A DNA stretch of 28,901 nt, from the NCBI GenBank assembly GCA_043825875.1, contig JBDRRF010000040.1, forward strand, positions 1-28,901. The letters are read 5' to 3'. The notes under the pieces were generated by a model. That model was not told where the DNA came from and did no database searches. It was given only the letters and a program-made list of their open reading frames with translations. Below are positions 1 through 28,901 of this stretch, in pieces (position 1 is the stretch's first letter; every line of letters begins with the position of its first letter). The DNA comes from Pseudomonadota bacterium (GTDB lineage: Bacteria > Desulfobacterota > Desulfobacteria > Desulfobacterales > RPRI01). Both the position numbers and the translations under genes were made by a program.

Positions 1-140
1 CACTTTCAAAACGTTTCAGTTTGGTCAAGCTCAAGGCGGGAGAAAATTTCAACCGCAGGAATACATTAAGTATTTCGAGGATTGAAATTTGAGCCCAACG
101 CAGAGATCGGCCAAAATGGGGCGTTTTGAAACTGGCTCTA
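1..140. mobile_element. MITE/REP-like non-autonomous element with terminal inverted repeats (left end clipped by window edge)
   Basis: TTTCAAAACG (4-13) is the exact reverse complement of CGTTTTGAAA (122-131). A diverged second copy lies at 13321-13450 (CAACCRCAGGAATACAT 16/17 identical). Confidence 0.7.
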
Positions 141-193
141 AATAATGAACTACCGGTTATGAAACAATTGCCTCATAACCAAGGAGAATAGTA

Positions 194-1378
194 ATGAATT
201 TTGAATCAAACCAGGAAGCTATGGATACATTAAACTTATCTGTTAGAAAATTTACAAAATTTCTTCATGATACATCTAAGGCGGTTACAGAACCTTTTGC
301 CAAAGTAAGCCATATGTTTTTTGACATGCCTCAGTTTCTCTATATGCTTAAGATAGAAAGAAAAAGAACCGAGCGATCAAATAAACCATTCATTCTCATG
401 CTGCTTGATATCTCTGAACTGAAAACCAAAAAAGATAAGGATTCTGTTGAAAAAATGAAGCAAATTCTTATTTCCTGTTTAAGAGAAACTGATATTAGTG
501 GCTGGTATGAAGCAAATAAGATTATGGGCGCAATATTTACGGAAATAAATTCAATAAACGAAGCCTCGATAGAAAATATACTTAGAAAAGTATATGACAG
601 CATCAATAAATCAATTGATGTAACCCTGGCAAAAAAAATCAAATTATCAGTACATGCTTTCCCTGAGGCAAATGGCGATTCAAAGATTAATGACGGATTG
701 TTTAATACAACTCTTTATCCTGATCTTTCAAAACAAAGCATTTCAAAACAGGCAAAATCGGTTTTAAAAATGATAATGGATTTTACAGGTAGTTTGTTTG
801 CCCTATTTTTTCTTGCTCCTGTTTTTTTTATTATTGCAATATCCATAAAGCTGACATCAAAAGGTCCGGTTTTTTTCAAGCAGGAAAGAATGGGATTAAA
901 CGGCAAGAAGTTCTCCTTCTTAAAATTCAGATCAATGTATGAAAACAGTGACAGTCAATGCCATAAAGAATATATTGAAAAATTTATCGGGCAGGGTGAT
1001 TCTGATCCAAATACCCCCGGGGTATTCAAATTATGTAATGATTCACGAATTACACCACTAGGCAATTTCCTTAGAAAAACAAGCCTTGATGAACTTCCTC
1101 AATTTATTAATGTGCTAAAAGGAGAAATGTCGCTTGTTGGACCGCGCCCTCCCATTCCTTATGAGTGCGAGCTTTATGATATCTGGCACAAACGCAGATT
1201 GCTCTCCGCCAAACCTGGTATTACCGGGTTATGGCAGGTTACAGGAAGAAGCAGAACTACTTTTGACGAAATGGTTCGCCTTGATCTGAAATATATCAAT
1301 AACTGGTCGTTGTGGCTTGATATTAAACTTCTTCTGAAAACCCCACTTGTAATTCTTACCGGTGAGGGTGCACATTAA
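194..1378 (+). CDS. Priming (polyprenyl-phosphate) sugar transferase with N-terminal degenerate GGDEF-like domain
   Basis: C-terminal Bac_transf motifs KFRSM, LRKTSLDELPQFINVLKGEMSLVGPRP and KPGITGLWQVTGRS after a TM helix. N-terminal ERKRTERSNKPFILMLLDI...LRETDISGWY resembles a GGDEF fold. SD AAGGAG at 181-186. Confidence 0.9.
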   Translation: MNFESNQEAMDTLNLSVRKFTKFLHDTSKAVTEPFAKVSHMFFDMPQFLYMLKIERKRTERSNKPFILMLLDISELKTKKDKDSVEKMKQILISCLRETDISGWYEANKIMGAIFTEINSINEASIENILRKVYDSINKSIDVTLAKKIKLSVHAFPEANGDSKINDGLFNTTLYPDLSKQSISKQAKSVLKMIMDFTGSLFALFFLAPVFFIIAISIKLTSKGPVFFKQERMGLNGKKFSFLKFRSMYENSDSQCHKEYIEKFIGQGDSDPNTPGVFKLCNDSRITPLGNFLRKTSLDELPQFINVLKGEMSLVGPRPPIPYECELYDIWHKRRLLSAKPGITGLWQVTGRSRTTFDEMVRLDLKYINNWSLWLDIKLLLKTPLVILTGEGAH

Positions 1379-1514
1379 CCATAAACCGGGCAGGAGTAAT
1401 CAAGCTTTAGGATTCAAGCATTAAACAAAGTAAAACTCGGGTTAATCAATATTATCCATACCGCCTGAATACGAATCCATGATACAACCTACCCATTTTT
1501 AAAAGGAATATTTT

Positions 1515-2519
1515 ATGATTCACGTTGGTGTAATAGGCTATGGCTACTGGGGCCCTAACCTTGTCAGAAACTTCAGTACTGCCGATGGTTCGGAAGTTTC
1601 TATTGTATGTGATACAAATAACCAGTCTCTTAAGAAAGCTCTCAAAAGACATCCCGGAATTAATACAACCACGGATTTCAAAGAAGTAATTAAAGATCCA
1701 GGTATAGATGCAGTTGTAATAGCTACTCCCGTATTCACACATTATGAACTTGCAAAAATGGCTCTTGAAGAAGGTAAAAATGTATTTATTGAAAAACCCT
1801 TCACATACTCCAGCAATGAGGCCCAGGATCTGGTCGAAATAGCTTTAAAGAAAAATCTTAAAATTATGGTGGATCACACATTTCTTTACACAGGTGCTGT
1901 AAGGAGGATAAAGCAGCTTGTCGATGATAAAGTGCTGGGAAATCTTTACTACTATGACTCAACCAGGGTCAATCTGGGTCTCTTCCAGCATGATGTTAAT
2001 GTGGTATGGGATCTCGCTCCGCATGATATTTCCATAATGCTGTATGTATTAGGTGAAAAACCACAGGCTGTAATTGCCACAGGGGCAGAACACTTTGATC
2101 GAGGTCTGGAAGATGTTGCATACCTCACATTTTACTTTAGTAATAATTTAATAGCACATATTAATGTAAACTGGCTCTCTCCCATAAAGATGCGAACAAC
2201 ACTAATCGGGGGTCAGAAAAAAATGCTTGTCTGGAATGATCTTGAACCTGATGAAAAAATAAAAATTTATGATAAAGGAGTCCAGGTAAAAACAAAAGAA
2301 GGAAAATATAACCTGCTGGTATCCTACCGTTCGGGAGATATGTGGGCACCTAAGATTGATCATACTGAAGCACTTCAACTCACTGTCGATAGTTTTATAA
2401 ATTATTTAAATGGCGGCGGTAAAGTTGAAAATGACGGTGTTGCAGGATATGAAGTGGTAAGAATGCTTGAAGCATCTACTGAATCACTCAAAAACAAAGG
2501 GAAATTAGTGAAGTTATGA
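1515..2519 (+). CDS. Gfo/Idh/MocA family oxidoreductase (WlbA/WbpB-like sugar-nucleotide 3-dehydrogenase)
   Basis: GVIGYGYWG Rossmann motif, FIEKP, WDLAPHD; located next to an acetyltransferase and an aminotransferase. Confidence 0.88.
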
Positions 2520-2995
2520 ATTATCTCTGTATTGCCGATAACGTAATACTTGGAAATGATGTCAAACTTTCAAAATTTATCAACCTTTATGGATGCTCTA
2601 TAGGTGATAATACAAAAATTGGTGCATTTGTGGAAATACAGAAGAATGCTTTTATAGGAAAGAACTGCAAAATATCAAGTCATTCTTTTATCTGTGAAGG
2701 AGTAACCATCGAAGACGAAGTGTTCATAGGCCACAATGTAACCTTTATTAATGATAAAAAGCCACGGGCCACCACTAAAGATGGCAACTTACAGACTGAG
2801 TCCGATTGGAAAGTTGAGCCAACTCTTGTAAAAAGAGGAGCTTCTATAGGTTCGAGCAGCACAATTCTCTCCGATATTACGATCGGAGAATATGCTATTA
2901 TAGGGGCCGGAAGCGTTGTTACAAAAGATGTACCACCGAATGCTGTTGTTGCCGGGAATCCGGCCAAAATACTCAAACAAAAGGTTGAAGGTTGA
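2516..2995 (+). CDS. Hexapeptide-repeat N-acetyltransferase (WlbB/WbpD-like)
   Basis: Left-handed beta-helix hexapeptides, [27 protein letters not shown] overlap with the upstream gene. Confidence 0.9.
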
Positions 2996-3001
2996 ATTAT
3001 T

Positions 3002-4111
3002 ATGAAAATACCGTTTCTTGATCTAAAATCTCAATATCTTTCAATTAAAAATGAGGTCGACTATGCAATAAAGCAAGTCATTGATAACTGCGCATTTGCG
3101 GGTGGACCTTTTGTTGAACGCTTCGAAAAGGCCTTTGCGCCTTACTGCCAATGTAAAGAAGCCATTGGTGTTGGCAGCGGAACAGATGCCTTATGGATTG
3201 CCTTGATAGCCCTCGGGATAGGAGATGGCGACGAGGTTATTACAGTACCTGCTTCTTTTATAGCCACAGCTGAAGCCATAAGTTTTAGCGGAGCAAAACC
3301 GGTTTTTGTAGATGTTGATAAAGCTACCTGCAATATGAATCCGGAGCTTATTGAAGCAGCCATTACATCTAAGACAAAAGCCATTATCCCTGTACATCTT
3401 TTCGGTCAGATGGCCGATATGGACCCGATTACAAAAATTGCAAAAAAACATAAGCTGTTTGTAATAGAAGATGCTTGCCAGGCCCATGGGTCGGAATATA
3501 AGGGGAAACGGGCAGGATCAATAGGTGATGCCGGATGTTTCAGTTTTTATCCCGGCAAAAACCTTGGTGCATATGGTGAAGCCGGAGCAGTTGTTACAAA
3601 TAATATCGAATTAGCAGAAAAAATGCGCATCTTTCGTGATCACGGACAGTCAAAAAAATATTTTCATAAAATGATAGGCTGGAACGGACGCATGGACGGT
3701 ATACAGGGGGCCATACTTGAAGTAAAACTTAAATATCTTTCGGCATGGAATGATGCCAGGCGGGAAAAAGCAGGAATTTACAAAGAACTGCTTGAAGATA
3801 CAGAGCACATTTTGCTTCCTGTTGAAACATCACAAACAAAACATGTGTATCACATATATGCAATAAGAACCAAAAAGAGGGATAAGCTTATAGAACATCT
3901 TACAAAAGCCGGTATATCGTGCGGGATTCACTATCCGGTTCCAATACATCTTCAGGATGCATATAAGTCTATGGAACTTGAAAAAGGCAGTTTTCCTGTA
4001 GCGGAAAAATGTGCGGATGAGCTTGTCTCACTTCCCATGTTTCCTGAATTAAACCGGGAACAAATTGAATATGTAGCACATGAAATAAAACGGTTTGCGG
4101 TTGGCAGTTAG
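3002..4111 (+). CDS. DegT/DnrJ/EryC1/StrS PLP-dependent sugar aminotransferase (WlbC/WbpE-like)
   Basis: IEDACQAHG, FSFYPGKNLGAYGEAG (PLP lysine), LSLPMFP-type C-terminus. Confidence 0.92.
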   Translation: MKIPFLDLKSQYLSIKNEVDYAIKQVIDNCAFAGGPFVERFEKAFAPYCQCKEAIGVGSGTDALWIALIALGIGDGDEVITVPASFIATAEAISFSGAKPVFVDVDKATCNMNPELIEAAITSKTKAIIPVHLFGQMADMDPITKIAKKHKLFVIEDACQAHGSEYKGKRAGSIGDAGCFSFYPGKNLGAYGEAGAVVTNNIELAEKMRIFRDHGQSKKYFHKMIGWNGRMDGIQGAILEVKLKYLSAWNDARREKAGIYKELLEDTEHILLPVETSQTKHVYHIYAIRTKKRDKLIEHLTKAGISCGIHYPVPIHLQDAYKSMELEKGSFPVAEKCADELVSLPMFPELNREQIEYVAHEIKRFAVGS

Positions 4112-4210
4112 CGGTTACCGTTTAGCTGTAAGCCGTATAGCGGAGAGTGGGAACTATTTTTTAATGAAAACCGACAACCATTTTTAACCGTAAACCGGAG
4201 ACTGTAAACC
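4091..4210. repeat. Family C heptamer repeats, degenerate: left-arm units overlap the aminotransferase 3' end, right-arm units abut the next start
   Basis: CGGTTTG CGGTTGG CAGTTAG CGGTTAC (4091-4118), then CCGTAAA CCGGAGA CTGTAAA CC directly before GTG 4211. Confidence 0.7.
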
Positions 4211-5251
4211 GTGGCTTCTGCTTTTCAGATTTTAGATCCTGAAAGCTATGAAAAATGGGACGATGAGCTTTCTATGCTTCATCATTGCTCCGTCTTTCAT
4301 TCGATTGCCTGGTCAAAAGTTTTATCCGATTCCTATAATTATATACCATGTTATTTTACATCTTATAATAAAGACGAATTATCGTCTATAGTTCCAATGT
4401 TGGATATAAAAAGTACTATAACCGGACGCAGGGGAGTTTGTCTGCCGTTTACCGATTATTGTGATCCGCTTATTTCAGAAGGCACAAAATTTCAGGATAT
4501 ATTTGATCAGATTATAAAATACGCTGCAAAGCATAACTGGAAGTATATAGAACTAAGAGGTGGTGACAAGTATTTGCCAGATGCAGTTGTTTCTTCCGGT
4601 TTTTTTGGACACCGTATTAATCTTTTACGCAAAGAAAATGAAATATATAAACTTTTAAAAAACACTTTCAAACGAAATATTAAAAAAGCAGATATAAGTG
4701 GCGTAAGTGTTCATTTTTTATCTACACTTGAAGCTATAAAAGAGTTCTACAAACTTAATTGCATAACGAGAAAAAGGCATGGTCTTCCTCCTCAGCCGTA
4801 TCGTTTTTTTAAAAATATATATAAATATATTATATCAAAAGAGCTTGGAATTGTGACTCTTGCATCTTATAATAAAAAATATATTGCAGGAGCTGTTTTT
4901 CTTCATTTTGGCGAAGAAGCCATTTATAAATATGGCGCCTCTAATATAAGGTATCAGAATCTGAGGCCAAATAACCTTGTCATGTGGGAAGCCATTAAAT
5001 GGTATGCCAAAAAAGGTTATAAAAGTCTTTCTCTTGGCAGAACTGAGCCGAAAAACCACGGGCTAAGGCAGTTCAAGCTGGGAATGGGTGCAGAAGAATA
5101 TATAATTAAATATTACCGTTACGATCTTAAAAAAAGTGCATTTGTCAAGGAGCCGGAAAAAGTCAGCCCGTTTCAGGCTAAAGTTTTTGGTAAAATGCCT
5201 GTATTTGTACTTAAAACTATTGGAATGCTTTATTACAGGCATGCAGGATAA
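4211..5251 (+). CDS. FemAB-like GNAT family protein (polysaccharide acyl/aminoacyl transferase)
   Basis: LPFTDYC, RKRHGLPPQPY, RPNNLVMWEAIKW, LGRT...GLRQFK; GTG start. Confidence 0.8.
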   Translation: MASAFQILDPESYEKWDDELSMLHHCSVFHSIAWSKVLSDSYNYIPCYFTSYNKDELSSIVPMLDIKSTITGRRGVCLPFTDYCDPLISEGTKFQDIFDQIIKYAAKHNWKYIELRGGDKYLPDAVVSSGFFGHRINLLRKENEIYKLLKNTFKRNIKKADISGVSVHFLSTLEAIKEFYKLNCITRKRHGLPPQPYRFFKNIYKYIISKELGIVTLASYNKKYIAGAVFLHFGEEAIYKYGASNIRYQNLRPNNLVMWEAIKWYAKKGYKSLSLGRTEPKNHGLRQFKLGMGAEEYIIKYYRYDLKKSAFVKEPEKVSPFQAKVFGKMPVFVLKTIGMLYYRHAG

Positions 5252-5253
5252 TA

Positions 5254-5322
5254 GTTTACGGTTTACGGTTTACAGTTGACAGTTGAGTAAAACCTGACAA
5301 CTGTAAACCGTAAACTGTAAAC
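5254..5322. repeat. Family C inverted heptamer array (29-bp arm hairpin)
   Basis: Arm 5254-5282 versus the reverse complement of 5294-5322 matches 27/29; 11-nt loop. Confidence 0.9.
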
Positions 5323-5379
5323 GCTTAGTTGTAAACTGATACCCGGTTAGTGTAACTGACAGGGCGGAGCTATATATAT

Positions 5380-5590
5380 CGGTTGACAGTTGGCGGTTGT
5401 CAGTTGGCGGTTGACAGTTGGCGGTTGACAGTTGGCGGTTGTCAGTTGACAGTTGACAGTTAACCGTAAACCGCTTTTATCCGTCAACTGTTAACTGTGA
5501 ACTGCAAACCGCTTTTACCCGTGAACCGTAAACCGCTTTTACCCGTCAACTGTTAACTGTAAACTGCAAACCGCTTTTACCCGTAACCCG
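5380..5590. repeat. Family C array: 12 CRGTTRN heptamers, then inverted CYGYNAA heptamers punctuated by CCGCTTTTAY 10-mers
   Basis: Units read directly at 5380-5463. Orientation switches at the GTTAAC palindrome; reverse units run 5464-5590. Confidence 0.95.
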
Positions 5591-5608
5591 ATAAAGGTAT
5601 AAAATTCT

Positions 5609-7300
5609 ATGACTGTTAAAAAAACGATCAGAAAACCCAAAAAAAATGTTAGTGATACGGAAGTTTCAGTTTCTCCGGGTGGTGAAGTCTTCTCTATCCC
5701 CGGCACTGCGGATTACAAAAAAGAATTCACCCGTTTAAAAGCTCTTGTTGCCGGCCAACGAAAAATGAACCGGGAAATAGTAGTTGTAATGGGCGTGGGC
5801 TTCGTAGGAGCAGTAATGGCCGGAGTAATTGCCGATTCTATTGATAAAACAAGCGGCAAACCCGGCAAATTTGTGATCGGTATGCAACGCCCTTCTCCTC
5901 GCTCTTTCTGGAAGATACCATACATGAACCGGGGGATAGCTCCTGTTGAGGCTGAAGATCCCGAAGTTGCTCCTCTTATTGCACGTTGTGTAAAAGAGAA
6001 AAAAAATCTTATTGCAACTTTCACATACGACGCTCTTAGTCTGGCCGATGTGGTTGTAGTAGATGTTCAGTGCGACTATTTCAAGGATACTTTTGGAAAC
6101 TGTCGTGAAGGCCATGCCGAAATAGCCGCGCTAGAAGATAGCCTTAAGGTTATAGGCGAAAGAATCAATCCGGATTGTCTGGTTCTTATTGAAACCACGG
6201 TTCCTCCGGGAACAACTGAATATGTAGCCTACCCTTTAATGAAAAAGGCTTTCGAAAACCGGGGTATCCAGTCCGATCCCCTGCTTTCTCATTCTTATGA
6301 AAGAGTAATGCCAGGGCGTGACTATGTTGCCTCCATCCGTGATTTCTGGAGGGTATGCAGCGGAATAAATGATGCCTCACGCAAACGAGTCGAAAAATTC
6401 CTTACCGAAATATTAAACGTAGATAAGTTTCCTCTTACCGTTTTAGACCGTCCCATAGAAAGTGAAACCTGTAAAATCGTAGAAAACTCTTATCGCGCAA
6501 CAATTCTGGCGTTTCTGAATGAATGGAGTCTTTTTGCCGAAAGAAACGGTGTAGATCTTATAAAGGTTATCAAGGCCATCAAGATTCGCCCGACTCATAG
6601 CAATATTATATTTCCGGGTCCCGGCATAGGCGGCTATTGCCTTCCAAAAGACGGCGGATTGGGAGTATGGTCTTATCATACTCTTATGGGCTTCGACGAT
6701 GATATTTTTAAAATCACACCGCTTGCAATAGATATTAATGATACCCGTTCTCTTCATGCCGCAGAGCTTGTCCGCGATGCTTTAAGAAATATGAGCAAAA
6801 TAGTGGCAGCTTCTAAAGTTGCTGTTTTAGGAGCTTCCTACAGAGAAGATGTCGGAGATACCCGCTATAGCGGTTCAGAAATACTGGTTCGCAAACTCAG
6901 TGAGATGGGCGCGGAAATATGTGTTCACGATCCTTATGTAAAACACTGGTGGGAGCTTGAAAAGCAGGATACCTACCCTGCCCCCGGTCATTCATGGGCA
7001 CGTTTTTTCAGAAATCAGGACAAACTAACCGAAACACACATAGAGCCAAACCTTAAAAAAGTACTTAAGGGAGTAGACGCACTGGTTTTGGCAGTTCGCC
7101 ATCAGGCTTATCTCAAACTTGATCCGGACGAAGTTGTCAAAATGGTCGGCCGACCAACAGCTGTCATCGATTGCTTCGGAATCCTGGAAGACTCGCAAAT
7201 ACAACGTTATTTTGAACTGGGTTGCGAAGTAAAAGGATTGGGCAGGGGGCATATGAAAAGAATAAAAGATATGGTAAAACGGTTACCGGTTGACGGTTGA
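5609..7300 (+). CDS. Nucleotide-sugar dehydrogenase (UDP-glucose/GDP-mannose dehydrogenase family, long form)
   Basis: GVGFVG Rossmann motif, ETTVPPGTT, KIVENSYR, GPGIGGYCLPKD catalytic Cys, GASYREDVGDTRYS. Confidence 0.88.
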   Translation: MTVKKTIRKPKKNVSDTEVSVSPGGEVFSIPGTADYKKEFTRLKALVAGQRKMNREIVVVMGVGFVGAVMAGVIADSIDKTSGKPGKFVIGMQRPSPRSFWKIPYMNRGIAPVEAEDPEVAPLIARCVKEKKNLIATFTYDALSLADVVVVDVQCDYFKDTFGNCREGHAEIAALEDSLKVIGERINPDCLVLIETTVPPGTTEYVAYPLMKKAFENRGIQSDPLLSHSYERVMPGRDYVASIRDFWRVCSGINDASRKRVEKFLTEILNVDKFPLTVLDRPIESETCKIVENSYRATILAFLNEWSLFAERNGVDLIKVIKAIKIRPTHSNIIFPGPGIGGYCLPKDGGLGVWSYHTLMGFDDDIFKITPLAIDINDTRSLHAAELVRDALRNMSKIVAASKVAVLGASYREDVGDTRYSGSEILVRKLSEMGAEICVHDPYVKHWWELEKQDTYPAPGHSWARFFRNQDKLTETHIEPNLKKVLKGVDALVLAVRHQAYLKLDPDEVVKMVGRPTAVIDCFGILEDSQIQRYFELGCEVKGLGRGHMKRIKDMVKRLPVDG

Positions 7301-7349
7301 CAGTTATCGGTTGGCGGTTGACAGTTGACGGTTATCAGTTTCCAGTTGA
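7280..7349. repeat. Family C left-arm array, 10 CRGTTNN heptamers, overlapping the dehydrogenase stop
   Basis: CGGTTAC CGGTTGA CGGTTGA CAGTTAT CGGTTGG CGGTTGA CAGTTGA CGGTTAT CAGTTTC CAGTTGA. Confidence 0.92.
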
Positions 7350-7423
7350 CCAAGCACAAACGACTATATGGTTGCAGGAACTGCAATCGCTCTATATCCG
7401 GGCCATAGACGTTCCATTGGTAC

Positions 7424-7495
7424 CAGTCTGTTAAGAATTTTTCCTCTCAAAAAATTCTTCAAAAAACTCTGAGACTCTGTGCTCTCTGTGAGAGA
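7424..7495 (+). repeat. Family A repeat (AT hairpin plus CTCTGTG x3 core)
   Basis: AAGAATTTTT-cctctca-AAAAATTCTT hairpin at 7433-7459; core 7467-7495; near-identical to 19528-19599. Confidence 0.92.
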
Positions 7496-7544
7496 TAAAA
7501 TAACCATTAAATAACCGTAAACTGCATTAAGGATAATAATTACA

Positions 7545-8840
7545 ATGAATATAACCGTTGCAGGAACCGGATATGTTGGCCTTGTTACAGGAACCGGGTT
7601 TGCAAATTTAGGCAACAATGTAATATGTTTTGATATAGATCAAAAGAAAGTAGACACTCTTTCAAAAGGAGAGCTTACTATATATGAGCCGGGCCTTGAA
7701 GAGATTTTTAAAAGAAATATTAAAACCGGAAGGCTGATCTTTACATCAGATCCCCAAAAAGCTGTAAAAGAATCCAAAATCATTTTAATCTGTGTGAATA
7801 CTCCTTGTAATCATATGCAGGAAGCCGATTTAACCTCGGTAGAAAATGTTGCAAAGCAGATAGGTAAGTTTATGAACGGCTACAAGGTAGTTGTAAATAA
7901 AAGCACGGTGCCTGTCGGAACTGCCGAATTTGTCAGAAATATTATAAAATCAAATCAGAAAAAAAAGATTGAGTTTGATGTGGTTTCAAATCCGGAATTT
8001 TTAAGAGAAGGGGCTGCTGTAAAAGATTTCGAGAATCCGGACAGAATCATAATCGGAACAGACAGCAAAAAAGCTGAAAAAATAATGGTTTCACTTTACC
8101 GGTCTGTCGCAAGAACCGGAAGGCCTATAATGCTTACTGATATAAAGAGTGCCGAAATAATAAAATACGCCGGTAATGCAATGCTTGCAACAAGAATAAG
8201 TTTTATGAATCAGCTGTCTTATTTATGCGATAAAACAGGCGCAAATATCAGGGATGTTTCCAAAGGCCTTGGACTTGACGGCAGAATCGGTCCGCGTTTT
8301 CTGCATGCAGGCATAGGCTATGGTGGAAGCTGCTTTCCCAAGGATGTAAAAGCTCTTATATCTACTTTAAAAAAACATAAATGCGATTCTGATCTTTTTG
8401 AAGCAGTTGACAGAATTAATGAAAAGCAAAAAAGCGTACCGGTAGAAAAACTCAAACCTATTATGAAATTCAAAGGTGCTACAATTGCTGTCTGGGGACT
8501 TTCTTTCAAGCCAAAAACAGACGATATAAGAGACGCTCCATCACTTAAAATAATCGGGGAGCTTCAAAAACTGGGGGCAACAATTCATGCCTATGATCCC
8601 ATTGCAATGGAAAACGCCGGAAAAGTTTTGAAAAAAGTCATACTTTTTGAAAATCCTTATGATGCAGCTAAAAGCTGTGATGCTCTTATTGTTGCAACCG
8701 AATGGGATGAATTCAGAAATATTGATATGAAAACAGTAAAATCGCTTATGAAAAAACCCATCATTGTTGACGGAAGGAATATATACGACCGGGATGAACT
8801 GAAAAAACTTGGTTTCACATATTTAGGAATCGGAAGATAA
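7545..8840 (+). CDS. ugd: UDP-glucose 6-dehydrogenase
   Basis: GTGYVGL, KSTVPVGT, SNPEFLREG, GYGGSCFPKD, GLSFKPKTDDIRDAP, DGRNIY. Confidence 0.93.
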   Translation: MNITVAGTGYVGLVTGTGFANLGNNVICFDIDQKKVDTLSKGELTIYEPGLEEIFKRNIKTGRLIFTSDPQKAVKESKIILICVNTPCNHMQEADLTSVENVAKQIGKFMNGYKVVVNKSTVPVGTAEFVRNIIKSNQKKKIEFDVVSNPEFLREGAAVKDFENPDRIIIGTDSKKAEKIMVSLYRSVARTGRPIMLTDIKSAEIIKYAGNAMLATRISFMNQLSYLCDKTGANIRDVSKGLGLDGRIGPRFLHAGIGYGGSCFPKDVKALISTLKKHKCDSDLFEAVDRINEKQKSVPVEKLKPIMKFKGATIAVWGLSFKPKTDDIRDAPSLKIIGELQKLGATIHAYDPIAMENAGKVLKKVILFENPYDAAKSCDALIVATEWDEFRNIDMKTVKSLMKKPIIVDGRNIYDRDELKKLGFTYLGIGR

Positions 8841-8860
8841 AAGTCAATGCAAGAGGTTAA

Positions 8861-8986
8861 TTTGCAGTGAGAATATTTAGCCGCCGACCGACGCAGACAT
8901 AAACAGACAAAATATCTGCGAACGTCCGCGCTTGTCTGCGGCTAACATGAAGCACATCTGTAAAACCTGCTTTTGTCTGCGGCAAA
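8861..8986. repeat. Family B composite element (left arm TTAGCCGCCGACC..., right-arm 34-mer at 8912-8945)
   Basis: About 125 bp, colinear with 11167-11295. The left arm is the inverse of the 34-mer ATATCTGCGAACGTCCGCGCTTGTCTGCGGCTAA. Confidence 0.9.
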
Positions 8987-8996
8987 TCAAACTATC

Positions 8997-9386
8997 ATGG
9001 ATATAAACGACATAACATATAAGATCAATGGCGCTATATATGAAGTCAATCGTGTTCTCGGTCCGGGCTTCCTGGAAAAGGTATATGAGAACGCCCTGTT
9101 GATAGAACTTCGCGAAACAGGCTTGAAAACGGAAAATCAGGTGCCGGTAGAAGTCAAATACAAAGGTCATAGTGTCGGAAACTACCTTGCAGATTTGTTG
9201 GTTGAGGAAAAAGTAATTATAGAACTTAAAACAGTCGAAAGTATAACCAAATTACATGAAGCGCAATTATTGAACTATCTTAAAGCAACAAATATTAAAG
9301 TTGGGCTGTTAGTAAATTTCCAGAATGTGAAGGCTCAAATAAAAAGAATGGTGTTAGGTTTGCAGGAAGATCATGACAGTTTTTAG
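8997..9386 (+). CDS. GxxExxY family protein (PD-(D/E)XK nuclease-like fold)
   Basis: GPGFLEKVYE (GxxExxY), ADLLVEEKVIIELK, QLLNYLK...GLLVNF. Start moved to ATG 8997 because the paralog at 19611 also begins MDIN and the ORF-track start lies within the repeat. Confidence 0.92.
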   Translation: MDINDITYKINGAIYEVNRVLGPGFLEKVYENALLIELRETGLKTENQVPVEVKYKGHSVGNYLADLLVEEKVIIELKTVESITKLHEAQLLNYLKATNIKVGLLVNFQNVKAQIKRMVLGLQEDHDSF

Positions 9387-9410
9387 TCTGTGTCAGGTCG
9401 ACAGACTAAA

Positions 9411-9485
9411 ATATCTGCGAATGTCCGCGCTTGTCTGCGGCTAAAGATATAATATCTGCGAACGTCTGCGCTTGTCTGCGGCTAA
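9411..9485 (+). repeat. Two tandem family B 34-mers
   Basis: 9411-9444 and 9452-9485 each differ by one base from 8912-8945. They are preceded by a perfect 11-bp stem, 9381-9391/9401-9411. Confidence 0.95.
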
Positions 9486-9495
9486 TATGAAATTT

Positions 9496-9554
9496 AATTT
9501 TTCCTCTCAAAAAATTCTTAAAAATAACTCTGTGACTCTGTGTTCTCTGTGAGA
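9496..9554 (+). repeat. Family A repeat
   Basis: AATTTTTCCTCTCAAAAAATTCTT...CTCTGTGACTCTGTGTTCTCTGTGAGA (core 9528-9554). Confidence 0.93.
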
Positions 9555-9593
9555 AACAAAAAAAGTATTTAATAATTTTAAAATAATACCATA

Positions 9594-9896
9594 ATGCAAA
9601 AAGAACTTACTTATACCAATATAATAAATAGTTTAAAAGCTGAAAAGGACTTTCTTTGCAAAGAATATGGTGTTATTGAAATCGGCTTATTCGGTTCATA
9701 TGCCTTTGGAACTCCAAATAAAGACAGCGACATTGATCTTTTAATTGAATTCAAAGAACCAAAGTTTGAACATCTTGCCGGACTTATAATTTATCTAGAA
9801 AATAAATTTAATAAAAAGATTGAAATAATAAGAAAAAGTAAAAATATCAAAAGCCGGTTTATTCAAGGTATAGAAAATAAAGTTATTTATGTCTGA
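9594..9896 (+). CDS. Minimal nucleotidyltransferase (MNT) antitoxin, MntA-like
   Basis: GLFGSYAFG...DSDIDLLIE (GS plus DxD); overlaps the downstream HEPN gene. Confidence 0.88.
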   Translation: MQKELTYTNIINSLKAEKDFLCKEYGVIEIGLFGSYAFGTPNKDSDIDLLIEFKEPKFEHLAGLIIYLENKFNKKIEIIRKSKNIKSRFIQGIENKVIYV

Positions 9897-10254
9897 TAAT
9901 TTTACAACTGATAATTTCCAAAGTATTTTAGAAGCGATACAATTGATTGAAGAAAGGTTTGTTGAAGTTAGTCAAGCTGGAGATTTTGTTTTGTCCCCTC
10001 ACGGTGTTATTATACTCGATTCAATAGCCATGAGACTGCAAGTAATTGGAGAATTAGTTAAAAAAATCGAAAAATCAGATCGGTCTCTTCTTGATAAATA
10101 TTCGAATATTAAATGGGATTTGATTATCAGATTAAGAGATATTATATCTCACCACTATGCTGTTATTGACCATGAAATAATTTATGATATATGCAAAAAT
10201 CATATTCCTCCACTAAAAGCATCAGTTTTAAAAATTCTTGAAAAAACTCTGTAA
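9889..10254 (+). CDS. HEPN (DUF86/HepT-like) RNase toxin
   Basis: LQVIGELVK, W..I.RLRDIISHHY (RX4HXY); paired with MNT. Confidence 0.88.
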   Translation: MSDNFTTDNFQSILEAIQLIEERFVEVSQAGDFVLSPHGVIILDSIAMRLQVIGELVKKIEKSDRSLLDKYSNIKWDLIIRLRDIISHHYAVIDHEIIYDICKNHIPPLKASVLKILEKTL

Positions 10255-10275
10255 CTCTGTACTCTCTGTAAGAGA
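10230..10275 (+). repeat. Family A repeat overlapping the HEPN 3' end
   Basis: AAAAATTCTTGAAAAAACTCTGTAACTCTGTACTCTCTGTAAGAGA encodes KILEKTL-stop. Confidence 0.88.
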
Positions 10276-10324
10276 TTTAAAAGATACAAGGCACAAGTTT
10301 ATAAACTTTACGGTTATCGATTTA

Positions 10325-10394
10325 CTGTTTATTGTTAACTGTCAACCGTTAACCGTAAACCGTTTTTCTGCGACTCTGTGTTCTCTGTGAGAGA
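10325..10394 (+). repeat. Family C right-arm heptamers fused to a family A core
   Basis: CTGTTTA TTGTTAA CTGTCAA CCGTTAA CCGTAAA, then TTCTGCGACTCTGTGTTCTCTGTGAGAGA (10366-10394). Confidence 0.88.
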
Positions 10395-10424
10395 CAAGTG
10401 AAAATTTGATAATTTTTTGCCATT

Positions 10425-10447
10425 TGTATATATTCATTGTATATACA
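10425..10447. promoter_or_regulatory. Putative vapBC operator palindrome
   Basis: TGTATATA-N7-TATATACA perfect inverted repeat just upstream of the vapB SD (GGAG). Confidence 0.65.
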
Positions 10448-10465
10448 TAATAGATCGGAGTAACT

Positions 10466-10696
10466 ACGAACACAGCAAAAATTTTTAAAAGCGGGAATTC
10501 TCAGGCAGTAAGATTACCAAAATAATTTCAATTTGCTACCTCAGAGGTTCAAATTTTTCGAAGAGGTGATGAGGTAATTCTTAAAAAAAGCCCAAGAAAT
10601 TTAACCCGTGTATTTGAACTGCTCACCGGATTATCAGTTGATTTTATGGAAAATGGCAGACAGCAACCACCAGTTCAGGAACGGGAACCCTTTTAA
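10466..10696 (+). pseudogene. vapB: AbrB/MazE-type VapB antitoxin pseudogene
   Basis: Manual translation (ACG)NTAKIFKSGNSQAVRLPK*FQF...RRGDEVIL...QEREPF*. The start codon is ACG and there is an in-frame TAA at 10523-10525. Confidence 0.88.
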
Positions 10697-11090
10697 TGTT
10701 CATGCTCGACACCAATATTTGCATTTACATTATTAAACATAAGCCAACGAGCGTACAAAAGCGTTTTAAGATGCTACAGCCCGGGCAGCTTGCAATGTCT
10801 GCCATAACATTTGCCGAATTAATGAATGGTGCAAAAAAAGCCAACAAATTGAGGCAAACACAGCAAAACTAATTGAATTGGCCGAACTGATTAAAATTTA
10901 TCCTTTTGATAAAAATGCCGCAGTTTTTTATGGCGATGTACGTTCAGCCCTTGAGAAAAAGGGAAAAGTAATTGGAAGCAATGATTTGTTGATCGCTGCT
11001 CATGCTTTAAGCCTTAATTTGATATTAGTGACAAATAATGAAAAAGAATTCAAACGAGTTGATGGACTAAAAATAGAATACTGGGTATAA
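10696..11090 (+). pseudogene. vapC: PIN-domain VapC toxin, frameshifted
   Basis: MFMLDTNICIYIIK...SAITFAELMNGAKK, then a frameshift at an A7 run (10833-10839; A8 restores frame) into the frame with IGSNDLLIAAHA...LVTNNEKEFKRV. TAATG coupling with vapB. Confidence 0.9.
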
Positions 11091-11109
11091 GATCAACAAT
11101 TCTGTACAC

Positions 11110-11161
11110 TTCACTCAAAATTTCTTGAAAAAACTTCACAACTCTGAGGTCTCTGTGAGAG
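11110..11161 (+). repeat. Family A repeat (degenerate)
   Basis: CTCAAAATTTCTTGAAAAAAC...ACTCTGAGGTCTCTGTGAGAG. Confidence 0.8.
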
Positions 11162-11166
11162 TTTGT

Positions 11167-11394
11167 TTTGCAGTAAAAATATTCAGCCGCCGACCAACGC
11201 AAACAAACACAAACTTTATAATATCTGCGAACATCCGCGTTTGTCTGCGGCTAACATGAAGCGCGTCTGTTAAATTTGCTTATGTCTGCGGCAAAGATGA
11301 AATTAAATTTTTCTCCTCTGCCCCGCTAAATTCCAAAGAACTATTAAACTGGGGGCAAAAACTCTTAAACAAACTCTGAACTCTCTGTCAGAGA
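11167..11394. repeat. Family B composite element joined directly to a family A repeat (no gene between), with a 36-nt insert at 11320-11355
   Basis: 11167-11295 matches 8861-8986. The following ATGAAATTAAATTTTTCTCCTCT matches 9487-9507. Confidence 0.85.
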
Positions 11395-11408
11395 TAAAAA
11401 GAGGATAT

Positions 11409-11642
11409 ATGGATATTATGTTTGATCGAATAACCATTGATCCGCAAGTCATGAACGGGCAACCATGTCTGCGTAATTTGCGACTGACTGTTAGAAGAGT
11501 TGTGGAAGCTGTCGCGTTATATCCTGACTGGAAGGATCTACATGCTGAATACCCTGAACTTGAAAAAGAAGATATTTATCAGGCTCTGGCTTTTGCAGCA
11601 AGAAATCTTGACAGCCAAATTATTCCACTAGAGGCAGCTTGA
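11409..11642 (+). CDS. DUF433 family protein (putative antitoxin)
   Basis: RITIDPQVMNGQPCLRNLRLTV...EYPELEKEDIYQALAFAA. Confidence 0.88.
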   Translation: MDIMFDRITIDPQVMNGQPCLRNLRLTVRRVVEAVALYPDWKDLHAEYPELEKEDIYQALAFAARNLDSQIIPLEAA

Positions 11643-12022
11643 ACCGTATTTTACTTGATCAGGGTCTACCCCGAACAGCAGCAAATATTCTGCGTGATAA
11701 AGGATGGGATATATTACACACGGGGGACATAGGACTTAGCAGAGCTTCCGATCAGGAAATATTGGCTTATGCCCGTCTTGAAAAAAGGATGATCATTACT
11801 TTAGATGCCGATTTTCATGCGATTTTAGCAGTGGAAAATGCAAAATCTCCTTCAGTAATCAGACTACGGTATGAGGGGCTAAAAGGTCAGGCATTAGCAA
11901 ACTTAATTGAGACAATATGGCCAAGAATTCAGATGCAATTGGAGTCAGGTGCAATGGTAACAGTAACAAGTAAATCAATCAGAATCCGAAAGATTCCAAT
12001 AATAGATACAACTACCCTATAA
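11639..12022 (+). CDS. DUF5615 PIN-like protein (putative toxin)
   Basis: ILLDQGLP, ASDQEIL, IITLDADF; TTG start overlapping the DUF433 stop. Confidence 0.85.
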   Translation: MNRILLDQGLPRTAANILRDKGWDILHTGDIGLSRASDQEILAYARLEKRMIITLDADFHAILAVENAKSPSVIRLRYEGLKGQALANLIETIWPRIQMQLESGAMVTVTSKSIRIRKIPIIDTTTL

Positions 12023-12077
12023 AAACCTGACTGTCATGCTTTACTATGAACTATTAACTATCTTTCTCTTTAGACTT

Positions 12078-12188
12078 CCGTTAACTGTAAACCGTAAACC
12101 GTCAACCGCTTTTATCCGTCAACTGTAAACCGTAAACCGCTTTTAACCGTAAACCGCTTTTAACCGTAAACTGTAAACCGCTTCTACT
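12078..12188 (+). repeat. Family C right-arm array upstream of the four-helix-bundle gene
   Basis: CYGTNAA heptamers plus CCGCTTYTAN 10-mers running up to ATG 12189. Confidence 0.93.
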
Positions 12189-12539
12189 ATGTCCTCTTCT
12201 TTCGAAGATTTAGATGTCTGGAAAAAATCATGCGAATTATCAGTACGTCTTTATGAGTTGCTGAGAAACTGCCGTGATTACGGAATAAAAGATCAAATGC
12301 TCCGTTCATCCATATCTATCCCATCTAATATTGCTGAAGGAGCCGAAAGAAAAAGCACCCCGGATTTCAAGAGATTTATAAACATAGCTCTTGGTTCAGC
12401 TGCCGAGCTAAGAACACAGGTCTATATTTCAAAACAAGTAAACATTTTATCTGATAAAGTTGCTGAAGGACTGATAGAAGAATTAAAATCCATATCAAAA
12501 ATGCTCCAGCGGCTGCACAGTTCATTAAAAGAAAGATAA
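12189..12539 (+). CDS. Four helix bundle protein (23S rRNA-IVP-like family)
   Basis: FEDLDVWKKS, DQMLRSSISIPSNIAEGAER, FINIALGSAAELRTQ. Confidence 0.92.
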   Translation: MSSSFEDLDVWKKSCELSVRLYELLRNCRDYGIKDQMLRSSISIPSNIAEGAERKSTPDFKRFINIALGSAAELRTQVYISKQVNILSDKVAEGLIEELKSISKMLQRLHSSLKER

Positions 12540-12548
12540 CTACCTTTA

Positions 12549-12709
12549 CCGGAAACCATCAACTGTTAACTGCAAACCGCTTCTATCCGTCAACTGTGCA
12601 CCGTAAACTGTAAACCGCTTCTATCCGTCAACCGTCAACTGAAAACTGTCAACTGCTTTTAACCGTCAACCGCTTCTAACTGTCAACTGTAAACTGCAAA
12701 CCGCTTTTA
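12549..12709 (+). repeat. Family C right-arm array downstream of the four-helix-bundle gene
   Basis: Same heptamer/10-mer grammar, running up to ATG 12710. Confidence 0.93.
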
Positions 12710-14872
12710 ATGCATAAATTCTACTACATAATAAAATCATTTTTACCCCGCCGGCTACAGATTTATATCCGGCGCAAGGTTTTAATGAAAAAACACCATA
12801 AATATAAAGATGTCTGGCCTATAGACGAAAAGGCTGCAAAGCTTCCGGAAGGCTTTACAGGATGGCCGGATGGGAAAAAATTTGCTCTTGTCTTGACACA
12901 TGATGTAGAAAATGCAAAAGGACACGACAATTGTAAAAAACTGGCGGAAGTGGATGAAAGTTTTGGCTTCAGATCATCTTTTAATTTTGTTGCAAAAGAT
13001 TATCCTGTTTCACCAAAATTACGCCAATATCTTAATGAGCTGGGATTTGAGGTAGCTATACACGGCCTGCATCATGATAAAAATCCGTTCCGGTCAAAAG
13101 AAGTGTTTCAGGAGCAGGCTGTAGAAATTAACAACCATTTAAAGGAATGGAATGCTGTCGGTTTCCGGTGTCCAAGCATGTATCATGATCTTGAAATGTT
13201 GCATGAGTTAAATATTGAATACGATGCTTCCACATTTGATACTGATCCTTTTGAGCCTCAGCCTGATGGCTTGGGTACAATTTTTCCTTTCTGGGTGTCG
13301 GGTAATTCCAATCAACATTGGAGACCTTTGAAGAATGCTCAATTTTGCTCAGGTTCAAGGAAGGTGGAAATTCCAACCACAGGAATACATGAAGTTGAAT
13401 GTGAACCTGATGAAGAAATCGGGGAAAAGGGAGCGTTATGCAACGGTTTCAGGGGATATATTGAGCTTCCCTACACCCTGCCCCAGGATTTTTTATTGTA
13501 TGTACTTATGAAAGAAAAAAATATAGAAATATGGAAAAAGAAACTTGACTGGATTGCAGATAAAGGAGGTATGGCTCTTTTTATAACACATCCGAACTAC
13601 ATAAGTTTCAATGGAAATTTGACTTATGAAGAATTTCCCGTTAAGTATTATGCAGAGTTTTTGGAGTACATTAAATCAAAATATGAAGGACAATACTGGC
13701 ACGCATTACCAAGGGAGGTTTCACGCTTTTGGCGCACAAACATCGAACCCCAACCAGTTTCAAAGCATCTTGAACCTTGCGCCTTGCGCCATGAACCTTA
13801 TACTTCAAACCTTAAAATTTCTTTAATCGATCCGCTCAATGATCCTCGGTGGGATTCGTTTGTTACAAATCATCCTTTTGGATATATTTGTCATCTATCA
13901 GGTTGGAAACAAGTCCTTGAAGAAAGCTTTCCCCATATGAAGGGGCATTATTTAGCTCTTGTTGATTCCTCTGATAACAGTATACGGGCAGCTCTTCCTC
14001 TTTTTGAGGTAAGAAGCCTCATTACAGGGAACAGGCTGGTCAGTATTCCTTTTGCGACTATTTGTGATCCGCTTGTATCTTCGGATGAAGATATGACAAA
14101 ACTTCTTGATGCGGCAATAGATCTTTCAAAAAAACTTGGAACTTCTAAAATTGAAATAAGAACTAGTGCTTCAGAGCATCTTAATCAGGAGCATAGAACA
14201 GATTCAGTAATACATAATAAGTGCCATCAACTTTCACTTGAAGCCAGCCCTGAAGAACTGATTAAAACATTTAGCAAACAAGTAAAACGCAAGTTAAAAA
14301 AAACCTTAAATTATGATTTAACACCACAAATTGCTGAGCAGGATAATGAACTTAAAGAGTTTTATCATCTTTATGTTAAAACCAGAAAACGTCTGGGACT
14401 CCCTCCACAACCATATCTTTTTTTTAAATTACTGTGGGAAAAATTTTCACCGTCTAAAAATATTACCCTTCTTATGATCAGACATAAAGAAAAGTTAGCT
14501 GCCGGTTTAATAATGTATAAGTTCAAGGATCGCTGCTCATGGGACTATCTGGCATCGGATGTTAATTTTCAGCATCTGCATACAAATTATTTTGGCTTAT
14601 GGGAGGCAATAAAACAATCCTGTTTAGAAGGCTATAAGATATTCGATTTTGGGCGAACAGGAATAAGCAATGAAGGATTGATGGGATTTAAAAGACTTTG
14701 GGGAACAACGATTATAGATCTGCCTCAATATTATTATCCAAAAGAATTATGCTCGAATTTAAAACCTGCTGATTCATCAATGTCATATAAACTTATAAGG
14801 AAGGTTAATAAAATTGCACCTGATTCTGCTTTCCGCCTTATGGGGAAATTTTTATACAAGCATATTGGTTAA
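12710..14872 (+). CDS. Fusion: polysaccharide deacetylase-like (NodB/CE4) domain plus FemAB-like GNAT domain
   Basis: LTHDVE, IHGLHH, GFRCP and ELPYTLPQD in the N-half; SIPFATIC, RKRLGLPPQPY and FDFGRT...GLMGFK in the C-half. Confidence 0.82.
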   Translation: MHKFYYIIKSFLPRRLQIYIRRKVLMKKHHKYKDVWPIDEKAAKLPEGFTGWPDGKKFALVLTHDVENAKGHDNCKKLAEVDESFGFRSSFNFVAKDYPVSPKLRQYLNELGFEVAIHGLHHDKNPFRSKEVFQEQAVEINNHLKEWNAVGFRCPSMYHDLEMLHELNIEYDASTFDTDPFEPQPDGLGTIFPFWVSGNSNQHWRPLKNAQFCSGSRKVEIPTTGIHEVECEPDEEIGEKGALCNGFRGYIELPYTLPQDFLLYVLMKEKNIEIWKKKLDWIADKGGMALFITHPNYISFNGNLTYEEFPVKYYAEFLEYIKSKYEGQYWHALPREVSRFWRTNIEPQPVSKHLEPCALRHEPYTSNLKISLIDPLNDPRWDSFVTNHPFGYICHLSGWKQVLEESFPHMKGHYLALVDSSDNSIRAALPLFEVRSLITGNRLVSIPFATICDPLVSSDEDMTKLLDAAIDLSKKLGTSKIEIRTSASEHLNQEHRTDSVIHNKCHQLSLEASPEELIKTFSKQVKRKLKKTLNYDLTPQIAEQDNELKEFYHLYVKTRKRLGLPPQPYLFFKLLWEKFSPSKNITLLMIRHKEKLAAGLIMYKFKDRCSWDYLASDVNFQHLHTNYFGLWEAIKQSCLEGYKIFDFGRTGISNEGLMGFKRLWGTTIIDLPQYYYPKELCSNLKPADSSMSYKLIRKVNKIAPDSAFRLMGKFLYKHIG
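13321..13450. mobile_element. MITE-like element inserted in frame in the deacetylase domain
   Basis: Imperfect TIRs 13321-13340/13431-13450 (15/20); colinear with element 1-140. Confidence 0.75.
13768..13802 (+). repeat. Heptamer tandem repeat (CCTTGCG type) in the inter-domain linker
   Basis: TCTTGAA CCTTGCG CCTTGCG CCATGAA CCTTATA. Confidence 0.7.
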
Positions 14873-14890
14873 TCCGGAAAGTTTGGAAAT

Positions 14891-16141
14891 ATGAATACAA
14901 CCTACTCACATAAACAAAAGAACACTAGCTCACCAGCTTACAAACCCAAACGAATATGCATGCTGGCATATTCGTTCTATGATTCGGATGGTCGTATCAG
15001 GCGTTATGCAGAAACTTTGTCCAAGCGTGGCGATTATGTTGAAGCTATTTGTTTAAGAAAAGAAGGGCAGCCATATCATGAGGTTGTAGAAGGGGTTAAT
15101 GTATACAGAATACAGAAACGGATTATAGATGAAAAGAGTGAATCCTCATATCTGTTTAAACTAATAAAATTTTTAATTTTATCTATGGTAGTAATATCCA
15201 AAAGACATTTAAAAAATCCTTATGATTTGATACATGTTCATTCCGTTCCTGATTTTGAGGTGTTTGCTGCAATATTTCCAAAATTACGAGGCGCAAAAAT
15301 AATTTTAGATATCCATGATATTGTACCTGAATTTTATGCCAGCAAATTTAACAAAATCGAAACAAGTTATATATTTAAATTATTAGCAGCAGTTGAAAGG
15401 GCTTCAATTACATTTTCCGACCATGTAATTATTTCAAACCACATCTGGGGTAAAACACTTATTTCCCGATCGGTTTCGGAGCAAAAGTGTAGTGTAATAA
15501 TGAATTATCCTGATCCATCTATTTTTTATAAAAGGGTTAAAACCAGAAAAGATGATCGTTTGATCATTATTTACCCCGGTTCTCTTAACTGGCATCAGGG
15601 ATTAGATATTGCAATAAAAGCATTTGCCAAAATTAAAGATAAAATTCCGGAAGCTGATTTTTATATTTATGGACGTGGTCCGGAAAAAAATAATTTATTG
15701 GGTCTTGTTATGGAACTTGGACTACAGGAAAGGGTTTTTATTAAAGACACTCTTCCATTAGATCAAATTGTTGAGATTATGGCAAACGCAGATCTTGGGG
15801 TTGTTCCAAAAAGAAACAGTTTTTTCGGAGGAGAAGCATTTAGTACCAAAATTTGGGAATTTATGACTCTTGGTATCCCTGTAATTGTGTCAGATACTAA
15901 AATAGATAGATTCTATTTCAATGACTCAGTTGTAAAATTTTTCAAACCCGAAAATGAAGATGATTTATCAGAATCTATGTTGACACTTTTAACCAACAAG
16001 CAGTTAAGCGAATCCTTATCCCAAAAAGCAGAAGATTTTGTTTCAGACTTTAGTTGGGAAAAGAAAAAAAATGAATACCTAAACCTTGTGGATTCACTAA
16101 CTGGTAATAATTGTGTTCAAGAAAAGGTTAAAGTAGAATGA
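14891..16141 (+). CDS. GT4 family glycosyltransferase
   Basis: DGRIRRYAETL, ILDIHDIVPE, GLDIAIKAF, STKIWEFMTLGIPVIVS. Confidence 0.88.
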   Translation: MNTTYSHKQKNTSSPAYKPKRICMLAYSFYDSDGRIRRYAETLSKRGDYVEAICLRKEGQPYHEVVEGVNVYRIQKRIIDEKSESSYLFKLIKFLILSMVVISKRHLKNPYDLIHVHSVPDFEVFAAIFPKLRGAKIILDIHDIVPEFYASKFNKIETSYIFKLLAAVERASITFSDHVIISNHIWGKTLISRSVSEQKCSVIMNYPDPSIFYKRVKTRKDDRLIIIYPGSLNWHQGLDIAIKAFAKIKDKIPEADFYIYGRGPEKNNLLGLVMELGLQERVFIKDTLPLDQIVEIMANADLGVVPKRNSFFGGEAFSTKIWEFMTLGIPVIVSDTKIDRFYFNDSVVKFFKPENEDDLSESMLTLLTNKQLSESLSQKAEDFVSDFSWEKKKNEYLNLVDSLTGNNCVQEKVKVE

Positions 16142-17007
16142 TCACATATGTTTTGATAACTCCAGCTCGAAATGAAGAAGCAAATATTGAAAGGGTTATC
16201 ACATCAGTAATTAAACAAACTGTTTTGCCGGTGAAATGGGTTATTGTAAGTGATGGCTCAACCGACCGAACTGATGAGATCGTAGAAAAATATATTAAAG
16301 AAAATCCATGGATAGAATTATTGAGAATGCCGGAACATGCTGATCGTCAGTTTGCAGCTAAAGTTCATTGCTTTAATGCGGGATATAATAAAGTTAAAAC
16401 ATTGAATTATGATATAATCGCAAATCTTGACGCAGATATTTCGTTTGAAAAAGATTATTTTGAATTCCTTATCTCAAAATTTAATGAGAATACAAAATTA
16501 GGTGTTGTCGGAACACCCTTTGTTGAAAACGGTCTGCATTACGATTACAGATTTACAAATATTGAACATGTTTCCGGTGCATGTCAATTATTCAGACGTG
16601 AATGTTTTGAAGAAATTGGGGGGTATATTCCTATAAAGAGTGGTGGCATTGATTGGGTAGCTGTAACTACCGCAAGGATGAAAGGCTGGAAAACCAGAAC
16701 ATTTACCGAAAAAGTTTGCTATCACCATCGAAAGATGGGAACCGGAAACACTTCTGCTTTGTTGACTTGGTTCAGGCAGGGTCAAAAGGATTATTTTTGG
16801 GGCAACCATCCTTTTTGGGAAATTTTCAGAGCTTCCTATCAAATGATCAAAAAACCCTTTATTATTGGTGGATCATTTCTATTCTTCGGATTTGCATGGG
16901 CAAGCCTAAAAAGAATAAAAAGACCCATATCAGAAGAACTTATGAAATTTATTCGCTGTGAACAGATGAACAGGCTAAAAAAAGCGCTCAAACTGAAGAG
17001 TTTCTAG
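16138..17007 (+). CDS. GT2 family glycosyltransferase
   Basis: ITPARNEE, VSDGSTD, NLDAD, FRRECFEEIGG. Confidence 0.9.
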   Translation: MITYVLITPARNEEANIERVITSVIKQTVLPVKWVIVSDGSTDRTDEIVEKYIKENPWIELLRMPEHADRQFAAKVHCFNAGYNKVKTLNYDIIANLDADISFEKDYFEFLISKFNENTKLGVVGTPFVENGLHYDYRFTNIEHVSGACQLFRRECFEEIGGYIPIKSGGIDWVAVTTARMKGWKTRTFTEKVCYHHRKMGTGNTSALLTWFRQGQKDYFWGNHPFWEIFRASYQMIKKPFIIGGSFLFFGFAWASLKRIKRPISEELMKFIRCEQMNRLKKALKLKSF

Positions 17008-17064
17008 CCGCAAACAAACGCAGAAAGAGATTTGATTAACGTTCAAATAAAACTTACCTGCGAT
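17005..17064. repeat. Family B left arm with about 45-nt extension; direct repeat of 19453-19517
   Basis: AGCCGCARACAAACGCAGAAAGASATTTG...GTTCAA...TTACCTGCGAT is shared by both copies. Confidence 0.85.
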
Positions 17065-17208
17065 GGTACAAACAAACTTACTACTGTTGAAAATATGAAA
17101 GACGACATAAACCGGATATTGGAAGGCAAAAACAAGCCTGGCGCAATTCCTGAACTCTGGGACGGCCGAACAAGCGAAAGAATCCTGAAAATATTGATGG
17201 ACTATTAA
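17065..17208 (+). pseudogene. wecB: C-terminal remnant of non-hydrolysing UDP-GlcNAc 2-epimerase
   Basis: Manual translation GTNKLTTVENMKDDINRILEGKNKPGAIPELWDGRTSERILKILMDY*. GTN.L and PELWDG...ERI are typical of the WecB C-terminus. Confidence 0.8.
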
Positions 17209-17212
17209 ATAA

Positions 17213-17277
17213 TCTCTCGCAGAGTCCGCAGAGATCACAAAGATTTTTCAGAATTTTTCAAAAGAAAATTCTGAAAA
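17213..17277 (-). repeat. Family A repeat in inverted orientation with AT hairpin
   Basis: TCTCTCGCAGAGTCCGCAGAGATCACAAAG (17213-17242), then a perfect 13-bp stem 17245-17257/17265-17277. Confidence 0.82.
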
Positions 17278-17357
17278 TATGTTATTCTGCAAATGCAAAA
17301 AAAACCATTTATATATCGGAGTTTTTCATAGGCATGTAAGTTTGTAAGGATTTTTCA

Positions 17358-17723
17358 ATGATTAAATTTGTAGCAGATGCGAATATTGAAAGAAAAATCG
17401 TAGATTGTCTGATAAAACTTGGATTTGATGTAAAATGGATTCCTGATTATAATTGTGAAATGAGTGATACAGATCTCTTAACAATGGCAACTAATGAAAA
17501 TCGCATTCTAATAACAAATGACAAAGACTTCGGTGAGATAGTTTTTTTACGGAAACAAAATTCCGCAGGTATAATACTTATAAGGGTTAAAGGACATAAA
17601 GCTGAAGAAAAAGTAAAAATGTTAGAAAAGCTTATGCTGAATTATAAAGAAAAGATACCTAATCATTTTTCGATTATAACCAAAACAAAGTTCAGATTTA
17701 TTCCGTTGGAGGATATACTATGA
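17358..17723 (+). CDS. DUF5615 PIN-like protein
   Basis: KFVADANIE, SDTDLL, LITNDKDFGE, GIILIR. Confidence 0.87.
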   Translation: MIKFVADANIERKIVDCLIKLGFDVKWIPDYNCEMSDTDLLTMATNENRILITNDKDFGEIVFLRKQNSAGIILIRVKGHKAEEKVKMLEKLMLNYKEKIPNHFSIITKTKFRFIPLEDIL

Positions 17724-17953
17724 AAGAAGAAGCCTTGCTTAAAAGAATTACCATAAATCCAAATATAATGTTAGGTAAACCGATAATTAAAGGCACCAGA
17801 TTGACAGTGGAGTTTATTATAGAAAAATTGGCTTACGGTGCTACCTATAATGATTTAAAAGAAGATTATCCCTTCCTTGATGAAGATGATATCCGTTCAG
17901 CACTACTATATGCAGCAAAATGTTTATCCCACGAAGAAGTCTATGCAGCTTAA
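17720..17953 (+). CDS. DUF433 family protein
   Basis: RITINPNIMLGKPIIKGTRLTV...DYPFLDEDDIRSALLYAA; ATGA overlap. Confidence 0.9.
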   Translation: MKEEALLKRITINPNIMLGKPIIKGTRLTVEFIIEKLAYGATYNDLKEDYPFLDEDDIRSALLYAAKCLSHEEVYAA

Positions 17954-17982
17954 TGGGAATTGTCTTTAACCGGCAATCGTTT

Positions 17983-18049
17983 TTCTGCGACTCTGTGTAC
18001 TCTGTGAGAAACAAAAAAACATCTCGCAGAGCACACGGAGATCACAAAG
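17983..18049. repeat. Back-to-back family A cores (forward 17983-18009, inverted 18022-18049)
   Basis: TTCTGCGACTCTGTGTACTCTGTGAGA-aacaaaaaaaca-TCTCGCAGAGCACACGGAGATCACAAAG, followed by the palindrome TTATAGAAC-G-GTTCTATAA at 18052-18070. Confidence 0.9.
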
Positions 18050-18071
18050 ATTTATAGAACGGTTCTATAAC

Positions 18072-18179
18072 ATGACAGTTTACAAAAAAGAACTGATAAC
18101 ATACTGGATAAATAGTTCCGATAATGATTTCAAGGCAATGATACATTTTTTTGAAAAAGGTGACTATGCATGGTCATAA
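18072..18179 (+). pseudogene. Truncated HEPN-domain gene (N-terminal 35 codons)
   Basis: MTVYKKELITYWINSSDNDFKAMIHFFEKGDYAWS* resembles the first helices of MNT-associated HEPN proteins and runs straight into an MNT gene. Confidence 0.65.
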
Positions 18180-18480
18180 AGGAATTGCTCCTGAAATAGC
18201 AATCAAATACATAGATTTTCTAAAAACAAGAAATCATAGTATTAAAAAAACTTATCTTTTTGGTTCTTATGCCAAAGAAACGTTTACTGATGACAGCGAT
18301 ATAGATTTAGCTATTGTATTTGACAACCTTTCCGATACATTCGATATGCAAGTTCTTTTAATGAAGCTTAGAAGAAAGTTCGATAATAAAATCGAACCAC
18401 ATGCTTTCAGAGATTCCGATTTTAATACTTCTAACCCTGTGGCTAATGAGATATTTAAATATGGGATCGAAATTATTTAA
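18166..18480 (+). CDS. Minimal nucleotidyltransferase (MNT) domain protein; 5' end uncertain
   Basis: YLFGSYAK...DSDIDLAIV, IEPH. The TTG at 18151 lies inside the HEPN remnant, so the in-frame ATG 18166 is used. Confidence 0.8.
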   Translation: MHGHKGIAPEIAIKYIDFLKTRNHSIKKTYLFGSYAKETFTDDSDIDLAIVFDNLSDTFDMQVLLMKLRRKFDNKIEPHAFRDSDFNTSNPVANEIFKYGIEII

Positions 18481-18502
18481 CTGCTATTTACTATACCTCA
18501 TT

Positions 18503-18624
18503 TCAAAAATTCTTGAAAAAACTCTGTGACTCTGTGTACTCTGGGAGAAACAAAATATCTCACAGAGTACACAAAGATTCTTAAATAACAACTCTGTTAT
18601 TATGTATACTCTATTAAAGATAAA
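18503..18624. repeat. Family A forward core (18522-18548), inverted partial core (18558-18576) and a decayed forward copy
   Basis: CAAAAATTCTTGAAAAAACTCTGTGACTCTGTGTACTCTGGGAGA...TCTCACAGAGTACACAAAG. Confidence 0.87.
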
Positions 18625-18733
18625 GATAGCTCATGAGTTCATAAGCTGTTAAGCTCATAAATAACGATCAGATAGCGATCTTAGCTGACCGCTGACAACT
18701 TTCCTTTTTTTATATATAATTTGGAGAATAATT

Positions 18734-18982
18734 ATGCAGAATTTACTGAATCGTATTACCTTTGATAAAGAGGTGCTTTGCGGAAAACCTATTATCCGTG
18801 GCATGAGGATATCAGTTGAAATGATATTGGAACTATTGGCCAGAGGGGCTTCCGAAGAAGAAATTCTACAAGACTATCCACTTCTTGAACCGGATGATCT
18901 TCGTGCTGTATTGCTCTATGCCCATAGCATGGTAGCCAGTGAAAATATCTTTGATCGATCTACAGATAGAAAAGCTTCATGA
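18734..18982 (+). CDS. DUF433 family protein
   Basis: RITFDKEVLCGKPIIRGMRISV...DYPLLEPDDLRAVLLYA; SD GGAG. Confidence 0.9.
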   Translation: MQNLLNRITFDKEVLCGKPIIRGMRISVEMILELLARGASEEEILQDYPLLEPDDLRAVLLYAHSMVASENIFDRSTDRKAS

Positions 18983-19338
18983 ATTTCTTGCTGGATGTCA
19001 ATGCAAGTGGAGTCATAGCTCATTTGTTGGTTAGCCTTGGACATGATGTAGCCGAGGTAAACAATAAAGATCCAAGAATGAGTGACAATGATATTTTAAA
19101 CTGGGCTGTAAGAGAACGTAGAATTATTATTACTACCGACAATGATTTCGAAGAAATGATCTGGCGGCAAGGTATGCCACATTATGGTATCTTACGTCTG
19201 GAAAATTTACCAAGGCATGACAGATTAATTCTTTTGCGTGATGCACTTGATTTCCATAGTCATGATTTAGAATCCGGATCTATTGTTATTGCACTTAGCT
19301 CAAAATTTCGCGTTCGCAAACCACAGCCCAGGGATTAA
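18979..19338 (+). CDS. DUF5615 PIN-like protein
   Basis: FLLDVN, SDNDIL, IITTDNDF, GILRL; ATGA overlap. Confidence 0.87.
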   Translation: MNFLLDVNASGVIAHLLVSLGHDVAEVNNKDPRMSDNDILNWAVRERRIIITTDNDFEEMIWRQGMPHYGILRLENLPRHDRLILLRDALDFHSHDLESGSIVIALSSKFRVRKPQPRD

Positions 19339-19342
19339 CCTT

Positions 19343-19599
19343 CCTGCGAAGCAGTATGACAGTTTTCAAGAATTTTCCTCTTGAAAAATTCTTGAAAAAT
19401 AACTCTGCGACTCCGTGCTCTCTGTGAGAGATTAATTTGCAATAAATATATTCAGCCGCAGACAAACGCAGAAAGACATTTGGTGAATGTTCAATTATAA
19501 GACAATTTACCTGCGATAGCAGCATGTCAGTCTATTAAGAATTTTTCCTCTCAAAAAATTCTTAAAAAAACTCTGTGACTCTGCGTTCTCTGTGAGAGA
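19343..19599 (+). repeat. Two full-length family A repeats (about 168-bp period) with a family B left arm between
   Basis: CCTGCGA..GCAGYATGWCAGT-hairpin-core at 19343-19431 and 19510-19599. Confidence 0.92.
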
Positions 19600-19610
19600 C
19601 AAAAATCATA

Positions 19611-19994
19611 ATGGACATAAATAAAATATCTTCAGATATAATTAAAGCAGCAATAAACGTACACAAAGAATTTGGCCCCGGGCTATTAGAATCTGTCTAT
19701 CAGTCCTGTATGATTATCGAACTATCTGAAATGGGCATAAATGTAAAAGCTGAGGTCTCCATACCAATAACATACAGGGGAAAAGATGTAACAGACCAGG
19801 GCTTCAGGATAGATCTTCTTGTCGAAGATTCCCTCATTGTTGAACTTAAATCTGTTGAGCAGATCAAAGACATACATAAAAAACAGTTATTAACATATTT
19901 GAAATTAGCCAATAAACCTTTAGGACTCCTGATAAACTTTAACGAAATATTGTTAAAAGACGGGTTAACCCGTATTATCAATGCCCCACATTGA
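19611..19994 (+). CDS. GxxExxY family protein (PD-(D/E)XK nuclease-like fold)
   Basis: GPGLLESVY, RIDLLVEDSLIVELKSV, QLLTYLK...GLLINF. Confidence 0.93.
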   Translation: MDINKISSDIIKAAINVHKEFGPGLLESVYQSCMIIELSEMGINVKAEVSIPITYRGKDVTDQGFRIDLLVEDSLIVELKSVEQIKDIHKKQLLTYLKLANKPLGLLINFNEILLKDGLTRIINAPH

Positions 19995-19995
19995 T

Positions 19996-20067
19996 TGTCA
20001 GTCTTTTAAGATTTCCTCTCAATAATTCTTAATAATAACTCTGTGACTCTGTGTTCTCTGTGAGAGA
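19996..20067 (+). repeat. Family A repeat closing the second island
   Basis: TGTCAGTCTTTTAAGATTTCCTCTC...CTCTGTGACTCTGTGTTCTCTGTGAGAGA, ending 6 nt before ATG 20074. Confidence 0.92.
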
Positions 20068-20073
20068 TAAAAT

Positions 20074-20913
20074 ATGTTTGATTTCCGTCTGGATCGTTTT
20101 TTAACATTATATTTTTTTCATCCTATATCAAAATACGTCCAGAATAAATTTAAGATTCCTATCCTGATGTATCATAGCATTTCTGAAGAAAGCGAAGATC
20201 ATATACACCCTTACTACCGAACAAATACGTCTCCTGCCGTTTTTGCAGAACATATGAGATTCCTTTCCGATAATGATTACTCTGTGATTGATCTTAAGAA
20301 GTTGAAAGATTGCTTTGAAGCAAAAAATAAATTAACCAAAAAATTTGTAGTAATCACATTTGATGATGGATATCGCAATTTTTATACAAAAGCATCCCCA
20401 ATTCTTCAAGAATATCATTATCCAGCCACAATTTTTTTACCAACAGATTACATTGGGAAATCGTTCCAAGAAAGACCGTGTTTGACCTGGGTTCAAGTCC
20501 GAGAGCTAAAAAAATTAGGGTATCATTTCGGATCACATACCGCAACCCATCCAAAGTTGTACCAGCTTTCAATGCCAAAAATTCGAGAGGAATTAACACG
20601 TTCAAAAACACAGATTGAAGACGCTCTTGGGGAAAATGTATCTACTTTTTCTTACCCATTCAGATTTCCGGAACAAGACCTCAAATTTGTTAGACTTCTT
20701 AAAGAAGAAATAGAGTTTGTAGGATATAAGACTGGTGTTACTACTATTATAGGCTGTGCTGAAATTGGGATGGACCAGCTATTTCTAAAAAGACTCCCCG
20801 CTAATTCGTTCGATGATTCTGCCCTCCTTGATGCAAAACTTAAAGGTTCCTATGATTTCATGCATGTTGCACAATACGCTTTTAAAGCTATAAAAAATAA
20901 TTGGATCGATTAA
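20074..20913 (+). CDS. Polysaccharide deacetylase (CE4, IcaB-like)
   Basis: PILMYHSI, ITFDDGY, GSHTATHP, FSYPF. Confidence 0.9.
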   Translation: MFDFRLDRFLTLYFFHPISKYVQNKFKIPILMYHSISEESEDHIHPYYRTNTSPAVFAEHMRFLSDNDYSVIDLKKLKDCFEAKNKLTKKFVVITFDDGYRNFYTKASPILQEYHYPATIFLPTDYIGKSFQERPCLTWVQVRELKKLGYHFGSHTATHPKLYQLSMPKIREELTRSKTQIEDALGENVSTFSYPFRFPEQDLKFVRLLKEEIEFVGYKTGVTTIIGCAEIGMDQLFLKRLPANSFDDSALLDAKLKGSYDFMHVAQYAFKAIKNNWID

Positions 20914-20914
20914 A

Positions 20915-21883
20915 TTGACCACTCTTGACCTCTCAATAATTATCGTTAATTGGAACTCGAAAACATACTTACAGAAATGCATAGCATCGGTTTTACACAC
21001 CATAAGAGGTATAAAATACGAAATATTGGTCATAGATAATGCCTCTTACGACGGTACTGATGAAATGCTAAAGCAGCATTATCCGTCAATACATTATATT
21101 CAAAGTGATATGAACCTCGGTTTTGCCAAAGCAAATAATGAGGCCTTTCTATATAGTCGGGGAAAGTACATACTATTTTTGAATCCAGATACCGAATTCC
21201 ATGATAATTCAATTTGGACACTTTATGAAAATCTGCGTACACTTCCAAATACAGCCATGGTAGGTTGTAAAATATTAAATTCGGACAAAACCATCCAAAC
21301 GAGCTGTATCCAAGCATTCCCAACAATATTGAACCAGGTATTTGACTCAAATGCGCTCCGCAGATTTTTCCCTCGATCCAGATTATGGGGTATGAAGCCG
21401 TTATTTACTGATAGTGAACTACCAACAAAAGTTGATGCTATATCTGGTGCATGCTTAATGATTAATCGATCAGTCTTTGAAGATGTAGGAATGTTTACCA
21501 CTGACTATTTTATGTATTCGGAAGATGTAGATCTTTGTTACAAAGTAAGAAAAGCGGGGCAAAACGCTTATTATATACCGGCAGCAAAAGTCACCCACTA
21601 TGGAGGTACAAGTAGTTCGCAAAGCAATGTTAGCTCATTTTCAAGTGTTATGATGATGGAGTCACGATGGCGATATTTCAAAAAAAGACGATCTATTACA
21701 TATGCTATATTTTATAGATTGGTAATGTGTTTAGCAAGTATAGTTCGCATTGGAGTGATATTTTTAATATCTCCAATATACTTAGCAAAAGGGAGATGGG
21801 GCAGTATAAGAGATATGTTCAGGAAATGGGCTGCAAAACTTCGGTGGGCAATAGGTCGAGAAGGCTGGGTTAATCAACAATAA
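20915..21883 (+). CDS. GT2 family glycosyltransferase (WbbL-like)
   Basis: SIIIVNWN, DNASYDGT, NLGFAKANN, LNPDT, FMYSEDVDLC; TTG start. Confidence 0.88.
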   Translation: MTTLDLSIIIVNWNSKTYLQKCIASVLHTIRGIKYEILVIDNASYDGTDEMLKQHYPSIHYIQSDMNLGFAKANNEAFLYSRGKYILFLNPDTEFHDNSIWTLYENLRTLPNTAMVGCKILNSDKTIQTSCIQAFPTILNQVFDSNALRRFFPRSRLWGMKPLFTDSELPTKVDAISGACLMINRSVFEDVGMFTTDYFMYSEDVDLCYKVRKAGQNAYYIPAAKVTHYGGTSSSQSNVSSFSSVMMMESRWRYFKKRRSITYAIFYRLVMCLASIVRIGVIFLISPIYLAKGRWGSIRDMFRKWAAKLRWAIGREGWVNQQ

Positions 21884-21986
21884 ATAAGGTACTGTATACG
21901 AATAAATCATCAAGATCAGATAATAAAACAATAAAATAAATAGGGTTATATACCCCTCTTAAATTTACTTATAAGAAATTATATCA

Positions 21987-23264
21987 ATGCTCGGGCAACA
22001 AATCTTGATAGTTATAGCGATAGTTCTTCTCTTTGTACCAAGACGGTATGCAGTACTTGTATTTCTTTTTGGTGCATTGTTGATACCAAGGGGTGCCTGT
22101 TTTTTAGTGGGTACACTTAGCATCTTCCCGTCAAGATTTCTAGTTTTTGTAGGACTTATTAGAATGGTTATAAAAAGTGAATACCCCTTATCAATCCCTG
22201 TAAGAGAAGATTGGTGGGTATTGACTTTTTCAATAATATGTTTTGCAACGAGCTATTTCCATGTAGACCCAAAGGAGGCCTTCATTTTTAGCGGTAGTCT
22301 GGTTATCGATTCAGCAGGTACATATCTGCTCTGCCGAACATGGATAAAAAGTTGGGAGGATATAATAACATTGATAAAAGGTTCATCACTGCTTCTTTTA
22401 ATTCTTGCTATAACAATGACATATGAGAAAATTACCGATCATAACCTTTTTGCTTATTTAGGGCATTTACATGAGTACTCTGCGATAAGAGATGGTAAAA
22501 TAAGAGCTGCAGGCCCTTTCTCACATTCAATTCTAGGCGGTACAATGGGTGCCATATATTTGCCGTGGGTGGCCGCTATATGGCGGGATAATAAGCGGAT
22601 AGCTATAGCTATGCTTGTATGCATTGTAATGATTGTCTACGCAAGTACTTCAAGCGGTCCTATTCTTACTTTTCTTGCCGGAATGTTTGCATTATTTTTA
22701 TGGAAATATAGAGCAAATATTAGATTGATCAAGCGGGGAATCATCTGTATGCTAATCATGTTAGATCTTGTGATGAAGGATCGGGTATGGTTTCTGCTGG
22801 CACGCATCGATCTGACAGGTAGCAGCACCGGTTGGCACCGTGCAAAGCTAATTTCAAGTGCAATAGAACACATCAATGAATGGTGGCTGGCTGGCACTGA
22901 TTTCACGAGGCATTGGATGCCTACAGGAGTTAGCTGGAGCCCAGATCACTCAGATATTACAAACTATTATATTAAGATGGGCGTTATCGGCGGCTTGCCA
23001 CTGATGATCAGTTTCATAATGATTCTAAAGTACAGTTTTAAACATATTGGACAGACATATAATAAATTAGGTTCGCATATACCAGGCCGAGTTGAATATC
23101 AATTATGGTGTCTTGGTTCTACTCTTTTTGCTCACTGTGTAACACTAATAGGTGTAGGTTATTTTGATCAGTCTATAGTAAGTTTATATTCACTGGTTGG
23201 AATCATTGCCGCTGGTTGTATCTGTTTACAAAAAGAAAAAACGACTACAGAAGCATCTTCATAA
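21987..23264 (+). CDS. Multi-pass membrane protein, Wzy polymerase/O-antigen ligase-like
   Basis: Many hydrophobic segments, RAAGPFSHSILGG loop, position within the EPS operon. Confidence 0.7.
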   Translation: MLGQQILIVIAIVLLFVPRRYAVLVFLFGALLIPRGACFLVGTLSIFPSRFLVFVGLIRMVIKSEYPLSIPVREDWWVLTFSIICFATSYFHVDPKEAFIFSGSLVIDSAGTYLLCRTWIKSWEDIITLIKGSSLLLLILAITMTYEKITDHNLFAYLGHLHEYSAIRDGKIRAAGPFSHSILGGTMGAIYLPWVAAIWRDNKRIAIAMLVCIVMIVYASTSSGPILTFLAGMFALFLWKYRANIRLIKRGIICMLIMLDLVMKDRVWFLLARIDLTGSSTGWHRAKLISSAIEHINEWWLAGTDFTRHWMPTGVSWSPDHSDITNYYIKMGVIGGLPLMISFIMILKYSFKHIGQTYNKLGSHIPGRVEYQLWCLGSTLFAHCVTLIGVGYFDQSIVSLYSLVGIIAAGCICLQKEKTTTEASS

Positions 23265-23308
23265 CATTCAGATTTTCATTTACCTAAAATTTATTAACAT
23301 ATGAAATT

Positions 23309-24250
23309 ATGGTGAGCTTAAAACACATGACAATCAATTCAAAGGAAAAAGATTCATATGTATTAATAACTCCGGCACGTAATGAAGAAAAAAATATTGT
23401 TAAAACAATTCAAGCTATTGTTACGCAGACTATTTTACCTTTAAAATGGATAATCGTGAATGATAATTCTACTGACCAAACCGAAGAGATAATAAAAAGA
23501 GCTGCGAACACATATTCCTTCATTAAGCTCTTAAATGCATCTGAAGAGAGAACAGAACGAAGCTTTGGTTCAAAAGCATTAGCATTTCGCAGAGGATATG
23601 AAGTAGTTAAAAATATACAATTTGATTATATCGGAAACTTAGATGCAGATGTGACAATGGAACCCAATTACTATAACAAAATAATAATGGAGATGTTAAA
23701 AAACCAGAGGCTGGGTGTAGCAAGCGGAGTAGTCTGGGATAAGACATCTAACGGATTCATTAGGACAATCTCAAGTCTCAATCATGCTGTTGGAGCGGTT
23801 CAGTTCTGGCGCAAAGAGTGCTTTGAAGCTATAGGAGGATATCGCCCTGTATCAGTTGGCGGAATTGACTCCATTGCTGAACTAACTGCACGCATGAAAG
23901 GGTGGGAGACAAGATCATTTGCTGATTTGCCGGTCTATCATCATAAACCGGTTGATTCCGCAGGAGGAAGAACAGGAATGAGGATAGCTTACCGCGCGGG
24001 TCAAACGGAATACCACATTGGCTCCCATCCTTTATTCGCTGCGCTAAAAGCCATAAGGCGCTGGAAGCAATCGCCTTTATTCCTTAGCAGCATAATAAGG
24101 ATCGCTGCTTATGCAAAATTATGGTTTAAAAAGACACCTAGAGATGCACCGGCTGAATTGGTTGCATTTTTAAAAAAGGAACAGATGGCTTTGATAAAAA
24201 ATATATTGCTAATTCGAGGAAGCAATTACGATCGATACCGTACAAGATAA
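23309..24250 (+). CDS. GT2 family glycosyltransferase (paralog of 16138-17007)
   Basis: YVLITPARNEE, NLDAD, RKECFEAIGGY, ARMKGW. Confidence 0.88.
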   Translation: MVSLKHMTINSKEKDSYVLITPARNEEKNIVKTIQAIVTQTILPLKWIIVNDNSTDQTEEIIKRAANTYSFIKLLNASEERTERSFGSKALAFRRGYEVVKNIQFDYIGNLDADVTMEPNYYNKIIMEMLKNQRLGVASGVVWDKTSNGFIRTISSLNHAVGAVQFWRKECFEAIGGYRPVSVGGIDSIAELTARMKGWETRSFADLPVYHHKPVDSAGGRTGMRIAYRAGQTEYHIGSHPLFAALKAIRRWKQSPLFLSSIIRIAAYAKLWFKKTPRDAPAELVAFLKKEQMALIKNILLIRGSNYDRYRTR

Positions 24251-24268
24251 CTACAGAATTGGATCGTT

Positions 24269-25639
24269 ATGAAAAATTACGCGCAACTTGGTTTTGAGAC
24301 AATTGTCTCACTTGTTTACAAAGCATCCGGCCTTGATGTATTTGGAAGGTTTTCGTGGTTGCAGAAGTCTCTCGCTTGGACACCAAAGCAGCGCTATGAT
24401 TGGCGCTTGAAGCAATTGAATACCATAATTAAATTTGCATGGGAGCACGTACCATTTTATAAGGAGTATTGGGGTGATCATGGCGTTTCTTTTCAAACGC
24501 TGAAATCCATGGAAGAATTGCAAAAATACCCTATACTGACCAAGGATATATTTAGATCAAACTGCCGGAATATTCGTCCTGATAATATGCAAAAGATACG
24601 GCATAGAGCATGGCATACAGGCGGCACAACTGGTCAGCCGGTCCATTACCTTCGTGACATGGAACAGTGGACCATTGCAGAGGCTTTTCACCTCTGGGGA
24701 TGGACCCAGATGGGTTATGTTTTCGGAGATCCAATTGGTGTTATTGCCGGGGGCTCGTTAATTCCAGAGCGAGGTAAACTACCTGCCCATATAAGGGGGC
24801 TGATGCACAGGAAGCTTTTTCTCTATGGAGTTGCGATGGATCAAAGTATCGCAAGTAATTACTGTAATCAACTTCGAAAGCATGGATCAAAATACCTCTA
24901 TGGTTATCCTTCAATATTATATCTTTTCGTTAAACATTTATCTGACTTAGGCATGTCGCTTCCAGGTATTAAGGCAGTAGTAACTACTGCTGAGATGTTG
25001 CAACCCCAATATCGTGACAAAATCGAAAGCGTTTTGGGGTGTCGTGTATTCAACAACCTTGGATGCAATGATGGTGGCTTCGAGTCATACGAGTGTTCCC
25101 GGCATGATGGTTTTCATTATAATGATCTGCAATCCGTTTTAGAAGTAGATTCTGAAGAACGGTCAGGTAAGGGAAAACTTCTTATAACTAATTTGTGGAA
25201 TAGATCCACTCCATTTATTCGATATGAAAATGGTGATATTGTTGAATTGCGAGATCAGCTTTGCTCGTGCGGTTGTGCATTCCCTTTAATAAATTCAATC
25301 CAAGGACGAACCGCAGATATCCTGACTTTTGCCAATGGCCGATCGCTTGCAGGACCAGCGTTAACACTTATCTTTGGTACCATGGAAATCGATGGCTGGC
25401 AGATAGTGCAAACTGATCCCGACCGGTTGGAAGTCAGAATATGCTGTCAATCGGAGATAAAACCTGACTACATAAATCTTATTCACACAGTACTGAAACG
25501 ATATCTTGATGATGTGCAAATTATTATAAAGAGAGTCGATAAATTAGAAACAACTAAAGGAGGAAAATGGAAACCCATCTGGTCCGAAGTTGAATTTGAA
25601 GATGTGTCCACTGTCAAGAAGGAATGGGCACGAGAATAA
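24269..25639 (+). CDS. Phenylacetate-CoA ligase/CapK-like adenylate-forming enzyme
   Basis: HTGGTTGQP, YGYPS, TTAEML, PFIRYENGD, QGRTAD. Confidence 0.85.
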   Translation: MKNYAQLGFETIVSLVYKASGLDVFGRFSWLQKSLAWTPKQRYDWRLKQLNTIIKFAWEHVPFYKEYWGDHGVSFQTLKSMEELQKYPILTKDIFRSNCRNIRPDNMQKIRHRAWHTGGTTGQPVHYLRDMEQWTIAEAFHLWGWTQMGYVFGDPIGVIAGGSLIPERGKLPAHIRGLMHRKLFLYGVAMDQSIASNYCNQLRKHGSKYLYGYPSILYLFVKHLSDLGMSLPGIKAVVTTAEMLQPQYRDKIESVLGCRVFNNLGCNDGGFESYECSRHDGFHYNDLQSVLEVDSEERSGKGKLLITNLWNRSTPFIRYENGDIVELRDQLCSCGCAFPLINSIQGRTADILTFANGRSLAGPALTLIFGTMEIDGWQIVQTDPDRLEVRICCQSEIKPDYINLIHTVLKRYLDDVQIIIKRVDKLETTKGGKWKPIWSEVEFEDVSTVKKEWARE

Positions 25640-25643
25640 GATC

Positions 25644-27290
25644 ATGAAAATAATAGGATTTAATCCGGAATATATTAATCAGGATTACAGGTTGCTATTC
25701 AAAGCACTTGAGAAATTATTGAATATTCGGTTTGAGGAACACAAGTTAGGCAGTACTTCACGGCTTGACGCATGGTTTTTTCAAGGTGTTAAAAGCCAAG
25801 ATATTGAAAAATTGACTCAAATCGACCTGCCATGTTATGTTACTATAAAGGAATCCAATCTGGTTAATTGCGGGAATTCAACAAATATTGAATTCACCAG
25901 AAATGATATCTTACCGGATGTTATCCAGGGAAGATGTGTTACCAATGAGGAAGTATTAACATTTAGAGCATTACCTCCATTGGTTGGTAATTATGAAATA
26001 GTTGCATCGAAGTCAGGTTTTCCTATTTGGATGAAAAAAGAAATCAACGGTTGTTCTTATCATATCGTTGCAATGTCTCCACCCTTGTTACAACCGGGAG
26101 AAAAGCTGTTAGACCATTTTTGCGGCAAAACATTCCTGAAAATGCTCCCACTATGGACCTTTTTACATAAACTGAGTAACAATAATCTATGGGAACCATC
26201 TCCGCTAATGTCCTGCCTAATGTTTGATGATCCTAATTTGCACTGGCGAACCTATGGTTTCATAAATTTTTTGGAAATAGCATGTGATGCAATAGATTAT
26301 AACTACCACGTTGCATTTGCTACGATACCTCTCGACTCTTGGTTTTTTCATAGTTCAACAGCAGAGATATTCAAGAATAATCAGGAAAGATTATCGCTTC
26401 TTATCCATGGCAATGACCATATTGCAGGCGAGTTGTATAGAACACAAACAAGGGAGAAAAACCACGCAATGGCACGACAGGCAATAGAACGAATTAGAAG
26501 CCTGGAGAACCGATCGGGTGTGAGTGTGTCTCGAGTAACGGTACCTCCCCACGGAATATGCAACAATCAATCGCTTGAAGCTTTGGCGCATGCTGGATTC
26601 GAAGCCGCATGCATCCCGCGAGGAGCGCTACGCAGGTTAAATGCCAACAAACCATCACCACACACATTAGGGATGTTACCTACTGATATAATAGAAGGTT
26701 TGCCAATAATCCACAGATCATCCCTTTCTAAAGAATCTCACAATAATATACTTGTATCCGCAATACTTCAGCAGCCGATAATTCTTGCAGGTCACCATGA
26801 GGATATTGATGAAGGGCTTCAGATTCTTCGAGAACTCTCGGAATTTATCAACTCACTGGGAACCGTGAAATGGGCGAGCATGAAAAATATATCACGATCA
26901 CATTATTCGCATATAATCGATGGAAAAATAATGATCATAAAAATGTACACAAAACGCATCAAGTTACGGGTGCCCGAAGGAATAGAATCAATTTTTGTCA
27001 AACAATCATGGTTTGATGAAAAATACACAGCACAATTTTCTTGGCGTACATATGGTGAAGGGTGGACGAGTGAGACTGATCTTGTGGATAAATTACTTCC
27101 AGTGATACCCGGCAAAGTCATTGAGATTGTTTCTAATGAGTATATATTAAACCATACGGATAAACGTAATACAAATAGTATTCATCCGCTACATATTATA
27201 AGAAGGCAACTTACCGAGGTTAGAGATCGCGTAGCCCCCATAAAGAAAAACCTGAACGATTTTTTTTCTCACCGACGACAATGGCTCTAA
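25644..27290 (+). CDS. Hypothetical protein with a deacetylase/GH57-like metal-binding core
   Basis: LMFDDPNLH, LIHGNDH, VPPHG and GHHED resemble CE4-superfamily motifs. ATG 25644 is preferred over TTG 25590, which overlaps the upstream gene. Confidence 0.6.
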   Translation: MKIIGFNPEYINQDYRLLFKALEKLLNIRFEEHKLGSTSRLDAWFFQGVKSQDIEKLTQIDLPCYVTIKESNLVNCGNSTNIEFTRNDILPDVIQGRCVTNEEVLTFRALPPLVGNYEIVASKSGFPIWMKKEINGCSYHIVAMSPPLLQPGEKLLDHFCGKTFLKMLPLWTFLHKLSNNNLWEPSPLMSCLMFDDPNLHWRTYGFINFLEIACDAIDYNYHVAFATIPLDSWFFHSSTAEIFKNNQERLSLLIHGNDHIAGELYRTQTREKNHAMARQAIERIRSLENRSGVSVSRVTVPPHGICNNQSLEALAHAGFEAACIPRGALRRLNANKPSPHTLGMLPTDIIEGLPIIHRSSLSKESHNNILVSAILQQPIILAGHHEDIDEGLQILRELSEFINSLGTVKWASMKNISRSHYSHIIDGKIMIIKMYTKRIKLRVPEGIESIFVKQSWFDEKYTAQFSWRTYGEGWTSETDLVDKLLPVIPGKVIEIVSNEYILNHTDKRNTNSIHPLHIIRRQLTEVRDRVAPIKKNLNDFFSHRRQWL

Positions 27291-27294
27291 GCAA

Positions 27295-28596
27295 ATGAAT
27301 AAAAACAAGATTAGTCTCTTGGGTGCAACGTTCAACACCCGTAATATGGGCGTCGGTGCGTTAACGGCTGGAGCTGTTAAGTGCATTATACAACGATTTC
27401 CGGATGCAGAAATCGATCTTCTTGATTATGATTACAAATGCACGTCATCATATCTGTATCTCAATGATAAGAAAATACCGCTCCGCCTCGTCAACATGAG
27501 ATTTTCAAAAAAGATATATCTACCTAATAATATTGTAGTTTTACTTGTATTGTCACTATTACTTAAGTTGATTATCAACAAAAACCTTAAAGAAAAAATC
27601 ATACGCAGCAACTTCTGTTTAAATAGCATCTGTGAATCACAAATTGCTGTTTCTATCGCGGGAGGTGACAGCTTCAGTGACATCTATGGTATTGGCCGAT
27701 TTCTATATGTTTCACTACCACAATTGCTGGTTCTTCTATTAGGCAAAGATCTTGTTATGTTGCCGCAAACTATCGGTCCTTTCAAAAGCCGATTTGCCAA
27801 GTCTTTTGCGTCATATATCCTGAACCGCGCAAAAATGATTTATTCACGCGACCACGAAAGTTTGAAAGAATTACGGGAATTGCCGGGATTATGTTATAGT
27901 GCTGATAGGTTCAAGTTCTGCTATGATGTGGGCTTCATCCTGGATGCGATACGACCTAAGATTGTTGATATCCCCGGTATGCAAGAAAATGTAGAAGTAA
28001 ATACGGTCATTGTGGGTTTAAATATAAGTGGGTTATTATACATGGGCGGTTATACAAAGAATAATATGTTTGAATTAAGAGTTAACTACCAAGATCTTGT
28101 GTATAAAATGATCGATTTTATCCTGAAGAATGAAAATATAATTATTGTGCTTGTTCCTCATGTTTTTGGCTCACACGACCATTTGGAAAGCGATTCAACC
28201 GTATGCGAACGAATCTATGAAGATTTGAAGGTAAAGTATTCTAATCGGATCGCTTATGTTCGCGGTTCATATAACCAAAATGAGATCAAATACATTATTG
28301 GCATGTGTGATTTTTTCATTGGGTCGCGAATGCATGCATGCATAGCTGCTCTCTCACAAACTATACCGACTGTATCAATTGCATATAGCAGGAAATTTAT
28401 CGGGGTAATGGAAACCATCGGGGCAAAATCTCTCGTTGCAGATCCGCGCACACTCGAAATTGATGATATACTAAAAATTATTGATGAAACTTTTTCAAAA
28501 AGGGATGCGGTTAAAAAACATCTTGAGGAAACAATGCCATACGTTAGAGAAACAGTTCTTAATCTTTTCTATGATATAGAAAGCAGTAGATTATAA
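27295..28596 (+). CDS. Polysaccharide pyruvyl transferase family protein
   Basis: NMGVGAL, GGDSFSDIYG, PQTIGPF, YSRDHES, GSRMHACIAA, AYSRKF. Confidence 0.88.
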   Translation: MNKNKISLLGATFNTRNMGVGALTAGAVKCIIQRFPDAEIDLLDYDYKCTSSYLYLNDKKIPLRLVNMRFSKKIYLPNNIVVLLVLSLLLKLIINKNLKEKIIRSNFCLNSICESQIAVSIAGGDSFSDIYGIGRFLYVSLPQLLVLLLGKDLVMLPQTIGPFKSRFAKSFASYILNRAKMIYSRDHESLKELRELPGLCYSADRFKFCYDVGFILDAIRPKIVDIPGMQENVEVNTVIVGLNISGLLYMGGYTKNNMFELRVNYQDLVYKMIDFILKNENIIIVLVPHVFGSHDHLESDSTVCERIYEDLKVKYSNRIAYVRGSYNQNEIKYIIGMCDFFIGSRMHACIAALSQTIPTVSIAYSRKFIGVMETIGAKSLVADPRTLEIDDILKIIDETFSKRDAVKKHLEETMPYVRETVLNLFYDIESSRL

Positions 28597-28901
28597 AATT
28601 TCAGTTCTGTTACTACTCAAAAACGGAGATTGATACAATAAGCGAAACTGTTTCCTGTTTTCTTCATATATTGTGTAGGAATTGCGGATGCATCTATAAA
28701 ACAAAATTTATTAAACTTCGAGACATCCCGGATCAATAAATAAGACCCATTGAATCATCATAAAAATACATAACGCTTGGAAATCTATATTTTTAATCAA
28801 TCACCAAGATGGAATCCACATAAATATTCTATTATTATGAGAGTTTTGAATTAAAGGTATTTTTTGCTATAAAATTATTTAATAATTATATAATATTTTA
28901 A

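Follow-up and report, generated by a model that had tools for sequence, protein, structure and literature searches.

Cassette stacks between EPS genes of a Pseudomonadota bacterium are separated by repeats that may be arms of a nuclease-gene cassette family

The dif (pdif) modules of Acinetobacter plasmids are moved by host XerC/XerD. These modules are recombinase-free, often carry toxin-antitoxin (TA) pairs, and have been described as being delimited by short repeated sites and shuffled between replicons (PMC13141974, PMC6449649). TA cassettes are also reported to be abundant in chromosomal integrons (PMC13108822, PMC4889954). In the intervening sequences (IVS) of 23S rRNA in Coxiella and Leptospira, a small ORF for a four-helix-bundle protein (S23p/PF05635) is described as lying inside inverted terminal repeats, in sense orientation within a longer transcript. 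The repeats form a 28-bp stem cleaved by RNase III in vitro, and the same account gives the distribution of these elements as sporadic and their means of spread as unknown (PMC4990558). Finally, in Neisseria, the nuclease Ssn is reported to recognize the NTS repeat, hundreds of which lie near genes (PMC11893778).

We analyzed a stretch of 28,901 nucleotides from a Pseudomonadota bacterium (contig C40; hereafter "the window"), in which two co-oriented stacks of small cassettes lie between EPS genes, with repeats A, B, and C between the cassettes. The analysis confirmed these stacks as real and fast-changing, and Pfam searches of the 32 window ORFs agreed with the original prediction on their cargo: MNT/HEPN, DUF433/DUF5615, a disrupted vapBC, GxxExxY (two genes), and a four-helix-bundle protein (one gene). 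All 32 ORFs are on the plus strand, and none contains a recombinase or transposase domain. The islands had been called integrase-free, which is true of the window but not of the genome, where other contigs carry four integron integrases that pass the TIGR02249 cut-off. All 11 predicted forward copies of A were recovered by repeat search and nhmmer profile. Of three proposed inverted copies, the one at 17211–17272 was significant (E 4e-9), whereas those at 18022 and 18558 were weak by profile (E about 0.4) yet visible as 83–90% direct copies of it. B has four forward copies in the window, and C consists of arrays of heptamer words. In the window word map, word clusters were confined to intergenic gaps from 4089 to 20062, with none within listed gene bodies and none past 20062.

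The layout predicted for island 1 held for its cassettes, but C arrays begin farther 5′ and an additional gene lies inside. C-type words in inverted sense occupy the gap between DegT and a FemAB-like gene (4089–4116, minus strand), outside the range first described, and a gene-less pair of C arrays, minus then plus, forms large hairpins (5257–5575) before a 563-aa UDPG-dehydrogenase-like gene. The island's left border is a minus-strand C array (7278–7333) that overlaps the last codons of this gene. A full plus-strand A copy follows (7424–7500, hairpin plus CTCTGTG words), 5′ of ugd (UDP-glucose 6-dehydrogenase, 7545–8840), an ordinary EPS gene sitting within the island, with orthologues in congeners G008, G013, and G016. 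The next repeat block (8877–8990) contains an inverted B arm (8877–8900), B (8911–8945), and a further TCTGCG stretch, with a hairpin on the minus strand (z −5.2). It precedes the first GxxExxY gene (8997–9386, with the ORF and its PDDEXK_3/GxxExxY match running from a TTG at 8973), which has a PD-(D/E)XK fold. Two B copies and a hybrid A lacking the left half of its hairpin (9410–9561) separate this gene from an MNT-HEPN (HepT) pair (9594–10254). The following block (10204–10397) comprises A, in which the C-terminus and stop codon of HEPN are encoded by the left part, then a spacer module common to contig C56, plus-sense C words, and an A core. Next are vapBC pseudogenes (10450–11090), in which vapB has no ORF of at least 50 aa and PIN is split by a stop over two ORFs (10696–10872 and 10878–11090); both genes are intact in G013 and G016. 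A block of A, inverted B, B, spacer module, and A core (11110–11398) leads to a DUF433-DUF5615 pair common to G008 and G013 (11409–12022). The four-helix-bundle gene (12189–12539; 23S_rRNA_IVP family, with structures of relatives 2gsc and 2rld) has a plus-sense C array on each side (12037–12182 and 12548–12705), the second being the island's right border and abutting the start codon of a 720-aa FemAB-like gene. A genome-wide MITE-like family distinct from A, B, and C has inserted in frame in this 720-aa gene.

Island 2 begins right after the stop codon of a GT2 gene with an inverted B-like module and spacer module (17005–17064); GT2 of G011 has this module after it as well. The predicted wecB remnant was borne out, as this 3′ fragment (17065–17208) matches residues 325–368 of the intact G016 WecB at 35 of 44 positions. 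Beyond the inverted A (17211–17272) lies a DUF5615-DUF433 pair (17358–17953), followed by an A core and weak inverted A core arranged as a palindrome (17984–18055). The next cassette (18072–18480) contains the predicted MNT gene (18151–18480), but the HEPN fragment proposed before it is only hinted at by a possible 35-aa N-terminal remnant (E 0.16, below cut-off). A and a weak inverted A core (18481–18582) separate it from a DUF433-DUF5615 pair (18734–19338) preceded by a good sigma-70-like site (18692–18720). The island closes with A, inverted B and spacer modules, and A (19360–19603), then the second GxxExxY gene (19611–19994; 89% protein identity to the G008 copy), and a final A (19998–20072), 1 nt short of the start codon of a polysaccharide deacetylase gene.

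Scanning the 4.77-Mb genome with the A profile (E ≤ 0.0025) yielded 17 copies, with 12 on this contig, three on C56, and one each on C42 and C31, while the B profile (E ≤ 1.4e-5) yielded eight, split evenly between this contig and C56, with none elsewhere. These scans show that A and B are restricted to four loci rather than spread genome-wide. On C56, which carries another EPS/exosortase locus, a second co-oriented TA array (Phd/PIN, ParE, and others) lies between a flippase and exosortase EpsH; neither a GxxExxY nor a four-helix gene stands between its cassettes.

Like integron arrays, these islands have small cassettes in a single orientation, many being TA pairs, with a similar repeat after each, content that varies, and integrases in the genome. 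They could be decayed integrons (CALINs) on which the four integron integrases act, at least two of these integrases lying near contig ends; moreover, 11 of the 17 genomes from the genus have IntI above the cut-off, and chromosomal integrons are the TA-rich setting described above. However, a profile of the three attC sites beside the C79 integrase of the same genome detected more sites on C109, C91, C57, and C89 and gave no match on C40 or C56, in line with the claim that the repeats are not of attC type. On visual inspection, the R″/R′ boxes of the C79 sites are missing from A and B. The arrays have operon genes as neighbors, not an integrase, some cassettes apparently have their own promoters, the same cassette occurs with other repeats elsewhere, and IntI is also found in genomes without A or B. 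A CALIN origin is thus very improbable. The pdif modules offer another parallel, as the cassettes are recombinase-free and island 2 has A inverted and then forward around three cassettes. Unlike pdif modules, though, they occupy a chromosomal operon locus, their repeats are mosaics spanning 35–330 nt, and no dif-like core was found at their borders (a dif-like motif matched the window twice, off the repeats, vs. 2.3 matches expected by chance).

Words were counted in the 330 nt on either side of GxxExxY genes at 67 loci spanning many phyla. Upstream there were 73 CRCAGA vs. 20 TCTGYG words and downstream 69 TCTGYG vs. 25 CRCAGA, compared to 11–15 of each in control flanks. GxxExxY genes are therefore flanked, in inverted orientation, by a ~5-fold excess of TCTGYG, the word of A and B, although only 17 of the 67 loci have at least two words on both sides and other loci use different words. 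Similarly, an inverted word occurs at least twice in both flanks at 43 of 53 four-helix loci vs. 2 of 29 controls, and some of these words are of C type. The words are thereby shown to pair with both gene families across phyla, and at the sequence level the association of GxxExxY with A and B is real. TA-like genes were rare beside GxxExxY elsewhere, making up only 3 of 40 small neighbors scanned, out of 147 listed at 80 loci. At the genome level, each of the seven genomes that have A or B contains GxxExxY, but this link is weak because GxxExxY is also found in 18 of 34 related genomes without clear A/B matches.

These oriented word patterns bear on the possibility that two selfish layers coincide here, with EPS exchange hot spots gathering TA operons and A, B, and C being neutral REP- or MITE-like elements that have no functional tie to the GxxExxY genes, the four-helix genes, or the cassettes. 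Such a coincidence would be in keeping with the A-like elements that, in another family, lie in shikimate operon gaps without any cassette, the gene-less C hairpins at 5257–5575, the MITE-like insertion in the 720-aa gene, EPS gene content that itself varies among congeners, and 13 Y1 transposase matches in the genome, a potential source of in-trans mobility for hairpin elements. Yet neither the enrichment at GxxExxY genes nor the inverted words at four-helix genes would be expected from it, A and B are not dispersed, and they adjoin none of the 13 Y1 matches, making this explanation quite unlikely. The islands do resemble REP/REPIN-RAYT and Ssn/NTS systems in pairing a small gene with its own repeat family and in gene-less copies outnumbering gene-bearing ones. 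They differ from both in their few loci, and in that GxxExxY is of PD-(D/E)XK type rather than a Y1 transposase or GIY-YIG nuclease.

The repeats may also function in RNA. Changes on both sides preserve pairing in 7 of 15 pairs of the A hairpin, a count matched by 0 of 500 shuffles and higher than in slid controls; hairpin 2 is invariant and therefore uninformative on compensatory change. Nearly all A copies also lie on the gene strand (11 forward vs. one significant inverted copy in the window), and A often ends 1–60 nt before a start codon (20072 before 20074; 19603 before 19611), and GxxExxY genes share the strand of their large upstream neighbor in 49 of 51 loci. The repeats could thus be operon RNA elements for processing, stabilizing, or translation coupling where cassettes interrupt a long EPS transcript, with ordinary gene flux alone explaining how the arrays vary, and the RNase III cleavage described for the rRNA IVS stem offers a precedent. 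However, Rfam gave no family match beyond two chance-level ones (E ≤ 1), and this function alone would leave the association of words with a nuclease gene unexplained. As a separate account it is improbable, but it is compatible with, rather than exclusive of, the explanation we favor below. The IVS comparison itself has limits. The four-helix gene here belongs to the same protein family, and its relatives' inverted word arms recall the IVS stem, but it is located in an EPS operon rather than in rRNA, embedded among TA and nuclease cassettes, between two direct C arrays whose inverted partner is 4.7 kb 5′.

Orthologous loci in five same-genus genomes have cassettes that differ in kind and order or are absent, with repeats at their borders, as the original prediction had anticipated. 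In G011, window position 7279 is joined to 12722 within 48 nt, and island 1 is accordingly missing, including its left-border C array. G016 has ugd together with intact vapBC and wecB; in G013, vapBC comes after DUF433-DUF5615, opposite to the window; and G008 has the MNT-HEPN cassette (94.5% identity) and GxxExxY in a further different order. No recombinase was found among the 109 ORFs of these loci, and no GxxExxY or four-helix gene stands between cassettes in the fetched stretches of the G013 arrays. Contigs with A/B matches that were inspected in relatives were C97, C104, and C106 of G008, C150 and C206 of G013, C85 of G016, C225 of G011, C105 of G002, and C7 of G017, with those outside this set being C105 and C2 of G008, C5, C85, C103, and C3 of G013, and C14 and C10 of G017. 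Between species, A copies are 91–96% identical vs. 79–94% for neighboring genes, a difference inflated by best-of-many matching for A. Neutral decay and recombination alone do not account for the greater likeness of A, a point against the explanation favored below.

Cassette borders were less uniform than a site-specific process might leave. Homology of the MNT-HEPN cassette across three genomes starts inside A and stops where the next A core does. In G013, a different species, the same Phd-PIN operon lies between unrelated repeats, its homology limited by the −35 box of its promoter and its stop codon. Modules join as mosaics, with no single fixed junction. Exact direct repeats of at least 11 nt occur in the 200-nt flanks of 28 of 47 cassettes and inverted ones in 11 of 47, compared to 6–7 of 47 reaching 9 nt in shuffled flanks. 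For most cassettes, the length of these direct repeats would suffice for ordinary recombination. No recombination event was seen, and the source sample's contigs contained no clean excision joint; the joints observed there could be mere paralogous repeats or relatives because their short sides (31–55 nt) fall inside repeats.

The original prediction had proposed a dedicated acquisition and excision system, integron-like but without a tyrosine recombinase, with the repeats as sites and GxxExxY and/or four-helix proteins as cognate factors. The congener-variable, co-oriented, TA-rich arrays, the confinement of repeats to them, the fixed orientation of TCTGYG at GxxExxY genes across phyla, the seven of seven genome co-occurrence, and a conserved hairpin, as a structured site would show, are all consistent with this. 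Furthermore, the catalytic PD-(D/E)XK residues E27, D68, E78, and K80 are invariant among 63 GxxExxY sequences. Still, the C56 array and the fetched stretches of the G013 arrays do without either factor between their cassettes, A-like elements occur in the shikimate operon with no cassette, the genome has only two intact GxxExxY copies, and TA genes are rare beside GxxExxY elsewhere. The Phd-PIN borders and mosaic junctions fit a single site poorly, the wecB and vapBC remnants point to imprecise events, and rejoining DNA would be beyond a nuclease alone. No result demonstrates a dedicated machine, which we consider unlikely, and the prediction as a whole is partly supported.

We instead favor, with roughly even confidence, operon-riding hairpin-armed cassettes that multiplied locally and were shuffled by recombination between their own repeats. 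The islands would be local pile-ups of small selfish cassettes in EPS operon gaps, with A, B, and C as the arms of cassette families rather than integron or Xer sites. Each arm would be a short array of 7–10-nt words, to which A adds its conserved hairpin, and gene-bearing forms would encode either a GxxExxY nuclease, with the TCTGYG word of A and B, or a four-helix-bundle protein, with the ACNGTT-type words of C. These arms may have multiplied inside the EPS loci of the genus, interleaving with TA operons; some of these operons, at least, seem to be driven by their own promoters. Cassettes now between near-identical, mostly direct repeats could be deleted, duplicated, reordered, or exchanged by homologous or short-homology recombination, which would account for the differing arrays of related species. 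That direct repeats outnumber inverted ones within these arrays departs from the arm-gene-arm layout of other loci and counts against this explanation. The predicted GxxExxY structure (pLDDT 93.6) weakly resembles Cas4, lambda-exonuclease, and Hjc-type nucleases, with all fold matches weaker than E 0.001. The GxxExxY nuclease may act in trans on the arms, for example through breaks that seed gene conversion, and arms in mRNA may insulate or process the cassette, by analogy with rRNA IVS processing. On these sequence comparisons, the best reading is that the repeats would be the conserved "arms" of nuclease-gene cassettes belonging to a widespread family that is as yet undescribed.

Pfam searches on 32 ORFs showed that the window, which is the entire 28.9-kb contig C40 of a 4.77-Mb genome (G000; 118 contigs, 39% G+C), is occupied by a single long polysaccharide operon on the + strand. 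Its EPS genes encode a sugar transferase, an aminotransferase, FemAB-like proteins, glycosyltransferases, a Wzy-like protein, and a pyruvyl transferase, and two stacks of small cassettes interrupt them. Island 1 (about 7280-12705) reads ugd, GxxExxY, MNT-HEPN, a broken vapBC, DUF433-DUF5615, and a four-helix-bundle gene. Island 2 (about 17005-20072) reads a wecB 3' remnant, DUF5615-DUF433, MNT after a possible HEPN stub, DUF433-DUF5615, and a second GxxExxY. Judged by adjacent paired families, the window holds predicted type II TA pairs of three kinds: MNT/HepT, PIN with a vapB remnant, and DUF433/DUF5615 in three copies. None of the 32 ORFs scanned was a recombinase or transposase. Between 4000 and 20500, neither promoter-like sites (62 vs. 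52.1 ± 7.7 in shuffles) nor terminator-like sites (11 vs. 11.5) were enriched; good promoter-like sites lay ahead of vapB (10406-10434) and ahead of DUF433 (18692-18720).

The 720-aa FemAB-like gene to the right of island 1 (12710-14872) carries an in-frame insert of ~165 nt at 13290-13455 that is lacking in its orthologues from genomes G011, G012, and G016. This insert is a member of a MITE-like family that gave 176 blastn HSPs across 80 of the 118 contigs of G000, a fragment of which also sits at the start of the window (20-71); genomes of the same order hold hundreds of matches to the translated insert.

Three types of repeat, built from short recurring words, occupy the gaps of the operon. 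Repeat A is 77 nt long and combines an AT-rich hairpin with three CTCTGTG-type words downstream of it; repeat B (35 nt) has three [A/G]TC[T/C]GCG words spaced at 10-nt intervals, and an inverted partial copy often lies ahead of it; and repeat C forms arrays of AAC[C/T]GT-type heptamers. The original prediction had described these repeats, and we recovered them by repeat search, nhmmer profile, and word map. All eleven forward A copies it listed were confirmed, and of the three inverted copies it proposed, one was significant and two were weak. Word clusters were confined to intergenic gaps from 4089 to 20062; therefore, the C arrays start upstream of the range first described, where they include a gene-less hairpin pair (5257-5575). 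Across the genome, the A profile matched 12 times on the window's contig, three times on C56, and once each on C42 and C31 (E ≤ 0.0025), and B occurred in four copies on the window's contig, four on C56, and zero on other contigs. A and B thus occupy four loci and are not dispersed.

The A hairpin has a stem of 8-10 bp and the loop CCTCTCA. Changes on both sides of the stem preserve 7 of its 15 pairs, a level reached by 0 of 500 shuffles, and slid controls were lower. An Rfam scan of the window returned nothing at the repeats and only two chance-level matches, to plant miRNA and snoRNA models. Copies of A overlap or adjoin coding sequence in two places. In each of the three genomes compared, the last codons and stop of HEPN fall within A (10204-10254). 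The last A copy of the window stops 1 nt short of the deacetylase start codon (20060-20076), with a GAGAGA stretch ~6 nt upstream of that start.

The words of these repeats recur around the two gene families far beyond this genome. A genome-contig scan placed GxxExxY relatives in at least 598 places from many phyla, of which we kept 80 loci, 67 with full flanks. TCTGYG, which is a word of both A (CTCTGTG) and B (TCTGCG), was strongly polarized around the gene: the upstream 330 nt contained 73 CRCAGA vs. 20 TCTGYG, the downstream 330 nt contained 69 TCTGYG vs. 25 CRCAGA, and control flanks 770-1100 nt away contained 11-15 of each. In 17 of these 67 loci, at least two words stood on both sides of the gene. 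The four-helix gene had relatives in 494 places in metagenomes, and an inverted 6-mer was present at least twice in both flanks at 43 of 53 loci on metagenome contigs, vs. 2 of 29 controls; C-type words showed the same polarity. The association of repeats with both gene families, for which an enrichment check had been proposed, is borne out at the level of sequence, as inverted word arrays, or arms. The large upstream neighbor of GxxExxY was co-oriented with it at 49 of 51 loci, vs. 17 of 33 for the downstream neighbor, indicating that GxxExxY cassettes ride downstream of another gene in the same orientation. Travel of GxxExxY with ugd was rejected, as a ugd relative was nearby in none of the 80 loci (DegT was nearby in three). 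Among the matches listed, the closest relatives of GxxExxY came from MAGs labeled Pseudomonadota, Verrucomicrobiota, delta proteobacterium, and Desulfobacteraceae.

A-like elements also occur without any cassette. In G017, a genome of another family in which A is found more weakly, they lie in gaps of a shikimate operon (contig C7, ~6955-11810), ahead of the genes for DAHP synthase and EPSP synthase. Given this and the pairing of words with both gene families, A, B, and C are, on sequence grounds, arm-type elements of two widespread cassette families, and can also occur gene-less. Several genes of that shikimate operon (EPSP synthase, an epimerase, and ThiF) appear to be split into two ORFs.

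G000 itself has two intact GxxExxY genes, both in the window, and six four-helix genes. Another four-helix gene, on C28 (40250-40670), is flanked by other heptamer words of the AATCACA / AATCGCC type, and the copies on C56, C5, and C88 have no such arrays. On C76 (~213400-216720), a four-helix remnant (54 of 106 profile positions) and a GxxExxY remnant in two fragments lie 3 kb apart in flanks without word arrays, and may represent a decayed island.

PD-(D/E)XK nucleases share conserved E ... D ... (D/E)xK residues on a restriction-endonuclease-like fold. In GxxExxY (PF13366), E27, D68, E78, and K80 were invariant in 63 sequences, a pattern that predicts a nuclease of this kind. The best fold matches of its structure model (pLDDT 93.6) were weak and pointed to Cas4, lambda exonuclease, and Hjc-type nucleases as possible relatives (best E 1.8e-3, none reaching 0.001), and a sequence search found no related solved structure (best E 0.54). 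The four-helix gene belongs to PF05635 (S23p / 23S_rRNA_IVP; E 7.9e-35), and its protein matches the structural-genomics PDB entries 2gsc and 2rld. Intervening sequences of 23S rRNA comprise an S23p ORF with terminal inverted repeats, are inserted in helix 25 or 45, and are excised by RNase III. The window's gene is of the same family, and inverted repeats enclose related genes at the 43 of 53 loci. The window copy itself has C arrays in + orientation on both sides, its − partner lying at 7278-7333, and sits between EPS genes rather than in 23S rRNA. By analogy, the comparison fits the four-helix cassette in design, not in location.

The second array of G000, on contig C56, lies in another polysaccharide/exosortase locus, between a flippase gene and exosortase EpsH. 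Its seven small cassettes, among them Phd-PIN and ParE, share one orientation and include no GxxExxY gene. Phd/PIN, ParE, and HicA, which are likewise TA-family members, are present both here and in relatives. Several TA cassettes, at least three of the seven cassettes of this array (6700-13800), are flanked by an inverted 9-10-nt word, ATCCTGTCT(G) / (C)AGACAGGAT; therefore, the arm design also encloses TA operons and not the nuclease and four-helix genes alone.

To place these arrays among relatives, we compared contigs of five congeners (G008 C97/C104/C106, G013 C150/C206, G016 C85, G011 C225, and G002 C105) and G017 C7. Repeats A and B were found in a subset of the genus, with 34 A matches in G008, 14 in G013, six in G016, and two in G011; G002 has B only. 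Comparison of orthologous EPS loci, a check named with the original prediction, revealed different arrays in different relatives, so the islands are real variable regions. In G011, the 563-aa UDPG-dehydrogenase-like and 720-aa genes that flank island 1 are 48 nt apart or less, meaning that island 1 is absent, and a ParE remnant plus one MNT gene are all that follows the GT2 gene that precedes island 2. G016 has ugd, an intact vapBC, an intact 370-aa wecB, unknown genes, PIN_3, DUF2283, and DUF433-DUF5615, and G013 has Phd-PIN, MNT-HEPN, ParE, DUF433-DUF5615, Phd-ParE, and MazE-PIN. The G008 locus holds HicA, DUF1902, MNT, DUF433, the same wecB remnant as the window, DUF7718-DUF5647, vapB, an MNT-HEPN 94.5% identical to the window's, GxxExxY, and HicA. 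None of the 109 ORFs of these orthologous loci was identified as a recombinase.

Borders of shared cassettes were compared as well. Homology around the MNT-HEPN cassette common to three genomes opens inside A and closes where the next A core ends. Sequence beyond A varies from copy to copy, with spacers that are mosaics of at least 10 recurring modules joined at short shared stretches, and the endpoint of the wecB deletion coincides exactly with a module edge. G008 also carries the Phd-PIN operon of C56, between the same modules. The G013 copy of this operon is bordered by direct copies of an unrelated ~110-nt repeat made of 8-nt words, and its homology with C56 ends at the −35 box and the stop codon. 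Across 47 cassettes from seven genomes, 28 had an exact direct repeat of at least 11 nt in their 200-nt flanks and 11 had an inverted one; when the flanks were shuffled, 9 nt was reached in 6-7 of 47. Recombination between repeats at variable points accounts for these features better than a single fixed crossover site does.

Five public sequencing runs were listed for the locus, none of them from RNA; four runs were compared with it, and their contigs contained no clean excision joint. Contigs from the source sample break at the repeats, and two other groundwater runs contained a relative with pieces about 90-95% alike in other module orders. The 15 joints listed from the runs mostly had short sides (31-55 nt), and those checked end within repeats; they may stem from paralogous repeats or other organisms. 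An RNA run gave only short, poorly matching pieces.

The original prediction had gone further and proposed a dedicated acquisition and excision system, with the repeats as sites and GxxExxY and/or four-helix proteins as cognate factors. Several observations weigh against a dedicated GxxExxY-driven machine. Neither the C56 array nor the compared parts of the G013 arrays have GxxExxY in cis. Of 41 related genomes, 25 carry GxxExxY, among them 18 of the 34 that have no clear A or B. Next to GxxExxY genes elsewhere, TA genes are rare, making up 3 of 40 small neighbors scanned from 147 listed. The lack of a clean excision joint in the public-run contigs also counts against it.

By the tests applied, the arrays do not belong to integrons/CALINs, pdif modules, or REP/RAYT systems. 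In integrons and CALINs, attC sites, which are imperfect palindromes with R''/R' boxes, follow each cassette, and the integrase is adjacent (integron) or in the genome (CALIN). A profile of three attC sites adjacent to the C79 integrase matched C79, C109, C91, C57, and C89, not C40 or C56, and by eye, R''/R' boxes were absent from A and B. A structural attC scan based on these boxes and folding missed the three known C79 sites and carries no weight. Integron integrases were found in none of the 32 window ORFs, and four IntI genes above the TIGR02249 cut-off lie on other contigs (C51:167791-168738, C68:56602-57549, C107:658-1617, and C79:66182-67111). IntI is also present in congeners without the repeats, and was rejected as a correlate of A and B. 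At least two of the four integrases (C51 and C107) are near contig ends, as if arrays broke the assembly; that on C79 has a short array with three clear attC sites, and C109 (57-65 kb) has attC-like sites with no integrase nearby. The modules of pdif systems are each bounded by 28-bp XerC-spacer-XerD sites. A loose core pattern, possibly not the host's own, had two matches in the window vs. 2.3 expected, neither at a repeat. REP/RAYT systems pair a Y1 (RAYT) transposase gene with its own flanking REP repeats, dispersed genome-wide. None of the 13 Y1_Tnp matches in G000 was on C40, C56, or C31, and A and B are confined to their four loci; the match on C42 (~16300), a fragment of 28 residues, lies ~5 kb away from that contig's A copy. 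Along with these three systems, the Ssn/NTS pairing (PMC11893778) serves as a working analogue.

Overall, hairpin-armed, sense-oriented GxxExxY and four-helix cassettes have colonized gaps of the window's operon. The arms of these cassettes have multiplied and now alternate with TA operons, leaving repeats on both sides of every cassette, and the differences between related species amount to whole cassettes. The deletion, duplication, and reordering of cassettes are probably due to homologous or short-homology recombination between the repeats, which would act both within the genome and after DNA uptake from relatives. It is possible, although we think it rather unlikely, that the predicted GxxExxY nuclease acts on the arms, raising the recombination rate or copying arms into new gaps. 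By analogy with rRNA intervening sequences (PMC4990558), the arms may fold in the transcript into stems that undergo processing, in which case cassettes could reside within an operon at little polar cost.

More speculatively still, GxxExxY and four-helix genes with their own arms could constitute an undescribed class of operon-riding mobile cassette, in which the nuclease recognizes a TCTGYG hairpin or cruciform and seeds copies in new intergenic gaps, and, in this genus, the arms serve as a recombinase-free platform for the capture, stockpiling, and shuffling of TA cassettes in surface-polysaccharide operons. If true, this would be a functional analogue of the integron built on different chemistry. 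In the literature searched, we found no published account pairing GxxExxY or four-helix genes with word-array arms, and papers naming GxxExxY or PDDEXK_3/PF13366 were off-topic by title. The TA-bearing arrays, their within-genus variation, and the cross-phylum word test are new.

Phages and diversifying selection both have surface-polysaccharide loci among their prime targets. In this case, such loci also serve as depots of addiction/defense-type cassettes that differ between close species, and the bounding repeats tie these local arrays to a very widespread pairing, in both families, of a small gene with its own word-array arms. Recognition of the arms by the nuclease would make this a selfish element of a new kind, could explain the spread of rRNA intervening sequences, and might provide a nuclease with structure or sequence specificity. 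Failing such recognition, the arrays are still a clear natural case of repeat-driven cassette shuffling without a dedicated recombinase.

Follow-up and report, generated by a model that had tools for sequence, protein, structure and literature searches.

Does a pair of look-alike stretches, one followed by a GxxExxY nuclease gene (copy 1) and the other not (copy 2), represent the filled and empty states of a single recombination site? Both lie in the window, the whole stretch of DNA analysed here (28,901 nt, contig C40 of genome G000), and copy 1 is located between a UDP-glucose dehydrogenase gene (ugd) and a nucleotidyltransferase gene. The first-pass annotation had read the pair as filled and empty copies of one site and as evidence for cassette mobility with a crossover in TGTCTGCGGC. 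We consider it reasonably probable that copies 1 and 2 are instead gene-bearing and gene-less members of one small family of hairpin-arm elements linked to a GxxExxY nuclease lineage, and that the pair reflects how the element has decayed and recombined rather than a cassette crossover at a fixed point in TGTCTGCGGC. The family is apparently a kind of selfish DNA that has not been described before. The relevant features are as follows.

8877..8902, + strand: left arm of copy 1 (L, 'invB'), TTAGCCGCCGACCGACGCAGAC, two TCYGCG units inverted, starting 37 nt past the ugd stop
8911..8945, + strand: right-arm unit B1, three TCYGCG hexamers in 10-bp phase, terminal GCGGCTAA
8946..8986, + strand: B', a degenerate 41-nt arm unit with terminal TGTCTGCGGCAAA, 85% identical to 11255-11295
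8997..9386, + strand: GxxExxY gene of PD-(D/E)XK nuclease fold (PF13366, TIGR04256), 129 aa
9384..9409, + strand: tail hairpin AGTCTGT...ACAGACT, overlapping the stop codon of the gene (from the fold of 9380-9490)
9410..9485, + strand: right-arm units B2 (9410-9444) and B3 (9451-9485), 41-bp period
9486..9567, + strand: flank motif TATGAAATTTAATTTTTCCTCTC, then repeat A of three CTCTGTG units (repeat comparison)
11183..11208, + strand: left arm of copy 2 (fold on the - strand, z -3.2)
11220..11295, + strand: B (11220-11254) and B' (11255-11295) of copy 2, a gene-less hairpin module together with the left arm
11296..11400, + strand: right flank of copy 2, with flank motif (11296-11318), GC-stemmed hairpin (11319-11356) and A-like repeat (11357-11400)
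17003..17027: another left-arm copy, overlapping the stop codon of a glycosyltransferase gene
17207..19442, + strand: three successive units of inverted-A arm, cargo and A arm (repeat comparison), the cargos being DUF5615/DUF433 (17358-17953), nucleotidyltransferase (18151-18480) and DUF433/DUF5615 (18734-19338)
19451..19475, + strand: further left-arm copy AGCCGCAGACAAACGCAGA, exact complement of two B units (repeat comparison, I14/I15 95% complementary)
19611..19994, + strand: second GxxExxY gene, sharing 43% aa identity with the first, with direct A repeats on either side (19554-19610 and 20022-20078)

Further arms occur between biosynthetic genes of the operon (5255-5563, 7283-7345, and 7467-7490), and the window also contains an IVP gene (PF05635/TIGR02436) framed by heptamer arrays/direct repeats.

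The homology of the two copies, as first proposed, was borne out. Window 8852-8986 matched 11158-11295 with 83% identity (E 2.8e-34), and in a MAFFT alignment 8861-8986 and 11167-11295 were collinear at 83-89% identity, with 89% across the 76 nt of the B-B' parts (8911-8986 and 11220-11295); both stretches end in TGTCTGCGGCAAA. In copy 1, this end is followed by 10 nt, the gene, the 26-nt tail hairpin, B2 and B3, TATGAAATTTAATTTTTCCTCTC, and repeat A. In copy 2, the homologous stretch passes directly into GATGAAATTAAATTTTTCTCCTC, which is 86% identical to 9473-9508 over 36 nt. Excision between direct TGTCTGCGGC repeats had been suggested to turn copy 1 into copy 2, and it does yield something very like it: a virtual deletion joining 8861-8983 to 9483-9508 gave 127 matches in 152 columns, with 3 gaps, against 11167-11318. 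The right flank agrees beyond the junction (21 of 26 nt), whereas the gene side of copy 1 matches copy 2 at just 14 of 28 positions. The additional statement that both copies then reach repeat A is correct for copy 1, but in copy 2 the 38-nt GC-stemmed hairpin intervenes and the A copy is diverged. The region 11296-11400 lies upstream of a DUF433 gene and shows, as judged by eye, approximately 90% identity to its counterpart in a sister species (G008).

Allowing up to 7 mismatches, the B 35-mer is present eight times in the 4.77-Mb genome, four times on C40 and four times on another contig, C56. The pattern TCYGCGN4TCYGCGN4TCYGCGGC, with up to 2 mismatches, gave nine matches (0 for the reversed control), and the B family of this genome is limited to the two cassette arrays on these two contigs. 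The 41-nt B' unit was found at full length only at 8946 and 11255 in a blastn-short search of the genome and 8 congener loci; because B' is common to these two only, copies 1 and 2 are each other's specific paralogs. The sharing of B' and the good fit of the virtual deletion are what an excision model predicts, and we count them against our own explanation. B' was also considered as a clue to the direction of the event (deletion or insertion) and rejected: B-B' doublets also end the element of a congener (G002), so that B' is not junction-specific.

The canonical element is composed of a left arm of inverted AGCCGCCGAC..CGCAGA units with the outer end TTAGCCGC, the nuclease gene, and the right arm B with the outer end GCGGCTAA. 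B, which consists of two or three TCYGCG units in 10-bp phase, is an arm of the element and not a host "site" or target. The left-arm/B hairpin folds more stably than shuffled sequences; for copy 1, DNA folding gave -20.6 kcal/mol (z -5.3) on the - strand and -14.9 kcal/mol (z -3.2) on the + strand. The inverted left arms that pair with B (8877-8902 and 11183-11208) had not been mentioned in the first-pass annotation. Copy 2 is a gene-less hairpin comprising the left arm, an 11-nt loop, B, and B', and copy 1 is a tandem composite in which a gene-less hairpin is followed by the gene with two more B arms. Seven pairings of a left arm with B were found in the genome, namely the upstream hairpin of copy 1, copy 2, four on C56 (the copy at 9626 has a decayed left arm), and C56:13586. 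Gene-less hairpins joining a left to a right arm number at least six in the genome, copy 2 among them, and the gene-less hairpin is the common state of the element.

Comparison with congeners provided insight into how the gene-less state is reached. In G008, the positional counterpart of copy 2, upstream of the same DUF433 gene, is likewise gene-less. The left-arm-plus-B part of copy 2 has an identity of 0.90 to a G008 module elsewhere and just 0.76 to the positional counterpart; modules turn over. The DNA from 9496 on is 94.5% identical to G008:C104, where neither the first GxxExxY gene (Gxx1) nor B precedes it, and the indel holding the gene relative to G008 is bounded by the left arm and AATTTTTCCTCTC rather than by TGTCTGCGGC copies. 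After ugd, neither the element nor an empty hairpin was present in any of the six congeners examined, each of which had other content there. The contrast of filled and empty thus stands as presence and absence of the gene in paralogous stretches, but not as two alleles of one site.

Gene remnants are found at the corresponding place, between the left arm and B: a 5' start of a few tens of nt plus a 3' tail in G002, a 3' remnant at locus L149, about 110 nt in G013, and nothing in G000. Since the relatives keep remnants of differing lengths, the breakpoints of gene loss are variable, and such breakpoints are better explained by arms undergoing ordinary recombination than by a crossover at a fixed position. 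The tail hairpin is kept in G002, and a homologous tail persists in the G013 remnants. The B duplications also differ in period and joint, 41 bp with two different spacers here and 51 bp in G013. Varying breakpoints had been set beforehand as grounds against a crossover in TGTCTGCGGC, and the breakpoints in G002, L149, G013, and G000 do vary; B is an arm of the element, the G008 counterpart is gene-less, and the boundaries of the G008 indel differ. The present data do not bear out the claim of cassette mobility through a fixed crossover point.

Related arms in another congener, G003, bear on what moves. At both of the two loci tested, hairpins were present or absent at orthologous sites: G003:C352 has a gene-less hairpin of related arm type where seven congeners have none in the same spacer, and G003:C337 and G014 have a gene-less hairpin where G015, G002, and G009 do not. 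These comparisons, made for related arm types in G003 and not for the B family of this genome, suggest that the whole hairpin is the mobile unit; target-site duplication at the G003 hairpins is ambiguous in the AT-rich target. G003 contains 61 pattern matches of related arms on many contigs, and of 17 retrieved copies that possess a right arm, 15 also possess a left one, some keeping the first ~28 nt of the gene.

The protein encoded in copy 1 matched PF13366 (8.6e-44, 149.1 bits; cut-off 22) and TIGR04256 (1.2e-44, 151.4 bits; cut-off 35). Its translation contains G24-F-L-E27-K-V-Y30 and D66...E76-L-K78, the latter of which we take, from knowledge of the fold, to be a PD-(D/E)XK-type triad (D66...E76-x-K78). 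By the curated cut-offs and the motif, the gene can be assigned to TIGR04256/Pfam PDDEXK_3; it is one of only two intact GxxExxY genes present here. The G002 copy shares 89% aa identity with it. Its best relatives reach 78% identity in metagenomes and 73% in the genome collection, and near-identical copies in other contexts were not found among them; at such distances, recent movement of this gene could not be demonstrated. A PDB sequence search with the protein gave no relatives. To our knowledge, no role has been assigned to the GxxExxY proteins or to their companions, the four-helix "23S rRNA intervening sequence" proteins, both very common orphan families, and full-text literature searches returned no paper on the biology of GxxExxY, PDDEXK_3/PF13366, TIGR04256, TIGR02436, or PF05635.

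The arms accompany this protein lineage in other phyla. The closest protein relatives elsewhere lie between TTAACCGCAGAC..CGCAGAC and TCTGCG..TCTGCGGTTAA amid housekeeping genes, and all six relatives from the genome collection (66-73% aa identity) have CGCAGA units upstream, TCTGCG units downstream, and unrelated housekeeping neighbours. The terminal inverted repeats are TTAGCCGCCGAC ... GTCTGCGGCTAA here and TTAACCGCAGAC ... GTCTGCGGTTAA in the relatives. Arm units flank the gene on one side or both in 56 of 64 relatives, and 27 of the 64 show the order left arm, gene, right arm; direct arms are present on both sides in seven, and a hairpin before the gene with an arm after it in three more. 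The tandem or hairpin-plus-gene layout recurs in L149, G002, L154, L155, L162, L164, L089, and L170. On a 53-row protein tree, the arm unit type (GCG or GTG) requires 5 changes, and none of 500 label shuffles was as low (mean 17.9, minimum 13). Both unit types are present in Desulfobacteraceae hosts, and arm type is co-inherited with the protein clade across hosts, not with the host. Linkage alone would make arm type track the gene tree, so the tree test is no proof of recognition. A residue tracking the unit base was sought as well; position 109 of Gxx1 is K/R in 18 of 27 GCG rows and T/S/A in 21 of 26 GTG rows, a partial association with exceptions, Gxx1 itself having Q.

We presume that gene-bearing copies became gene-less through events among the repeated arms, be it ordinary recombination, slippage, or hairpin-promoted deletion, and that the arm boundaries may be where modules get reshuffled. 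The nuclease might bind the phased hexamers of its own arms and thereby promote their spread, by analogy with RAYT transposases and REP/REPIN hairpins.

Site-specific recombination is an unlikely alternative source of the pair. In such a scheme, the gene and its B repeat form a discrete cassette of integron-like topology that recombines through its B repeats at a crossover point within or next to TGTCTGCGGC, and copy 2 is the excised or unfilled state. The virtual deletion and the restriction of B' to copies 1 and 2 agree with it, as do the direct repeats that flank the gene, here and in the seven relatives with direct arms on both sides (and the three with hairpin and arm), and that also surround the second GxxExxY gene and the IVP gene. 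All cassettes are in one orientation, and the hairpin is more stable on one strand, as in attC sites. On the other hand, none of the nine PF00589 (integrase/tyrosine recombinase) matches in the genome lies on C40 (28.9 kb) or C56 (25.5 kb), a gene past the contig ends being possible. The differing breakpoints of gene loss, the other boundaries of the G008 indel, the unlike periods and joints of the B duplications, and the gene-less state of the copy 2 position in G008 likewise disagree with this scheme. Logan contigs over 8300-11700 from run X1, probably the source sample, contained no 8983/9483 joint and no circle, contigs being unable to reveal rare forms. The joints seen in X2 and X3 contigs (8839 to 9506, 8908 to 11217, and 9502 to 11314) belong to a G008-like strain or are repeat bridges, and the metagenome contigs held only such a strain with other cassettes.

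It is also unlikely that the arms serve the host as RNA or DNA signals (stems for processing, stabilisers, terminators, or insulators) separating the cistrons of the polysaccharide operon, with the small genes placed for expression and the copies kept alike by concerted evolution without mobility. The modules do form hairpins and occupy intergenic spacers of one long same-strand operon, also between biosynthetic genes, and processing at a stem is a feature of the 23S rRNA intervening sequences, in which the related IVP gene family resides. However, arm sequence tracks the nuclease clade rather than the host, congeners differ in whether an orthologous spacer contains a hairpin, and the operons that house the gene with these arms in other organisms are unrelated; a permissive Rfam search of 8500-20500 matched no family and no rRNA, giving one sub-threshold snoRNA match only. 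An assembly artefact or chance resemblance, with repeats collapsed or mis-joined in the metagenome-assembled contig, is scarcely credible: the genome is in 118 contigs and, around copy 2, the A and B repeats interrupt the Logan contigs, but an independent X1 contig covers 8300-9552 with 0 differences, G002 has the homologous structure B, B', gene, B (82% nt identity), and the reversed pattern gave no match.

Returning to the family of hairpin-arm elements, we tentatively propose a wider possibility. GxxExxY nucleases may be the putative mobilising enzymes of an undescribed element class, each lineage recognising the phased hexamers of its own arms; hairpins without a gene, and cargo bracketed by arms (toxin-antitoxin pairs in this case), would ride along, and adjacent insertions would build integrase-free, integron-like arrays in operons such as this polysaccharide locus. 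If so, copies 1 and 2 would be an autonomous and a non-autonomous member side by side. Four states occur within one genus: a copy with the gene, hairpins lacking it, remnants of intermediate length, and cargo enclosed by arms. The locus offers a concrete, testable picture of a nuclease-repeat partnership reshaping operons, and it may show a way, in addition to integrons, in which arrays of small defence-type cassettes come about.

Among known systems, homing endonuclease genes split a recognition site that stays whole in the empty allele alone, whereas intact B arms lie on both sides of the copy 1 gene. The intervening sequence of Coxiella 23S rRNA reportedly bears an S23p ORF. Intervening sequences of this kind resemble the present element as small selfish ORFs within inverted repeats inside a transcribed host unit, and a PF05635/TIGR02436 gene is present in the window; here, however, the host unit is a polysaccharide operon and the ORF encodes a nuclease-fold protein. 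Integron cassettes, including integrase-less attC clusters, are similar in their same-strand arrays of small genes, often toxin-antitoxin, separated by imperfect palindromic repeats, in cassette content that varies between close relatives, and in the topology of the gene-plus-repeat unit. They differ in that the repeats here co-vary with one cassette gene family and the breakpoints are variable. The attC sites have inverse core sites RYYYAAC ... GTTRRRY with the crossover in GTT; no such core was found at the repeat ends, nor was GTT conserved at the junctions in a listing of 27 B copies, and the arm ends, TTAGCCGC / GCGGCTAA or GCGGCAAA, are unlike it. The bulged left-arm/B hairpin, stabler on the - strand, is no more than a resemblance to the one-strand hairpin of attC sites. 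An integron reading was rejected, the array contigs lacking an integrase and the attC core being absent. As in MITEs, terminal inverted repeats are present, and gene-less copies retain both ends, sometimes with gene fragments, and outnumber gene-bearing ones; unlike in MITEs, no known transposase family is involved here.

REP/REPIN sequences with RAYT genes are described by Bertels & Rainey 2011 (PMC3116915) as inverted doublets forming hairpins, with a single-copy gene flanked by cognate repeats, gene-less doublets multiplying as non-autonomous units, and tandem clusters. Inverted doublets that form hairpins are likewise present here, at 8877-8945 and 11183-11254, on C56, and in G008 and G013. 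The gene here is a PD-(D/E)XK GxxExxY gene (PF13366) and not a Y1 HUH transposase (PF01797); the 13 PF01797 matches in the genome are all on contigs other than the array contigs, and a RAYT reading was rejected, these contigs being without a Y1 transposase. Members of the present family sit in two arrays and are not dispersed, whereas the related arms of G003 are on many contigs. The arms are arrays of two or three phased hexamers in place of one palindrome, and they can enclose cargo, such as toxin-antitoxin pairs.

The window is one entire 28.9-kb contig (C40) of a 4.77-Mb assembly (G000; 39% GC, 118 contigs). By profile-based gene content, it is a polysaccharide biosynthesis locus that is broken up by small genes lying on the same strand as one another.

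Main genes and small-gene set of C40
7545-8840: UDP-glucose dehydrogenase (ugd)
8997-9386 and 19611-19994, same strand as the other small genes: two GxxExxY/PDDEXK_3 genes
12710-17007: GNAT/FemAB-like gene and glycosyltransferases
From 20074 onward: deacetylase and more glycosyltransferases
Small-gene set: nucleotidyltransferase/HepT pair
Small-gene set: VapBC, decayed
Small-gene set: three DUF433/DUF5615 pairs
Small-gene set: single nucleotidyltransferase
Small-gene set: "23S rRNA intervening sequence protein" gene

The two GxxExxY genes share 43% identity, and the genome has no other intact copy. A third copy on another contig (G000:C76:216539-216700) is in frame but internally deleted, with about 30 codons left at each end; it belongs to another lineage, with AACAGGAT/ATCCTGT arms, and may be orthologous to a remnant in the sister species (G008:C16) that has an identical pattern of Pfam matches. 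In the decayed VapBC (window 10460-11090), the antitoxin frame no longer has its start and stops early, and the PIN gene is broken in two (ORFs 10696-10872 and 10878-11090). The congener G016 has a seemingly intact version right after ugd.

The first GxxExxY gene (Gxx1) lies in copy 1 of a repeated stretch, of which copy 2 has no gene. Positions 8852-8986 and 11158-11295 align collinearly with 83% identity (E 2.8e-34; 89% in the 76-nt portion holding the arm units B and B'), and each copy terminates in TGTCTGCGGCAAA. The gene of copy 1 lies beyond this terminus, followed by a tail hairpin, B 35-mers at 9410-9444 and 9451-9485, the motif TATGAAATTTAATTTTTCCTCTC and repeat A; in copy 2, GATGAAATTAAATTTTTCTCCTC comes directly, with 86% identity over 36 nt to the copy 1 flank. 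An independent contig from the probable source run spans 8300-9552 with 0 differences. The first-pass annotation regarded copy 2 as the empty site of a cassette excised or inserted by crossover in TGTCTGCGGC. A computed deletion between the two TGTCTGCGGC copies of copy 1 matched copy 2 in 127 of 152 alignment columns, and in 21 of 26 nt right of the junction compared to only 14 of 28 on the gene side. The filled/empty-looking pair was confirmed. The flank motif does continue copy 2, but repeat A is not immediate, as a 38-nt hairpin and then a diverged A copy follow.

The B unit consists of three TCYGCG hexamers with 10-bp spacing. It is scarce, with 8 copies at ≤7 mismatches in the genome, every one on C40 or on the second array contig, C56; full-length B' is restricted to copies 1 and 2. 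The first-pass account did not include an inverted left arm, AGCCGCCGACCGACGCAGA, which in each copy precedes the first B by about 10 nt (8877-8902 and 11183-11208). The arm pattern gave 9 matches in the genome and the reversed control pattern gave 0. The left arm and B fold as a hairpin better than shuffled controls, more strongly on the minus strand (z -5.3 for copy 1 and -3.2 for copy 2), and their outer ends are inverted to each other (TTAGCCGC...GCGGCTAA). C56 has four modules with left arm, B and flank motif and no GxxExxY gene, sited between toxin-antitoxin cassettes; the gene-less form is therefore the usual one in G000.

Arms were also seen at gene ends and around other cargo. The TAG of a glycosyltransferase gene falls in the TTAGCC-like end of a left arm (window 17003-17027), the TAA of the HepT gene sits within repeat A (10247-10270), and in several relatives, including L077 and L080, the gene ends in TAG inside TTAGCC. 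Upstream of ugd, spacers of the large biosynthetic genes contain an A repeat and heptamer arms of either orientation (5255-5563, 7283-7345 and 7467-7490), so gene-less arms are spread over the entire operon. At 17207-19442, three consecutive cassettes (DUF5615/DUF433, nucleotidyltransferase and DUF433/DUF5615) are each framed by A arms, inverted on one side (CNCAGAG units) and direct on the other (CTCTGTG units), the right arm of each adjoining the left arm of the next. Since A arms match the second GxxExxY gene, the arms of that gene also enclose toxin-antitoxin-like cargo. The 23S_rRNA_IVP (four-helix-bundle) gene at 12189-12539 has direct CYGTMAA heptamer arrays on both sides (window 12037-12705); its ortholog in a congener (G013:C206) has a matching upstream array, and an inverted CYGTMAA pair without a gene is present at 10307-10359 (window 10300-10365).

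Relatives of copy 1 displayed composite layouts. In the congener G002, an ortholog of Gxx1 (82% nucleotide and 89% amino acid identity) lies in a different context: left arm, internally deleted gene (5' start and 3' tail), B, short B', intact gene, B, 3'-tail piece, B and B'. In L149, the best metagenome relative (78%), the order is left arm, 3' gene remnant, right arm and gene; the 3' right arm of L149 was taken from the translated tail, having been left unscored in the motif screen of 64 relatives. G013 has three copies of the left arm, a remnant of about 110 nt with the same tail, B and B. Between its toxin-antitoxin cassettes, B also recurs at a 51-bp period as doublets and triplets; no intact gene of the Gxx1 lineage was found there. 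Six further loci (L154, L155, L162, L164, L089 and L170) are tandem elements or have the gene flanked by two complete hairpins. In light of these layouts, the best reading of the left arm, B and B' that precede the copy 1 gene is an initial element copy that lost its own gene. The gene-loss breakpoints vary from case to case, which the first-pass annotation had itself named as a sign of plain recombination.

Comparison with the sister species G008, whose ugd is 94% identical, bears on the same question. Upstream of the same DUF433 gene, the G008 module has a left arm and a single B but no GxxExxY gene, and the right flank of copy 2 is about 90% identical by eye. The left arm and B of copy 2 are closer to a different G008 module (identity 0.90) and to copy 1 (0.82) than to this positional counterpart (0.76), so modules are swapped or replaced at fixed positions. 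On these comparisons, copy 2 is not a recent excision site. Downstream of copy 1, the nucleotidyltransferase/HepT cassette is 94.5% identical in G008 from position 9496; there it comes after a left arm and a 70-nt core of another kind, with neither the gene nor B. In this comparison the indel is bounded by the left arm and AATTTTTCCTCTC rather than by TGTCTGCGGC. We conclude that copies 1 and 2, a real and informative pair, belong to one family of hairpin-arm elements, copy 1 with the gene and copy 2 without it. The pair is not evidence of a cassette coming and going at a site through crossover in TGTCTGCGGC. Its origin by decay and recombination, within which we infer a nuclease-arm partnership, is the moderately favored reading. 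Site-specific cassette exchange by crossover in TGTCTGCGGC would account for the computed deletion, but is improbable given the varying breakpoints, the gene-less G008 counterpart and the G008 indel boundaries. The content after ugd is different in each of six congeners. Two other groundwater metagenomes from separate studies (X2 and X3; window 8300-11700 compared) contain a strain with about 94-95% ugd identity, and its cassette order is that of G008, not that of G000.

Matches to a related-arm pattern were spread over many contigs in G003 (61), G014 (43) and G015 (17). Among 18 dispersed sites inspected (15 in G003 and one each in G015, G001 and G008), 17 had the right arm, and in 15 of these 17 it was preceded by the left arm at a distance of 60-190 nt; the cores were variable, some retaining the first ~28 nt of the gene. 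Presence/absence at orthologous spacers was observed at both loci tested. The G003:C352 element is absent from the same spacer in G015, G012, G001, G005, G016, G010 and G009; the G003:C337 element is common to G014, where it has a 62-bp nested insert, and is absent in G015, G002 and G009. The target of the G003 loci is AT-rich, and target duplication was not readable. These patterns, which concern a related arm family and not the B family of G000, suggest that whole hairpins move. The 62-bp nested insert of the G014 element (L250, G014:C168:3330-4030) is GC-rich and sits within the left arm, between CGCA and GATGAACGCAGA.

The arms also followed the protein lineage. Of 19 full-length GxxExxY genes across the genus, 17 were, by eye, flanked on one or both sides by short tandem units, mostly as inverted arms, with units varying by lineage (ACGAAGA, CACGAAA, CGCAGA/TCTGCG, CACAAAG/CTCTGTG, GATTACAGCG and AACAGGAT). 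The six nearest Gxx1 relatives in the public genome collection (66-73% amino acid identity; Desulfobacteraceae and other MAGs) all had CGCAGA units upstream and TCTGCG downstream, amid unrelated housekeeping genes; five had clear TTAACCGCAGAC..CGCAGAC and TCTGCG..TCTGCGGTTAA arms, and L074 had one unit per side. Among 64 relatives (the best 32 from each of two collections), 56 had arm units on at least one side and eight had none; the layouts were left arm, gene and right arm (27), direct arms on both sides (7), hairpin, gene and arm as in copy 1 (3), and other combinations (19). On a tree of 53 proteins, built after removal of the eight arm-less rows, six rows with stops in the match and L149, the GCG/GTG unit type required 5 changes, whereas label shuffles averaged 17.9 and never fell below 13 (0 of 500 as low). 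Both unit types were found in hosts of a single family, indicating that the arm tracks the gene and not the host; linkage alone could give this pattern, which thus shows co-transfer rather than recognition. A residue scan against the unit base gave a partial signal only: at Gxx1 residue 109 (after NF of LLVNF), K/R occurred in 18 of 27 TCYGCG-arm rows and T/S/A in 21 of 26 TCYGTG-arm rows. The association includes two GCG rows nested inside the GTG clade, with one exception and a basal clade that is all G. That the arms serve regulation alone is at odds with their link to the protein clade and with their presence/absence among congeners.

Our literature search found no paper on the biology of the GxxExxY/PDDEXK_3 and 23S rRNA intervening sequence protein families; PDDEXK_3 is listed as of unknown function in PMC3424549. 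An integron was rejected, as C40 and C56 have no tyrosine recombinase and comparison with the attC consensus revealed no attC-type core at the arm ends. The GxxExxY gene is not a Y1 transposase, and C40 and C56 have none, unlike the REP/RAYT system; the layout is nevertheless similar to that of REP/RAYT as described in PMC3116915.
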